Program-made: the position numbers and the translations under genes
Notes under the pieces: model-generated
The model's database searches: none
Told to the model about the DNA's origin: nothing
The model's input: only the letters and a program-made list of their open reading frames with translations
From: Nitrospirota bacterium
GTDB taxonomy: Bacteria; Nitrospirota; UBA9217
Assembly (NCBI GenBank): GCA_029858565.1
Contig: JAOUEV010000007.1
Coordinates: 44,569 to 108,568 of the forward strand
Direction of reading: 5' to 3'
DNA length: 64,000 nt
Part shown: positions 1 to 64,000 of the stretch, in pieces
Layout of the letters: every line of letters starts with the position of its first letter
Numbering within the stretch: the first letter of the stretch is position 1

Positions 1-2
1 GT

Positions 3-113
3 GCCGGGCGATTGAGGTTGCCTCCGCTCGTGCATCTGTGCCTGCTGATGATCGGCTTTCCCGCGCTGGTGTACCTACCCGCGCATTTCCTGCTCGCGGC
101 GCTGTTCAATTGA
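3..113 (+). CDS. 3' end of a hydrophobic (membrane) protein, truncated by the window edge
   Basis: Frame 3 reads AGRLRLPPLVHLCLLMIGFPALVYLPAHFLLAALFN* and ends at TGA 111-113; very hydrophobic. Confidence 0.5.
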   Translation, partial: AGRLRLPPLVHLCLLMIGFPALVYLPAHFLLAALFN

Positions 114-437
114 TCTCCCTGCGGCTCCGGCAAATATTGACATCCTCAGCTGCGAGTGGTATTAACTGTACTGGCAAATGCAGTTGGTCCGCTGTTTGAA
201 CCGTTGTATTGATCGTTGCGGAATCAGTTATTTGCCAGCTCATTCCTTCCGGGTGCTCATTTCCGGGTTTTGCACAGGACGAATTCGTCTGTTCTTCATC
301 TTTTCCGCCGAGATCTGGAATCAGCGGAACGAGCTTGTCGCGGAATACGATCGGATCGTGGGCGCGGTTCCGGGCAAGGGCCGGTCAGCATAAACATCCC
401 GGGCCGCGCAACCGCGGTCCCGTCCTCCTCCATCCCT

Positions 438-986
438 ATGGCCCTCAAATCAACCATCTTCAAGGCCGACCTGTCGATCTCCGACATGACGCGCAACTAT
501 TACCACGACCACAGCGTAACCATTGCCCGCCATCCGTCGGAGAACGACGAACGCATGATGGTGCGACTCCTGGCGTTCGGCCTGCACGCCGATGAGGCGC
601 TGATCTTCGGCAATAAGATCGGCAATGATGATGAGCCGGATCTTTGGCAGCGCGACCTTACCGGAGCGATCGATCTCTGGATCGACGTGGGCCAGCCCGA
701 TGAGAAACTGGTGCGCAGGGCCTGCGGACGGTCCCGAATGGTCTGTATTTATCCTTACAGCGGACACAGTGCCGCGGTCTGGTGGGATCAGGCGAAACAC
801 AGTCTCGAAAAGATCAGGAACCTGCAGGTGGTCTCTGTGCCGGAGGAAGCGTCCCGGTCTCTCGCGAAACTTGCACAGCGCACCATGAAACTGCAGTTCA
901 CCATTCAGGACAACCAGATCTGGGTCTCCAACGGGAACGAGACCGTGCATGTTGAGCTGCGGCCATTCCTGTTGCGCACGAGGTAG
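438..986 (+). CDS. yaeQ: YaeQ family protein
   Basis: Characteristic N-terminus MALKSTIFKADLSISDM..RNYY, then ARHPSENDERMMVRLLAF, DEPDLW and LWIDVGQP; start moved from the ORF-track 216 to ATG 438. Confidence 0.92.
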   Translation: MALKSTIFKADLSISDMTRNYYHDHSVTIARHPSENDERMMVRLLAFGLHADEALIFGNKIGNDDEPDLWQRDLTGAIDLWIDVGQPDEKLVRRACGRSRMVCIYPYSGHSAAVWWDQAKHSLEKIRNLQVVSVPEEASRSLAKLAQRTMKLQFTIQDNQIWVSNGNETVHVELRPFLLRTR

Positions 987-1059
987 GGGATGATAGGCGG
1001 CTTCCGCAGGCAATTCGGTCTGATACCCCGGTCAGCACGGATCTTCGCGGGTTCCCCGA

Positions 1060-1088
1060 TTGACTTGATCGGGCAATGCTCCTATACT
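1060..1088 (+). promoter_or_regulatory. sigma70-type promoter for the TauE/SafE gene
   Basis: TTGACT(1060-65)-17 nt-TATACT(1083-88). Confidence 0.55.
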
Positions 1089-1152
1089 GGAGGCGGTCAC
1101 AGGTTCCGGTGTAGAAAGCACAGTGCATTTCTTTCCTGGAGGACGACCGGCT

Positions 1153-2124
1153 GTGGAATTCCTGAACATGACCTTTTCCGTTTCCGGTGTCAGCACCAAC
1201 GTGCTGCTCCCGCCGCTGATCTCCCTTGTCATTTCCTACTTCACGTCCATGGGCGGCATCTCGGGCGCTTTTCTTCTTCTTCCGTTCCAGATGAGCATTC
1301 TGAATTATACGGCGCCGTCGGTCAGCGGGACGAACCACGTTTTCAACATCATTGCCATTCCGAGCGGCGTGTACCGGTATATTAAGGAACGCCGCATGGC
1401 CTGGCCTTTGACCTGGGTGGTCATTGCCGGTACGCTGCCGGGAGTGTTCATCGGATATTATCTTCGTGTGCTCTATCTCCCTGATCCGAAGACATTCAAG
1501 CTGTTTGCTGGATGCGTACTGCTGTACATAGGGCTCAGGCTTATGAAGGACCTGCTCAGCGGAAACACGGCGCAGTCCTCGGGAGCGCAGGCGCTTGAGG
1601 AAAAATTCAAGACCCGTGTCGCGGAGCGCAGGAGAGCGCAGGGTTCAAAGATGGCCGCGGGCATTCCAACTGACGCGGTTGTGAGGACTATCAGCGTGTC
1701 GCTCAAAAAGGTGGAGTACGAATTCTGGGGCGAACGGTTCTCGTTCAACACCCTGGGCATGTTCGGCCTTGCATGTATCGTCGGCATCATCGGCGGAGCC
1801 TATGGCATCGGAGGCGGCGCCATCATCGCGCCCTTCTGCGTGGCCTTCTTCCAACTCCCTGTTTACACGATCGCCGGAGCGACCCTGATGGGCACCTTTA
1901 TCACTTCGATCGCCGGCGCGCTGTTCTTCACCCTCTTGCCCCCGGCGCAGGGGGTCTCTCCACTGCCCGACTGGCCCCTGGGCATTCTTTTCGGCATCGG
2001 CGGATTCGCGGGCATGTACCTCGGAGCGAAGTCCCAGAAATACCTGCCTCAGAATCTCATCAAGATCATAGTCGGCAGCGCGATTCTGTTCCTGGCGATA
2101 AAATATATTGTTCAGTACTTCTAG
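1153..2124 (+). CDS. TSUP/TauE-SafE family (sulfite exporter-like) membrane protein
   Basis: SMGGISGAFLLLPFQ and GGAYGIGGGAIIAP motifs, multiple TM segments; GTG 1153 follows GGAGG (ATG 1168 is an alternative start). Confidence 0.85.
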   Translation: MEFLNMTFSVSGVSTNVLLPPLISLVISYFTSMGGISGAFLLLPFQMSILNYTAPSVSGTNHVFNIIAIPSGVYRYIKERRMAWPLTWVVIAGTLPGVFIGYYLRVLYLPDPKTFKLFAGCVLLYIGLRLMKDLLSGNTAQSSGAQALEEKFKTRVAERRRAQGSKMAAGIPTDAVVRTISVSLKKVEYEFWGERFSFNTLGMFGLACIVGIIGGAYGIGGGAIIAPFCVAFFQLPVYTIAGATLMGTFITSIAGALFFTLLPPAQGVSPLPDWPLGILFGIGGFAGMYLGAKSQKYLPQNLIKIIVGSAILFLAIKYIVQYF

Positions 2125-2160
2125 GGACCAGGAGCAGCCGCACGGATCCCGGAGCATGTC

Positions 2161-2799
2161 ATGACCTGTCCCCTATGCAGCGCGAAGACGGTAGCTGATT
2201 ACTGCCGCGACACTGTCCGGGAGTATCTTCGCTGTGACCGGTGCGGTCTGGTCTTTGTCCCTGGCCGGTTCCATCTTTCTCCGGAGGACGAAAAAAAAAG
2301 ATATGACCTGCACCGGAACGCGCCGGATGATCCCGGGTATCGGGGATTTCTGAATCGCTTGTTCATTCCTGTGAACGAACGTCTGGCGCCGGCAAGTACG
2401 GGCCTCGATTTCGGCTCAGGTCCTGAACCGCTGCTCTCCCGGATGTTCGGGGAAGCGGGCCACACCATGCGGTCTTATGATCCTTTTTACGGTCCTTTTT
2501 CCATTCCCGGAGAACAGCGCTTCGATTTTATCACAGCGAGCGAGGTGGTCGAGCATCTGCGTCAGCCGCGGAAGGAACTGGACCAGCTCTGGGCCCTTCT
2601 GCGGCCGGGAGGATTTCTCGGCATCATGACGCAGCCGCTTGTGGAGCAGAGCGCATTCCCTGCCTGGCATTACAAGAACGACCGCACCCATATTCTCTTC
2701 TTCTCGCCGCCGACCTTTCTCTGGCTGGCGGAGCATTGGGGCGCAGACCTGACATTCCCGGAGAAGGACCTTGTTATCTTCCGGAAGCGCAGAGCGTAA
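2161..2799 (+). CDS. Class I SAM-dependent methyltransferase with N-terminal Zn-ribbon
   Basis: CPLC..CDRC at the N-terminus; LDFGSGP motif I; FDFITASEVVEH. Confidence 0.85.
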   Translation: MTCPLCSAKTVADYCRDTVREYLRCDRCGLVFVPGRFHLSPEDEKKRYDLHRNAPDDPGYRGFLNRLFIPVNERLAPASTGLDFGSGPEPLLSRMFGEAGHTMRSYDPFYGPFSIPGEQRFDFITASEVVEHLRQPRKELDQLWALLRPGGFLGIMTQPLVEQSAFPAWHYKNDRTHILFFSPPTFLWLAEHWGADLTFPEKDLVIFRKRRA

Positions 2800-2815
2800 G
2801 GGTGTATAATCCGCC

Positions 2816-3568
2816 ATGCGCTCCCTCCCCATCATTTATCTGGACGAACGCCTGGTCGCGGTGAACAAGCCCGCGGGTCTTCTTGTGCACAGGAGCGCTA
2901 TCGACCGCAGCGAGACCGAGTATGCCATGCAGATACTGCGTGACCAGCTTGGCCGCTGGGTCTATCCGCTGCACCGGCTGGACAAGGCAACCTCCGGAGC
3001 ATTGCTCTTCGCACTGGACAGGGATTACGCCGGCATCATGACGGGGATCTTTTCCCGAGGGAGGGTCTCCAAAACCTATCTGGCCGTGGTGCGCGGGTTC
3101 ACCGCCGAGCAGGGCAGTATTGACCATCCTCTGAAAGTACTGCAGGACAGAACGACCGATCATCTTGCTGCGCCGGACAAACCGGCACAGGAAGCGGTAA
3201 CCGATTATGAACGCCTTGCAACTGTCGAATTTCCTTATCCCGTGGGGCGCTATGCCACGGCACGGTTCTCTCTCATCAAAGCACATCCCCGGACCGGCCG
3301 CATGCATCAATTGCGGCGTCATATGAAGCACATCTTCCATCCGATCATCGGCGATACGACCTACGGGGACGGCAAACAGAACGAGTTCTTCCGCCGGGAA
3401 CTCGGGTGCCGGCGCCTGCTGCTGCACAGCAGCGAGATCTCCTTCCCGCACCCCGCCACCGGACATCCGGTCCGCATTCTCGCGCACCCGGAACCTGATC
3501 TCAGGGCGTTCCTGCTGAGACTGAACTGGGACAGAAACATCACCGACCTGCTGATGACTTCACCATGA
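2816..3568 (+). CDS. truC: tRNA pseudouridine synthase C (RluA/TruC family)
   Basis: VNKPAGLLVHRS, HRLDKATSG (catalytic Asp), TGRMHQLRRHMKHIFHPIIGDTTYGDG. Confidence 0.88.
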   Translation: MRSLPIIYLDERLVAVNKPAGLLVHRSAIDRSETEYAMQILRDQLGRWVYPLHRLDKATSGALLFALDRDYAGIMTGIFSRGRVSKTYLAVVRGFTAEQGSIDHPLKVLQDRTTDHLAAPDKPAQEAVTDYERLATVEFPYPVGRYATARFSLIKAHPRTGRMHQLRRHMKHIFHPIIGDTTYGDGKQNEFFRRELGCRRLLLHSSEISFPHPATGHPVRILAHPEPDLRAFLLRLNWDRNITDLLMTSP

Positions 3569-3715
3569 ACGGGAAAAAACAGGAGCCGACCACGGTCCTT
3601 TTCGACTTTCAACAGGATGAGTACCATCCTGCAGGAAGAGTTATATCATATCGAAACAAAGCAATTTGTGCCTAAGGTTGTACGGTTTTTTTTTGTGATG
3701 GAATTTGTTTCTTTG

Positions 3716-3744
3716 TTGACAGGACAACATGCGGTCATTATATT
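3716..3744 (+). promoter_or_regulatory. sigma70 promoter giving a probably leaderless transcript of the 3751 ORF
   Basis: TTGACA(3716-21)-17 nt-TATATT(3739-44); ATG 6 nt downstream; no SD. Confidence 0.6.
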
Positions 3745-3750
3745 GACGTA

Positions 3751-4041
3751 ATGCGTCTTGGAATCACAATATTGCTTCTCGCTCTCGTTGCTGCGTCAAT
3801 TATGCCCGCGTTATCCACGCTTGCATATTCAGGTAATCACACAAGCGAGCATGTGTACTGCACACTGGATGTTTGCCATGGTGCAGTTCATGTCATCTCG
3901 TCGAGCGGCATGATGCCCTGTCTTCTTGAGGGAACCTGCTGTACGCTCCCGGTCCTGACCGCGGGGTCTGTTGATACCTCAACCGCTCAGTTTTCTGATT
4001 TCCTCCTCGTCTTTTCGAACGAACGTCCTCCCCAGTCCTGA
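3751..4041 (+). CDS. Small exported Cys/His-rich protein with C-terminal ERPP (DUF2946/arrest-peptide-like)
   Basis: Signal-like N-terminus, CTLDVCH and CC motifs, ends ERPPQS*; strong promoter directly upstream. Confidence 0.6.
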   Translation: MRLGITILLLALVAASIMPALSTLAYSGNHTSEHVYCTLDVCHGAVHVISSSGMMPCLLEGTCCTLPVLTAGSVDTSTAQFSDFLLVFSNERPPQS

Positions 4042-4392
4042 TCAATATTACATAACCTAACGGTGTACTGCCGGATGCGAGATCATAATTCTCGAAGGGA
4101 TCAGCGCAGCCGGATTCTGCACGCGATGATCACCACCCTGTTCGCGTCGGCGCATATCCTTACGCAGGACTGCTCATGCGTTTTCGTGAAGAAACCGCTC
4201 TAGCAGGCAGGGGTTATCCGTGCATATGCCGTATTGGTTCTAAGGTATTAATCATGCGCGTGCTTTTGGCATAAAAAAAGACGGTATAACAACAAGTTCC
4301 AGTGAATGTTTATGTGCTACAATAAATTCAGGACGGAACTTCGGCCGCTCGCCAAGCACGAGAGGTGTTTTCCCCTTTGCAAGGAGCAGGCC

Positions 4393-7300
4393 ATGGAAGT
4401 AGCAAAACATCGTTACCTGAAGTTTGCAGCAATCTTATGCATTTTGTCAGCTCTCTATTTCGGACCGGGCAGGGGGGCAATCCTCGCACTCGATTCACCG
4501 CACAGCCCGCAATCGAGCAGCCGGCCGATGACATGTTCATCGTGCCATATCTCTCCTTCCGGACCAACGCCTCTCTGGAAAACGCTGCCGACATCAACGG
4601 ACAATACCTATAAGAACAACCTTTGCACAAGCTGCCACTCAGCGGGAAAACTGACCACCAGCAAGTACGAGGACATCAAGACGCATACCGCCGGCATCAC
4701 CGGCAGTTCTTATTGGGGTGGCGCCTGGGCGGTGGAGTGCGTTACCTGTCATTCGCCGCACTTTCAAATGCAGTCCATAACCTACGGTTCCGATCCCGCG
4801 ATCAAGCTTGCCAGTGGCACTATATCTGCTCTTGTATCGTCTCCCAACGCCACGATGTCGACTTTGACGGACAGCACGAAGAATTTCATTCCTGACGAGT
4901 ATATCGGTCATCTCCTCATTCCGAATACAGCCTATCCGACCGGGATCTACCGCATCAAGTCAAACACCAGCGCCACCGTCACGGTGGAAGGCGCCATCAA
5001 CCTGAGCCGTACAGGCGTAGGAAAATCCTATGCGATCCACTACGGGAAGATGATAAACAGCCAGGTGCGCACGCCCGCTAGCGGGAATCTGCCGGTCAGA
5101 TTCTTTCACAACACAGGCGCGAACTCCTATGCAACGAGCACGTCACCGACCGGCATGACATCGATATGTCAGATCTGTCATACCCAGACGGCTTCGTTCA
5201 ACAACAGCGGCGAGCTGGAGGGGCCGCGTCATCCTGCGAACAAGGCGGGGACGAACTGCATGGTCTGTCATCCTCACTCGAAAGGATTCAAGGCAGATTG
5301 CGCTCTATGCCATGGAGAGCCGCCGGTGAGTGCGGACCAGTTGGCCGTACCTCCAACGGGTTCAGATAATCCCGGGAAGCACGAGGGGCATGTGTCGAAT
5401 GCGGGCATTGCATGCGCGGCCTGCCACCGGGACTATCAAATGCCCGATGACACGACCCACAGTATTGACATCGGATTCGACAATTTCGGTTCCGGCGGCG
5501 GACAGTACCGGGGCCAGTCTGCGGTTAATTACCAGGGACGGAACGGTACGGACGTTAGCGTCCGGGACGATTCGCGGATCTGTACGAACATTACCTGCCA
5601 CAGCACGGGCAACCTGTCCGTGACCGGCGGCCAGCTTCCGGCCGTCTACGGCGGGAACAAGTACGCATCGCCCCTCTGGATGACCACGGCTCCCGCCGCG
5701 GCATGCGGTTCCTGCCATGGACGGAGCACCTCGACCGGCATGCCGGACTACACGAACGGAGGCGCGGGTTCGACCACGGCAAACAGCCATCCCAGGCACG
5801 TGGTGAGCGGCAATATCGAATGCTCCTGGTGTCATGTCCGAACCGTACCCGCAGGCATGAGTCCGGTGGACTACAGCCAGGGTAAGCACGTGAATGGGAG
5901 CAGCCAGGATGTTTACTTCGCGGCGCCGAACGAGAGCGCCGCGTATGCCGGCGGAACAAAGACCTGCTCGGCGACCTACTGCCACGGAAGCGCCGCACCG
6001 CAATGGGGCGGCACCGCGCCCTGCGGGAGCTGTCATGCCGCCACGGCGGAGACCATTACGAGCGGGAGCCACCAGGTCCATCTTTCCACAACAGGCGGCC
6101 GCGGGCCCAATGGGGTGAGCGTCATCGTGACCTGCGACACCTGTCATGGCACGGGAGCCGTTTCAGGTGCGCACAGCGGTCACGTGGACGGCTCCGTGAC
6201 CTTTACCGACGTCAATGCGATCGCCGCTACCAGTGCATGCAATTCCTGTCATAGTCCGGGAGGCGACTATGACGGCGTGAGTGATGCATCCATCGGCGCG
6301 AAAACGAACTGGGCCGGCGGGGTCTATTCCGGAGGCACATTGGCCGCGGGAAAGGAAAAATGGTGCGCTGGCTGCCACGACAAGTCCCCGTCGGTGATAA
6401 ACACCGTAAACGCGCCTAACATCGCGGGCGATGAGTCCGGCTCCTTCATCTACGGCACCGGTTGGGGATTCTATAAGACCGGCCACGGCCTTCCGAGTGC
6501 GGGCACCATGCCTGCAAGCGGCGGCGCAACGAATGGTCCCGGCAGCAGCTGCACCGATTGCCATGATATATCCAAAGGGCATATCGACGGGGATGCGCGG
6601 ACCTTTGCTTGCGCCTCCGGCACCGGCGGCGCCTGCACTACCGCTTACAAGACCGCATATCGTCTGAAGGACGTGGCCGGCGGTTCGCCGCTTGAGATGC
6701 CGCCGACAGGTACGAATGCGGAAAGTTTCCGTCTCTGTTTCAGCTGTCATACCAGCACCGAGGCCTGGCTGACGAACAACCGGGCAGGCACCAACTTCTA
6801 CCAGGAAGGAACGTCTAGGAACGATCATTACTATCACCTTACCGCTGTCGCAAAAACAGCCGAGATCGACTGGGACGGCGCATTCGAAGGGAAAATGTCC
6901 TGCATAACCTGCCACAATGTGCATGGCTCCAAAAATCCGGCCATGATCCGCGCGGATGAACTGACAGGGTTCCCGTCGCTCAGTGTCCGCTACGGCAATG
7001 CCGGCAGCACCCACACGGCCGGGCAGATCGAGCCGGTGCCGAACAATATCACGCTCGTGGAGAGCACCAAGCTGACTATGCTGGGAACCCTGGCAAACAC
7101 CTATTGTCAGCACTGCCACGGGTCCGGAACCGCCATTATGACCGTTTCCCGCACTCCGACGGGCATTGAACCGCGTCCGCCTGTGCTTACCTGGGTCGGC
7201 TATCCGGGATTCGAGACCGACGGTGCAACGCCCGATAGCAGCGAGAGCAATAGCGCATTTACCTTCCGTGTCACCTATACGGATATCAATCAGGACGCGC

Positions 7301-9618
7301 CGACCAAGGTCCAGCTATGGATCGACCTGAACAATGATGGTGATTACAGCGACGCAGGCGAGAAGATCGATATGCAGTCGGCCTTTGTTGTTCTCGACCC
7401 CTATGCCCCTTATTCGCGCGGCGTTGACTATGTCACCACGGTCGCGATCAGCAAGACCGCTCCTGCGGGGAACACCGTTAAATACCGGTTCTACGCGGAG
7501 TCGGGCGCAGATGTCGCGACCGGCGCGCCGACCAGCGACAGCACTTTGACGCTCCTGAACAAAGCGCCGGTGCTCGCCTGGACGGGGGAGGCTAGCTTCA
7601 CCGAAGACGGCGTCAATCCGGATTACGGACCGAAGGACGGGAGCTACGCGTTCCGGATCAGGTATGTCGATGATGACGGCGATTCCTGCCCGGCGAGCGG
7701 TTCGGCCGCTATTCAGGTCTGGCTCGATCTGAACGGCGACCTGCAGTACGGCGCTGACGAGAAGTTCAACCTGAACGAGGCCGACCCGGGCGATACGAAC
7801 TGCACGACCTCGGGCGGCGGCAAGCTCTATGCGCTGGGCGCCATCCTGCCGAACACGAGCGGCGGCAACAAGGTCGCTGCCTACCGGTTCTTCGCAACTG
7901 ACGGCACGAGCGCGGCAGCCGGTCCTCCCGTATCCGGCGGCACGGTCACGGTTGCGGCAACAACGAACAGGCCGCCCTCACTTGCCTGGGACGGCGGCGT
8001 CTGTCGGCCGCAGGGCGCCATGCCGCCGAAGAGCGCGACGAGCTCCTCGATCAACTTCAGCATTCGCTATTACGACGATGACAACCAGTGTCCGGCGAGC
8101 GGGACACCGGCGATCCAGGTCTGGGTGGACTTGGACAAATCCGGATCGTACTCAAGCGGTGAAAAGTTCAATCTTGCCGAGGAATCACCGGCGGACACCG
8201 ATTGCACGACCGCAGGCGGCGGCAAGGTGTACGGCGTGACCGTGGTTCCGACCATGGCTGCTGATGATATTCCCTACGAATTCCACGCGTCTGACGGCAT
8301 CGACACCGCGCTCGGCGCTCCTGCGACCGTCGGCGCCACGGTGGATGTCATCGCGGCCACCTATGTTGTAAGACAGGACGGGACCGAGGATTACACGACG
8401 ATCACTGCCGCCATTGCCGCGGTCGGGGCGAACAACAGCAGGACCATCCTTGTGTACAACGGGACCTATGCGGAAAACCTGACCATCACGCAGGACCCAC
8501 TGACCTTGGTGTCGGCTTGCGGCGCAAGCGAGACGATTATCACGTCCGCGGTCGATCCGGTCGTGCATTTCAACCTGAGCGTCGGCAGCGTGTTCGATGG
8601 CTTTACGGTCACCGGCGGCGCCGGATCAGGCATCAAGGCAACAGGGAACAACTTCAACGGCCTCACCAGCACGCCGTCGATCAAGAACAGCATCATTTTC
8701 GGCAACGGAGGCCGGGGCATTTACGGCTACCGTGCCACGGTCACGATAACAGGTTCGGAGATCTACGACAATCTCGGCGGAGGGGTGTCCCTCTACGCTG
8801 GATCGATCTCCGATTCAACGATAAGGAACAACTCGGTGACCGGTAACGGCGGCGGGGTCTCGACCGACGCAAGCGACAAAGGAGCGTTCACGCTCACCAA
8901 TGTCACGATCAAGGACAACAGCGCCAGCGGGTACGGCGGCGGGATCTACTGTCAGAACTCGGACGGCGGTTACGCGCCTTCCTTCTCGAAGCTTATCGTG
9001 TCGCGCAACACGGGCAGCGTCGGCGGCGGCGGTTATTTCACTTCCTGCAACCCGACCTTTACAAACAGCCTGGTCGTCGACAACAACGCGGTGAACGGCG
9101 GCGGTATGGGCGCCGGGACCTCTGCCTCTACCTGGTTCCTGAACAGCACAGTCGTGAACAATAGCGCGTCCGCTGACGGCGGCGGATTCTACACCTCCGG
9201 TTTGAGCGACACGGTCAACTTCGCCAACAGCATCCTCTGGGGGAACCGCGCGAACGGGTCCGGTCATCTCGGCCGTTTCGCCCAATCGAGCGGCAGCGTG
9301 GTCAGCGCCTATCTTTATGATTCGATTATCGAAAACAACGGTGATACCAATATCACCGATGATAATTACTTCAGCACAACGATCTATGTCGCCATTGTCG
9401 ACGGTGGGGGAAATCATGACGCAGACCCGAACTTCATCGACCGGATCAACGGAGACAAGACTATGCGGAATTACCGCGTCCAGTCGCCTTCGATCGCCAT
9501 CGATCGTGCGGGAAATACCTCGGGCAAGGGCATTCCGACCGACGACCTTGACGGGAACAGCCGTCCCGCGGGGAGCGAGGATATCGGCGCGTATGAATAT
9601 GTTGGCGCCGCGCCTTAG
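4393..9618 (+). CDS. Large secreted multiheme c-type cytochrome (CxxCH/CxxxxCH) with three internal repeats and C-terminal right-handed beta-helix/choice-of-anchor-Q-like domain
   Basis: AAGGAG RBS before ATG 4393; signal peptide; 17 CxxCH and 2 CxxxxCH motifs counted in the N-terminal ~920 aa; DYTTITAAIAA beta-helix start; GGG/N-rich turns; terminal DLDGNSRP..DIGAYEY. Confidence 0.9.
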   Translation: MEVAKHRYLKFAAILCILSALYFGPGRGAILALDSPHSPQSSSRPMTCSSCHISPSGPTPLWKTLPTSTDNTYKNNLCTSCHSAGKLTTSKYEDIKTHTAGITGSSYWGGAWAVECVTCHSPHFQMQSITYGSDPAIKLASGTISALVSSPNATMSTLTDSTKNFIPDEYIGHLLIPNTAYPTGIYRIKSNTSATVTVEGAINLSRTGVGKSYAIHYGKMINSQVRTPASGNLPVRFFHNTGANSYATSTSPTGMTSICQICHTQTASFNNSGELEGPRHPANKAGTNCMVCHPHSKGFKADCALCHGEPPVSADQLAVPPTGSDNPGKHEGHVSNAGIACAACHRDYQMPDDTTHSIDIGFDNFGSGGGQYRGQSAVNYQGRNGTDVSVRDDSRICTNITCHSTGNLSVTGGQLPAVYGGNKYASPLWMTTAPAAACGSCHGRSTSTGMPDYTNGGAGSTTANSHPRHVVSGNIECSWCHVRTVPAGMSPVDYSQGKHVNGSSQDVYFAAPNESAAYAGGTKTCSATYCHGSAAPQWGGTAPCGSCHAATAETITSGSHQVHLSTTGGRGPNGVSVIVTCDTCHGTGAVSGAHSGHVDGSVTFTDVNAIAATSACNSCHSPGGDYDGVSDASIGAKTNWAGGVYSGGTLAAGKEKWCAGCHDKSPSVINTVNAPNIAGDESGSFIYGTGWGFYKTGHGLPSAGTMPASGGATNGPGSSCTDCHDISKGHIDGDARTFACASGTGGACTTAYKTAYRLKDVAGGSPLEMPPTGTNAESFRLCFSCHTSTEAWLTNNRAGTNFYQEGTSRNDHYYHLTAVAKTAEIDWDGAFEGKMSCITCHNVHGSKNPAMIRADELTGFPSLSVRYGNAGSTHTAGQIEPVPNNITLVESTKLTMLGTLANTYCQHCHGSGTAIMTVSRTPTGIEPRPPVLTWVGYPGFETDGATPDSSESNSAFTFRVTYTDINQDAPTKVQLWIDLNNDGDYSDAGEKIDMQSAFVVLDPYAPYSRGVDYVTTVAISKTAPAGNTVKYRFYAESGADVATGAPTSDSTLTLLNKAPVLAWTGEASFTEDGVNPDYGPKDGSYAFRIRYVDDDGDSCPASGSAAIQVWLDLNGDLQYGADEKFNLNEADPGDTNCTTSGGGKLYALGAILPNTSGGNKVAAYRFFATDGTSAAAGPPVSGGTVTVAATTNRPPSLAWDGGVCRPQGAMPPKSATSSSINFSIRYYDDDNQCPASGTPAIQVWVDLDKSGSYSSGEKFNLAEESPADTDCTTAGGGKVYGVTVVPTMAADDIPYEFHASDGIDTALGAPATVGATVDVIAATYVVRQDGTEDYTTITAAIAAVGANNSRTILVYNGTYAENLTITQDPLTLVSACGASETIITSAVDPVVHFNLSVGSVFDGFTVTGGAGSGIKATGNNFNGLTSTPSIKNSIIFGNGGRGIYGYRATVTITGSEIYDNLGGGVSLYAGSISDSTIRNNSVTGNGGGVSTDASDKGAFTLTNVTIKDNSASGYGGGIYCQNSDGGYAPSFSKLIVSRNTGSVGGGGYFTSCNPTFTNSLVVDNNAVNGGGMGAGTSASTWFLNSTVVNNSASADGGGFYTSGLSDTVNFANSILWGNRANGSGHLGRFAQSSGSVVSAYLYDSIIENNGDTNITDDNYFSTTIYVAIVDGGGNHDADPNFIDRINGDKTMRNYRVQSPSIAIDRAGNTSGKGIPTDDLDGNSRPAGSEDIGAYEYVGAAP
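7177..8355 (+). repeat. Three tandem ~130-aa protein repeats within the cytochrome
   Basis: Each begins P-x-L-x-W-x-G and contains F-x-[VI]-x-Y-x-D, Q-[LV]-W-x-D-L-[ND], EK and Y-x-F-x-A; starts near 7177, 7558 and 7966. Confidence 0.8.
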
Positions 9619-9656
9619 CAGCTCGGCTGAGCGTGACGAGCCGGAAGGAGGAAGAC

Positions 9657-12314
9657 GTGAACGTCAAGACAAAAGCGCTGGTCATGGTAAGCCTGCTCAT
9701 GCTGATCCTGGCGGGATTCTTCCTGGTCCAGGGGATCCTCGAACACAATCAGGACCTGGCAAGAGCGGTCAGCGATGAGGAAAAGACCATCGACGATACC
9801 TTCGCTGATATACAGCGTTACGCCTTCTCTCCCTATCGCGTCAGGATCAGGCAGATGATGCGAAATCGGCCGGAGATCGTCTCGGCTTTTGCCGACCGCG
9901 ACCGCGAGCGGCTCTATCGGCTAACGCTGCCACTGTATAAGGACCTGCGGGAAGCGAATGGGTATGTGCATGCCGTCGACTTCACCCTTCCCGACGGAAC
10001 GGTTTTTCTCCGCATGCAGAAGCCTCATGACCACGGCGACAAGATCAATCTGTCCCGCTCCATCATCCGGACGGTCCACGAAAAGAAGGAGCAGCAGGCG
10101 GGCTACGATGTGGGCAGGCACGGGCTCATGTACTGGGTGGCGCAGCCCCTGTTCGACGGGGCTCGCTATGTCGGTGCGGTCGAGATCGGTATTCACGTAA
10201 GCCAGCTTACCTTTGCCCTGGCGGACCGGTTCAGGACGGAAGTGACGACGGTCATCGAGCAGGAAGAGTGGCGGAAGGCAACGGGTGTCAAGGAGGGCTT
10301 CCGCCGGTTCGGCCGGTACGTCGTTATGATGAATAGCGGATCAATCTACACCCAGCTTCCCGATACCTTTGATTTCTCTCGCACCCAGGATTCCCGGATC
10401 CTGCTGAACGGCAAGCCACACGTGCTCCATATCTGTGCTGGTCTCCTGGATCACGAAGGGAAGCAGATCGGAAGCATTCTGGTGGCCCAGGACATCTCCG
10501 AGAAGATCGCAAACCGGCAGGAGTTTGTCCGGAACGCGGCCGCCGTCACGGTGACGTCGCTCGGTATTTCCTTTCTTTTTCTCTATTTCACTTTCGGCGG
10601 TCTGATCGGGAAATTCGAAGAGTATGCCAACGAGAACCGGCGCGCCAAGGAAGAGGTCGAGCAGGCGAACAGCGCGCTCGAGGCCCGCGTTCAGGAGCGG
10701 ACCGAGGACCTGGCTCGAGTGAACAACTCTCTGCAGGAACAGCACCGGTTCCTGCAAACGATCATCGAATCGATGACCCAGCCGTTCTACGTCATTGACG
10801 CTGAAACCTACCGGATCGTGCTGGCCAACAGCGCGGCATACGGGAACCTGGACCGTGCGGACGCGACCCTCACCTGCTACCGCATGACCCATCACCGGGA
10901 CAAACCCTGTTCCGGCGACGACCACCCCTGCGCGATCAAGGAAGTGAAACGGACGGGACGCCCGGCGGTGCTTGAGCATGTCCACATGGACCAGAACGGG
11001 GCAGAGCATATCAACGAGATCTATGCGTATCCGATCCAGGGCGCCGACGGCGCGATCCGGAACGTTATCGAATACTGCATCGATGTCACCGACCGCAGGA
11101 AGGCCGATGAGGAAAAGAAGAAGATGCTCGTGCAGCTCAACCAGATGCAGAAGATGGAGGCGATCGGCGCGCTTGCCGGCGGCATCGCGCACGATTTCAA
11201 TAATATCCTCGCTGCCATGCTGGGCTATGCGGATCTTGCGCGGCGAAGGACGTCGGAGGGGAGCGATACGCGGGACATGCTGTGCAAGGTCATCGAGGCA
11301 GGCGACCGCGCCAAGCTTCTGGTGCGCCAGATACTCTCGTTCAGCCGGCAGACCGATCAGCAGCTGACGCCGATCAAGGTCCAGGATGTCCTATACGAAG
11401 CATTGCGTCTCCTCCGCGCATCGATACCCTCGACCATCGAGTTGCGCCAGAACATCGACGATGGGTGCGATCACGTCCTTGCGGACCCGACCCAGATCCA
11501 TCAGATCATCATGAACCTTGGCACCAATGCCTACCAAGCCATGCGGGAAAAGGGCGGCGTGCTTGCGGTCAGTCTCCGGCCGGTGACTGTAGGCGGTGAC
11601 ACGCACCGCACCGCCAGCCTAGTGCTGCCGCCGGGCGAATATGTCAAGCTCGAGGTGAGCGACACCGGCCACGGTATGAAGCCGGAGATCATGAAGCGGA
11701 TCTTCGATCCCTACTTCACGACGAAGAAACCGGGCGAAGGCACCGGCATGGGCCTGGCAGTGGTCCACGGTATCGTCAAGAGCCATGGAGGCCAGGTCAC
11801 GGTTTATAGCGAGCCCGAGGTGGGAACGACCTTCAATGTATACCTGCCGCAGCTCAAGGCCGCCGAGCGGGCCGGGCATGCGCAGGAGACCGGACCGGCG
11901 GTCGAGCTGCTGCCCGGGGGTCATGAGCGCATCCTTTTCGTCGATGACGAGGTACAGATCGCAGCGATGGGTCGGCAGATGCTGGAAAATATGGGTTACC
12001 GGGTCGTCTCGTGCAACGACAGCCTTGAAGCGCTTCGCGTGTTCCAGGAGCGGCCCGATGCATTCGATCTGGTGATCACGGACATGACGATGCCGAACCT
12101 GACCGGCGCGGACCTGGCCAGGCAACTACTCGTCATCCGTCGTGACATTCCGATCATCCTCTGCACGGGTTTCAGCGAACTGATCAATGCTGATAAGGCT
12201 CGGGAGATCGGCATTCGGGAATACCTCATGAAGCCACTACTGGCCGGCGAGATTGCCAAAGCCGTACGGAAGGTCCTGTCGTCCGCGACCCAGCCGGGGG
12301 CCCCGATAGGGTAG
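9657..12314 (+). CDS. Hybrid sensor histidine kinase (Cache-TM-PAS-HisKA-HATPase-REC)
   Basis: GTG after GAAGGAGG; AHDFNNIL H-box, FDPYFTTK..GTGMGL, C-terminal VDDE..ITDMTMP receiver; Cys/His-rich PAS (CYRMTHHRDKPC..HPC). Confidence 0.92.
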   Translation: MNVKTKALVMVSLLMLILAGFFLVQGILEHNQDLARAVSDEEKTIDDTFADIQRYAFSPYRVRIRQMMRNRPEIVSAFADRDRERLYRLTLPLYKDLREANGYVHAVDFTLPDGTVFLRMQKPHDHGDKINLSRSIIRTVHEKKEQQAGYDVGRHGLMYWVAQPLFDGARYVGAVEIGIHVSQLTFALADRFRTEVTTVIEQEEWRKATGVKEGFRRFGRYVVMMNSGSIYTQLPDTFDFSRTQDSRILLNGKPHVLHICAGLLDHEGKQIGSILVAQDISEKIANRQEFVRNAAAVTVTSLGISFLFLYFTFGGLIGKFEEYANENRRAKEEVEQANSALEARVQERTEDLARVNNSLQEQHRFLQTIIESMTQPFYVIDAETYRIVLANSAAYGNLDRADATLTCYRMTHHRDKPCSGDDHPCAIKEVKRTGRPAVLEHVHMDQNGAEHINEIYAYPIQGADGAIRNVIEYCIDVTDRRKADEEKKKMLVQLNQMQKMEAIGALAGGIAHDFNNILAAMLGYADLARRRTSEGSDTRDMLCKVIEAGDRAKLLVRQILSFSRQTDQQLTPIKVQDVLYEALRLLRASIPSTIELRQNIDDGCDHVLADPTQIHQIIMNLGTNAYQAMREKGGVLAVSLRPVTVGGDTHRTASLVLPPGEYVKLEVSDTGHGMKPEIMKRIFDPYFTTKKPGEGTGMGLAVVHGIVKSHGGQVTVYSEPEVGTTFNVYLPQLKAAERAGHAQETGPAVELLPGGHERILFVDDEVQIAAMGRQMLENMGYRVVSCNDSLEALRVFQERPDAFDLVITDMTMPNLTGADLARQLLVIRRDIPIILCTGFSELINADKAREIGIREYLMKPLLAGEIAKAVRKVLSSATQPGAPIG

Positions 12315-12348
12315 CCGTGCTAAGACCGGGCGTGCCGGGGAGGATGCT

Positions 12349-13995
12349 ATGGAAGAACTGAAAAATAATCAGGACAGAGACCGAGCCGGCTGGCTGCAGC
12401 GGTACAAGAAAACGATCATCCTGTCCACGGTTCTCGTTCTCGCGGCCGTCATCGCCGTTGTCATGGTGTTCATCGGCGCAACGCTGCGGAGCCGGCTGAT
12501 CCAGGACAGCAGGATGAAAACAGAAGAGCTGGCCGGGGTGATCGAGCTGAGTCTTCGGCACCTGATGACCGCGCGGAATCCCGGGAAGATCCAGCAGTCG
12601 CTGGAAGTGATCAGCGCGGGCGGCTCTTCGATCGTGAATGCATTTATTCTCGACAACCAGGGGAGGATCGCCTATTCGTCAAGAACGAGCGATATCGGGG
12701 CGCGCATCGACCGGTTTTGCGAGCCTTCCTGCACCGGATGTCATGCCGGCGCCGCTACCCTTTCACAGGAGACCGCGACGTTATTGACAACGGACGGCGG
12801 GTCCTACCTGCGATGCGTCAAGGTCATTCGAAATAATGGCGCCTGTTTTGCGTGCCATCCCCCCTCGTCCCGCACGGTCGGAAAGCTGATCATCGACCGA
12901 TCCATGCTGCCGACCTCCCAGCTGATCACGGCGGTCATGCTTATTCTGGCAATCTCGGGGGTGCTCTCGCTTGCCGTCCTCGTTCCCTTCATTGTCAAGT
13001 TCCTCTCCCGGGGCGTGGATAAATACATATCCGAGATCCTGTTCAAGTCGTCCGAGCTCTCCATGCTTTATGCGATCGTCAAGCGCTTGAGCAAGACGAT
13101 CGAGCTGGAAGAGCTGAAGCAGGTGGTGATCGACATAGTCCGCGACCTGTACCGCGCCGACGAGGTCCATATCCTGCTGCCCAAGGGCGGCAAGGAGTAC
13201 GGCGGCGTTTTCTGGAGCAATAAGGATAACAAGATCGATCGCCGGGTCGTGCCCGACCAGGACCCCTATCGCGACCTTATCCTCGACTGGCTTGACGGCG
13301 GCCTGCTGCAGGAACGGCTTGTCGACGGAGGGCGGACGGTCGTCATCCCTCTTGAGAAGGGCGGCACACGACTTGGGATGATCATCGCAACACGGTCCGA
13401 CAGGTTGTTCAACGACCACGATCTTGAACTGGTCCGGGCCATGGGGAGCCATATATCCGTCGCCCTGGAAAACGCTTCGCTCTATCGTATCGCCATCACG
13501 GACGAGCTGACGGGCCTTTATTCCAAGCGGCACTTCCGCACCATGATCGAGAAGAAATTCGAGCTGTACGAGAAATACGGAGAAAAGCTGACGCTCCTCA
13601 TTCTGGACATCGATGATTTCAAGAAAGTGAATGACACCTACGGACATCCGGCGGGAGATAGCATCCTGCGCGAAGTGGCTTCCCGCGTTATGAACACCAC
13701 CCGCGAGGGGGACCTTGATTTTCGCTACGGTGGCGAGGAGTTCATCGTACTTCTGCCCGCGACAGCCGATGCGGGAGGGGTCTATGTGGCAGAGCGGATA
13801 TGCGAGCAGATCAACAGCGCCGGCTTTGATATCGGGGAAACGAGACTTCGTATCACCGTCAGCATCGGCGTGGCATGCGTTCCGGAACATGCGGTGACCA
13901 TCCGCGATCTGGTGAGCGAGGCGGACAAGGCGCTGTACGAAGCGAAAAAAACGGGAAAAAACCGGGTCGTGTTGAGCCGGAATCGGCCGGTGTAG
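12349..13995 (+). CDS. Diguanylate cyclase with periplasmic diheme c sensor, GAF and GGDEF domains
   Basis: Two TM helices flank CTGCH and CFACH; ITDELTGL, REGD I-site, RYGGEEF, ADKALYEAK. Confidence 0.9.
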   Translation: MEELKNNQDRDRAGWLQRYKKTIILSTVLVLAAVIAVVMVFIGATLRSRLIQDSRMKTEELAGVIELSLRHLMTARNPGKIQQSLEVISAGGSSIVNAFILDNQGRIAYSSRTSDIGARIDRFCEPSCTGCHAGAATLSQETATLLTTDGGSYLRCVKVIRNNGACFACHPPSSRTVGKLIIDRSMLPTSQLITAVMLILAISGVLSLAVLVPFIVKFLSRGVDKYISEILFKSSELSMLYAIVKRLSKTIELEELKQVVIDIVRDLYRADEVHILLPKGGKEYGGVFWSNKDNKIDRRVVPDQDPYRDLILDWLDGGLLQERLVDGGRTVVIPLEKGGTRLGMIIATRSDRLFNDHDLELVRAMGSHISVALENASLYRIAITDELTGLYSKRHFRTMIEKKFELYEKYGEKLTLLILDIDDFKKVNDTYGHPAGDSILREVASRVMNTTREGDLDFRYGGEEFIVLLPATADAGGVYVAERICEQINSAGFDIGETRLRITVSIGVACVPEHAVTIRDLVSEADKALYEAKKTGKNRVVLSRNRPV

Positions 13996-14205
13996 TCCCC
14001 TCGGCCTTGACATGCACAGTATCGCAGCAGAACCAGCTTGCCCGTCGCCGGGAGGGGGTCCCGTCGATGCCGTCATTCGGATCGTTAACACAGCATTTTA
14101 TCAGCATCATCGTGGCCAACTCTTGCGCAGTATCTTTGATGACCTCATGTCGGGGAGGAAATTACGCAGGGGAATTCCGTGATCTGATGGGGAGAGGGAG
14201 AATGC

Positions 14206-14807
14206 ATGTTGGAAGAAACGGGAATAAATGCAGTGTTGGACAGGATCTTTTTTATCACCGAACGCGTTGTTGCTCTTGACAGTATCGACGATATCTTCGA
14301 TCACGTTGTCAGGACCGCCGTCCAGATCACCAACTCGGAGGCGGGTACGATACGGATGTTCGATCATGGTACAGGCCTGCTCAAGATCGTCAAGGGATAC
14401 GGCGTGTCGACCGGTTTCCTATCGCAGCCGGCCGTCAGGATCGGAGAGGGGATCGCCGGACGGGTGGTGCTCCAGGGACGTCCCTATGCAACGGTCAATA
14501 TCACAAAGACCCCCTATAGCGTGAACAAGGAATTCGCGAGACCGGAGGGGATCAAGAGCTTGATGAGCGTGCCGCTCAAATCGAGGGGTGTGACGCTGGG
14601 ATGCATCACGGTCTGCCGCAAGAAGGCTGACGGCTTTTCCGAGCAAGAGCTGATCATGCTCAGCATCTTTTCAGCGCAAGCTGCTGAAGCCATGGAGAAG
14701 ATGCAGCTGATAGTTTCGGTCTGCTCAGAAAAGCGGATAACGCCATGTATGCTGCCAAGCGAGCGGGAAAGAACCGTGTCCTGCCCTGCAGCGCCGGTGA
14801 GGGATAA
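14206..14807 (+). pseudogene. GAF-GGDEF gene with internal deletion and frameshift
   Basis: Intact GAF to ~14709; a different frame from 14709 reads DSFGLLRKADNAMYAAKRAGKNRV..* (TAA 14805-07), the C-terminal helix of a GGDEF domain; the catalytic core is missing. Confidence 0.8.
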
Positions 14808-14892
14808 TAGGCCATTGCAGCGGTCGTTGCATGTCGCGTGGCGCGAACCGCCGGCAGAAACTACTGCCGGCGGTTCTGTTTCAGATGACGGA

Positions 14893-15252
14893 TCAGGGCC
14901 TTGTGTCCATTCCGGGCTGTCCCGGCTGCTGACCGCGCGGACCGCTGCGGAACTGTCCACCTTGTCCGCCCATCGGACCCATGGGGGGCTCGGGCCGGCA
15001 CTTTCGGAGCTCGTCGGCGGTCTTGGATGCCTCGACACATGCCTTTTCCTGCGCCAATCGGGTGCTGCGCTCCTCGAGCATGGAGAGTACCCGTGCCTTC
15101 ATCTCTGCGAACTGCTCGGGTGTGATCTCCCTAGCGCCCTTGTCGTGCATCATGGGCGCGCTTCCTCCTCCGGCCCGCTGCTGTGCAGGAGCGGGTCCCG
15201 CAAGCATGACCACCAACAGCGCACTACAGACAACCATAACAAGATATCTCAT
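14893..15252 (-). CDS. Small exported hypothetical protein (helical core, G/P/M/Q-rich tails)
   Basis: AAGGAGG RBS; signal peptide ending APA; two Cys. Confidence 0.75.
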   Translation of the reverse strand: MRYLVMVVCSALLVVMLAGPAPAQQRAGGGSAPMMHDKGAREITPEQFAEMKARVLSMLEERSTRLAQEKACVEASKTADELRKCRPEPPMGPMGGQGGQFRSGPRGQQPGQPGMDTRP

Positions 15253-15557
15253 GATTCTTTCCTCCTTGCGTACCGGAAATGTTCAGATCCTCTGAAATAT
15301 ATGACACGGTGAACAAGTAAAAGTTAAAGTTGCCGTGTTGAAGTAACAGATCATCCCGTTCCAGCAAGTATACCCCAAAAATACCCTTTCGGCTTTCTTG
15401 TAATCCCCTGACGCCGCCGCTAATATGTGTTGCGACCATGGTCTTTTCCCGGTCGCGCGCTGGCAATCGTTGCGATATCTTGTAATGATCGTCCGGTCCT
15501 GTTCACGGCGAGCGATCATAGACGGGAAAAGCGGTTCTGAAAGCGAGCGAAGGCGAC

Positions 15558-18239
15558 ATGCGGAGCAAGCTGTCTGACGCGGTTCTTGATCCGATCTACC
15601 GAAAGTACACACTCCTGGCGCTCCTGGGATGGACCCTTCTTGTTGCGCTCCTCCTGGCCTACGTTATCATCGAGCATCGTCAGCAGGATATCTCTATTCT
15701 GGCCAATCAGGCCCGGGCGTCGTTCTCCAAGGACCTGCTCTACCGGCGCTGGAATGCGAGGCTCGGCGGCGTGTACGCGCCGGTTTCCGACGAGCTTCGT
15801 CCCAATCCCTATCTCGCACACGTTCCCGAACGGGACATCACAACGTCTTCGGGCAGGAAGCTTACGCTTGTCAATCCCTCCTACATGACCAGGCAGGTCC
15901 ATGAACTGCAGCTGCGGGACGACGGGACCGTCAGCCATATCACGAGCCTTCGCCCGCTTCGTCCGGAGAACGCGCCTGATCCCTGGGAAAGAAAAGCTCT
16001 GGAACAATTCAACCGCGGCGACAGGGAGGTTGTCTCAGTGGAGCAGGTGGGAGGGGAAGAACATCTTCGACTGATGCGGCCGCTCCGGACCGAGGCGCCC
16101 TGTCTTGCCTGCCATGCCCTCCAGGGCTACCGCGTGGGTGATGTCCTAGGCGGGATCAGCGTTACTCTGCCCGTCAAGGCCGGCTGGCTCCAGCATGACA
16201 AAGACCTCATCGAGCCGCTGATCGTCTTCGGCACCATGTGGCTGGCAGGCATCGCGGTCATCGCGGCCGGCTCGGCGAAATTGTCCCTCAGGTCCCGGGC
16301 GCTCCGTGACAGCGAGGTGCGGTATCGAACGTTGTTCGATACGATCCAGGACGGCATCTTCCAGGTCGATGAACAGCGGAACATCCGGTTCATCAATCCC
16401 GCGGGAGCCCGCATGCTCGGATACGGGCGTCCGGATGAAGCTGTCGGCGCTCCCCTGTCGCGTCACTGGCAGGATTATCAGGACTACGTATCCTATGAGA
16501 ATGACCTGGCAAAGCAGAAGCGGCTTGCGTTGCTCCTGGTCAATGCCGTCCGACTGGACGGAAGCAGGGCCATCTTCGAGCTAACCGCTCGGGCCCTGGA
16601 ATCGGCCGACGGTGCCGTGAGCGGCCAGGAGGGTATCTTCCGCGATATCACGGCCCGGATCGAAGCGGGGATCAAGGCGCAGGAGTTATCGAAGACCATG
16701 CGGGAGATCCTTGATCACGCGCCATTCGGGATCTACCTGGTCGGTGAAGGTGGCGTCATAGAGTATGTCAATCCTGCAATGCTCGCCATCGCCGGTGACA
16801 ATTATGAGCAGTTCACCGAGATGAACGTTCTGGAGTTCCCCAACTACCGGGCCATCGGTCTCTCCGACCGCATAGAGAAGGCATTTTCCGGAGAATACTT
16901 CCGGATGGAGCACATCGAGTATGTCTCCTATTTCGGGAACCGGCGCTCGATACGCAACTTTATCGGGATTCCGATCACTGAACGGGGCGGGCGGAAGGTG
17001 TTGATGATCGTCGAAGACATTACGCACCGGGTGACCGCCGAAGAACGGCATGAGAAGCTGCGCGAGCAGCTTGTCCAGGCCCAGAAGATAGAATCCCTTG
17101 GACGGCTTGCGGGGGGAGTTGCTCACGACTTCAACAACATCCTGTCCGCGATCATAGGCTACAGCGACCTTGCCCTTCGCAAGCTGCCTGAGGACGCCCC
17201 GGTCGCAAAGGATATCAGGATCATCCGCTCATCAGGCGAACGTGCGGCCCAGGTGGCCCATCAGCTCCTGGCATTCAGCCGGAAACAGGTGCTGGAGATG
17301 CGCATTGTGGATGTTAACGCGCTGGTTGCCAATCTGGCAAAGATGCTGTCCCGACTGATCGGAGAGGATATCACATTCCGGATCCTGAATGGGACCGCGG
17401 CCCTGAACGTTCACGCCGATCCCACTCAGGTGGAGCAGGTTATTATCAATCTGATGGTCAACGCCCGTGATGCCATGCCCAAGGGGGGAGAGTTGATCCT
17501 GGAGACCGGGTTAACAGAACTGACGGAAGCCGACGCACAGGAGCACCGGGAGATCGTTCCCGGCCGCTACGTACGAATAGCAGTCACGGATACAGGCGTG
17601 GGCATGCCGAAAGCGGTGCAGGATCGGATCTTCGAACCCTTCTTCACGACCAAGGAGATCGGCAAAGGGACCGGATTGGGTTTGGCAACGGTTTACGGCA
17701 TCGTGAAGCAGCATAAGGGATATATATATGTTGCCAGCGAACCGCATAAGGGATCGACATTCACGGTCTATCTGCCGACAGAGATGACTGCCGGTGTTTC
17801 CGGAGTACGCGAGGAACGGTCCGTAGAACTGCCCTGCGGCTCCGGCGCAGTGCTGGTGGTAGAGGACGATGAATCGGTACGCAGCCTGGTCGGAGAGATG
17901 ATCGGGACGCTCGGCTATACGCCGATCATCGCACGGGACAGTCTGGAGGCGCTTGAGATCGTGGAGAAGGACCTGCGCCCGATCGAACTGCTGCTGACCG
18001 ATGTGGTGATGCCGATCATGAACGGGAAGGACCTGTCCGACCTTATCCGGTCAAAGCGGCCGGACATCCGAACGGTCTTCATGTCAGGATACACCGAGGA
18101 AGTGATCAGCAGGCATGGAATGCTCGATCCCGGAATCCTGTTCATCCAGAAGCCGGTCACCCCGGCCAAGCTCGCGGCCAAGCTTTCCGAGGCTCTGCAG
18201 CCGGTGCCGAGGGACCAGCCTTCCCATGGATCTTCCTGA
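15558..18239 (+). CDS. Hybrid histidine kinase with DUF3365-like c-type heme sensor, 2 PAS, HisKA/HATPase, REC
   Basis: GGVY..PNPYL, NPSYMTRQ, SLRPLRPENAPDPWE and CLACH in the periplasmic part; AHDFNNIL; GTGLGL; VEDD..TDVVMP. Confidence 0.92.
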   Translation: MRSKLSDAVLDPIYRKYTLLALLGWTLLVALLLAYVIIEHRQQDISILANQARASFSKDLLYRRWNARLGGVYAPVSDELRPNPYLAHVPERDITTSSGRKLTLVNPSYMTRQVHELQLRDDGTVSHITSLRPLRPENAPDPWERKALEQFNRGDREVVSVEQVGGEEHLRLMRPLRTEAPCLACHALQGYRVGDVLGGISVTLPVKAGWLQHDKDLIEPLIVFGTMWLAGIAVIAAGSAKLSLRSRALRDSEVRYRTLFDTIQDGIFQVDEQRNIRFINPAGARMLGYGRPDEAVGAPLSRHWQDYQDYVSYENDLAKQKRLALLLVNAVRLDGSRAIFELTARALESADGAVSGQEGIFRDITARIEAGIKAQELSKTMREILDHAPFGIYLVGEGGVIEYVNPAMLAIAGDNYEQFTEMNVLEFPNYRAIGLSDRIEKAFSGEYFRMEHIEYVSYFGNRRSIRNFIGIPITERGGRKVLMIVEDITHRVTAEERHEKLREQLVQAQKIESLGRLAGGVAHDFNNILSAIIGYSDLALRKLPEDAPVAKDIRIIRSSGERAAQVAHQLLAFSRKQVLEMRIVDVNALVANLAKMLSRLIGEDITFRILNGTAALNVHADPTQVEQVIINLMVNARDAMPKGGELILETGLTELTEADAQEHREIVPGRYVRIAVTDTGVGMPKAVQDRIFEPFFTTKEIGKGTGLGLATVYGIVKQHKGYIYVASEPHKGSTFTVYLPTEMTAGVSGVREERSVELPCGSGAVLVVEDDESVRSLVGEMIGTLGYTPIIARDSLEALEIVEKDLRPIELLLTDVVMPIMNGKDLSDLIRSKRPDIRTVFMSGYTEEVISRHGMLDPGILFIQKPVTPAKLAAKLSEALQPVPRDQPSHGSS

Positions 18240-18403
18240 TCCCGCCGGATTCTTCATCCTGTTCGTTGCAGGTCATTTGTGTCGCTCCCATGGTTTGTCA
18301 GGTCGGGGAGAATACTTTGCCAGCCATGTCATGCTATGGCGGTGGGTGACAATAGAGATTAATAATTCGCGTATGAATTTTTTTTATGCTATTTTATCTT
18401 GAT

Positions 18404-18433
18404 TTTTGAATAGCATGTTGCTAGTATTCAAAA
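18404..18433. promoter_or_regulatory. Candidate operator (inverted repeat) upstream of the nuoEFG-like/cooS operon
   Basis: TTTTGAATA-12 nt-TATTCAAAA in an AT-rich intergenic region. Confidence 0.4.
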
Positions 18434-18668
18434 CTTGTCACATCCGCTTTTCAAGTTGCTAAATGTGAATTGAAGTAACATAAAATTCTATTTGGTAACA
18501 TAAATAAATTGCTCTTTAAATACAGCTAGTTATCATCGGTACGCGAATCTTCATTTTGTATTCATGTAGTCCGCACTTCATTCACCAGATCAAGGTTACC
18601 AGTTCCCCCTGATATTCCGAATGACGGGAAAGGTGTCTTTTCAGGGCAGAACGAGGGAGGTCTTAGCC

Positions 18669-19157
18669 GTGCTCGAACAAGCGGAAGTCAAATCCATCGA
18701 CGCTATTTTGAACGATGCCCAGGGCCAGCGGGGCATGCTGATCGCTGTTCTGCAGAAGGTGCAGGAAAAGGTCGGCTATCTTCCCGAGGACGCCATGCAG
18801 ATGATCTCGGACCGGCTCGAGCTGTCCTTTTCCCAGGTCTACGGTGTGGCGTCGTTCTATAAACATTTCCATTTCAAACCCCGAGGGAAGAAGATCGTCA
18901 AGGTCTGCATGGGCACGGCCTGCCACGTGCGCGGCGCCAAGGCCGTGCTGAACGAGCTCGAGTCCAAGCTCGGGGTCAAGGAAGGCGAGACCACCGCGGA
19001 CCGGTCCGTGACGCTCGAGACCGTGGGCTGCGTGGGCTGCTGCGCCCTGGCCCCGGTGCTCACGGTGAACGACCAGGACCTCTATGGCGAGCTGACGCCC
19101 AAAATGGTGGACGATATCATCGGAACGGTGAGGAGCGAACATGGAACTCACGTTTAA
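18669..19157 (+). CDS. NuoE/HydC-like [2Fe-2S] subunit
   Basis: VASFYKHF, CMGTACHVRG, CVGCC..APV; GTG after AGGGAGG. Confidence 0.92.
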   Translation: MLEQAEVKSIDAILNDAQGQRGMLIAVLQKVQEKVGYLPEDAMQMISDRLELSFSQVYGVASFYKHFHFKPRGKKIVKVCMGTACHVRGAKAVLNELESKLGVKEGETTADRSVTLETVGCVGCCALAPVLTVNDQDLYGELTPKMVDDIIGTVRSEHGTHV

Positions 19158-21039
19158 GCGGCTCGAGAATATTGCCGAACTCGCTGCCCTGCGCGAGCGG
19201 CTCAAAAAGGAACGCAAGGAGAGCGACGCCCACCGCGTGCGCGTCTGCTGCGGAACCGCCTGCCAGGCAACGGGAGCGAACAAGCTGGTCAGCAAGTTCG
19301 AGGACGAGGCGGCGAAAAAGGGCGTGAAGCTCGAGATCGTGAAGACCGGGTGCCAGGGGTTCTGCCAGCGCGGCCCGGTCATGATCCAGGAGCCCCAGGA
19401 GATCTTCTACCAGAAGGTGAAGGTCGACGACATCCCGAACCTGTTCTCCACTTCGCTGCTCCACGGCCAGCCCTACCGCAAACAGCTCTACCGTGAATTC
19501 CCGCTCTCGGAGCCCAATGCCGAGATGCAGGACATTCCTTTTTACAAGAAACAGAAGCGCGTAGCGCTCCACCGGAACGGGTTCGTGGACCCCTGCAACA
19601 TCTACGACGCCATCCGCGAGGACGGCTATGCCGCTCTGGCCAAGTGCCTGACCGACTACAAGCCTGATGAAGTGATCGATATCGTGAAAAAATCAGGTCT
19701 CCGCGGCCGCGGAGGCGCGGGCTTTCCCGCCGGTCTCAAATGGGAACATACCAAGAAGTCCGGCGCGAAGATCAAGGCCGTGGTCTGCAACGGCGACGAA
19801 GGCGACCCGGGCGCGTTCATGGACCGCGCGCTCATGGAAGGCGATCCCCATTCGGTGCTGGAAGGCATGATCATCAACGCCTATGCCATCGGCGCGCAGC
19901 ACGGCTACATCTATGTGCGTCATGAGTACCCCCTGGCCGTGAAGAACCTGGGCATTGCCATCAAGCAGGCCGAGGCAATGGGGCTTCTGGGCAAGAATAT
20001 TCTCGGCAGCGGTCTCGACTTTTCCATGGAGATCAAGGAAGGCGCCGGCGCATTCGTCTGCGGTGAATCGACTGCGCTTGTCGCATCCATCGAGGGCGAG
20101 CGCGGCATGCCGCGGCCCCGTCCGCCCAGGCTTTCGGAAGCTGCCGGCGGCCTCTGGAACATGCCCACGAACCTGAACAACGTCGAGACCTTTGCGAACG
20201 TCCCGACGATCATCGTGAAGGGCCTCGATTACTTTACCAAGATCGGCACGGAAAAATCCACGGGCACCAAGGTCTTCGCCCTGACCGGAAAGATCAAGAA
20301 CACGGGCCTCATCGAGGTCCCCATGGGCATCACGCTCCGGGAGATCATCTTCGATATCGGCGGCGGCATGCTGAACCCGGACAAGCAGTTCAAAGCGGTC
20401 CAGACCGGCGGCCCGTCAGGCGGCTGCATTCCTGCCCAGTTCCTCGACATGAAGGTGGACTTTGACACCCTTGCCGGCGTCGGCTCCATGATGGGTTCCG
20501 GCGGCATGGTGGTCCTGGACGAGGACGACTGCATGGTGGACGTGGCCAAGTTCTTCCTGTCCTTCACCAAGAGCGAGTCCTGCGGCAAATGCCCGCCCTG
20601 CCGCATCGGCACCTGGCAGATGTACGAGATGCTGGAAAAGATCACGACCGGCAAGGGCGAGAAGGGCGATATCGAGAAGCTCGAGAAGATGGGCAAGATG
20701 ATCGTCGCGGGCTCGCTCTGCGGCCTCGGGAACAGCGCGCCGAATCCCGTGCTCTCGACCATCCGCTATTTCCGCGAGGAGTACGAGGAGCACGTGAACG
20801 ACAAGTACTGCCGCGCCAAGCGGTGCCAGGGCTTGGGGACCTTCCGCATCCTGCCGGAGCATTGCATCCTCTGCGGCCTCTGCAAGCAGGCCTGCGCCTT
20901 CGACGCGGTCTCGGAACTCAGGGACAAGTACTTCATTGACCAGGACTACTGCACCTCGTGCAAGGCCTGCTACAGCGTCTGCCCCACGGAGGCGATCGTG
21001 ATCGAGAAGGGAGGGGCCCATGTCGCAGCTCGAAAGTAA
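19141..21039 (+). CDS. NuoF/HydB-like FMN/NAD(H)-binding subunit with N-terminal 2Fe-2S and C-terminal 2x[4Fe-4S]
   Basis: GLRGRGGAGFP, NGDEGDPGAFMDR, GAGAFVCGEST, GGPSGGC, ESCGKCPPCR, CILCGLC..C and CTSCKAC..CP. Confidence 0.95.
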   Translation: MELTFKRLENIAELAALRERLKKERKESDAHRVRVCCGTACQATGANKLVSKFEDEAAKKGVKLEIVKTGCQGFCQRGPVMIQEPQEIFYQKVKVDDIPNLFSTSLLHGQPYRKQLYREFPLSEPNAEMQDIPFYKKQKRVALHRNGFVDPCNIYDAIREDGYAALAKCLTDYKPDEVIDIVKKSGLRGRGGAGFPAGLKWEHTKKSGAKIKAVVCNGDEGDPGAFMDRALMEGDPHSVLEGMIINAYAIGAQHGYIYVRHEYPLAVKNLGIAIKQAEAMGLLGKNILGSGLDFSMEIKEGAGAFVCGESTALVASIEGERGMPRPRPPRLSEAAGGLWNMPTNLNNVETFANVPTIIVKGLDYFTKIGTEKSTGTKVFALTGKIKNTGLIEVPMGITLREIIFDIGGGMLNPDKQFKAVQTGGPSGGCIPAQFLDMKVDFDTLAGVGSMMGSGGMVVLDEDDCMVDVAKFFLSFTKSESCGKCPPCRIGTWQMYEMLEKITTGKGEKGDIEKLEKMGKMIVAGSLCGLGNSAPNPVLSTIRYFREEYEEHVNDKYCRAKRCQGLGTFRILPEHCILCGLCKQACAFDAVSELRDKYFIDQDYCTSCKACYSVCPTEAIVIEKGGAHVAARK

Positions 21040-21631
21040 GTGCCCCCTGACGGCAACGAAGCTGAAACTGGAGTTCTTCTACAACGATGACTCCAAGGAC
21101 GGCATGTGCTCCAAGTGCCATCCCTGCAAGCTCGGCATCTATGACGCCGTCAAGATCCTTGACGCGATCCAGGCGGGGAAGGGCCTCGATATCTATCCCG
21201 CCTTGCTCATGCGCATTGCCGTGGACGTGAAGGACGGCGGCATGTGCAAGAAGGGCAAGGACCGCGCGGACCTTCTCGCGGCCTTTTTAAAGGATTTCTC
21301 GGACGACCTGCAGCGCCACATCAAAGGCGTCTGCACCCATCAGGTCTGCACGCGGTTGATCAGCTATGAGATCGATCCCGCGAAATGCACCATGTGCGAC
21401 AAGTGCCGGGTCGTGTGCAAGGATTTCGCGATCGAAGGCCAGAAAGCGGTCTCGGGCAAGCTTGGATTCACGCCCTACCGGATCCGGCAGAAGCGCTGCA
21501 CCCACTGCGGGGAGTGCATCAAGGTTTGCCCCGAGGGCGCGGTGATCATTACCGAGGCTGCATTGGCAGGTGAGGAAAAGCCTGCCGCGTTGGTGAAGCA
21601 CACCGTGGGCACCTGCCCGCTGCATTATTAG
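21020..21631 (+). CDS. Fe-S protein: NuoF C-terminal 4Fe-4S domain plus 2x[4Fe-4S] ferredoxin
   Basis: CSKCHPC..MCKKG, CTMCDKC..C, CTHCGEC..CP. Confidence 0.85.
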   Translation: MSQLESKCPLTATKLKLEFFYNDDSKDGMCSKCHPCKLGIYDAVKILDAIQAGKGLDIYPALLMRIAVDVKDGGMCKKGKDRADLLAAFLKDFSDDLQRHIKGVCTHQVCTRLISYEIDPAKCTMCDKCRVVCKDFAIEGQKAVSGKLGFTPYRIRQKRCTHCGECIKVCPEGAVIITEAALAGEEKPAALVKHTVGTCPLHY

Positions 21632-21667
21632 TAGTACAGCAAGACCAAAAAGCGAGAACATTATTCC

Positions 21668-21739
21668 CGCACGAAGACACGAAGTAAGGAAAAGCACAAG
21701 ACAATGCAGATTTTCTTCGTGGATCCGTGGCTTCGTGCG
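21668..21739. repeat. Intergenic palindromic element built from CACGAAG units
   Basis: CGCACGAAGACACGAAG ... CTTCGTGGATCCGTGGCTTCGTGCG form an imperfect inverted repeat. Confidence 0.6.
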
Positions 21740-21804
21740 AGACAGGCAGTTTGTTGTTTATGGTTTTTAGTTAATGAATTGAACCTGAATTGCTGGAGGA
21801 TGCT

Positions 21805-23967
21805 ATGACGACCAAGATGGTGAACATGGAGATCGACGGGAAGGCCGTGCAGGTCCCCGAAGGCATGACCCTGGTGGACGCGGCGCAGACCGTGGGGATC
21901 CACATCCCGAACCTTTGCCATATCAAGGAACTTCGCGGTGTCGGCGCCTGCCGTATGTGCATGGTCGAGGTCGAGGGCCTGAAGACCCCGGTGACCGGTT
22001 GCACGACCCGCACCAAGGAAGGCATGAAGGTGCAGACCAAGACCCCGAAGGTCGAGGAGATCCGGAAGTTCGTGACCGATCTGGTCCTTTCCTTCCATCC
22101 TCTGGACTGCATGACCTGCCCCAAGGCGGGAGGCTGCGACCTTCAGCGGTATGCCGCTGACCTCAAGATCCAGGAGTCGTCCTTCGGCCGGAAAAGCTTC
22201 AACTATCCGCTCAACGACCGGAGCCCCTTCATCACCATCGACAACAACTACTGCATCCTTTGCGGACGCTGCGTCCGGGTCTGCAAGGAACAGGGCACGA
22301 ACGTTCTGGACTTCATGGGCCGCGGCATCACGACCAAGGTCTCGACCGCCCTGGACAAGCCGCTGCACGAGTCAGGCTGCACCTTCTGCGGCTCCTGCGT
22401 CGACGCCTGCCCGGTGAACACGATCATGGAGCGCGACCGGTGGCAGCACGGCCGTGAGTGGGACATGGAAAAGGCGGACTCGGTCTGCACGGCCTGCGGC
22501 TCCGGCTGCGCTACCATCGTCTCGAAGAAGAACGGCAAGATCGTGAAGGTCAATGCCAAGGAAGATACGGGCTATCTTTGCGCCATCGGACGCTTTGGTT
22601 TTGATGCGCTCACCGCTGCGAACCGCGTGACCTCGCCGATGATCCGGAAGGGCGGCAAGCTCAGCCCCGCGACCTGGGAAGAGGCGCTCAAGGTTGCTGC
22701 CGACGGCCTCAAGAAGGCAGGCGCAAACGCCGGATTCATCGCGTCCGGATCGCTCACGACGGAAGAAGCTTATGCGGTCCAGTCCCTGGCCCGCGATGTG
22801 GTGGGAAGCGCCAATGTGGATTCCACGGTCTCGGCCTATGCCGCAGGCCTGATCTCGGCGATCAGGACCATGTACGGCGACAACGGCACGGCGATGCTGT
22901 CCCAGGCCGATCTCCATTCCGCTGATTGCGTCGTCATGATCGGCGCTGATCCGTCGCAGAAGAAGCAGAAGCTCCAGGAAGCCGACGTGATGATCCGTCG
23001 CCGTGCACAGGCAGGCGCCAAGGTGATCGTGGTGAGCACCGAGAAAACGGACCTTGCAAATCATCAGAACGCGATCCTGCTGCAGGTGAAAGCGGGAGCC
23101 GACGCGGCGCTGCTGGCTGGTCTCATGAGCGCGGCTCTTGCCGAAGGCGCCCAGGCAACAGCAAAAGGGCTTGATGGTCTGAAAAAATCGCTGGTATCGG
23201 CCGACGAGGCAGCATCGACCTCCGGCGTCGCAGTTGAGCAGATCGCTGCAGCGGCCAAGGCATTTGCCGCTGCCAAGAACCCGGTTGTCGTGATCGGCAC
23301 CGGCGTGAGCATGAACGAGGATGCCTCGCTTCAGGCGTTGAACCTGGCGGCGATGAAGAACGCCGGTGTCATGGCGCTCCTGCTTGAAGCGAACGGCCTC
23401 GGCGTGGTATCTGCAGGATGTTTGTCTGACCTCGGCGCCGGATTCACCAAGATCAAGAAGGCTGGCAAGGGCTACAGCGAGATGAAGTCCGGCATGAAGG
23501 CTCTCTATCTCGCCGGAAATATGCCTGAGGTGAATTTTAAGTCGGACTTCATGGTCGTCCAGACCAGCCATATAACCGCTCTGGCGGAAAAAGCCGATGT
23601 GGTGCTTCCGATGACCGCGCTGTACGAGCGCGCGGGAAGCATCGTTGATATGTATGGAAAGCAGAAATCCTTTGCAGCCGCGCAGGACGCGGCAGGGGTT
23701 GCCAAGGACGGAGCGGACATCGCTGCCGAGCTTTCGCTTGTGATCAGCAAGACCAAGGGCTTCAAAGTGAAGGATGTTGCCGCCGCTATCAAGAAGTTCA
23801 AGGCAGGCAAGCTTGCTGAAGCGTCATTCAAGCCGGTGAGTGCGAAGGCAGGGAAGTCGGCCGCGCTCTCCGCATCGGAACTGCTCGCGGGAATGAACAA
23901 GGGCATGCTCGCCAATTCCGCGGTGGCCAAGGTGGCTGCGCCGCAGGGAGCGCCGGTTTCGAAGTAA
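21805..23967 (+). CDS. NuoG/FdhA-like polyferredoxin subunit (molybdopterin-oxidoreductase fold, apparently without Mo ligand)
   Basis: LCH..GACRMC (2Fe-2S), HPLDCMTC, CILCGRCVRVC, CTFCGSCVDAC, CTACGSGC..LC; no Cys/Sec-His at the FDH site (NVDSTVSAY); no H-cluster motifs. Confidence 0.88.
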   Translation: MTTKMVNMEIDGKAVQVPEGMTLVDAAQTVGIHIPNLCHIKELRGVGACRMCMVEVEGLKTPVTGCTTRTKEGMKVQTKTPKVEEIRKFVTDLVLSFHPLDCMTCPKAGGCDLQRYAADLKIQESSFGRKSFNYPLNDRSPFITIDNNYCILCGRCVRVCKEQGTNVLDFMGRGITTKVSTALDKPLHESGCTFCGSCVDACPVNTIMERDRWQHGREWDMEKADSVCTACGSGCATIVSKKNGKIVKVNAKEDTGYLCAIGRFGFDALTAANRVTSPMIRKGGKLSPATWEEALKVAADGLKKAGANAGFIASGSLTTEEAYAVQSLARDVVGSANVDSTVSAYAAGLISAIRTMYGDNGTAMLSQADLHSADCVVMIGADPSQKKQKLQEADVMIRRRAQAGAKVIVVSTEKTDLANHQNAILLQVKAGADAALLAGLMSAALAEGAQATAKGLDGLKKSLVSADEAASTSGVAVEQIAAAAKAFAAAKNPVVVIGTGVSMNEDASLQALNLAAMKNAGVMALLLEANGLGVVSAGCLSDLGAGFTKIKKAGKGYSEMKSGMKALYLAGNMPEVNFKSDFMVVQTSHITALAEKADVVLPMTALYERAGSIVDMYGKQKSFAAAQDAAGVAKDGADIAAELSLVISKTKGFKVKDVAAAIKKFKAGKLAEASFKPVSAKAGKSAALSASELLAGMNKGMLANSAVAKVAAPQGAPVSK

Positions 23968-24088
23968 CACGACAGCGTGTCCTGTACACTTTTTGCTCCG
24001 GCAGGTCATTGCCGGTTGAGATACATCTTCAGGTGGTAACACGCGGGGGCGTCAGTCTCCCGGTAAGGAAAGGAGCTTTGGTACGATC

Positions 24089-26071
24089 ATGAGAGAAGAC
24101 CAGAAATCCGTTGACCCGGCAGCGCAGGTAATGCTGAAAGTGGCCGGCTTGAAAAAAATCGAAACATCCTTCGAACGCGCGGAGAGGCTCAAACCCTGTC
24201 CGATCGGACATCAGGGCGCATGCTGTAAAATGTGCCACATGGGCCCCTGCCGTCTTGTGGGCAAGGAAGAAGAGGCCGAGGGCGTGTGCGGAGCAACCCT
24301 GCCGGTCGTGACAGCGCGGAACTTCGCGCGAATGGTTGCCGCGGGCACTGCTGCCCATTCTGACCATGCCCGCGACCTGGCGAACACGCTGCTCGCCGTG
24401 GGCCGCGGCGAGGCCAAGGACTTCCAGGTCAAGGACGTGCGCAAGCTGAACCGCGTTGCCGGCTACCTCGGCATCAATGTCGAGGGAAAAGCGGTCAACA
24501 AGGTGGCCGAGGAGGTGGCGCTCAAATTCCTGGAGCAGTTCGGCCAGCAGCGGGGCACGCTTGCCTATCTCGGACGGGCGCCCAAGAAACGGCAGGAGAT
24601 CTGGAAAAAGCTGGGGCTCGCACCGCGGGCAATTGACCGCGAGTGCGTTGAGATGCTGCACCGCACGACCATGGGTGTGGACCAGGAGATGGAGAATATC
24701 ATGCTCGGCGCCATGCGCGCGGCCCTGGCAGACGGCTGGGGCGGTTCCATGATGGGCACGGACATTTCCGACATCCTCTTCGGCACCCCGAAGCCGGTCC
24801 GGTCCAATGCCAGCCTTGACGTGTTCATGGAAGATCATGTGAACCTGGTGGTGCACGGCCATGAACCTTCCTTTGCCGAGATGCTCGTCATCGCATCAGA
24901 GGACCCGGAGATCGAGGCATACGCCAAGTCCAAGGGCGCCAAGGGCGTGAAGCTCGTGGGCATGTGCTGCACTGCGAACGAGATCCTGATTCGCCACGGC
25001 ATTCCGACGGCGGGAGGGTTCCTGCAGCAGGAACTCGGTATCCTCACGGGTATGGTCGAGGCCATGGTCGTAGACGTCCAGTGCATCATGCCGGCTATCG
25101 GCGAACTGTCAAAGAAGTATCATACCAAGATTGTTACGACCACGAACAAAGGCAAGATGAAGGATGCCATCCACATCGAGTATGACGAGCATCATGCGCT
25201 CGATCTTGCCAAGAAGGTCGTACGTCTTGCCATCGACAATTTCCCGAACCGGAAAAAGGATATGGTGTCGCCCCCTCATATCAAGCCTGCTGACATGATC
25301 GCCGGTTTCTCGCATGAATATATCGAATACATGCAGGGCGGTCTCTATCGCGGGTCCTTCCGGCCGCTGAACGACGCGATCATCGCCGGCCGTGTGCGCG
25401 GCATTGTGGGGCTGGCAGGCTGCAACAACCCCAGGATCAGCCAGGACAGTATGCACAACTTCCTGACGCGGGAACTGATCAAGAACGATGTGCTGGTGGT
25501 CCAGACGGGCTGCTCTGCCATGGCTTCCGCCAAGGCCGGGTACATGACACCGGAGAACGCCATGGAGAATGCCGGCAAGGGTCTACGCGAGGTCTGTGAA
25601 GCCATCGGTATCCCGCCGGTGCTCCACATGGGCTCCTGCGTGGACAATTCGCGCATTCTGACCGTGGCTTCCGCCATTGCCGAGGAAGGCGGTCTCGGAG
25701 ACGATATCGGCGGTCTTCCGGCTGTGGGTATAGCTCCGGAGTGGATGAGCGAAAAGGCAATCGCCATCGGCACCTACTTCGTGGCATCCGGTGTTCCGAT
25801 CATCTTCGGCGCGGGTTCACCGGTCAGCGCCAGCAAATCGATGAAGGACCTGATGGAAAATAAGTGGTGGGACCTGGTGAACGCGGGCTTCTACTTTGAA
25901 GAGGACCCGGGAAAGATCCTGGAACTGGCACTTAAAATGATCGATGCGGCTCGTGAGAAGCTCAAGATCAGGAAATACGAGCCCGGTCGATTCGGCACTG
26001 AGCGCGTACTGATGGATATGGCGGCGCGGCGCGCGGCCTCATTTGCCACGCCTCACGGTGAAGTCGTGTAG
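24089..26071 (+). CDS. cooS: Anaerobic Ni-Fe carbon monoxide dehydrogenase catalytic subunit
   Basis: CPIG..CCKMCHMGPC (D/B clusters); AAHSDHAR; C-cluster ligands in HGH, GMCC, VQC, GCNN, TGC and GSCVD; EKA. Confidence 0.97.
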   Translation: MREDQKSVDPAAQVMLKVAGLKKIETSFERAERLKPCPIGHQGACCKMCHMGPCRLVGKEEEAEGVCGATLPVVTARNFARMVAAGTAAHSDHARDLANTLLAVGRGEAKDFQVKDVRKLNRVAGYLGINVEGKAVNKVAEEVALKFLEQFGQQRGTLAYLGRAPKKRQEIWKKLGLAPRAIDRECVEMLHRTTMGVDQEMENIMLGAMRAALADGWGGSMMGTDISDILFGTPKPVRSNASLDVFMEDHVNLVVHGHEPSFAEMLVIASEDPEIEAYAKSKGAKGVKLVGMCCTANEILIRHGIPTAGGFLQQELGILTGMVEAMVVDVQCIMPAIGELSKKYHTKIVTTTNKGKMKDAIHIEYDEHHALDLAKKVVRLAIDNFPNRKKDMVSPPHIKPADMIAGFSHEYIEYMQGGLYRGSFRPLNDAIIAGRVRGIVGLAGCNNPRISQDSMHNFLTRELIKNDVLVVQTGCSAMASAKAGYMTPENAMENAGKGLREVCEAIGIPPVLHMGSCVDNSRILTVASAIAEEGGLGDDIGGLPAVGIAPEWMSEKAIAIGTYFVASGVPIIFGAGSPVSASKSMKDLMENKWWDLVNAGFYFEEDPGKILELALKMIDAAREKLKIRKYEPGRFGTERVLMDMAARRAASFATPHGEVV

Positions 26072-26103
26072 TCTGATAAAATATCTCAGGTAGTTTAGGT
26101 GCT

Positions 26104-26137
26104 AAGGCCGGAGGGAGATTCCCTCCGGCCTTTTTTT
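26104..26137 (+). terminator. Rho-independent terminator after cooS
   Basis: AAGGCCGGAGGGA-gat-TCCCTCCGGCCTT followed by a T-run. Confidence 0.9.
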
Positions 26138-26322
26138 CACTGCTCCCTGGAATCTGTGGGGGCTGTCGGAGCGGTAACAGCTTATTGCCTGTACGGGAAG
26201 TGTTTTCTCGGAGTTCTCGCCCGCATTCGCCGGTTTTATTACCGTATATGTTGTGGTTTTCACTCTTCACGTCCACAAGATGCGGTATCTTGTTGATAAA
26301 TTTCAAATAAATTATAATTATC

Positions 26323-26368
26323 TTGACAACCGAATTGTTTTAAGTATCATAGTAACTATACTTACTAT
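26323..26368 (+). promoter_or_regulatory. sigma70 promoter and palindromic operator upstream of HTH-pilMNOPQ
   Basis: TTGACA(26323)-16 nt-TATCAT(26345); overlapping ATAGTAA-N6-TTACTAT (26349-68). Confidence 0.55.
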
Positions 26369-26402
26369 AACCAGATACACTAGTACGATCGGAGAGGCTG
26401 CG

Positions 26403-26600
26403 ATGGTTAAGCGCAAAAACCCGAAAAAGTATAAGACTAAGGAGATCTGCGATAGATTTGATATCTCCCGTGCAACGCTTTTTCGCTGGGAGAGCGAGGG
26501 ATTGCTTACTGACGTCGAGCGCGACTGGCGCGGCTGGCGGGTGTACGGTGACATGAATCTGCGCGAGATCGAGAAGATCATCAGGAATAAGACCGCGTAA
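26403..26600 (+). CDS. Small MerR/BldC-like helix-turn-helix protein
   Basis: YKTKEICDRFDISRATLFRWESEGLL..RDWRGWRVY; GGAGAGG RBS. Confidence 0.85.
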   Translation: MVKRKNPKKYKTKEICDRFDISRATLFRWESEGLLTDVERDWRGWRVYGDMNLREIEKIIRNKTA

Positions 26601-26633
26601 CGACCGGAGAACGATTCCCCACAGGGAGACCGC

Positions 26634-27686
26634 ATGCTGTTCGGAAAAAAAATAGAACCAATCGCCCTTGATATCGGATCAACGCTGATCAAGCTTGTGC
26701 AGCTCAAGGGGACCGGCAAGAGCTTCAGTCTGAGCAAGTTCGGGATGATCCCGCTTCCCCCCGAGGTGATCGTGGAAGGTGCGGTGATGGACGCGAACCG
26801 CGTTTCCGAAGCGATCAAGGAGCTTATCGCCGCCCAGAAGATCAAGACCAAGGAGGTCGTACTCTCCGTATCGGGAAGTTCGGTGATCATCAAACGTGTT
26901 TCCATCGCCGACATGACCGATGAGGAGCTCAGCGAGTCCATTAAATGGGAAGCGGAGCAGTATATTCCCTTTTCCATCGATGATGTGAACGTCGATTTCC
27001 AGAAACTTGGTCCCGGAGCCGCTGAAGGGCAGGCGGACATCCTCCTGGTCGCCGTCAAGAAGGACAAAATCAATGATTATGTGAACCTGGTGAAGGACGC
27101 TGGGCTTGAGCCGGTTGTCGTGGACGTGGACGCGTTCGCGCTTGCCAATATGTACGAGATGAACTATGAGGTGGAAGGCGGCATCACGGCGCTGTTGAAC
27201 ATCGGGGCCTCGGTGATGAACATCAATGTGCTGAAGGACGGCGGATCCATCTTTACCCGAGACATCACTGTCGGCGGCAACCGGTATATCGAAGCGCTGC
27301 AGCGGGACGCCGGATTGACCTATGAGGACGCCGAAAAGGTGAAACGCGGCGAGCCGGTCGACGGGGGAGATAAGGACCAGCTGACCGGGATCGTTTCGAC
27401 GGTCACCGAGGATATCGTCGGCGAGATCCAGCGCTCATTCGATTTCTTCCGGTCCACGACCGGGAGCGAGGCGGTAAGCAGAGTCCTGATATGCGGCGGG
27501 TGCGCCAAGATACCCGAGTTCAGCAAGACCTTGTCCAGCCGGCTGGAAATCCCGGTGGACGTCATCAATCCGTTCAAGAACATCAAAGTCGATCCGAAGC
27601 ACTTTGACGCCGGTTTTATCAGTGAGTCGGCTCCTCTGGCGGCTATAGCAGTAGGTCTTGCGATGAGGAGGCCAGGCGATCGATGA
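26634..27686 (+). CDS. pilM: Type IV pilus assembly protein PilM
   Basis: LDIGS, EAEQYIPF, VDVDAFAL, NIGA, GG..AK, AVGLA; actin-like; first gene of pilMNOPQ. Confidence 0.95.
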   Translation: MLFGKKIEPIALDIGSTLIKLVQLKGTGKSFSLSKFGMIPLPPEVIVEGAVMDANRVSEAIKELIAAQKIKTKEVVLSVSGSSVIIKRVSIADMTDEELSESIKWEAEQYIPFSIDDVNVDFQKLGPGAAEGQADILLVAVKKDKINDYVNLVKDAGLEPVVVDVDAFALANMYEMNYEVEGGITALLNIGASVMNINVLKDGGSIFTRDITVGGNRYIEALQRDAGLTYEDAEKVKRGEPVDGGDKDQLTGIVSTVTEDIVGEIQRSFDFFRSTTGSEAVSRVLICGGCAKIPEFSKTLSSRLEIPVDVINPFKNIKVDPKHFDAGFISESAPLAAIAVGLAMRRPGDR

Positions 27687-28231
27687 TTAAGATCAACTTA
27701 TTGCCGACAAAGCGCAAGCCCTCGCGCAAGATAACCGATCTGCAGAAACAGGCGGTGCTCGGCGGCCTGATCCTGGGCGGCGTCATCACCGGCATGGTTC
27801 TCTACACGGCAAGCTTGAACCAGAAGATCGCACAGCGCCAGCAGAAACGCGATGCCACCAAGACGAAAATCGCGCAGCAGGAGACCATGCTGAAAGAGGT
27901 CAAGAACGTCGAAGACGAGGAAAAGAAGGTCACGGAAAAGATCAACGTCATCGAACAGCTCAAGAAGAACCAGCAGGGGCCGGTACGGATGCTCGATGAG
28001 ATCAGCAGGGCCGTTCCGACCGGCATTGGAATAACCTCAATCACGGAAGCCGCCGGCAGGATCAATATCAACGGCGATGCCTTTACGAATGAGGACATTG
28101 TGAAGTTCGTGGAGAACCTGAAGGCTTCACCATTTTTTCAGGAAATCTATCTTCTGGAGTCAATGCTTGCGAAAGAGAAGGAAACGGAGATCTACCGTTT
28201 CAAGCTCCAGATGAAGTACAAGGGGGTCTGA
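27683..28231 (+). CDS. pilN: Type IV pilus assembly protein PilN
   Basis: MIKINLLP N-terminus, TM helix, coiled coil; synteny. Confidence 0.93.
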   Translation: MIKINLLPTKRKPSRKITDLQKQAVLGGLILGGVITGMVLYTASLNQKIAQRQQKRDATKTKIAQQETMLKEVKNVEDEEKKVTEKINVIEQLKKNQQGPVRMLDEISRAVPTGIGITSITEAAGRININGDAFTNEDIVKFVENLKASPFFQEIYLLESMLAKEKETEIYRFKLQMKYKGV

Positions 28232-28863
28232 TGAAGACGCCGGCGATCCTCGAAAAGATCCAGAAGATCCCGACCAAGACCCGTGCCATCGCATTTGGCG
28301 TGGTTACCGCATTGGTGACGATCCTGTTCATCTGGCAGGTCCACATTCCCAAGACGAGCGAGATCGGCAAGCTGGACACGGAGATCGCGGGCCTGGAAGC
28401 GACAATGCGCGACAATGACGCGAAGATCAAGAAGCTTGACATGTTGAAGGCCAAGGTCAAGGAGCTCCAGGAAAAGTTGAAGGTCCTGACCAAGCAGCTG
28501 CCACCTGAGTCGGAAGTGTCCGGCTTGCTGCGTGAGATCCAGAATCTGGTGAACAAGGCCGGCCTCACGCTCAAACTGTGGAAGCCCGATAAGAGAAAGC
28601 CCGGATGCAGCGGTATGTGTGAAGAGATACCAATCTCGCTGAAGCTCCTCGGCGGGTATCATAACGTCGCAATGTTCTACGACAGCGTCAGCAAGCTGAC
28701 CCGCATCGTGAACATTGCTAATGTCAAAATGGGCGGCGCCAAGGTGGGGAACAGCGGACTTATGGAGATCGAGATCGACTGTACCGCAATGACCTTCGCC
28801 GCGACGGAGAAAAAGATGGAAGAGAAGACAGCGGTGCCGGTAGCCGTTAAACAGGTTAAATAG
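28231..28863 (+). CDS. pilO: Type IV pilus assembly protein PilO
   Basis: QLP..EV..LL, GGYH..F...VSKL.RIV; synteny. Confidence 0.93.
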   Translation: MKTPAILEKIQKIPTKTRAIAFGVVTALVTILFIWQVHIPKTSEIGKLDTEIAGLEATMRDNDAKIKKLDMLKAKVKELQEKLKVLTKQLPPESEVSGLLREIQNLVNKAGLTLKLWKPDKRKPGCSGMCEEIPISLKLLGGYHNVAMFYDSVSKLTRIVNIANVKMGGAKVGNSGLMEIEIDCTAMTFAATEKKMEEKTAVPVAVKQVK

Positions 28864-28864
28864 C

Positions 28865-29413
28865 ATGCGAAATAAAATCTCATTCTTGATTTCCATGGTG
28901 ATTGCCGGGATGCTGCTTGGGGGCTGCTCAGACTCAGCTAAACCTGCGCCACCGGCACCGGTCGCTCCCACGCCGATAGCGACGACGCCGACCGTCACGG
29001 CGCCGGTCTCGGCAGCGACCGTGACCAGTGCGCCGTCATCAACGGTCGCAGCTCCGGTCGCCTATGCCTACAATCCACAGGGTCGACGGGATCCCTTTAC
29101 TCCCCTTATTCTCAAGGAGGAGAAAAAGGCGTTTATCGGCGCGAGAACGCCGCTGGAACGGTATGCTATCCATGAGTTCAAGCTGGCAGGGATCGTATGG
29201 GGCGGTCTCGGGTATCATGCCATGCTCGAGGGGCCCGATGGCAAGGGGTATTTCGTGAAGGAGAAAACGATCATCGGTCCGAACCGCGGTATTGTCAGGA
29301 GGATCACCCAGAGCAATATGATCGTTGAAGAGCGGTATCGCGATCCGTCCGGGGAAATGAAAAAGAAGGAAATCGTCATCGAGCTTCGCAAATCACAGGA
29401 GGGGACACCATGA
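28865..29413 (+). CDS. pilP: Type IV pilus lipoprotein PilP
   Basis: Lipobox LGGC, RDPF, PLERY, GIVW; synteny. Confidence 0.92.
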   Translation: MRNKISFLISMVIAGMLLGGCSDSAKPAPPAPVAPTPIATTPTVTAPVSAATVTSAPSSTVAAPVAYAYNPQGRRDPFTPLILKEEKKAFIGARTPLERYAIHEFKLAGIVWGGLGYHAMLEGPDGKGYFVKEKTIIGPNRGIVRRITQSNMIVEERYRDPSGEMKKKEIVIELRKSQEGTP

Positions 29414-31806
29414 ATGTCCAGACACCCCTTAGTAGTATCACATCCCGGGGAGACTCGAGAAGGGGCGTGAGCCGCGCTGCCGGGAAACTGGGCTGCTGGC
29501 TCATCGTCCTCGCACTAGGATCGATGCTGCTCGTAAGCGGCTGCGGTCGCAAGAAGCCTCCGGTCGAGGAACTCCCCAAGGCTCTCACTATCCAGTCGAT
29601 CACGCCGCGGGTAGCCGACTCCCGCATGGAGATCGTTATCGAAGGAAGTGAATCCATTCTGCAATACACCTCATTTCAGTTGACCGAACCGCTCCGGCTG
29701 GTCGTCGACATCACCGATGCGGACCTGGGCACTCTGCGGGATAAGATCGTTGTTCAGAAGGGGCCGGTCATCGATATTACGCCAAGCCAGATCGACAATA
29801 TCGCCCGCCTGGAGATCGTTCTTTCCCAGCCGGTCGACAGCAAGGTGTTCCATTCCCTTGGCAAGCTGATGATCGAGTTGGGCAAACCGGTGGAGACCAC
29901 CAAAGCCACTCCCGAGGAGGTGATAGCCTCACCTTCGACCGAGCCTGAATCGGCTCCGAAACCCGAGGTCGCCGCAGGTCCCCCTGCGAAGGTCGTCAAA
30001 GCCGTCCAGGCCACGGCGACCAAGGATGGCAGCACAATTGTGATCACCGGTGACGGAACCATGAAGCCGAATACCTTCATGATCGAGGGCAAGAAGCTGG
30101 TGATCGATATCCCGTCGACAAAAAGCCGCGTGCGGCAAAAAGTAATTCCGGTACGCAAAGGCGGGATCGACAAGGTCCGCGTGGGTCAGCATGGCGCTCC
30201 GGACCAGAAAGTCCGCGTTGTCGTTGATCTGAAAAAACAGATGGATTATACCGTAACGCCCGAGGGGAACACGCTGATCGTGGCATTCGTGCCCGCGGCT
30301 GCGAAGGCGGAAGAAGCCCCTCAGGAGCGGGCAGCGCAGGCGCCTGAGGCTGCACCGGCAGCGGTCGAGAAAGAAGTCGCGCAAACCGCGGCAGTGCCTC
30401 AGCCCGGCGACGCTGCGCCTGCGTCCGTGATCGCCGAAGCAGCTCCGGCCAAGCCCGAGCCGTCGCCAATAAAGCCGGAAGCCGCGCCGACACAGAACGT
30501 GATCGGCACGCCTGATATCCTCGTGGGAGGGAAAAAATACACGGGCCGCAGGATATCCCTTGATCTGCAGGATGCGGACCTGGTGAATGTCCTTCGTCTG
30601 TTCGGTGAACTGGCGAACTTGAACATGATCCTTGCTCCGGACGTAAAGGGCAAGGTCACGGTCAGGCTGGTCAACATTCCCTGGGACCAGGCCATGGAGA
30701 TCATCCTGAAGATGAACGGCCTCGGTTACGTGATCGAGGACAGCATCCTTAGGATCGCGAGCCAGGCAGCTTTGGCAAAGGAAGCAGACGAGGAGCTGAG
30801 GACCAAGGAAGCCAAGAAGAAGGTCGAGGACCTGATCACTCGCCTCATCCCGATCAACTATTCAACCGCCTCAGGCATAGAAGCGACGATAAAGAAGTCC
30901 CTTTCTGCGCGAGGTGAGACTGTTGTGGACGGCCGGACCAATACGCTGATCGTGAAGGATATCTCCCGCAACATGGAGGACATTGTCGAGCTTATCAAAC
31001 GGCTCGACCGTCCTACCCCCCAGATCATGATCGAGGCACGGATCGTGGAAGCCTCGCTCAACTTCAACCGGACTATCGGCGTGCAGTGGGGCGGGGGATT
31101 CAATGCGTCCGCGGCAACGGGAAACCCGACGGGATTATCATTCCCCAATTCCGTTGGTGTTACCGGCGGCCCGACGATGGGGCAGACACCGTCAGGAAGC
31201 GGGAACTATTTTGTCAACATTCCGGCGCCTGCAGGCGCGGGGACCGGCGGCGGCGCTGTCGGCATCAGTTTCGGCTCGCTCAGCAAGGCGCTGAACCTTG
31301 ATCTGGTGCTTTCGGCGATGGAGTCGACCGGTGAAGGCAAGGTTATATCAACGCCGCGCGTCAGCGCCCTTGACAATAAGGAAGCCAAAATCGAACAGGG
31401 CGTGTCGATCCCCTTCGCGACTTCTCAGGCCGGCGGCGCGACGAATGTGCAGTTCATCGATGCCAAACTATCACTTATTGTGACGCCCCATGCAACACCG
31501 GACAACAAGATCTATCTTAAGATCAAGGCAGCCAAGAACGCGCCGGACACATCGCTGCTGGGTGCTTCGGGACAGCCGTCGATCCGCAAGAACGAAGCGG
31601 AAACCGAGATCCTGCTCACCGACGGCGAGACAGCGGTGATCGGCGGCATTCTTATTGTCGATCGGGGTCAGACCATCAGTAAGATTCCGTTCTTTGGAGA
31701 CCTTCCTTTGATCGGCTGGTTGTTCAAGAGCAAGTCAACGCGCGAAGAAAAGCGTGAACTTCTGATCTTTATCACGCCGCGGGTGATCAAGCAGGAGATT
31801 ATATAG
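29410..31806 (+). CDS. pilQ: Type IV pilus secretin PilQ with AMIN domains
   Basis: RLVVD AMIN repeats, YTGRRISLD, VPWDQA-like IPWDQA, QIMIEARIVE, KIPFFGDLPLIGWLF, ELLIFITP; start uncertain. Confidence 0.95.
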   Translation: MNVQTPLSSITSRGDSRRGVSRAAGKLGCWLIVLALGSMLLVSGCGRKKPPVEELPKALTIQSITPRVADSRMEIVIEGSESILQYTSFQLTEPLRLVVDITDADLGTLRDKIVVQKGPVIDITPSQIDNIARLEIVLSQPVDSKVFHSLGKLMIELGKPVETTKATPEEVIASPSTEPESAPKPEVAAGPPAKVVKAVQATATKDGSTIVITGDGTMKPNTFMIEGKKLVIDIPSTKSRVRQKVIPVRKGGIDKVRVGQHGAPDQKVRVVVDLKKQMDYTVTPEGNTLIVAFVPAAAKAEEAPQERAAQAPEAAPAAVEKEVAQTAAVPQPGDAAPASVIAEAAPAKPEPSPIKPEAAPTQNVIGTPDILVGGKKYTGRRISLDLQDADLVNVLRLFGELANLNMILAPDVKGKVTVRLVNIPWDQAMEIILKMNGLGYVIEDSILRIASQAALAKEADEELRTKEAKKKVEDLITRLIPINYSTASGIEATIKKSLSARGETVVDGRTNTLIVKDISRNMEDIVELIKRLDRPTPQIMIEARIVEASLNFNRTIGVQWGGGFNASAATGNPTGLSFPNSVGVTGGPTMGQTPSGSGNYFVNIPAPAGAGTGGGAVGISFGSLSKALNLDLVLSAMESTGEGKVISTPRVSALDNKEAKIEQGVSIPFATSQAGGATNVQFIDAKLSLIVTPHATPDNKIYLKIKAAKNAPDTSLLGASGQPSIRKNEAETEILLTDGETAVIGGILIVDRGQTISKIPFFGDLPLIGWLFKSKSTREEKRELLIFITPRVIKQEII

Positions 31807-31824
31807 TATTTTAGGAGGTCTAAC

Positions 31825-32427
31825 ATGCGGACCGTAAAGCAATATTCTATTATTATCATCTCTCTTGTTCTATTATCGGGTGTGTTGCTGACCAGTTGCG
31901 GTCAGCCGATCGCGGACGCTCTGGGGTGTCCCGCAGGCACGTATCTGGCGAACTCAACGGACATTATTACAGGTCCTGCTGATGTGAACTTCACGGGGCT
32001 GTCTGTTTTCAATAACCCATACCCGGGGGGGACCGTGAACTTAGCACCTCTCACGTTTATAGTGACAGATAGTAGAGGTGTGCCGCGCAACAATGTCTGT
32101 TTACTGCTTTATACCGGTGACACAAGTGCCAGCCCTGGTCCCTTTTGGTATGCCGACGCAAATTATGCAGCCGGAGCAGTGATCTACGGGGCAGGTCCTT
32201 TTAATGCCCGCACTGTTGTTACGAATGACGCTGGTGGTGCAACAGTGTATTGGTCAACTGCTACCCTGCCAGCAGCCATTCCTAAAACGATGGATACGGT
32301 AGGGCCGCCACCGACCTACATCGCAGGAGGGGATCTGACCGGCACATCATTCATTCAAGTTGATTCCGGCGCGCAATCTCTGAAATTCAATGTGAATTGG
32401 ACGGTACAGGGTGAGCCGGAATCATAA
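31825..32427 (+). CDS. Hypothetical lipoprotein
   Basis: AGGAGG RBS; lipobox LTSC; beta-rich; 18 bp after pilQ. Confidence 0.75.
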   Translation: MRTVKQYSIIIISLVLLSGVLLTSCGQPIADALGCPAGTYLANSTDIITGPADVNFTGLSVFNNPYPGGTVNLAPLTFIVTDSRGVPRNNVCLLLYTGDTSASPGPFWYADANYAAGAVIYGAGPFNARTVVTNDAGGATVYWSTATLPAAIPKTMDTVGPPPTYIAGGDLTGTSFIQVDSGAQSLKFNVNWTVQGEPES

Positions 32428-32713
32428 AATATGCAGTGCAAATAAATGACTCTCAAGATGACGGCGGTCAAGTCGTGAAAAGAGTGGTATAATCTATAAA
32501 GAATAATTGCTTGAAGCACGCAAAAAGCGACAGCGGTGAACCGGGCGGTAATATCCGCAGTTATTGAATGTCTCCACGATTGATTCATGCGATGCATATG
32601 AGTGTGCGGAGTGGATCCTCAGAAACTCCAGACTTCGCTGCGAATGACATGAAGGATTTCACAAGGAAACTTTTGAGAACGGTCGTTTTTGAAAAGCGAC
32701 GAGGAGTAATGTT

Positions 32714-34813
32714 ATGAAAAAGCGACTTGCCATTCCAACGTTTCTTATCGTTATGCTGTTCCTGTCCGGCTGCACTGGCGGAGATTTCAACGGCACGGGT
32801 GTGAAAAGTGGGCTGGGCACTGACGTCACGCCACCAACCGTGCTCGGTACCGTTCCCGCAGCCGGTGCTACGGGTGTTGGAATCTACGACACAATTTGGG
32901 CGAATTTCTCCGAGCCGATCGACACTTTCACCGTGGACTCCGTTTCCTTCACTTTGACGACCGGCGGCACGTCCGTGCTCTGCGGAGTGGGCACCTGGGG
33001 CGACACATGGGCTTATATTAGTCCTTATACAGCATTAGCCTACGACACGGTCTACACAGCGACCATAACGACCGCGGTAAAGGACAAGGCCGGGAACGCT
33101 TTTGCGGCAAACTATACCTGGACCTTCACCACGACCAGTGCGGCCGATATTATACGGCCGACGGTGATCGTGACTTCGCCGATCTCAAGCGCGACCGGCG
33201 TGTCGATAAACACGATTGTTACCGCAGGTTTCAGCGAAGCGCTGAATTCCGGTACGATCGCGCCGGCTACGTTCTACCTAACCGCGGGGACCGCTTCGAC
33301 TGTCGTCAGCACGGTGTCGTATACAAACGCCGTCGCGACGCTTACACCTTCATCGGCATTGGCTTCCAATACGACCTATACCGCGACCCTGACCACGGGA
33401 GTGGCGGACCTGGCTGGGAATGCGCTTGTGGCAAATTATAACTGGTCTTTCACCACAGTTGCTGCGCCATCGATCACAACAGCAACGCTTCCGGACGGCA
33501 CAGAGACGGGTGTATACTCATATACGTTGACGGGTGCTGGCGGCATTACACCCTATGTGTGGAGCACGACGACCACGACAATGCCTTCCGGTCTCAGCCT
33601 GAGTTCCGCTGGCGTACTGAGCGGCACTCTTGCAGCTGGCACGGCCGCGGGCAGTCCTTATACGATCGACGTTACGCTGACCGATGCCGACGGATTGACT
33701 GCGACAAGATCGCTCACTTTGACCGTCGGGGCAGGTCCGGCCGTGGTTGAAAACACGCTCCTGCAGGGGACTGAGACAGGTGCGTATTCCCAAACCCTTA
33801 CCGGAACAGGCGGCGCGGCTCCTTATACGTGGAACGCGACGGGTCTTCCCAGCGGGGTGACGCTCTCGACGGCCGGACCGTCTGCGACGACGGCATTGAC
33901 CAGTTCATCCATCCTTGCCGCAGCAGGGACCTACACGATAACAGTAACTGTTACGGATTCAGGCGGGCTATCGGCCAACAAGGACCTGGCGTTGGTCGTC
34001 AATGCGGTTCCCACGGTATCGACCGCGTCTCTGGCTGATGCGGGGATGGGTGCCGGATACGGTCCGGCTACGCTCACAGGTAGCAATGGGACGACACCCT
34101 ACTCATCATGGAGCGCGACGCCTCTTCCGGCGGGGATGACGTTCGACACCTCGACCGGGATTCTGAGCGGAACGCCTTCCGGCCCCACCGGGACCTTCGA
34201 TATTGGGTTTACGGTCACAGATGCGAAAACTGTCACAAGCGCGACAACGACGCTTCCGCTGACCATTCGGCCGACGATAACCACGACATCGTTGCTTGAT
34301 TCAACAGAAACAGGAACAACCTATTCCATGACATTAGCTGCGACTGGCACAGGACTCCTGACCTGGAGCCAGAGCGGATTGCCTGCGGGATTGCTTTTCA
34401 ATACCGGGACGGGAGAGATCTCGGGCGCGCCGAATGCGGGCACTGCAGGCACCTATGCAGTGGGCTTTACCGTAACGGATTCGACGCCGGTAACGAGTGC
34501 GACCGTGACGCTATCCCTCGTCGTCAATGCGACACCGACGATCACTACGGCATCGCCGTTAACGCAGTGGTCTGCCGTAAACGGACCGCAATCGGTAACG
34601 TTCACCACGAGCAATGGAACTGCGCCGTTCACCTGGTCCTCGACTGATCTGGCAGGGGTCGCACCCTGGCTAACGCTCAGCACCGCGGGAGTGCTGTCCG
34701 GAGATGCCACGACCGCAGGTATCGCATCAGGCACGTCCTATACGTTCAACATCACTGCAACGGACAAGTGGGGCGTGGTAACCGCGCGCACTTATGTTCT
34801 GAACGTGCAATAG
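32714..34813 (+). CDS. Thr-rich surface lipoprotein with Ig-like repeats (2 Big_5-like and ~5 putative-Ig repeats)
   Basis: Lipobox LSGC; PPTV..P..GAT.V..FSEP.. D.AGN..Y.W.FTT twice; ITT..L..G..PY.WS..LP.G..G.LSG.P repeats. Confidence 0.85.
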   Translation: MKKRLAIPTFLIVMLFLSGCTGGDFNGTGVKSGLGTDVTPPTVLGTVPAAGATGVGIYDTIWANFSEPIDTFTVDSVSFTLTTGGTSVLCGVGTWGDTWAYISPYTALAYDTVYTATITTAVKDKAGNAFAANYTWTFTTTSAADIIRPTVIVTSPISSATGVSINTIVTAGFSEALNSGTIAPATFYLTAGTASTVVSTVSYTNAVATLTPSSALASNTTYTATLTTGVADLAGNALVANYNWSFTTVAAPSITTATLPDGTETGVYSYTLTGAGGITPYVWSTTTTTMPSGLSLSSAGVLSGTLAAGTAAGSPYTIDVTLTDADGLTATRSLTLTVGAGPAVVENTLLQGTETGAYSQTLTGTGGAAPYTWNATGLPSGVTLSTAGPSATTALTSSSILAAAGTYTITVTVTDSGGLSANKDLALVVNAVPTVSTASLADAGMGAGYGPATLTGSNGTTPYSSWSATPLPAGMTFDTSTGILSGTPSGPTGTFDIGFTVTDAKTVTSATTTLPLTIRPTITTTSLLDSTETGTTYSMTLAATGTGLLTWSQSGLPAGLLFNTGTGEISGAPNAGTAGTYAVGFTVTDSTPVTSATVTLSLVVNATPTITTASPLTQWSAVNGPQSVTFTTSNGTAPFTWSSTDLAGVAPWLTLSTAGVLSGDATTAGIASGTSYTFNITATDKWGVVTARTYVLNVQ

Positions 34814-34833
34814 CAAGAGAATAAGTAGTCGCC

Positions 34834-34872
34834 AGCCCATGTGTTCTTTGGAGCACATGGGCTTTTTTATTT
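34834..34872 (+). terminator. Rho-independent terminator
   Basis: AGCCCATGTGTTC-loop-GAGCACATGGGCT followed by a T-run. Confidence 0.85.
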
Positions 34873-35039
34873 AACAGTCGCGGGCAGACGATCTATCCGT
34901 GAATATGTCAAAAGGTTTTTTACGTGTATCGAGCTGAATGCTGCAGGTAAAGAATTTGTGTTGTTTCGTCGGTGATGTGCAGGTAATATGAACATGCTTT
35001 GAATCGAAATTATTCACACTCAGGGAGTGCTTAGTTCAA

Positions 35040-35726
35040 ATGTTAAAGCGTAAACAGGATATTCGAGATGCACTTGATCGGAATGACCTTGCTGTCGTCA
35101 TCTCCGCTGCCAAGGAGGATAAAAAGGTTATTTCGCTTCTCGTGAGGGTTTCTTATGACAAGGAAACTCTTGTAGGCTGGCGGGCGATCAAGGCCATGGG
35201 TCTTATCGCTCGAGAGATGGTGAAGTCCGATCCCAAATTCCTGCGTGAGGCCTGTCGTAAACTGCTCTGGTCCTTGAGCGACGAGTCCGGCGGGATCGGA
35301 TGGTCGGCTCCCGAGCTTCTTGGCGAGATAGTAAGCGCTAATCCTTCGCGATTTACCGACATCGTTCCGCTTATAGCCGAGGTATACTCTGTTGAAGAGG
35401 ATGTATTCCGGTCCGGTGTTGTGTATGCTCTTGCCAGAATAGCCGAGACCCATCCGGGGCTGGTGGTAACGCAGCAAAAAATAATCATATCGTCCCTAGT
35501 AGACAAGGACCCGCTTGTTCGTATTTATGGTCTGAAGCTGGTCGGGCTGGTGTGGGACGAAGCGCTCCGTTCTAATGCGTGGACGGATGTGTATAAACAA
35601 AAGGTCCAGGAAACAGTCCGGCAACTGAAACAAGATATAGCAGATGCCTGGATTTATAAAGATACCGGATTTTCGTCTATTATGGTAAATGACATTGCGC
35701 TAATAATCTATAATAAAATAAGTTAA
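35040..35726 (+). CDS. HEAT-repeat protein (DVU0298-like family)
   Basis: LLWSLSDESGGIGWSAPELLGEI signature; helical repeats. Confidence 0.75.
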   Translation: MLKRKQDIRDALDRNDLAVVISAAKEDKKVISLLVRVSYDKETLVGWRAIKAMGLIAREMVKSDPKFLREACRKLLWSLSDESGGIGWSAPELLGEIVSANPSRFTDIVPLIAEVYSVEEDVFRSGVVYALARIAETHPGLVVTQQKIIISSLVDKDPLVRIYGLKLVGLVWDEALRSNAWTDVYKQKVQETVRQLKQDIADAWIYKDTGFSSIMVNDIALIIYNKIS

Positions 35727-35755
35727 TTCAATTAGTTATATTTTTTTGCCAATAA

Positions 35756-35785
35756 CTTGACAATAATTCACTCATATTTTATAAT
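35756..35785 (+). promoter_or_regulatory. Consensus sigma70 promoter with overlapping HAIR-like HspR operator
   Basis: TTGACA(35757-62)-17 nt-TATAAT(35780-85); CTTGACA-N7-ACTCATA versus HAIR consensus CTTGAGT-N7-ACTCAAG. Confidence 0.75.
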
Positions 35786-35814
35786 GTAATTACTATAAGA
35801 TAGGGGCATAAATC

Positions 35815-36957
35815 ATGACGCAAGCAGCAAAAAAAGATTATTACGAGATCCTTGGAGTGGAGAAGAAAGCATCGCCTGCCGAGATAAAGAAAGCCTTCCG
35901 CAAGCTCGCGCGAAAATATCATCCTGATGTGAATCCCGGAGATAAGTCGTCGGAGCAAAAGTTCAAGGAGCTGAATGACGCATATGAGGTTCTTTCCGAC
36001 ACCAAGAAACGGAAGCAGTATGATGAGTTCGGTCATGCAGCTTTTGACGCGGGCTACGGACAGACAGGAGGCCAGCAGGGTGGTTTCGGGTTCGAAGGTT
36101 TCGGGTCACAGGGAGCGGAATATTTCAGCGGACGAGGATTCGAGGATATATTCGGGAATATGTTCGGCGACCGCGCTGCCCGTGCCCGGGGATCGCAAAA
36201 AGGCGAAGATGTCAGCTATTCGGTCGAGGTGAATCTCGATGATGCGATCTTTGGAACGACCATGCAGGTCGATCTTCAGCGCGAAGTGAATTGTGCGACC
36301 TGTGGCGGCAGCGGAGCGCAGCCCGGAACCTCTCGTCGCACCTGTCCGACCTGCCAGGGCTCGGGCAGCATCAATCAGGGCAGGGGGTTTCTTCATATGC
36401 CCCAGGCTTGCCCGAATTGCCGGGGAGAAGGCACGATTATCAGCAGCCCCTGCAGATCCTGCGGCGGCAGGGGGCAGATTCCCAGGTCTGAGCGGATCAA
36501 TGTCAAGATACCGCCGGGGGTGGACAACGGATCCAAAGTGCGCATGGCGGGCATGGGCGGTCCGGGAAGCCAAGGAGGACCGGCTGGTGATGTGTATATC
36601 ATCACCCGTGTTCGTCCTCATGCCTACTTCGAGCGCAAAGGAGACAATCTGCACTCCGAGGCAAAAGTGACAGTGAAGGAAGCCGCACTTGGCGAGAAGA
36701 TCGAGATACCTTCAGTTGACGGCATGGTATCGCTTACCCTGCCGCAAGGGGTGCAGTCAGGGCAGCAGCTCAAGCTCAAGGGGAAAGGCGTGCCGCATTT
36801 CGGCGGAGGTGGAAGGGGAGACCATTACGTGACCATTCAGGTGGTGACGCCGTCCCTTCTTTCCGAGCAGGGAAAGGAACTGCTCAGACAACTTGATCGG
36901 ATGCATCCCGCGGACCCGAGAAGGGATATTACCTTCCGGGGGTTTACTAAACGATGA
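35815..36957 (+). CDS. dnaJ: Chaperone DnaJ
   Basis: [14 protein letters not shown]-rich linker, four CxxCxGxG repeats. Confidence 0.96.
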
Positions 36958-37012
36958 CAGGACGGGAAAGACCGGGAGCTGGAGAAAAAGACAGTGAGGA
37001 GCGGGGTGACAC

Positions 37013-37393
37013 ATGGTTGCACGGGGGCATAAGCTGTACATGATCAGTGTTGTGTCGGAAATGCTCGGCATCCATCCGCAGACGCTCAGGCTTTACGAGC
37101 GGGAAGGATTCATCAAGCCCAAACGGAGCGGAGGGAACACCCGGCTTTACTCTGAGGAGGACGTGGAAAAGCTGGAGATGGTCCTCCGGCTTACCCGTGA
37201 GCTGGGTGTGAACCTGGCCGGAGTCGAGATCATCCTGTCCATGCGCGAGAGGATGGAACAGATGCAGCGCGACATGGACGAGACGGTGATGCGCTTGCGC
37301 GAGGAGCTTGCCCGGGAAATGCAGAGACGCGTTGAAACACGGAACGCCCTGGTCCCGGTACGAAGGATCATTGTCCGGAGGGAAGAAGAGTAA
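37013..37393 (+). CDS. hspR: Heat-shock repressor HspR (MerR family)
   Basis: YMISVVSEMLGIHPQTLRLYEREG..PKRSGGNTRLYS, GVNLAGV; lies between dnaJ and clpB. Confidence 0.9.
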   Translation: MVARGHKLYMISVVSEMLGIHPQTLRLYEREGFIKPKRSGGNTRLYSEEDVEKLEMVLRLTRELGVNLAGVEIILSMRERMEQMQRDMDETVMRLREELAREMQRRVETRNALVPVRRIIVRREEE

Positions 37394-37449
37394 AGGCGTG
37401 AAGCCGATGAACGAAGAAGGTATGTAGGCGGGGGGTAGCGGAGGAGCAC

Positions 37450-40047
37450 ATGGCACGACTTGATAAATTCACTTTGAAATCCCAGGAGGCGGTGCAGGCC
37501 GCCCAGGACCTGGCAGGGAAACGCAAACATCAGCAGATGGAGGCAGAACACCTGTTGCTGGCGCTGCTCGATCAGCAGGACGGTGTTGTGCAGCCAGTGT
37601 TGAAAAAGCTTGGCGCGGACCCTGGCCGTATTCGCATCGATATTGAGGCGGCTCTGGACCGTCTGCCGCAGGTCGAGGGCCTGGTGCAGACCTATCTGTC
37701 CCCGCGGCTCGGGAAGTTGTTCGACCGGGCGGAGCAGGAGGCAGAACGGCTCAAGGACGATTATATCAGCACAGAACATCTTTTGATAGCAGCGGCGGAT
37801 GGTGACGGTGCGTGTCGTGAGATCCTGGGTCGCCATGGGGTCACGAAGGATAGGATCTTCGCCGTGCTGGTCGACATTCGCGGATCGCAGCGGGTGACCG
37901 ATCAGAATCCCGAGGATAAGTATCAGGCATTGACGAAATACGGGCGCGACCTCACCGACATGGCAAGGAGGGGCAAGCTCGACCCGGTGATCGGCAGGGA
38001 CGAGGAGATCCGGCGTGTCGTGCAGGTGCTGTCGCGCAGGACCAAGAACAATCCCGTTCTGATCGGTGAGCCGGGAGTTGGCAAGACCGCGATCGCCGAG
38101 GGGCTGGCACAGCGCGTGGTCTCCGGTGACGTCCCGGAGGGGCTCAAGAACAAGCGGGTCGTGGCCCTCGACATGGGCGCCCTGATCGCCGGTGCAAAAT
38201 ACCGCGGCGAGTTCGAGGACCGGTTAAAGGCGGTGCTGAAGGAGGTTACGGAAGCACAAGGAGATGTGATCCTGTTCATAGACGAACTGCACACGGTTGT
38301 CGGCGCCGGTGCTGCCGAGGGCTCCATGGACGCGTCGAACATGTTGAAGCCCGCGCTTGCGCGTGGTGAATTGCGCTGCGTGGGTGCGACGACACTGAAC
38401 GAGTACAGAAAATACATTGAAAAGGACCCGGCGCTTGAGCGGCGGTTCCAGCCCGTGGTGGTGCGGGAGCCTTCGATGGAGGACACGATCTCTATTCTCC
38501 GGGGGCTCAAAGAGCGTTACGAGGTCCACCACGGCGTCAAGATCAAGGACTCGGCGCTCGTGAACGCGGCGGTGCTGTCGCACCGGTATATCGCGGACCG
38601 GTTCCTGCCGGACAAGGCGATCGACCTGATCGACGAGGCAGCTTCGCGGCTCAGGATGGAGATCGACAGCATGCCGACGGAGCTTGACGAGGTTGAGCGC
38701 AGGATCCGGCGGCTCGAGATCGAGCGGGAAGCAGTGAAAAAAGAAAAGGACACTTCGTCGGCAGAACGCTTGGCAAAGATCGAGCAGGAGATCTCTAATC
38801 TCGCGGAGAAGCGAAGCGGACTCCGTGCGCAGTGGAACGCTGAAAAAGAGGGAATACAGGAGATCCGTACCACCAAGGAATCGATCGAACAGGCCAGGAA
38901 CGAGGCGGACAAGGCCGAACGCGAAGGCAATCTGGGCAAGGCTGCGGAACTTCGCTATGGGAAACTGCTCGATCTTCAAAAACGGCTGGAGGCGGGTTCC
39001 GTCCGGTTGAGCCAGGTGCAGGCAGAATGCAAGATCCTGAAGGAAGAGGTCGATGACGAGGATATCGCAGAGATCGTGTCCAAGTGGACAGGCATTCCGG
39101 TGAGCAAGATGCTGGAAGGGGAGAAGCACAAACTGCTTACTATGGAAGAACGTCTGCGTTTGCGCGTGGTCGGCCAGGATGAGGCGGTAAGCGCGGTATC
39201 CGATGCGGTCCGCCGCGCCCGGGCAGGGATCCAGGACCCGAACCGGCCAATCGGGAGCTTCATATTCATGGGACCCACAGGCGTAGGCAAGACCGAGCTT
39301 GCCCGAGCTCTGGCCGAGTTCCTCTTCGACGACGAACAGGCCATGGTGCGGATCGATATGTCAGAATACCAGGAGCGGCACACGGTATCGCGCCTCATCG
39401 GAGCGCCGCCGGGATATGTGGGCTATGACGAGGGCGGCCAGCTCACCGAAGCGGCGCGGAGGAGGCCCTATTCTGTCGTGCTGTTCGACGAGATCGAGAA
39501 GGCTCATCCCGAAGTGTTCAACGTTCTGCTTCAGCTCCTGGATGACGGGAGGCTCACCGATGGCCACGGCAGGACCGTGGACTTCAAGAACACCGTGGTG
39601 ATCATGACCTCGAATGTCGGAAGCCAGGCGATCCAGGATTACCAGCATGACGAGAATGAGATGCGCCGCAAAGTGACCGAGGCGATGCGCCAGCATTTCC
39701 GGCCGGAGTTCCTCAACCGGGTGGATGACCTGATCGTCTTTCATCCTTTGGATACGGAGATGCTGAAGCGTATCGTGGACATTCAGGTTGCCCTGGTGCA
39801 GAAGCGGCTGGCAGACCGGAAGGTCGAGATCGAACTGACGGAAACAGCCAGAGGACTGCTTGCCGAAGAGGGATTCGATCTGGTATACGGCGCACGCCCG
39901 CTCAAACGGGTGATCCAACGGGATGTTTTGAATCCCCTGGCAGCGAAGATCCTTGCCGGAGAGGTGCCGGAGGGCAGCCGGATCGTGGTGGACGCGGACG
40001 GCAGAAGGCTTGTTTTCCGGCCCTTATCGGGACGGGTCGCAGCATAG
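37450..40047 (+). CDS. clpB: Disaggregase ClpB
   Basis: Two AAA+ modules ([16 protein letters not shown]), long coiled-coil middle domain, GARPLKR. Confidence 0.97.
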
Positions 40048-40225
40048 GAGAGGCTGGATGTGCTGGGTGGGGGCGCTTCTTATCTACCGGATCACCAGGA
40101 AAGGCAAATAAAAAACAGGTATTTCCTGTTGCAAACCAGTATGTTGAGGTATAATACACCCGCTGCAACCGCTGGCTCCCTGGATAGCGCGCCGGCGGCA
40201 CGGGTCCGGTACTGACAACATCTCC

Positions 40226-41446
40226 ATGGCCAAAACACTGAAAAAAAGAACCAAGAAATCTCCAACGACCGCGAAAAAAACTGCGCCCAAACGGCGAAGT
40301 TCAAACACCGCTCCGAGAACAACAAAAAGAACGCCCGCGTTTCCCGGCGCAGCAGAGCGCGATTACAAAGCGTTGTTCCACCGCAAGCTCGCGGAAAATC
40401 ACCTTTTCTATGAAGTTGGCCGCATCATCGCGTCTGAGACCGAACCCTATGATCTTATCAAGAAGATCATCGCAGTTGTCAACAAGGAGATTCCCTTTCA
40501 GGACGCTTCGGTCTACGTGGCCAAACGCGACATGACCGGCCTTGATGCCTTTTACCACGTCGGACCGCTCTTCGAGAACCATACGCTTTCCATGCTGTAC
40601 TACGATATCGGTGCGCCCGGTACGATCGCCGCGACCGGGGAGCCGGTCTTTCTTCAAGACGCGGCCTGTTACGACGAATTCCTGCATTTCCCCGATGAAC
40701 GCAAGAAGCCCGGAAGTTACGTCGGTATCGCCCTGAAGAGCGAGAACCGTGTGATCGGCGTGATGGGATTCAGCCACGGCAGTCCCCGCTCGTTCCGTGT
40801 CGATGATCTGGATACGATCAGAACGCTTGCCCCGCTTATCTCCGCGGGCTTTGAAAAGGCGGAACTCTTCAGGAAAACGCTGGAGCTGTCCCGCGTGGAC
40901 GAACTGACGGGTCTGCTGAACTATCGGGTGCTCATGGAGAAAATGACGGAAGAACACCGGAGGAAGATCCGGACCGGCCGGGATTTCTCCTTTATCATGG
41001 TCGATATCGACGATTTCAAACGGGTGAACGACCGGTACGGACATCTCGAAGGGAGCAGGCTGATCGCCCAGATGGGGCCGCTGCTCAAGTCTGCATGCCG
41101 TACCGACAGCACGGACATCTGCTTCCGGTACGGCGGCGAGGAGTTTTCCGTTCTGCTCACCGAGACGACGATGGCCGAGGCCGAGGCTGTTGCGGATCGG
41201 CTCCGGGCCGCTGTCGAGGAATATCCCTTCACGCTCAAGCTGAGCCATCCCCAGGAGAAGGTCACGGTCAGTCTCGGCGTGGCATGCATGTCCGGTGATA
41301 ATCCCAAGACCATCACCGAACTTATCAACGAGGCCGACATGGCACTCTACCAATCGAAGGCAGCTGGAAAGAACAAGGTCACGAGCTACAGCGTCGGATG
41401 CACCATGCCTGCTGCTGCGCACAGGGACCACCGGGGGCTTCCCTAA
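40226..41446 (+). CDS. GAF-GGDEF diguanylate cyclase with Lys-rich N-terminal tail
   Basis: DELTGL, DIDDFK..ND.YGH, RYGGEEF, ADMALY..K..GKN. Confidence 0.92.
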   Translation: MAKTLKKRTKKSPTTAKKTAPKRRSSNTAPRTTKRTPAFPGAAERDYKALFHRKLAENHLFYEVGRIIASETEPYDLIKKIIAVVNKEIPFQDASVYVAKRDMTGLDAFYHVGPLFENHTLSMLYYDIGAPGTIAATGEPVFLQDAACYDEFLHFPDERKKPGSYVGIALKSENRVIGVMGFSHGSPRSFRVDDLDTIRTLAPLISAGFEKAELFRKTLELSRVDELTGLLNYRVLMEKMTEEHRRKIRTGRDFSFIMVDIDDFKRVNDRYGHLEGSRLIAQMGPLLKSACRTDSTDICFRYGGEEFSVLLTETTMAEAEAVADRLRAAVEEYPFTLKLSHPQEKVTVSLGVACMSGDNPKTITELINEADMALYQSKAAGKNKVTSYSVGCTMPAAAHRDHRGLP

Positions 41447-41450
41447 CTAT

Positions 41451-41630
41451 TCAGAAACAGCCAAGCTGGCAAGCCGAGATCTTGATCTTCAACTCGTTGC
41501 ATACCGCGCCTATCTCTCCCAGCCCGACGCCAAGTTCTTCCGCAAGCCCGTGAGCCGCCTCGCAGCTCAGCCGGTCGTTCACCACGGCTTTCCTGACCGC
41601 ATCGATGATCCGTTCCTTGTGGGTCTGCAC
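41451..41630 (-). CDS. 59-aa Cys-containing protein ending CQLGCF (not in ORF track)
   Basis: GTG start with GGAGG RBS; MQTHKERIIDAVRKAVVNDRLSCEAAHGLAEELGVGLGEIGAVCNELKIKISACQLGCF*. Confidence 0.8.
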   Translation of the reverse strand: MQTHKERIIDAVRKAVVNDRLSCEAAHGLAEELGVGLGEIGAVCNELKIKISACQLGCF

Positions 41631-41832
41631 CGTTCTCTACCTCCAGCTGCTGGATAAGACATCTTACCCGCCTTCTGGCAACCGGGCAACCGAAGAATCC
41701 CTTCCCGGGCCGCCATGGGGAGGACTTTACAGGGAAATAAAAATAAAATCAATTCTTGACAAATAGGCTGCCATCGAAAATAATGAAGGCTCCCCGGCAG
41801 ACCGAAAATCCGGGAAGGAGAAAGGTCCTCCT

Positions 41833-43290
41833 ATGAGCAGAAACATTCAAAAAGTCCTTATCGCGAACCGCGGCGTGCCTGCGGTCAGGATCATGCATAC
41901 CTGCAGGGACCGCAGGATCCCTACCACGGCGGTGTACAGTACGCCGGACCGACTGGCGCACCATGTGTTCATGGCCGATGAGGCCGTGCATATCGGCGAG
42001 GCTCCTCCGATCGAGTCCTACCTCAACATGGACAAGATGATCGACGCCGCGCTCCGGAGCAAGTCAGACGCGATCCATCCCGGCTGGGGTTTCCTGGCCG
42101 AGAACGCCGGGTTCGCCCAGAAGGTGATCGACGCGGGGCTGACCTGGATCGGCCCGTCGCCCAAGGTCATCAACATGCTTGGGGACAAGATCGAGGCCAA
42201 GGCGCTTGCCCGGAAGGCCAACGTTCCGACGATCCCGGGTATTGACGCGGTAACGGACATCGCCCAGATCAAAACCTGGATGAAAAAAGACGACGTGGCC
42301 TATCCGATCATGATCAAGGCATCGGCGGGCGGCGGCGGCAAGGGAATGGTGAAGGTCGAGAACGATGACCAGCTGGCCCAGGGCCTGGCCCAGGCGAAAT
42401 CAGAGGCGAAAAAGTCCTTTGGCGACGATACGATCCTGGTCGAGAAGTATATCGAACGGGGACGGCACATCGAGGTCCAGATCGTGGCGGACGGGCACGG
42501 GAATGTGGTGCATCTCTACGAGCGGGAATGCACGCTCCAGCGCAGGAACCAGAAAATCATCGAGGAAGCCCCGTCGCCGACCCTTGACGAGGGACTGCGG
42601 CAGGAGATCTGTTTTACCGCCACGCGGCTCATGCGTGAGATCGGCTATACCACCGCCGGAACCGTTGAGTATATCTTCGATTCTGCGACCCGCAAGTTCT
42701 ACTTCCTCGAAGTGAACACCCGGCTCCAGGTGGAGCACGGGATCAGCGAGCTGATCACGGGCCTCGACATCGTGAGCATCATGCTCGACACGGCCATGGG
42801 CAAGAAGCTGCCCTTCAGCCAGTCCGATATCCGGCCGAACCGGTGGGCCCTTGAGGTCCGCCTGAACGCCGAGGACCCCCGTACCTTCAGTCCTTCCTTC
42901 GGTACCATCAGCAGGCTGCAGGTCCCCATGGGCCCCGGCGTCCGCGTATCGTCGGGCGCCTACGAAGGCGGGGACATCCCGCCTTACTATGATTCACTCT
43001 TCATGCTGCTCATGACCGCGGGCGCGGACCGCGAGGACGCGATCCGCGTAATGGACCGTTCCATCAGCAGGAACCTCCGCGTTGAGGGCGTCAAGACGCT
43101 CTCGCCGCTGCTCCTGGCCATCATCCGGCATCCCCAGTTCATTGCCGGCGAGTTCTCCACGCGGTTCATCGAGGAGCATATGGACGAACTGGTATCCATG
43201 TTCCCGGAGAAGAACGCCGAGGACGAGGTGCTCAAGATCGCGCGCTACGTGGCCGAGATCTCGGCGCTGGGGCCGCAGAAGTGGATGTAG
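41833..43290 (+). CDS. Biotin carboxylase subunit (pyruvate carboxylase subunit A-like)
   Basis: KVLIANRG, HPGWGFLAEN, GGGGKGM, ERECTLQRRNQK, EVNTRLQVEH, YYDS. Confidence 0.93.
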   Translation: MSRNIQKVLIANRGVPAVRIMHTCRDRRIPTTAVYSTPDRLAHHVFMADEAVHIGEAPPIESYLNMDKMIDAALRSKSDAIHPGWGFLAENAGFAQKVIDAGLTWIGPSPKVINMLGDKIEAKALARKANVPTIPGIDAVTDIAQIKTWMKKDDVAYPIMIKASAGGGGKGMVKVENDDQLAQGLAQAKSEAKKSFGDDTILVEKYIERGRHIEVQIVADGHGNVVHLYERECTLQRRNQKIIEEAPSPTLDEGLRQEICFTATRLMREIGYTTAGTVEYIFDSATRKFYFLEVNTRLQVEHGISELITGLDIVSIMLDTAMGKKLPFSQSDIRPNRWALEVRLNAEDPRTFSPSFGTISRLQVPMGPGVRVSSGAYEGGDIPPYYDSLFMLLMTAGADREDAIRVMDRSISRNLRVEGVKTLSPLLLAIIRHPQFIAGEFSTRFIEEHMDELVSMFPEKNAEDEVLKIARYVAEISALGPQKWM

Positions 43291-43296
43291 TACAGT

Positions 43297-43893
43297 ATGA
43301 AAGAGATCATCCAGCTCCTGAACAACAACAAGGAATGGGCCCGGCGGGTCGAGATCGAGACCCCAGGGTTCTTCACGAAGCTCAAGAAGCAGCAGCGGCC
43401 CAAGTATCTCTGGATCGGCTGCTCGGACAGCCGCGTACCTGCGAACCAGATCACGGGGCTGCTGCCGGGGGATGTGTTCGTGCACCGGAACATCTCCAAT
43501 CAGGTCATCAACACCGACATGAACCTGATGTGCGTGCTCCAGTACGCCGTCGATGTCCTGAAGGTCAAGCACATCATCGTGTGCGGTCACTACGGCTGCG
43601 GCGGCATCGCCGCGGTCAAGCGGAACGCCACCTCGGGTATGCTGGAGCACTGGCTTGAGAATGTGCGGGTATCCGTGCGGAAGCATAAGCGGATCACTCT
43701 TAACGAGATGTGCGAATTGAACGTGAAGCGGCAGGTCGAGAACCTGGCGCACAATACGATCGTGCAGAAGGCATGGGAGCGGGGCAGGAAGCTCTATATC
43801 CACGGCTGGATCTACGCGATCTCCGACGGGCTCATCAAGGACCTGAAGGTCACCCAGTCGGGCGCTCACGCGAGGAAACATCACAGAAGCTAG
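43297..43893 (+). CDS. can: Beta-class carbonic anhydrase
   Basis: WIGCSDSRVP, FVHRNI.N, CGHYGCGG. Confidence 0.93.
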   Translation: MKEIIQLLNNNKEWARRVEIETPGFFTKLKKQQRPKYLWIGCSDSRVPANQITGLLPGDVFVHRNISNQVINTDMNLMCVLQYAVDVLKVKHIIVCGHYGCGGIAAVKRNATSGMLEHWLENVRVSVRKHKRITLNEMCELNVKRQVENLAHNTIVQKAWERGRKLYIHGWIYAISDGLIKDLKVTQSGAHARKHHRS

Positions 43894-43911
43894 GAACAGG
43901 GGACACTCAGC

Positions 43912-45978
43912 ATGAACGACCCAGTATTCGTCAGGCCGGGAATGACAGCCCGGGACATTGTGAAGGCGGTCCGCTCCCTGAAGGGCGTCTGCCTCACCTC
44001 CGTGGGCATGCGTGACGCGGGCCAGTCGGATTTCAAGAACCGGCACCGGATCCACGATCTCAAGACCCTCGCGCCTCACTACAATGCCATGGGCCTGTTC
44101 AGCGCCGAGACCCATGGCGGCGCACGGTGGCATGTGGGCATCATGAACCGGCGGGAGAGCCCCTTTGAGGAAGGTGCGATCCTGCGCGAGTTGATGCCGA
44201 ATGTGCTGCAGCAGACGCTCATCCGTGAGACCAATCTCTTCGGGTACCGGCCTTATCCCAAGAACGTGATCGAGTACGTGGTGTCCCGCGTGGACATTGA
44301 CGTGTGGCGGTGCTTCTCTTTCCTGAACGACGTGCGGAACATGCGCGCCGTCGCCGAAGTGGTGATGAAGCGGGGCCGTTTGTTCGAGCCGACCATCTCG
44401 TTCACGGTCGCGGACTGGACCACGAATGCCTACTACCTCGGCGTGGTGAAGGACATTGTGTCGCTCTGCGGCGGGACGGATGAGATCGTGCTCTGCGTCA
44501 AGGACATGGCCGGCGTGGGCGATGTGACGCGCATCGGCAACCTGATCGACGCGATCAAGCAGGCCTATCCCGATCTCGTGATCAACTATCACCGGCACAT
44601 CACCGACGGCCTGGCGATCCCGGCGTTCCTGTCGGCCGCCAGGGGCGGAGCGAATATCTTCGACGTGGAAGAGGACTCGCTTGTCCGGTTCTACGGCCAC
44701 TCTCCGATCCTTGCGGTGCAGGCGATCTTCCAGGAGTCGGGCATTCCCGTGCATCTCGACCGGGATCAGGCGGAAGCAGCGGTCCAGAAGGTCCGGGAAT
44801 GGATCAACCATTATGATTGGGCCGAGTCGCCTTTCAAAGGTTTGGATCACAACGTGACGCTGCACAAGATGCCGGGAGGCGCGTTCCCGAGCTCCTTTGA
44901 GCAGGCGGACAAGGGCGAGTTCCTGCACCTCATGCCTTCGATCCTGAAGGTCATGTCGCTCTACAACCGGATCGTGAAGTATTTCGACGTGACGCCGGGC
45001 TCGCAGATCACCTGGGTGACCTGCAGCGGGATCGTGAACCGCTACGCAAAGGAGCGGGGCGATGCGGGAGTCGCCCACATCATCCGTCTGATCGAAAAGT
45101 TCGTGATCGAAAAGAAGCAGGATATGAACGCCATGGACGCGGCCGAGCAGGAAGAGCTGCAGCAGCTCTTCCGCACGGCGCCGGGAGACTTCAAGAACCT
45201 GCTGCTGGGCAATTACGGAAAGCTGCCGGTCGGCTGGCCCGCCGACTGGGTCTATCAGAGCACCTTCGGCGACGAGTGGCAGGCGAAGCTCAGGGACCGG
45301 AAGGAAACGTCTCCCCTGGAGTCCGTGGCTAGCGACGATCTCGGGAAGATCCGCAGCGAGCTCGATATCGCGATCGGCCGCGTATCCACGGAGGAGGAGT
45401 TCATCCTCTACCTCATGCATCCCAAGGATGCGCTGGAGTACATCGATTTCCGGGGCAAGTACGGCGAAGCTTCGATCGTATTGCCGACCGATGTGTGGCG
45501 CATGGGCCTCCGGAAGCCCGGCGACAAGGTGGACTTCGAGCTTTGGGGCAAACCCTATTCGATCGAACTCGTGTCCGTCGGCGCCGAGCACGAGGGCATC
45601 ATCCACGTGGTGATGCGCATGAACAACAAGACCCGGGTCTACGAGGTCCTGACGCCGCGGGCCAAGAAGGCCGAGATCCGCATGGCCAAGGGGCCGAGCG
45701 ACATCGGAGCGCCGATCAACGGCAACCTCTGGCGGATCGGCAATCCGGCGCGCGGCCCGGTCAAGGCGGGCGACATCGTGCACAAGGGCGAGGAGATGGC
45801 GAACCTCGAGGCCATGAAGATGGAGAATGCGATCCTGGCGCCGTTCGACGGACAGATCACCGAGGTCTGCGTGAAGTTGAACGAGACGGTCCAGGAAGGC
45901 CAGCTGCTCTTTGTCCTCGAAAAAGTAAAAACCCAGCAGAACGGGGTCACGCCGCTGGAGCTGACCCATCCGACATAA
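43912..45978 (+). CDS. Carboxyltransferase-biotin carrier subunit (pyruvate carboxylase subunit B-like)
   Basis: RDAGQS, KDMAG, HxH, MPGG, VTPGSQ and the EAMKM biotinyl-Lys motif. Confidence 0.88.
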
Positions 45979-46001
45979 GTTCGCCAGACAACGACGACAG
46001 G

Positions 46002-46045
46002 AAAAGGCCGGAGCGGTCGATCAAACTGCTCCGGCCTTTTTTTTT
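46002..46045 (+). terminator. Rho-independent terminator
   Basis: AAAAGGCCGGAGCGGT-loop-ACTGCTCCGGCCTTTTTTTTT. Confidence 0.9.
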
Positions 46046-46186
46046 CAGCAGACGGTAGTCACAACCGGCATCCCTGCGAAAAGGCGCTTTATTTATTCCG
46101 ATCAATGTTGGATAATGGCGGCATTACGGTGCCGGGCCGGTTCTGTGATGACGACAGCAGACGGATCACGGTTGAAGGAGGGAAGT

Positions 46187-47974
46187 ATGGCAAACGGTTC
46201 GAAGCACCCGAAGCTGAACGCATGGGTACGGGAAGTCGCCGATCTCTGCACTCCCGACACGGTGGTCTGGTGTGATGGATCAAGAGGAGAGTATGACCGG
46301 ATGATGGCGCTGCTCAAGGAGCGCGGCATGGCAATGCCGCTCAAGAAGCGGCCGAACAGCTTTCTCTTCCGCACTGACCCGAGTGACGTGGCCCGGGTCG
46401 AGGACCGGACCTACATAAGCACCTCCTCGCAGGACGAGGCAGGCCCCACGAACAACTGGGAACATCCCGAAACGCTGAAAAAAACCATGCGGGGGCTGTA
46501 CCAGGGCTGCATGAAGGGTCGCACCATGTACGTTATCCCCTTTTCCATGGGGCCCATCGGGTCGCCGATCGCCAAGATCGGGGTCGAGCTGACCGACAGC
46601 CCTTACGTGGTCTGCAACATGCACATCATGACCCGGGTGAGCACCAAGGTGCTGGAGGTGCTGGGCGACACGGGAGAGTTCATTCCCTGTTTGCATTCGA
46701 TCGGCGCACCGCTTGAACGGGGGCAGAAGGACAGCGCCTGGCCCTGCGCGCCGATCGAGAAGAAGTACATCAGCCATTTCCCCGAGGAAAACCTGATCTG
46801 GTCCTATGGCTCCGGCTACGGCGGGAACGCATTGCTCGGCAAGAAGTGCCTTGCGCTCCGCATTGCATCGAACATCGCCCGCCGGGAAGGCTGGATGGCG
46901 GAGCACATGCTGATCCTGAGACTTACGAGCCCCGAGGGCAAGCGCTACCATATTGCCGCAGCATTCCCCTCTGCCTGCGGCAAGACGAACCTGGCCATGA
47001 TGCAGCCGTCGATCAAGGGGTGGAAATGCGAGTGTGTCGGCGACGATATCGCCTGGATGAAGATCCGGACCGATGACAGGCTCCACGCGATCAATCCCGA
47101 GGCCGGGTTCTTTGGTGTCGCGCCCGGCACCTCCTACGGTACCAATCCCATGGCCATGGACACGCTGAAAGAAAACGTCATCTTCACCAACTGCGCGCTT
47201 ACGGACGACGGTGACGTGTGGTGGGAAGGCATGACCGATGACAATCCGAAGCATGTTGTCGACTGGAGAGGACGGGACTGGACACCGTCATCCAGGGACG
47301 ACGCGGCCCATGCCAACGCGCGCTTTACCGCGCCTGCCAGCCAGTGCCCGGTGATCTGCAAGGATTGGGAGAATCCCGAGGGCGTACCGATCGACATCTT
47401 CATCTTCGGCGGCCGCAGGACCAGTGTGGTCCCGCTCGTGACCGAAGCCTATTCCTGGGACCACGGCGTGTTCATGGGCGCCACCGCGGCTTCGGAAACC
47501 ACGGCTGCGAACATCGGCGCAATGGGCAACCTCAGGCGCGATCCCTTTGCCATGAAGCCTTTTTGCGGATACCACATGGGCGACTACTTCACCCACTGGT
47601 TCACCATGGGCGACACCATGGGCCGCAAAGCCCCGAAGATCTTCTACGTGAACTGGTTCCGGAAGAGCAGCAGCGGCAAGTTCCTCTGGCCGGGTTTCAG
47701 CGACAACAGCCGGGTGCTCAAGTGGATGTGCCGGCGCGTGGACGGGAAGGTCGGGGCAGTTGAGACACCCATCGGCCTCATGCCCAAGGAAGGGGACTTG
47801 GACCTCTCCGGACTCGATATCCCTGCGGAGAACATGAAGGAGCTTATGTCCATCGACCTCACTGCGTGGAAGAACGAGATCCCGGATATCGAGAAGCACT
47901 TCGCGACCTTCGGGAACCGGCTGCCGGAGCGGTTGACAAAGCAGCTCGCGGAGATGAAGAGGCGGATGGGGTAA
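46187..47974 (+). CDS. pckG: Phosphoenolpyruvate carboxykinase (GTP)
   Basis: [57 protein letters not shown]. Confidence 0.96.
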
Positions 47975-47981
47975 CCGGGAA

Positions 47982-48075
47982 CACCCACCTCCCCTGACCC
48001 CTCCTTGCCAAGGAGGGGGATTCTGTTCCTGCTCTTGAGCAGCGTTATCTTCCTTCTTGGCAAGGGGGGTGGGTT
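47982..48075. repeat. REP-like palindromic pair
   Basis: CCCCTCCTTGCCAAGGAGGGG followed by a degenerate inverted copy TTCCTTCTTGGCAAGGGGGG. Confidence 0.6.
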
Positions 48076-48116
48076 CGTCGGATACAATTGGATATAATTA
48101 TGAGGAAATCAAACTC

Positions 48117-49844
48117 ATGAAATCCCACTCCCCCCATAAATCCCTCGTGAACGTCCTCGGCGTAGTGTATTACCACTCCAGGACCGAGGACGGCGGGGAC
48201 CTCTACCTTACCCGGCATGCGGAACCCCATGCCGAGCACCTGGAGATCCACAACTGGTACGAAGAGTCCTGGTTCACAAAGCACCGGGTCAAGCTGCTCG
48301 GAACCAGCTCCGTGTATCGGGTTCCGACGAGGACCATCAAGGGCACGCACCTCGACCTGGTGGTCAAGAACTGCCGCGTGGGCGAGGACGTGCCCTTGAA
48401 CACGCATACGCTCCAGGAGTTCATGAGCGCCGAGTTCAACAGCCCCTGGGAAGAGTTCTCCCTGGTCCAGGAGATGGGTGACCGGCAGTACAGCCAGTCC
48501 ATCGGCTGGGTGAAGGTGCAGAGGCCCCTGGCGATCTATGTGCCTCCCCAGAAGATGCAGCTCTGGCAGAGCGGCAGGTCACGCTCCCGCATCAACCGTA
48601 TCCACGCACGCCATCCCGGCGTTGACCTTGATATCCTGAAGCAGTACAAGCTCGTGTACGAATGGATCCGGGGCAAGAACCTGATCGAGATCTTCGAGCA
48701 TATCAGGACCGATATTCCCAACATCATCCAGCATCTCCAGTCCATGCAGGGCAAGGCGCAGAACGACCTGAGCGAAAAAGGGTATCTGATGGCGGATATG
48801 AAACCCGAGCACGTCATCATTGATGAGGACGACTGTAAAAGCATCGAGTCCGCAGGCAGGAAAGGCGATCCCGCGGCAGCAGCGAAGCAGGTCGCGATGG
48901 TCGAACGGCTGCTGGAGATAGGGAAATACTCGATCATCGATTATGAGCTGCTGTTCAGGACGCCGGAACACGAGGACCGGGTCAAAGCTTCGCGACGGCA
49001 CCGGTATCTTGATGATCAGCGCGATCGGTTCGAGCCGACACCGCTTCCCACGTACCTCAGTCGCACCGAGATCCTCGGCGTGCCGTATATTTTCGGCCGG
49101 GCCGAGAGCACCGGCGGCCGCATGTGGGTCGTGGGCAGGAATGCGCGATTGTTCGATTACTTCCTGCCTGAGCGATGGCGCAAGACACCGGCGCTCAGCC
49201 TTTCGGACGCCAACGAGGTCTTCTACACGATCACCAAGGACAATATCCATCTTGTCTGGAGGACCTCACGGGTGGGCGAGTATCCGGCGGACAGGAAGTA
49301 TAGTTCCGCGGAGATTGAAAAGATCCGGCGGTTCGGCATCAACAGCCCCTTTGAGGAATTTACCATCTCCCAGGAGCTGAACCAGAGGGGCATCCGCGCC
49401 GTATATGTGCGGGCGATCTATGAGACCGGCAGTCTCAAGATCGAGATCTCCGCGGATTCGCGCAGGTACCAATCCCACCGCGCGATCGTCGATATCGATG
49501 GCAATCCGGTGCTGGCAGCGGAGCACAACTACATCACGATCCGGGGATACTACAACGGGCCGGACGACTGGGTGCCGGAACATGAGGGTGTGCTGCTGAC
49601 GCCGATCGATCTGTCCCGGGCAGTGAAAAAGAATATCATCGATGAGCCGAAGAGCACGCGCTATACAGAACGGACCGCAGAGCGTTTACACGAGGCAGGC
49701 TATGACGGATCGCTCTTAAAGCCTGATGACATTCTCGTGGCCGTGGATTCCCAGGGCGGGCTTATGAACGAACAGAACGGAGAACCGGCGCTCATCATCT
49801 GCAATTTCGAAGTGCTCTGCAGAATGGCGGCATCCGAGGCATAG
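48117..49844 (+). CDS. Hypothetical protein with two tandem kinase-like domains
   Basis: Internal duplication (LGV.Y..GG, RVGE.P, NSP.EEF, AIY, KP..I/V, D/N-Y/F-E); first copy has VVK, DMKPEH and DYE. Confidence 0.75.
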   Translation: MKSHSPHKSLVNVLGVVYYHSRTEDGGDLYLTRHAEPHAEHLEIHNWYEESWFTKHRVKLLGTSSVYRVPTRTIKGTHLDLVVKNCRVGEDVPLNTHTLQEFMSAEFNSPWEEFSLVQEMGDRQYSQSIGWVKVQRPLAIYVPPQKMQLWQSGRSRSRINRIHARHPGVDLDILKQYKLVYEWIRGKNLIEIFEHIRTDIPNIIQHLQSMQGKAQNDLSEKGYLMADMKPEHVIIDEDDCKSIESAGRKGDPAAAAKQVAMVERLLEIGKYSIIDYELLFRTPEHEDRVKASRRHRYLDDQRDRFEPTPLPTYLSRTEILGVPYIFGRAESTGGRMWVVGRNARLFDYFLPERWRKTPALSLSDANEVFYTITKDNIHLVWRTSRVGEYPADRKYSSAEIEKIRRFGINSPFEEFTISQELNQRGIRAVYVRAIYETGSLKIEISADSRRYQSHRAIVDIDGNPVLAAEHNYITIRGYYNGPDDWVPEHEGVLLTPIDLSRAVKKNIIDEPKSTRYTERTAERLHEAGYDGSLLKPDDILVAVDSQGGLMNEQNGEPALIICNFEVLCRMAASEA

Positions 49845-50148
49845 GGAATCCAGATACAAACCAACATTCTTTAAAACAGACAATATCCGAAATGCCTCTG
49901 ATGAGCACCGTAGAAAATTAGTTCATAAATAATCATGTAGACTTCAGCGAAGTTCATTGCTTGATACCTTCATTAGCTTTTGTAGTTTGTCATGCACCTT
50001 CTCGCGTGTTCCCAGTTGCACACTGCCGCTACTATTACGCAACCTCTTCACTCTGTGCTATCATTAAAATAAGCTAAAACTGGTTGATCTAAATGCTGCA
50101 ACATTGGTTGCAGGCGATCCGGCCACTGCAGAGCCAAGGAGGTCCGCC

Positions 50149-51264
50149 ATGAAGATCACGATCAGTGTCATTAAGGCAGATATCGGTTCCGTGGGAGGGC
50201 ATATAGCGCCGTCGCAGAAGCTGCTCGAATCGGTGAAGAAGCATGTGGCAGAAAAAGGCAAGGGGCTCTTGATCGACAGCTACGTGAGCTACACCGGCGA
50301 CGACGTGGCGATCCTGATGACCCATGTCCGGGGCGAGGGGGATGAGCAGATTCACAAGCTTGCCTGGGACGCTTTCGTCGCCGGCACCGCGGTTGCCAAG
50401 TCCCAGGGGCTCTACGGCGCGGGCCAGGACCTGCTGAAGGATTCCTTCTCCGGCAACGTGCACGGCATGGGGCCGGCGGTCACGGAAATGGAGTTCGAAG
50501 AGCGGCCGGGCGAACCCTTCCTGTTCTTTGCTGCCGACAAGACCGACCCCGGTGCGTACAACTTTCCGCTCTATATGGCATTCGCCGACGCCATGAACAC
50601 GCCGGGGCTGATGCTGTCGCCCAAGATGGCAAAGGGGTTCCGGTTCGTGATCATGGATGTAAACAATACCGAGGGCGACCGGGTCATCGAACTGAATGCG
50701 CCCGAGGACCTCTATGATATTGCCACGCTGCTCCGCGATCCGGAACGGTTCGTGGTGGAGTCAGTGTGGTCTCGTGCTGCAGGGACCCAGGCCGTATCCG
50801 TGGCCACCTCGCGCCTTCACAATATTGCGGGGAAATATACGGGCAAGGACGATCCGGTGATGCTGGTCCGGAGCCAGATGGATTTTCCCGCCACCGGCGA
50901 GGTGCTGCAGCCGTTCTCGGTAGGCCATTTTGTCGCCGGGTGCATGCGGGGCTCGCACAACATGCCGATCATGCCGGTGAAGCTGAACTCGACGATCAGC
51001 TGGTTCGACGGACCGCCGGTGGTAAGCTGTGCAGCCTTCTCCATTCACGAAGGGAAATTGACCGGTCCGGTGGACGCTTTTGACCATCCCTTCTGGGACC
51101 GGGTTCGGGACCATGTGGCGGACAAGGCCATGGACATGCGGCGGCAGGGTTTCTTCGGCGCTGCCATGCTGCCCATGAACGAACTGGAGTACACGGGCAT
51201 CATGGAGAAGCTCGACATGCTTGAAAAGCGCTTCGCTGTTCGGCAGGAGAAAAAGGCCGCTTGA
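50149..51264 (+). CDS. fbp: Bifunctional fructose-1,6-bisphosphate aldolase/phosphatase (FBPase class V)
   Basis: SVIKADIGSVGGH, GDD, GLYGAGQDLL, DKTDPGAYN, YTGKDDP, MRGSH, ELEYT. Confidence 0.95.
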   Translation: MKITISVIKADIGSVGGHIAPSQKLLESVKKHVAEKGKGLLIDSYVSYTGDDVAILMTHVRGEGDEQIHKLAWDAFVAGTAVAKSQGLYGAGQDLLKDSFSGNVHGMGPAVTEMEFEERPGEPFLFFAADKTDPGAYNFPLYMAFADAMNTPGLMLSPKMAKGFRFVIMDVNNTEGDRVIELNAPEDLYDIATLLRDPERFVVESVWSRAAGTQAVSVATSRLHNIAGKYTGKDDPVMLVRSQMDFPATGEVLQPFSVGHFVAGCMRGSHNMPIMPVKLNSTISWFDGPPVVSCAAFSIHEGKLTGPVDAFDHPFWDRVRDHVADKAMDMRRQGFFGAAMLPMNELEYTGIMEKLDMLEKRFAVRQEKKAA

Positions 51265-51297
51265 TGTTCACGATCGTACGGTAGACGAGATATGAAA

Positions 51298-51329
51298 GCC
51301 CGGGGAGGACTGTCCCGGGCCTCTTTTTT
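51298..51329 (+). terminator. Rho-independent terminator
   Basis: GCCCGGG-loop-CCCGGGC followed by CTCTTTTTT. Confidence 0.7.
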
Positions 51330-51415
51330 GGGCCAGTGACAGGACCGCATGACCGCAATTTTCAGACCGCAATTTTCCGCTTTTTCCTTGACCAGAGGTG
51401 TGCTATACTCAGCCC

Positions 51416-52948
51416 ATGAAAGACCAAATCCAGCTTCCTCTTGACCAGGTACTGGCCCACCACGCAGCGAGCACTCCCCGCAGGACCTTCATCAAGTTCA
51501 ACGGACATTCCTATTCCCTTCGCGACATAGACCGGCTCACCACGGTATTCGCCTCGTTCCTGCTGTCACAGCACATTGCCCGGGGTGAGCGGGTCGCGAT
51601 CCTGAGCCACAACCGGCACGAGTACTTTGCCGCCTACTGCGGCATCCTCCGCGCCGGAGGCGCGGTGCTGCCGCTCAATCATCTGCTGACCCACGAAGAG
51701 ATCGATTTCATCCTTTCCGACGCGGGCGTCCGGTTCGTGTTCTACGACAGCGAATGCGGCGAGACCGTGGGTAAACTGCAGGAAAAGGGCGGCCGCCGTT
51801 TCTTTTCCCTGCCTGGAGTGGCAGAGGGCGGCTGCGCTCCTGCTCCGGCCGCATTCCCGGACCATGGGATCGACGATATTTCCACGGTCCTGTACACATC
51901 AGGGACCACGGGCCGGCCCAAGGGCGCGCTGCTTACCCATCGGAATATCCTGGCCAATGCCGATGCCGCGCGCAAGGCGATCCATATCACGCCGCGCGAC
52001 CGCTTCGTGGTGTTCCTCCCCTTGTTCCATTCCTTCACCTTCACGGTCTGCATGGTTCTTCCGCTGATCACCGGTGCCAGGATCTCGCTGCTGCCCGGTG
52101 TCCGGCCTTTTGAGCGGGTGGTGAAAAGCCTGATCCTGGACCGCATCACGCTTTTCGTGGCCATTCCCACGGTCTATAAGATCCTGGCGGACAAGGGCAT
52201 GCCGTGGTTCATCAAGAAATTGCTGCGCCTGCGCTTATGCATCTCCGGCGCCGCGCCGCTGCCTCCCAAGGTCATCCGCCAGTTCGAAGGGGTCTTCAAG
52301 GTCCCGCTGCGCGAGGGCTACGGTCTGACCGAGGCATCGCCCGTGGTCTCGATCAATCCGGATGAACCGGGCGGGGACAAGCCGGGGACCGTGGGTCTGC
52401 CGCTGCCGGGGATCGAGGTGCGGGTGGTCGACGACAATGGACAGGACCTGCCCGTTGAGACAGCGGGAGAGCTGCTGGTCAAGGGTCCCAATGTCATGCA
52501 GGGCTATCTGAACAGGCCCGAGGACACGGAAAAGACGATCAAGGACGGCTGGCTATTCACCGGCGATATCGCAGCGCTGGACAAGGACGGATTCATCAGG
52601 ATCATCGACCGGAAAAAGGACCTGATCATCGTCGACGGATTGAACGTTTATCCTTACGAGGTAGAGGAGGTCCTCTACCGGCATCCGGCCATCAAGGATT
52701 GCTCCATGATCGGCGTTCCTCATGAACATGAGGAAGGCAAGGAGCTGGGCATGATGTATGTGGTGCTCCAGGAAGGCAAGACCGCCACGGCCAGGGAACT
52801 CAGGGACTACCTTACCGAACATGTGGCCCATTACAAGATACCACGGCGGTTCATCTTTATCGAAGAACTGCCGCGGAACGCGACCGGCAAGATCATGAAA
52901 AAGGAGCTTCGCGTCTGGTATCGTGAACGGGAAACGAAACACGGGTGA
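51416..52948 (+). CDS. Long-chain fatty acid--CoA ligase (AMP-binding family)
   Basis: YTSGTTGRPKG, EGYGLTE, TGD, DRKKD, GKIMK. Confidence 0.9.
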   Translation: MKDQIQLPLDQVLAHHAASTPRRTFIKFNGHSYSLRDIDRLTTVFASFLLSQHIARGERVAILSHNRHEYFAAYCGILRAGGAVLPLNHLLTHEEIDFILSDAGVRFVFYDSECGETVGKLQEKGGRRFFSLPGVAEGGCAPAPAAFPDHGIDDISTVLYTSGTTGRPKGALLTHRNILANADAARKAIHITPRDRFVVFLPLFHSFTFTVCMVLPLITGARISLLPGVRPFERVVKSLILDRITLFVAIPTVYKILADKGMPWFIKKLLRLRLCISGAAPLPPKVIRQFEGVFKVPLREGYGLTEASPVVSINPDEPGGDKPGTVGLPLPGIEVRVVDDNGQDLPVETAGELLVKGPNVMQGYLNRPEDTEKTIKDGWLFTGDIAALDKDGFIRIIDRKKDLIIVDGLNVYPYEVEEVLYRHPAIKDCSMIGVPHEHEEGKELGMMYVVLQEGKTATARELRDYLTEHVAHYKIPRRFIFIEELPRNATGKIMKKELRVWYRERETKHG

Positions 52949-52991
52949 TCGAATATATATGAGGCGATATCAATAGATCCAGGGTTCGGGT

Positions 52992-54200
52992 ATGAGGGAT
53001 CGAGCAATGTGGTTTTTCCTGGTCCGATCGTTCCTCGCGGGAACGGCCATTCCCCTGTTTTTTTTCTTCATATTCCTGTTTTCGCGCGGTGCCGCAGCTC
53101 AATCGCCGGTACAACAGCCGGTCCGCATCGGCCTGACCCTGGGCCTCTCCGGAAAATATGCCCAGCTCGCGGGGTATCAGGAAAAAGGCTATCGGCTCTG
53201 GCAGCAGGATGTGAACAGGCGCGGCGGGATTTTCGGCAGGCCCGTCGAGCTCATGCTCCTGGATGACAAGAGCGATCCTGCAACGGCCGCCAGGCTCTAT
53301 CAGCACCTGATAGCCGAAGAGCGTGTTGACCTCGTCTTTTCTCCCTTCTCCAGCGATATTTCCGAGGCCGTCCTTCCTGTTACTGCCAAAAACGGGTATC
53401 CGCTCATTCTGGCCGGCGCTTCATCGGACCATCTCTTTCAGCAGGGCTACGACCATGTCTTTGGCCTCTTCGTACCTTCCAGCAAATTCGCCCTGGGATT
53501 CCTTGAAATGCTGGTGCAGCATCGTATTGACGGGATAGCGGTATTCTCTGACGACAGCCTCTTTTCGCGGTCCCTTGTCGAGGGAATTCGCAAGTGGTCG
53601 GTTCGTCTCGGGCTGAAGGTGGTCGTGGATGAGAAGATCGTCAAGGGCTCGGGTCATTTTGATGCGCTGGCCCGGCGGGCGCGCGATGCCGGCGCGAAGG
53701 TGGTCGTGCTGGCAAGTTATCTGGAGGATGCAGTTGCCCTGCGAAGGGCCTTCACGGCGATCAAGTGGTTACCACGGGCGTACTATGTGCCGGTAGGGCC
53801 GGGGACGGGCGAATACCAGAAAGCTCTTGGACAGGATTCGGACCTGGTGTTCTCCACCTCCCAATGGGAGTTCCACGGTAAACAGAGCCGGAACCAGCCC
53901 GATGTGTTCGTCAAGGCCTTTGAGGCCACCTATGGCCAGCGGCCGTCCTACTTTGCCGCAACAGCCTATGCAGCAGGGCAACTCCTCGAGAATGCCGTGC
54001 GTCAGACCGGATCGCTGGAGCGGTCAAGGATCAGTCATGCACTGGCCATCCTCGATGCCGTCACCGTGATCGGCAGGTATGGCGTTGATCGCACCGGCAC
54101 CCAGGTCAAGCAGTTCTATCTGATCGTACAGGTGCAGGAGGGTAAGTTCGAAGTTGTGTGGCCTCCTGAGTCCCTGACAGCAGCCCCCCGATTCCTATGA
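52992..54200 (+). CDS. Periplasmic binding protein (LivJ/branched-chain amino acid-type)
   Basis: Signal peptide; RIGLTLGLSGKYA, NRRGGIFGRPVEL..DDKSDP. Confidence 0.85.
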   Translation: MRDRAMWFFLVRSFLAGTAIPLFFFFIFLFSRGAAAQSPVQQPVRIGLTLGLSGKYAQLAGYQEKGYRLWQQDVNRRGGIFGRPVELMLLDDKSDPATAARLYQHLIAEERVDLVFSPFSSDISEAVLPVTAKNGYPLILAGASSDHLFQQGYDHVFGLFVPSSKFALGFLEMLVQHRIDGIAVFSDDSLFSRSLVEGIRKWSVRLGLKVVVDEKIVKGSGHFDALARRARDAGAKVVVLASYLEDAVALRRAFTAIKWLPRAYYVPVGPGTGEYQKALGQDSDLVFSTSQWEFHGKQSRNQPDVFVKAFEATYGQRPSYFAATAYAAGQLLENAVRQTGSLERSRISHALAILDAVTVIGRYGVDRTGTQVKQFYLIVQVQEGKFEVVWPPESLTAAPRFL

Positions 54201-56431
54201 TGAACCTAGCATTCACGAAGAGGCTCTCCTTCCGCATTGCGCTCCCGGTCATTTCAGCGGTAGCAATAGCTGCTGTCCTGATGGCTATCATCGCGTACTT
54301 GGCGATCGATCGTTTTGATGTGGAGCGGCAACAAACTCGGTTGAGCAGGCTGTCCCAACGAGCCTACACCTTCTGCGAGGCCGCTCTTGATGAACTGGAG
54401 CGGACCGGGGGGACGAAGAATGAGCGCCTGGTGCGTATCGCCAAGGTACGGGCTATGGCAGCGCTTGAGGATTTTTACCGTTCCGCCGGGCTTGAGGGCC
54501 TGATCTTTGACGGCCAGAACGTGATCCCGCTGAGCCGGGGATTGACATCAGCGCATCATGGTGACCTTATGCAGCGGGTCCGGCCTGGAGGCCCTATTGA
54601 AAGGATTTCCCTCGGCGGCGCGTCCTATTTCGCCACGGTCGAGACCTTCTCACCCTGGGGATGGGATATCGTGCTGGCGAGCAGCGCCAGGGAACATGCT
54701 GCCCTGGTCAGCAGCGTGGGGAGATACTATTTCGCCGGATTCCTGGTCCTGGTGGCGGTGCTGGTGGCGATCTTCCTTGCGCTCCACTCGCTTATCGCTC
54801 GTCCGATCGACGAGATCGTGCATGCGGTGCAGAATGGGGGCATGCCCCGCTACCGCGGCGTGGCGGAATTCGAGTACTTAAGCGATCAGCTGCGGGATGC
54901 GATCCAGAAGCGCGACGTACTTCTGGCGAACATCGAACGGAGCCATTTCATTTATGTTCACGATATCACTGGGCACTTGACCTATCTGAGCGCTTCGGTC
55001 AAACAAATTCTGGGCTATACGACCGAAGAATTCTCGACCCACTACACGACCTATCTGACAAAACACCCGGCGAACGTGATGGCTGTCGAGCATACCGATG
55101 AGAGCATCAAAGGAATACAGCAGCCTCCCTATGAACTGGAGATCCTTCATAAGGATGGTACGACGCGTTGGCTGGAGGTGACGGAGGTGCCCGTCAAGGA
55201 TCACGCCGGGCGGGTGACCGGGGTTGAGGGCATCGCCCGGGACATCACTGACCGAAAGAAGATCGAGACCGAGCTGCGCGACAACCGGCAGCTGCTCGCA
55301 TCGCTCATGGGCAGCCTTCCGGGCATGGCCTATCGCCGCCGCGATGATGGCGACTGGACCATGGAGTTCGTGAGCGAAGGCTGCCATCCCCTGACCGGTT
55401 ACCGGTCAGGGGATCTCGTGGGAAACCTCACGGTCTCCTATGGATCGCTCATCCATCCCGAGGACCGCGGTATTGTGTACCGCATCATGCGGGACAGTAT
55501 TGATCAGGGCAGGAAGTATCGGATCACCTACCGGATCTTTTCGGCCGAAGGAGAGCTCAAGTGGGTATGGGAGCAGGGTCAAGCCATAATGTCGGACGGC
55601 ACAGTTCAGTCGCTCGTCGGCTTCATCACCGACATTACCGAGACCAGGCAGCTTGAGGAGGAACTGCTCAAGGTCCACAAACTTGAGTCCCTTGGCGTGC
55701 TCGCCGGCGGGATCGCCCACGATTTCAATAATCTTCTGCAGGCGATCCTCGGCAACGTCTCGTTGGCGCGGCTCTATGTGAGCGCTCCGGACAAATTGCT
55801 GGAACGGCTGGCTGAGGCTGAGCGGGCCACGCGGGAAGCCAGCGAACTGTCTAATCGGATCCTGACGTTCTCGCGCGGCGGCGATCCCATACGCAGCGTA
55901 TCGTCGATCCTCAAACCGCTCCATGATGCGATACAATCTATCTCTGCTGATCCGAAGGCCGGGATTGATATCAGAGCCGACTCGGTCCTTGATCCGGTGG
56001 AGATCGATGACGGGCAGCTGCGGCAGGTCTTTCAGAACATCCTTCTGAACGCCCGGGAATCCATGCCTTGGGGAGGTTCCGTTCATATCGAGGCACGGAA
56101 CATCAGAATAAGTGATGCGGACGGCCTGCCCCTCAGGAACGGCAACTATGTTGCAGTGTCCATTCAGGACGAAGGGGGCGGGATCGCGGCTGATCTTCTG
56201 GCCAAGATATTCGACCCCTATTTTACGACCAAGGATGTCGGCTCGGTACGGGGCAGGGGATTGGGTCTCACGGCTTGTTACTCCATCGTACGCCGGCATG
56301 GCGGTACTATTACCGCCGCATCCAGCGCGGGAAAGGGGGCGACCTTTACCGTGTATATCCCTGCAATGGAGCGGCAGATGGAAAGTGAATCGACCGGGAC
56401 AGCAATTGAACTGCCCGAACAGCGTTCGTGA
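54197..56431 (+). CDS. Membrane sensor histidine kinase with two PAS domains
   Basis: Two TM helices, PAS/PAC twice, AHDFNNLL, FDPYFTTK, GLGL; overlaps the binding-protein gene by 4 bp. Confidence 0.92.
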   Translation: MMNLAFTKRLSFRIALPVISAVAIAAVLMAIIAYLAIDRFDVERQQTRLSRLSQRAYTFCEAALDELERTGGTKNERLVRIAKVRAMAALEDFYRSAGLEGLIFDGQNVIPLSRGLTSAHHGDLMQRVRPGGPIERISLGGASYFATVETFSPWGWDIVLASSAREHAALVSSVGRYYFAGFLVLVAVLVAIFLALHSLIARPIDEIVHAVQNGGMPRYRGVAEFEYLSDQLRDAIQKRDVLLANIERSHFIYVHDITGHLTYLSASVKQILGYTTEEFSTHYTTYLTKHPANVMAVEHTDESIKGIQQPPYELEILHKDGTTRWLEVTEVPVKDHAGRVTGVEGIARDITDRKKIETELRDNRQLLASLMGSLPGMAYRRRDDGDWTMEFVSEGCHPLTGYRSGDLVGNLTVSYGSLIHPEDRGIVYRIMRDSIDQGRKYRITYRIFSAEGELKWVWEQGQAIMSDGTVQSLVGFITDITETRQLEEELLKVHKLESLGVLAGGIAHDFNNLLQAILGNVSLARLYVSAPDKLLERLAEAERATREASELSNRILTFSRGGDPIRSVSSILKPLHDAIQSISADPKAGIDIRADSVLDPVEIDDGQLRQVFQNILLNARESMPWGGSVHIEARNIRISDADGLPLRNGNYVAVSIQDEGGGIAADLLAKIFDPYFTTKDVGSVRGRGLGLTACYSIVRRHGGTITAASSAGKGATFTVYIPAMERQMESESTGTAIELPEQRS

Positions 56432-56737
56432 TAGCGGTCGTGCCCACCTTAGCTGCTATCAGGGACTCCATCCTGGAAAAGCAAATTCAATCCCCAGTCT
56501 GCGTCCTGTATCAATCCCTATTCTCAGACAACAAAAGCACTCGATAGCCTCCGGCGGAGCAGTCAGTTTTTTTGTGAGGCATTTGCATCCGAATGTACCT
56601 TTTGGTCGCTTGGGGTGCAGATAGTTCGCTCTCCAACCCTTGCGCAGGCAGTATGGCCCTTTCCGTCTGCTATACTAATCAACATGATCCATGGAGAGCG
56701 ATGCAATCATCAACGAACAAGAAAGGAGATGTTGATC

Positions 56738-57247
56738 ATGAAACGGATACTCTGGATTCCCCTGTGGTTAATTTGTGCTGCGCTGGTGTTCGCGGCAACC
56801 GAGGATATCGGAACGTTTGCGACCTGCAAGCATTGCGGTATGGACAGAGAAAAGTTCAGCCATAGCCGTATGGTTATCCAGTATGAGGACGGGAGTGCGG
56901 CCGGGATCTGTAGTCTCCACTGTGCGGCAGTTGAGCTTGCCTTGAATATCGACAAGACACCTTCGTTGTTGCAGGTAGGTGATTTTGGCAATAAGACCCT
57001 GATCGATGCTGAGAAGGCGGTCTGGGTGGTCGGCGGGGCAAAGAAAGGGGTCATGACGCGCGTTGCCAAGTGGGCTTTTGAGAGAAAGGCTGACGCTGAG
57101 AAGTTCGTTGCAGAGAACGGAGGAGAGATCGCAACGCTTGAGAGTGCGATCAAGTCCGCTTATGCTGATATGTACGAGGACACCAGGATGATCCGGGAAA
57201 AGCGAAAGATGATGAAGCAGCAGCAGATGCCTGATCATAAGCACTGA
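56738..57247 (+). CDS. NosL-family copper-binding protein
   Basis: AAGGAG RBS; signal peptide; CKHCGM, CSLHC, IDAEKA.WV.G..GVM, AF..A.KF...GG. Confidence 0.82.
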
Positions 57248-57312
57248 TCATATCCGAAAGCTTTCACTTGCCTCATTCCTGGCACCCATGGTATGGTATG
57301 GACCTACAGACC

Positions 57313-57915
57313 ATGGATATCGTTCTTGCCACGAGAAACAGAAAGAAGATCGAGGAGATCAGCAGGATAACTGCCGGGTTGCCGATACATGTTCTTTCGC
57401 TCGAGGACTTCCCGGCATGTCCCGAGACCGTGGAGGACCGGGACACCTTCGAGGGGAATGCTGTAAAAAAAGCCCTTGAAGTGGCTGTGTTCACGAACAG
57501 GCCGGCCCTGTCAGACGATTCCGGCCTGGAAGTGGACGCCCTCGGCGGGAAGCCCGGGGTCTATTCCGCGCGGTACGCGCCCGATGCCGCGAATGGAAAT
57601 GATCCAAAGAACTATCTCAAGCTGCTCGATGATCTTGCCGCGACGCCTGATGAGAAAAGATCGGCGCGGTTCGTCTGCTGCATTGCGCTGGCATTTCCTG
57701 ACAACAGGGTGGAAACCTTCTTCGGCCGTGCGGAAGGCAGGATCAGCAGAGAGCCGCGGGGACAGAAAGGGTTCGGCTACGATCCTGTGTTCTTCCCCCT
57801 TGGATTTGACCGCACTTTTGCCGAAATGAGCGCCGCGGAAAAGGACGCATTGAGCCATCGCGGCAAGGCGCTGGAGAAGCTGGCAGGATTTTTGCGGACC
57901 GTTCTGAAAGGTTGA
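57313..57915 (+). CDS. rdgB: XTP/dITP diphosphatase (HAM1 family)
   Basis: [45 protein letters not shown]. Confidence 0.95.
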
Positions 57916-57956
57916 ACGCCGCTTTTCCGAAGTTCATTTTTGATGTGAACGCATTT

Positions 57957-57983
57957 AGCCCGGTCTGATGACCGGGCTTTTTT
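57957..57983 (+). terminator. Terminator between convergent rdgB and kinase genes
   Basis: AGCCCGGTC-tgat-GACCGGGCT followed by TTTTT. Confidence 0.85.
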
Positions 57984-58023
57984 ATTCGGAACTTTCCCTG
58001 GCGCGGGGAGGCGCCGGCGGGAA

Positions 58024-59307
58024 TCAGCGACTGCCGGCTGTTGGCTTTTTCTTTTTGACCGGGACCGTTGATTTCTTTGCTGCCGGCAGCCTGCTCTTCC
58101 GCACGACCGTGGGCGATGATGCTGTCTGCGGCGCTGCGAAGGCCTGCGGCGCCGGGGGCGGGGTGGCGGTGGCCTGGCTCGCCGGGGTCACGGACGGCGC
58201 GGTGACGGGAGTCGTCGCCGTGGGAGCCGACACAGCGGGCGCGGGCTTGCTCTGTTCCGGCAGGACAAGCAGCGGCTCCGCTGGGTGATTGATCATTGTC
58301 CGGTAGTAATATGCCGCTCCCGCAGACGCCACCAGGATGGCCGAAACAGCCGTAATCGCCCATTTCATCCTGCGGCCCAGGCCGGACCGGTTTCCGGTGA
58401 TGATCATGGTTTCCTGCTCGGGCGCGGCCTCGAATACGTTGCGGGACACGAGATAGTCGGCGATCCTGAGCAGGGACGCGGGTTTTGTTGTCCTGCCGGC
58501 CAGCCGTTTTCCCAGCTTCCTTTCCAGGTCCGGCATGGATGCAAAACGACGGTGCGGTTTCTTCCTGAGGCATTTCTTGATGATGCGCTGCAATGCCCGG
58601 GGGATGTCCCGGTTCACGCGGCGGGGAGAAAGAAACTCGTCCTTCACGATCTTGGCGCTCACGCCGCGGGTCTCCTCGTCGGTGAAGGGTTTGACGCCGG
58701 TGAACATCTCGTACAGGACGATGCCGAAGGAGAAGAGGTCCGAGCGGATATCGAGCGGCTGGCCCAGGATCTGCTCCGGCGACATGTAGGCCGGCGTGCC
58801 GATCAGCGTGCCGGGCATGGTCAGGGCGTCCATATGGCGGGTATGGGCGATGCCGAAGTCCATGAGCTTGACCTCGCCGTTCCGCTTGATCATGATGTTG
58901 CTCGGTTTGATGTCCCGGTGCACGAGTCCGCGCATATGCGCGTAGTCCAGGGCGTTGCAGACCTGGATCGCGATCATGATCCCCACGTCCACGGGAAGGG
59001 GGCCGGTCTTTTCGAGGATCTCGGCGAGATCGGTCCCGTCCACGTATTCCATGACGATCGCGAAGTTCGGCCGTTTCCAGAAGTCGTAGATGTGGACGAT
59101 GTTCTCGTGCTGGAGCGAGGCGGCGACCTGGCTCTCGCGCTCGAAACGCTTGATGATCTGGGCGTCGGCGTGGTAGCTCTTCTTCAGCTGTTTGATCGCC
59201 ACCAGCCGGTCAAGGGACTTCTGCCTGGCCTTGAGCACCGTGGCCATGCCGCCGGAGCCGATCTCGCCCAGGATCTCGTATTCGTCCTTGAGTTGCTGTA
59301 TCGTCAT
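58024..59307 (-). CDS. Hanks-type Ser/Thr protein kinase with one TM helix and a Pro/Ala/Lys-rich tail
   Basis: GSGGMA, AIK, HRDIKPSN, DFG, GTPAYMSPE, DLFSFG. Confidence 0.95.
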   Translation of the reverse strand: MTIQQLKDEYEILGEIGSGGMATVLKARQKSLDRLVAIKQLKKSYHADAQIIKRFERESQVAASLQHENIVHIYDFWKRPNFAIVMEYVDGTDLAEILEKTGPLPVDVGIMIAIQVCNALDYAHMRGLVHRDIKPSNIMIKRNGEVKLMDFGIAHTRHMDALTMPGTLIGTPAYMSPEQILGQPLDIRSDLFSFGIVLYEMFTGVKPFTDEETRGVSAKIVKDEFLSPRRVNRDIPRALQRIIKKCLRKKPHRRFASMPDLERKLGKRLAGRTTKPASLLRIADYLVSRNVFEAAPEQETMIITGNRSGLGRRMKWAITAVSAILVASAGAAYYYRTMINHPAEPLLVLPEQSKPAPAVSAPTATTPVTAPSVTPASQATATPPPAPQAFAAPQTASSPTVVRKSRLPAAKKSTVPVKKKKPTAGSR

Positions 59308-59313
59308 GGTTCT

Positions 59314-60075
59314 TCAGACCTCGATCACTCTTACCACCACCGCGGTGATGTTGTCCACGCCGCCGGCCCTGTTTGCAGCGTCAACGAGCATCTTCGCGGC
59401 GGTCGCCGGGGACGGCGACGCCAGGATCTTCCGTATCCCGTCATTTTCCACCATCTCGGTCAGACCGTCGGTGCAGAGCAGGTACACGTCGCCGGTTTTC
59501 ACTTCATGGCTGGAAATATCGGGAAAGCCGCTTTCGTCAAGGCCGAGCGCCCGGGTGATCACGTGGCGGTGGGCGCTGGTCCGCGCCTGCGCCGGGGTAA
59601 GCACGCCGGCCTTTACCTGCTCGGCGACCGCGGAGTGGTCCTCCGTAAGCTGTTGAAACGCGGTGTGCCGAAGGCGATAGGCCCTGCTGTCGCCGATATG
59701 GGCGATCACTGCCCGGCGGCCGGAAAAAAGGAGCGCGGTGAGCGTTGTTCCCATTCCCGCGCGGGCCGGGGTGTCCTCGGCCGCCTCGAGGATCCTGCGG
59801 TTCGCGAGCGTGACCGCGTACCTGAGCGCCGAGGCAACTGGGTCGGCGCCTGCAGCTGTTTCAGCCGGAGGCGTCCGGTCACCGCTGCCCAGCATATCGG
59901 GCACCGCTTCCCGAAGTGTTTCGACAGCAAGGTTGCTCGCAACTTCCCCGCGTGCAAGACCGCCGACCCCGTCGGCAACGGCAAAGAGACCCAGGCTGTT
60001 GTCCACGAGACAGGCGTCCTCGTTGTTGGCCCGGTTCCTGCCGCGATCGGTAGCGCCGTGGGAAAGGAGTCGCAT
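59314..60075 (-). CDS. PP2C-family Ser/Thr phosphatase (Stp1-like)
   Basis: R..NED, VADGVGG, GMGTT, HIGDSRAY, LCTDGL, GGVDNIT. Confidence 0.95.
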   Translation of the reverse strand: MRLLSHGATDRGRNRANNEDACLVDNSLGLFAVADGVGGLARGEVASNLAVETLREAVPDMLGSGDRTPPAETAAGADPVASALRYAVTLANRRILEAAEDTPARAGMGTTLTALLFSGRRAVIAHIGDSRAYRLRHTAFQQLTEDHSAVAEQVKAGVLTPAQARTSAHRHVITRALGLDESGFPDISSHEVKTGDVYLLCTDGLTEMVENDGIRKILASPSPATAAKMLVDAANRAGGVDNITAVVVRVIEV

Positions 60076-60474
60076 CTATCCGATCTCGTAGGTCCTGTTC
60101 CTGCCGGTGTCCTGCAGGATGAACTGAAGGACCGTATCGCCGACGCGGAACTTGTCCCCGTGCCGGAGCTTTCGCTGCCGGATGGAGACCCCCCGCATGT
60201 GCGTTCCGTTGGTGCTGTCCAGGTCCTTGAGCAGGAATGCGCCGTCATGATAGAGGATCACCGCGTGTTCCCGCGACGCAAGAGGGTCGCGGAGCGGGAT
60301 CGCCGCGTCCTTGTTCCTGCCGATCACGGCGTAGCTCTTGTCAATGGAATACTCCATGCCCTGGGCATAGCCCTCCAGGACGACCACCGAGGCCTGAAAG
60401 CGGCCGGGGATCTTCTTTGACGGGCCTGCGGGCTGGCGAATCTGGGTCCTGTCGCTGCCTGATGATGCAGTCAT
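60076..60474 (-). CDS. Stand-alone FHA domain protein
   Basis: IGR, SREHA, DLDSTNGT, L.HGD..RVG; ATG 60474 follows GGAGG. Confidence 0.9.
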   Translation of the reverse strand: MTASSGSDRTQIRQPAGPSKKIPGRFQASVVVLEGYAQGMEYSIDKSYAVIGRNKDAAIPLRDPLASREHAVILYHDGAFLLKDLDSTNGTHMRGVSIRQRKLRHGDKFRVGDTVLQFILQDTGRNRTYEIG

Positions 60475-60636
60475 GGATGTCCTCCGCATAGTGTGACCGG
60501 GATGAAAACCATGATAGGCCACATGTTGAAAAAGGTCAAGGTGAAACAAAAATAACGTACCCGCGCTGAGCTGATAACCGAAATATTTATTTATTCATTT
60601 GTAATTAGGTCAGACGTCAACTGCGAACGCCTTGTC

Positions 60637-60924
60637 TCGCGCGGAGGCGCGGAGGCGCAGGGAAGTCAATTGGCGGGAAATGACAATTTGTTGTTGGATG
60701 TAGCCGCTGGGTCGCCTTTCCACATCTTCTTGAACATACAGATTATGAATCCGAAAGAACTCAAAATTAGCCACACAATGCACATAACGCACAAAGCAAC
60801 GTCCTGACAAAGCAAAGATATCTTCTGTGTCTTTTGTGCCTTATGTGGCTAAAGAGACTTTATTCAAGATCATCTAAGATGTACGCTTTGATTCTCCTCT
60901 CTGCGCCTCTGTGTCTCCGCGCGA
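60637..60924. repeat. Two nested palindromic repeat elements in the divergent intergenic region
   Basis: Outer arms TCGCGCGGAGGCGCGGAGGCGCAG (60637) and CTGCGCCTCTGTGTCTCCGCGCGA (to 60924); inner arms TTAGCCACA.. (60767) and ..TGTGGCTAA (to 60852). Confidence 0.7.
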
Positions 60925-61014
60925 TAAACGGTTCTTCCTGGTCATCTGTTCCTCGATCGTGCGACCAGGATTTTCATTCCCCGCTGTCTTCAGCGATATG
61001 TTACAATGCTGTCC

Positions 61015-62349
61015 ATGAGTAAGGAAGTGAAGCGAAATACGAAGAAAGATCAGACCGAGGTGCTGTCGCCTCAGCAGTCCAGGCCGGTCATCGTGAAAAA
61101 AGCGCGGTTCCTGGTTACCACGGGCAAGGACGCGGGCAAGGAGATGGTCCTGGCCAAGTCCTTTGTCACCATCGGCACGCTGCCGGAGAGCGATCTCGTG
61201 CTGACCGATCCCACGGTGTCCCGGCGTCACGCCGAGATCGAAGAGCGGTCCGACGGATGGATGCTGCGCGACAAGGACAGCACGAACGGCACGTTCCTTG
61301 CGAACGTGCGCGTGCGCGAGGCCTATCTTGTGCCCGGCTCGGTCATCCGCCTGGGCCAGACCGAAATGACCTTTTCTCCTCTGGAAGAACGCATCGAGGT
61401 CCCGCGGAGCAGTGCCGACAAATTCGGCGGGCTCATCGGTTCGTCCGCTGCCATGCGCGAGGTGTACGGGATACTGGAACGCATCGCACCCACGGATGTG
61501 ACCGTTCTGCTCGAAGGCGAGACCGGCACGGGCAAGGAGCTTGCCGCCCGGGCGCTTCATCAGCACAGCAAGCGGGCAGCGGGACCCTTTGTCGTGTTCG
61601 ACTGCGGCGCGGTTGCGCCGAACCTGATCGAGAGCGAGCTTTTCGGCCACGAAAAGGGCGCGTTCACCGACGCTGCCAGGGCCCGGCAGGGCGCATTCGA
61701 GCTTGCTGACAAGGGCACCATCTTTCTCGATGAGATCGGCGAGCTTTCCCTGGACCTCCAGCCCAAGCTCCTGCGCGCGCTGGACCAGCGGGAGACCAAG
61801 CGGGTCGGCGGCGACAAACCCCTGCCCGTGAACGTGCGGGTCATTTCCGCGACGAACAAGGACCTGGAAAAGGAAGTGAAGGCAGGCAGGTTCCGCGAGG
61901 ACCTGTTCTACCGGCTCTCGGTCGTGCGCCTTTCCCTGCCGCCGCTGCGCAAACGGAAAGAGGACATCGAGACCCTTGCCGCGCATTTGCTCGCCGCGAT
62001 CTCGCAGGAGATCGGCAAGAAGATCAAGGGCCTTTCCCCGGACGCCCTGGCCGCGCTTGCGGCCAATTCCTGGCCCGGGAACGTGCGGGAGCTGAGGAAC
62101 GTGCTCGGCAGGGCGGCTGCCCTCTGCGACAGCGACCGGATCGAACCAAAAGACCTGTTCCTGTCCCCGGGCAGGAAGACCGCGACCCAGGAAGGCTTGA
62201 GCGGGAAGACCCTGGAAGAGATAGAGAAGGCCGCCATCCATGCCACGCTCAAGTCGGTCAACAACAACAAGACCGAAGCCGCGAAAGTGCTCGGCATCGC
62301 CTATTCCACGTTGTATGAGAAGATGAAGAAGTACGGGATGCGGGAGTAA
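61015..62349 (+). CDS. FHA-domain sigma54-dependent transcriptional activator
   Basis: FHA (VSRRHA, STNGT), [38 protein letters not shown], Fis-type HTH. Confidence 0.95.
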
Positions 62350-62371
62350 AGAAGTGGACTCCTATTAATAT

Positions 62372-62408
62372 CCTCTACCCTCATGGGGAGAGGACCAAGG
62401 TGAGGGGC
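62372..62408. repeat. Degenerate REP-like element
   Basis: CCTCTACCC..GGGGAGAGG..GGTGAGGGG hairpin-type motif. Confidence 0.45.
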
Positions 62409-62430
62409 GGTATTCATCGGGTGCTCTCCG

Positions 62431-62466
62431 TTGACAACTCTCGGTTATAGGTATATCATACCAATA
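62431..62466 (+). promoter_or_regulatory. sigma70 promoter with overlapping inverted-repeat operator for the TA-like pair
   Basis: TTGACA(62431)-17 nt-TATCAT(62454); TATAGGTAT-atc-ATACCAATA. Confidence 0.7.
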
Positions 62467-62467
62467 C

Positions 62468-62764
62468 ATGAAAAACGCGCACTTGGTACGTCATGTAAAA
62501 GCCGTGGATGAGCTTGGAAATATCGTCGAGATCAAGATGTGGCGCTTGCTCAAACCGTCAAAGGACAAGCCGCACGGTTATAAATATTCTTTGGTGTATA
62601 TAGTGGGCGGCAGGCGGGTGATCGGATACGACAACGCGGAAGGCAAGGGAGACCACAAACACTACGGTGCGCGTGAGTTGCCCAATTCCTTCACGACGCT
62701 CAAACGGCTGGTGCAGGACTTTGCTGGTGACATTGAGAAGTTCAAGAAAGGTGAGGCATTATGA
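62468..62764 (+). CDS. DUF6516-like putative toxin of a toxin-antitoxin pair
   Basis: PHGYKYSLVY..RVIGYDNAEGKGDHKH..L..DF; overlaps the downstream HTH gene. Confidence 0.75.
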   Translation: MKNAHLVRHVKAVDELGNIVEIKMWRLLKPSKDKPHGYKYSLVYIVGGRRVIGYDNAEGKGDHKHYGARELPNSFTTLKRLVQDFAGDIEKFKKGEAL

Positions 62765-63126
62765 AGGTCAAAAAGATCAAAGTGGGCATCAAGGACCTGA
62801 AATCCGTTCTCGATGATTATGTGAAGACGGGCGAGGCGCTCGATCGGGGCGGGATCGTTGCGGAGGAGAAGGGAACATACTTTACGAGCTTCGAGGCGTT
62901 CAGAAAGGCCCTGACGCCGAAGCGGCTCGAACTGCTGCACATCATCAAGGCGAGGAAGCCGTCCTCCATCAACGAACTGGCGCGGTTTGCAAAGAGGGAC
63001 GTGAAGAATATCGCCGATGACGTGAAGTATCTGGAGCAGATCGGTTTGATTCAAAAGAAAGAAACCGCGAGCAAAACAGCGCCGGTAATAACCTACGACA
63101 AGATTGCGCTGGAGATAGCGGTGTAA
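62761..63126 (+). CDS. HTH DNA-binding protein (HVO_A0114-like), putative antitoxin
   Basis: F.SFE..LTPKRLELL..PSSINELAR..KRDVKN..DV..L...GLI. Confidence 0.78.
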   Translation: MKVKKIKVGIKDLKSVLDDYVKTGEALDRGGIVAEEKGTYFTSFEAFRKALTPKRLELLHIIKARKPSSINELARFAKRDVKNIADDVKYLEQIGLIQKKETASKTAPVITYDKIALEIAV

Positions 63127-63227
63127 GCCGATTGGCTGGGCAAACATCCGCCTTATCCAGCAGCTTTGCGGCATGGTTGCGCTGGGATTTCGTGAGGTAC
63201 TTTTCCTGCAGACCTCTAACATAGAAA

Positions 63228-63683
63228 ATGAAAAAGACCGGTCCAAGCCTGGAAGAACTGATCGCACCTTGCGGGATGAATTGCGCAATTTGCAGCCGGT
63301 ATCTTTCCCGTGTCAATAATCTAAAACGGAGTCAATGCAGCGGTTGTCGGCCGGAAAACAAGAACTGTTCATATTTATTCGGAAAGTGTTCGGGAATAAA
63401 CAGTTCACGTAAAGGCAATGCAAGCGCCGCATTTTGTTTTACCTGTGACCAGTATCCATGCAAACAGATCAATCGGATGGATGCCAGGTATAGAAGCAAT
63501 TATGGAATGAGCGTGAAGGACAATCTGGAACGTATCGCCAAGATAGGCGCCGGGAAATTCTCACAGGAACAATACGAGAAATAGCGGTGCTCCCAATGCG
63601 GCGGTTTGATCTCTATTCATAATGGAAAGTGCTTTACCTGCGACAGGGTAACGAGGTTGATAGAAAAGCGCAGCAAAAAATAG
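63228..63683 (+). pseudogene. DUF3795-like Cys-rich protein interrupted by an in-frame TAG at 63582-84
   Basis: APCGMNCAIC, CSGC, CFTCDQYPC; after the TAG the frame continues RCSQCGGLISIHNGKCFTC..* to 63683. Confidence 0.7.
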
Positions 63684-64000
63684 TAGCTGGATACGGCTGC
63701 GCTGTCTGACAATAGCATCAGCACGGACCGGGATGAGTTCGAAACAAGGTCGCGCCGGTGTGGTGCTGACTTCCTGTAACGTGTGCCGGAATAAGGCTGA
63801 TCGTATAAAGGTTGCATACGGCATTTGTTGTCATGCAAACATAAGGTCAGTAAAGAGAATCAGTGAAGATAATTCTAGGGTTTAGAGTTTCGTGTTCTTT
63901 GTCATGAAGAAAAAACGCTTCGTTTTGACGAAAATGCTTGACAGGACGAGGTGGTTCGGGCAGCCGCACTTTCAAAGCGGAAGTTAGGCTTTGAAAGTGC

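Follow-up and report, generated by a model that had tools for sequence, protein, structure and literature searches.

Analysis of a 64,000-nucleotide stretch of DNA (the window) from an uncultured, sulfur-cycling Nitrospirota bacterium suggests that five genes, E, F, X, G and S, located on the + strand between positions 18669 and 26071, encode a single soluble complex. In this complex the CO dehydrogenase (CODH) CooS would be coupled to NAD(H) and ferredoxin in a bifurcating manner and docked on AcsB of the acetyl-CoA synthase (ACS); we judge the chances of this reading to be somewhat better than even. As read from the sequence, the operon probably links the acetyl-CoA pathway to NADH and ferredoxin. 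The features of the region are listed in Table 1.

Table 1. Genes and borders of the operon, in window positions.
Feature	Position	Strand	Description
Upstream region	18240..18668	+	AT-rich, intergenic; presumed promoter/leader
E	18669..19157	+	BfuC/HydC/NuoE-like [2Fe-2S] subunit; 162 aa from GTG 18669; PF01257 (2Fe-2S_thioredx), E 2e-51
F	19141..21039	+	BfuB/HydB-type flavoprotein, 632 aa; Pfam; PDB 7t2r_B, E 1e-223
X	21020..21631	+	Paralogue of the C-terminal half of BfuB without a flavin domain, 203 aa; partial NADH_4Fe-4S + Fer4
G	21805..23967	+	BfuA/NuoG-like subunit; ATG 21805 gives 720 aa, TTG 21790 gives 725 aa
S	24089..26071	+	CooS/AcsA, Ni,Fe-CODH catalytic subunit, 660 aa; TIGR01702, 604.7 bits (cut-off 478)
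Terminator	26104..26140 (hairpin 26104-26132)	+	Intrinsic, closing the operon; 13-pair stem, 9 G-C, 3-nt loop, T-run

The first-pass annotation had described five co-oriented genes closed by one strong terminator, and the list of ORFs, the Pfam/NCBIfam searches and the stem followed by a T-run bear this out. Domain searches also agree with it that membrane subunits, a hydrogenase, acsB, cooC and cooF are all absent from the operon; no nuoA-D or nuoH-N gene was found near the operon among the ORFs and Pfam matches. E and F overlap by 17 nt and F and X by 20 nt. The X-G gap measures 158-173 nt and the G-S gap 121 nt, and scanning of both gaps revealed no terminator-like and no promoter-like site. 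For E, an alternative ATG at 18621 would give a protein of 178 aa; the GTG at 18669, which is preceded by the Shine-Dalgarno sequence GAGGGAGG, is the likelier start because most homologues are 161-162 aa long. The start of G may be the ATG at 21805.

Upstream from the operon, a promoter scan of the 380-nt region (18240-18620) detected no sigma-70-like site on the + strand, inspection by eye found no sigma-54 -24/-12 element, and an Rfam scan of positions 18000-26700 gave zero matches at E <= 0.1. A hybrid histidine kinase (Tll0287-like/PAS, 15558-18239) and a GAF protein were rejected as dedicated sensors, since neither of them adjoins the cluster in any of 80 related loci.

The products of E and F resemble the BfuBC core of bifurcating enzymes. 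E scored 154 bits against NF005722 (cut-off 141), and its C1 [2Fe-2S] residues Cys80, Cys85, Cys121 and Cys125 are conserved in 58-59 of 59 homologues. According to Pfam, F is composed of an N-terminal 2Fe-2S domain, Complex1_51K, SLBB, NADH_4Fe-4S and a C-terminal 2x[4Fe-4S] domain, with predicted sites for FMN/NAD(H), the N-terminal [2Fe-2S] cluster B5, the [4Fe-4S] cluster B1, B2 and the C-terminal [4Fe-4S] clusters B3 and B4. Among solved structures it is closest to HydB from NiFe-HydABCSL, a bifurcating enzyme. The B1 ligands of F (C481, C484, C487, C527) and those of B3/B4 (C575-C614) occur in all 55 homologues, and those of B5 (C36, C41, C71, C75) in 54 of the 55. The B2 ligands of the A. 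mobile enzyme are C438, C476, H525, C531 and C536, with Thr as the majority state at the second position (Schut 2022, PMC9304861); these align to C464, T502, H551, C557 and C562 of F, of which T502 is conserved in 54/55 homologues and each of the others in 55/55. The B2 His is missing in only 8 of 1558 BfuB proteins and is absent from non-bifurcating homologues (Schut 2022, PMC9304861). For the module as a whole, the B1, B3, B4, B5, C1 and A1-A5 ligands, together with those of B2, are conserved in 51-59 of 53-59 homologues.

The long HydB architecture and the AFM, F(VCGE) and GGPSG residues noted in the first-pass annotation were found again in F (A225-F226-M227, F305-V-C307-G-E309 and G423-G-P-S-G-G428), and all Bfu hallmarks that were tested are present. 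Judged from its sequence, F carries all the tested cofactor sites by which bifurcating Bfu enzymes are defined, the His/Cys ligands of B2 included. In the HydB/BfuB phylogeny, which had been proposed as a check, the 18 sampled cooS-linked F proteins formed one clade (100/100) that left out the five other NuoF-like paralogues of the genome; the NuoF of complex-I type that the genome encodes stands apart as a distant paralogue.

G contains, according to Pfam, the domains Fer2_4, NADH-G_4Fe-4S_3, Fer4, Molybdop_Fe4S4 and Molybdopterin, and lacks a Molydop_binding domain. Its five Fe-S motifs (A1-A5) correspond to a 2Fe-2S, a His-ligated 4Fe-4S, two 4Fe-4S and a Molybdop_Fe4S4 cluster, all 20 ligands being conserved in 51-53 of 53 homologues, and the molybdopterin-oxidoreductase-like domain is cofactor-less. 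Residues 9-628 are matched by PDB 7t2r_A, the NiFe-HydA (E 8e-70). The possibility that G is a formate dehydrogenase was rejected: besides the missing Molydop_binding domain, there is no conserved Cys among the 53 homologues, nor a conserved Cys/Sec, in the MopB part, and the Fdh-alpha score is below threshold.

The extra Fe-S subunit of the first-pass annotation is present and could be described more closely as a flavin-less paralogue of the BfuB C-terminal part with B1-, B2-, B3- and B4-like ligands. X shares 25% identity with F (BLASTP, E 1e-17) and, among PDB sequences, matches the C-termini of NfnB/HydB (E 8e-21 to 1e-14). The B1-like ligands are C30/33/36/76 and the B2-like ligands C8/H100/C105/C110, where Gln51 occupies the Cys/Thr position; X also has a [4Fe-4S] motif at C123-C133 and another at C160-C170. 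These ligands are invariant in 52 sequences. The AF2 model of X (pLDDT 78.4) matches the B subunits of bifurcating enzymes with TMq values of 0.51-0.72.

In the mechanism that we propose, CooS would exchange electrons through the Fe-S chain of G and probably also through X. Electrons would pass between this chain and the flavin/Fe-S core formed by E and F, where NAD(H) would react at the FMN and ferredoxin at the C-terminal [4Fe-4S] arm. Bifurcation is predicted from the Bfu cofactor set by analogy with the characterised members of the family. With the potentials given in Table 1 of Schut 2022 (PMC9304861), the calculated dG of CO oxidation is -46 kJ/mol with NAD and -3.9 kJ/mol with ferredoxin. 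Either acceptor by itself thus makes the oxidation exergonic. CO at its standard potential can reduce both NAD+ and ferredoxin uncoupled, so that thermodynamics does not require bifurcation. This, and the existence of other NAD(P)H-linked CODH clusters (CooS-CooF-FNOR), would suit a complex that is real but non-bifurcating, either a CODH that simply reduces NAD+ or a ferredoxin wire that does not depend on NADH, with B2-B5 acting solely as electron conduits or for storage. We regard such an enzyme as very unlikely, since no cofactor site that distinguishes bifurcating homologues from non-bifurcating ones is missing and all of them are conserved, the B2 His among them. For a mixed NAD/Fd couple at roughly -390 mV, equilibrium with CO2/CO was calculated to lie at a CO/CO2 ratio of about 4e-5, a value in keeping with a CODH from which ACS draws off the CO.

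CooS has its best PDB matches in 6t7j, 6ytt, 9fzy and 6vwy. The D-, B- and C-cluster ligands (C37, C45, C46, C49, C54, C67, H258, C293/294, C332, C445, C475 and C517) show no variation among 52-53 sequences; their allotment to particular clusters follows what we take to be the CODH-II motifs. CooS also has a conserved C-terminal tail of 34 residues, in which Y630, G633, F635, L641, M644, R647 and R648 are invariant in the same number of sequences. In this genome, estimated to be 100% complete, it is the sole nickel CODH, and AcsB, AcsC, AcsD, AcsE and CooC are all encoded. The search for acsB and cooC elsewhere in the genome, another check proposed earlier, located both on contig C7, which holds the acs genes and no cooS. 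AcsB retains the N-terminal CODH-contact domain PF18537.

Of 80 related Nitrospirota loci, 69 have at least part of the module next to cooS; 55 of these are complete, and 14 are cut by contig ends but consistent. This conservation excludes a chance association of the five genes. In the complete loci all five lie on one strand in one of two orders, EFXG-S (21 loci) or S-EFXG (34 loci), so that the five-gene synteny for which the first-pass annotation had called was found in two arrangements. Among the 54 more distant loci (63-67% CooS identity), 45 have cooS immediately after acsB, mostly in the order (cooC)-acsE-acsD-acsC-acsB-cooS-E-F-X-G, which is that of the Thermodesulfovibrionia-like relatives.

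The distance between cooS and acsB was surveyed in a sample of 151 Nitrospirota genomes. Outside the family of the window, the two genes lie within 3 kb (<=3 kb) of each other in 30 of the 40 genomes that have both; within the family they are adjacent in none of 34, and EFXG stayed with cooS after the split. This lineage has most likely divided the acs-cooS-EFXG operon seen in its relatives. Since acsB and cooS are unlinked in this genome, we infer the CODH/ACS complex here from its relatives. No CooS was found at E <= 1e-50 in 14 of 88 sampled acsB-bearing genomes.

These arrangements bear on whether CooS serves ACS at all. A stand-alone enzyme of the Codh-Bfu kind that oxidised free CO, perhaps in trace amounts, to gain energy or to detoxify it, handed the electrons to NAD+ and ferredoxin and did not dock on ACS would agree with the separation from the acs genes in the family, with the operon having its own terminator, and with the very low CO use that has been proposed as the role of Codh-Bfu (Schut 2022, PMC9304861). 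We find it unlikely: an ACS without any CODH would have no source of CO, and the single CODH of the genome, the contact domain of AcsB and the position of the orthologous cooS behind acsB all speak against it. CooS is most likely the AcsA of CODH/ACS, because it is the only CODH of the genome and its orthologues lie inside the acs operons of relatives. Of the role assigned at first, that of a CODH possibly feeding a Wood-Ljungdahl pathway encoded elsewhere, the pathway stood, and a role as AcsA is preferred to that of a free-standing CO oxidiser.

The module was missing beside cooS in five loci with sufficient flanking sequence (L028, L067, L071, L065 and L032); in L028 its place is taken by a GltD-like gene, a TnpB-like gene and a DUF3786 gene. 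In L043 and L034 a G-like gene is located upstream of acsE instead. On the metagenome contig L104, E-F-F-X-G comes immediately after acsB without an intervening cooS, and the module is therefore separable from cooS. This could mean that EFXG is a separate enzyme travelling with the Wood-Ljungdahl genes, of NADH:ferredoxin type and serving another step or redox balancing, with CooS working on free ferredoxin as in acetogens. Such a reading would agree with the grouping of NuoEFG-like COGs with the general Wood-Ljungdahl context (Inoue 2019) and with the Nitrospirota literature, which assumes ferredoxin and Rnf; Rnf is present in this genome. We consider it quite improbable, given that the module itself lacks any catalytic site (neither in G, as described above, nor in X, which has no flavin domain), that a BfuABC core requires a third substrate, and that after the operon was split the module stayed with cooS and not with acsBCDE. 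The single complex with CooS remains the reading that we prefer.

A literature search found no paper on this Nitrospirota cluster. The nearest proposal is Codh-Bfu (CodhABCSF), which is predicted from genomes only (Schut 2022, PMC9304861; Feng 2025, PMC12318220): four sequences have been published, 'only in Firmicutes' (same sources), and the enzyme 'has yet to be purified' (Feng 2025, PMC12318220). It shares with the Nitrospirota operon a BfuABC-type NAD(H)/ferredoxin core and a CooS gene in one cluster. Its BfuB is nearest to the NiFe/Codh/Fdh group, where clade 49 holds NiFe-Bfu, and the Nitrospirota F is likewise closest to NiFe-HydB. Published Codh-Bfu is, however, of Type 2, with a BfuA lacking A3 and A5, CooF as a WorS-like wire and the CODH genes between bfuB and bfuA (PMC9304861, PMC12318220). 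The operon described here differs in its host, in a NuoG-like BfuA with all five cluster motifs (Type 3-like, A3 and A5 present), in lacking CooF, whose place is occupied by X, and in belonging to the acs operon in Nitrospirota relatives. By its gene content and sequences it is a variant different from the published one.

The purified bifurcating NiFe-HydABCSL of Acetomicrobium mobile (PDB 7T2R/7T30; Feng 2022, PMC8880783), a Type 3 Bfu, has the same layout: a catalytically empty A subunit with A3 and A5 is flanked by the BC core on one side and by a separate module for catalysis on the other. That module is a NiFe hydrogenase (HydSL), whereas CooS is the sole catalytic subunit encoded here; the third substrate is H2 (-414 mV) in the one and CO (-520 mV) in the other, and NiFe-HydABCSL has no X-like subunit.

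To our knowledge, every characterised CODH/ACS enzyme uses ferredoxin. When compared with the acetogen complexes (Clostridium autoethanogenum 6YTT, Moorella 1MJG), CooS falls nearest to enzymes of clade E, among them the C. autoethanogenum CODH/ACS subunit (E 1e-177; clade labels from PMC13056359), and the Nitrospirota relatives have the acsB-cooS order. The acetogen enzymes work with free ferredoxin and no dedicated flavoprotein module, whereas the operon described here also encodes a Bfu-type module and its CooS has the extra conserved C-terminal tail. The CooS-CooF-FNOR clusters (e.g. Geobacter sulfurreducens GSU2095-2098) likewise link a soluble CODH to a pyridine-nucleotide oxidoreductase gene, but through a single FNOR of the FAD/NAD(P) disulfide-reductase type with CooF as the wire, with cooC and a regulator in the cluster and neither a HydBC-type core nor a NuoG-like subunit. 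The NuoEFG N-module of complex I has domains homologous to E, F and G, NuoE being above one NCBIfam cut-off; in contrast, F (474.9 against 558.65 for the NuoF equivalog) and G (362.4 against 470.05 for NuoG, TIGR01973) fall short, membrane subunits are not adjacent, and F has the B2-B5 clusters that complex I lacks.

A bolder proposal, which we put forward tentatively and with some doubt, is that in these Nitrospirota CODH/ACS itself is coupled to NAD(H) and ferredoxin, confurcating or bifurcating, so that CO2 would be reduced to ACS-bound CO by one NADH and reduced ferredoxin in place of ferredoxin alone, with X, a flavin-less B1/B2/B3/B4 arm, as a new connector or as a second ferredoxin port replacing CooF. 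Reduction of CO2 by NADH and ferredoxin would be feasible because ACS keeps CO some 4-5 orders of magnitude below CO2. If the proposal is true, the carbonyl branch would need half as many low-potential electrons, or acetyl-CoA oxidation would yield NADH and reduced ferredoxin. Wiring a CODH to an NADH/ferredoxin core of the HydABC type would create a new site of coupling, and estimates of ATP yield would then change for a group of Nitrospirota that is widespread in groundwater and sediment. The conserved five subunits, with AcsB as a defined sixth partner, offer a concrete target for probing the predicted 'Codh-Bfu' class and the role of the flavin-less BfuB-like subunit.

With regard to X, complex prediction of the CooS + X pair, run without the CooS dimer and without G (alignments A3, A2), gave a score of 0.06 (mark 0.32), which counts neither for nor against a complex. 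Of 40 loci on metagenome contigs, 36 have the X-type gene (>= 33% identity) placed between F and G, and the remaining four contigs are shorter than 1.3 kb. A Protein Atlas search with X provided leads only, namely similar clusters of about 200 aa with PF10589+Fer4, which are commonest in Nitrospirota, Bacillota and Chloroflexota.

ORF calling together with Pfam and NCBIfam searches identified five plus-strand genes, spanning positions 18621/18669 to 26071 of the window (contig C89:44569-108568 of a 3.9 Mb, 144-contig genome with an estimated completeness of 100%). The genes, designated E, F, X, G and S (CooS), are described in the following table.

Genes of the operon (window coordinates; assignments by Pfam and NCBIfam)
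Gene	Position	Strand	Length	Assignment
E	starts 18621/18669	+		thioredoxin-like [2Fe-2S] NuoE/HydC homologue
F		+	632 aa	NuoF homologue, long HydB architecture
X		+	203 aa	Fe-S protein
G		+	720-725 aa	NuoG-like; five Fe-S motifs and a molybdopterin-oxidoreductase-like domain
S (CooS)	24089-26071	+		TIGR01702, 604.7 bits vs cut-off 478

E and F overlap by 17 nt and F and X by 20 nt; no terminator-like or promoter-like sites were found in the two internal gaps by sequence scan, and a 13-pair terminator (26104-26132) lies 3' of cooS. The first-pass annotation had described five co-oriented genes closed by one strong terminator, and both the gene set and this layout were confirmed; only the probable start codons of E and G had to be corrected. 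GTG 18669 has a good Shine-Dalgarno sequence and yields an E protein of 162 aa, the length typical among E homologues, and is on these sequence grounds the most likely start; for G, ATG 21805 is a possible start. The domain search also bore out the long HydB architecture claimed for the NuoF subunit, with N-terminal [2Fe-2S], FMN, SLBB and N3-type [4Fe-4S] domains and a 2x[4Fe-4S] ferredoxin domain at the C-terminus, and all the HydB-associated motifs attributed to it were located in F.

In a PDB sequence search, the best solved match of F, HydB of the bifurcating NiFe-HydABCSL (E 1e-223), was followed by HydB, NfnB, WorB and StnB of other bifurcating enzymes, while complex-I NuoF and the non-bifurcating FdsB ranked far lower; G residues 9-628 matched HydA of NiFe-HydABCSL. 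The electron-bifurcating Bfu family is defined by Schut et al. 2022 (PMC9304861) through an invariant BfuBC core of FMN, clusters B1-B5 and cluster C1. According to the same source, cluster B2 is penta-coordinate, with ligands C438, C476, H525, C531 and C536 in the Acetomicrobium mobile enzyme; Thr occupies the C476 position in about 2/3 of sequences, and all but 8 of 1558 BfuB carry the His, which is absent from non-bifurcating homologues.

HMMER alignment placed these five positions at C464, T502, H551, C557 and C562 of F, which are kept in 55, 54, 55, 55 and 55, respectively, of the 55 homologues from related loci. For the remaining ligands (B1, B3, B4, B5, C1 and A1-A5), 51-59 of 53-59 sequences retain the residue. 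All sequence criteria tested place the window feature in the Bfu family.

No Molydop_binding domain was found in G by the Pfam/NCBIfam search, and no cysteine is conserved among homologues in its MopB part, which rules out G as a formate dehydrogenase. G would therefore act as scaffold and wire.

The extra subunit X aligns to F residues 461-625 (25% identity, E 1e-17) and, in the PDB, matches NfnB and HydB at their C-termini. The B1-like C30, C33, C36 and C76, the B2-like H100, C105 and C110 and the eight Cys of two [4Fe-4S] motifs are invariant in 52 X homologues; C8, the counterpart of C464 in F, is retained by 90% or more of the sequences, and Gln51 occupies the position of Thr502. The 11 best Foldseek matches to an AlphaFold2 model of X (pLDDT 78.4, pTM 0.67) were B subunits of bifurcating enzymes (TMq 0.51-0.72). 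Alignment, PDB matches, conserved ligands and model matches identify X as a copy of the BfuB ferredoxin arm that lacks the flavin. Of 40 metagenome loci with X-type genes (>=33% identity), 36 have the gene between an F and a G gene, and the contigs of the remaining 4 are shorter than 1.3 kb; cooS is present in 13 of these 40 loci and acsB in 7. Weaker metagenome matches to X were the C-termini of ordinary HydB genes.

CooS carries the expected ligand spacing for the D-cluster (C37, C45), the B-cluster (C46, C49, C54, C67) and the C-cluster (H258, C293/294, C332, C445, C475, C517), an allotment for which we take CODH-II as the guide, and these putative ligands are invariant in 52-53 sequences. 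A C-terminal tail of 34 residues (627-660) extends beyond the TIGR01702 model and is conserved in all 52 Nitrospirota homologues, with Y630, G633, F635, L641, M644, R647 and R648 invariant; this tail may be a docking element. The nearest solved relatives in the PDB are the Thermococcus CODH, the C. autoethanogenum CODH/ACS subunit and the Desulfovibrio CODH, which a 2026 survey (PMC13056359) puts in clade E.

The window's genome encodes only this one CooS. The first-pass annotation had raised the possibility of a Wood-Ljungdahl pathway encoded elsewhere, and acsB and a cooC-like gene were found on another contig, C7, in the order cooC-like, DUF2520, acsE, acsD, acsC, acsB, fused NuoE/F-like gene, fdhA, FTHFS; this acs cluster contains no cooS. 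The fused gene (774 aa, NuoE/NuoF-like, HydB-type) directly follows acsB and precedes fdhA and FTHFS (C7, locus L084, 6442-11967, minus strand). The formate dehydrogenase alpha gene fdhA contains one in-frame TGA, a probable selenocysteine, and together with the fused gene resembles a second, formate-linked Bfu-type module joined to the acs cluster. Four more NuoE/NuoF-type gene sets lie on contigs C41, C138, C142 and C14, two with HydB-length F genes; behind the C41 set lies an fdhA-like gene that contains an in-frame TGA. Bfu-like modules are unusually numerous in this genome.

Synteny was analyzed for the 80 best genome loci. The five-gene set proved conserved: it is complete on one strand in 55 of the 80 loci, a further 14 are cut by contig ends yet consistent with the module, and 11 have no module beside cooS. 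Among the 26 loci at 81-92% CooS identity, the window order E-F-X-G-S is visible in whole or in part in 25, and acsB occurs within the flanks of none. At 63-67% identity, acsB lies directly upstream of cooS in 45 of 54 loci (7 of the other 9 have less than 1 kb upstream), the typical order being (cooC)-acsE-acsD-acsC-acsB-cooS-E-F-X-G. A C-terminal extension of about 150 aa on F (giving about 775-784 aa) occurs in 13 of the 55 cooS-linked F homologues, all of the acs-linked type (L029, L031, L039, L042 and others); that of L029 resembles a CBS-pair (nucleotide-sensing) domain.

A wider survey used an even sample of 151 Nitrospirota genomes, with a CooS threshold of E <= 1e-50 and counts read from the result tables. 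CooS was found in 75 genomes, as a single match in 54 of them, and acsB in 88. The two genes lie within 3 kb of each other in 30 of the 40 genomes with both outside the window's family, and in 0 of 34 within it.

The HydB/BfuB phylogeny was checked with a tree of 23 NuoF-type proteins: the window F, cooS-linked proteins picked for spread (7 of the 26 close ones and 10 of the roughly 29 distant ones), and the 5 other paralogues from the window's genome. All 18 cooS-linked F proteins formed one clade (100/100), apart from the paralogues. Given the synteny and this single F clade, an ancestral acs-cooS-EFXG operon was split in the window's lineage, and the module remained with cooS.

Exceptions and counter-evidence were also found. 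One locus (L028) has a cooS 81% identical to that of the window and 10 kb on both sides with no EFXG module; upstream of cooS (L028:5679-9597) it carries a GltD/NfnB-like Fer4_20 + Pyr_redox_2 oxidoreductase, a TnpB/Cas12f-like gene and DUF3786. In L067, L071, L065 and L032, acs-cooS is followed by unrelated genes, and in L043 and L034 a G-like gene lies upstream of acsE. A metagenome contig (L104:1-7702) carries E, two F-type genes, X and G immediately after acsB, without an intervening cooS. In 14 sampled genomes acsB occurs without CooS at E <= 1e-50; these include all 10 of family f15 (G043, G053, G077 and 7 others); the three f15 genomes examined contain only a 540-aa HCP-like Prismane gene. 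The ACS of this family has no obvious CODH partner.

A "Codh-Bfu" was predicted by Schut et al. 2022 (PMC9304861) from 4 sequences, "only in Firmicutes", as a Type 2 arrangement with CODH genes between bfuB and bfuA. Under the name CodhABCSF it appears in Feng 2025 (PMC12318220), where CooF has the role of a WorS-like wire and the enzyme is described as unpurified so far. In the scheme of Schut et al. 2022 (PMC9304861), Type 3 pairs a separate catalytic subunit with a BfuA that contains clusters A3 and A5, as in the NiFe enzyme of A. mobile, and the window cluster likewise combines such a BfuA with a separate catalytic subunit. Because the published Codh-Bfu is defined by a short BfuA and CooF, and the window cluster has neither feature, it is best described as a Codh-Bfu that is Type 3-like, contains X and is associated with CODH/ACS, distinct from the published type.

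NuoE/F/G-type COGs in a Wood-Ljungdahl context group are noted in Inoue 2019, in a passage without analysis, and Nitrospirota papers, in the passages retrieved, link cooS/acsA to ferredoxin and Rnf. Full-text literature searches found no paper that describes the cluster in Nitrospirota; the supplements of Schut et al. 2022, where all clade members are listed, could include Nitrospirota entries under another label. The window feature is real, conserved and uncharacterised, and we lean towards predicting a bifurcating NAD(H)/ferredoxin-linked CODH.

By analogy with NiFe-HydABCSL (Feng et al. 2022, PMC8880783), electrons from the CooS C-cluster would exit via its B and D clusters. They would then enter the Fe-S chain of G, perhaps through X, and arrive at B1 and the FMN of F, where NAD+ would be reduced, while the C1-B2-B3-B4 branch would serve ferredoxin.

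The potentials tabulated by Schut et al. 2022 (PMC9304861) are -520 mV for CO2/CO, -280 mV for NAD and -500 mV for ferredoxin. From these values, the mixed NAD/ferredoxin acceptor couple was computed at about -390 mV and CO oxidation at -25 kJ/mol; equilibrium is reached where CO/CO2 is about 4e-5, a plausible working point for a CODH whose CO is used by ACS via a tunnel. As general background, the ACS step releases roughly 20-40 kJ/mol. CO2 reduction by NADH and reduced ferredoxin, and the reverse during acetyl-CoA oxidation, are therefore thermodynamically reasonable. The same genome encodes DsrAB, a NiFeSe hydrogenase and Rnf, a gene set that fits a sulfur-cycling anaerobe running the pathway either way; no FeFe hydrogenase or NarG was found in it.

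Upstream of the operon lies a run of signalling genes (9633-18239, plus strand), comprising a GGDEF protein, a GAF protein and two 893-aa hybrid histidine kinases, which carry a dCache_3 and a Tll0287-like domain, respectively; the 80 related loci show no conservation of these genes next to the cluster. In the stretch 26293-26600 (plus strand), the region's best sigma-70-like site (TTGACA-16-TATCAT, 11/12 matches) precedes a 65-aa ORF (26403-26600) with no Pfam match, just upstream of pilMNOPQ (26634-31806). Also on the plus strand, the window encodes a 1770-aa multihaem cytochrome with MtrC/MtrF-like and cytochrome c7/c3-type domains (4306-9618) and a gluconeogenic/anaplerotic set (41833-51264) of two-subunit pyruvate carboxylase, GTP-PEPCK and class V fructose-1,6-bisphosphatase (PF01950).
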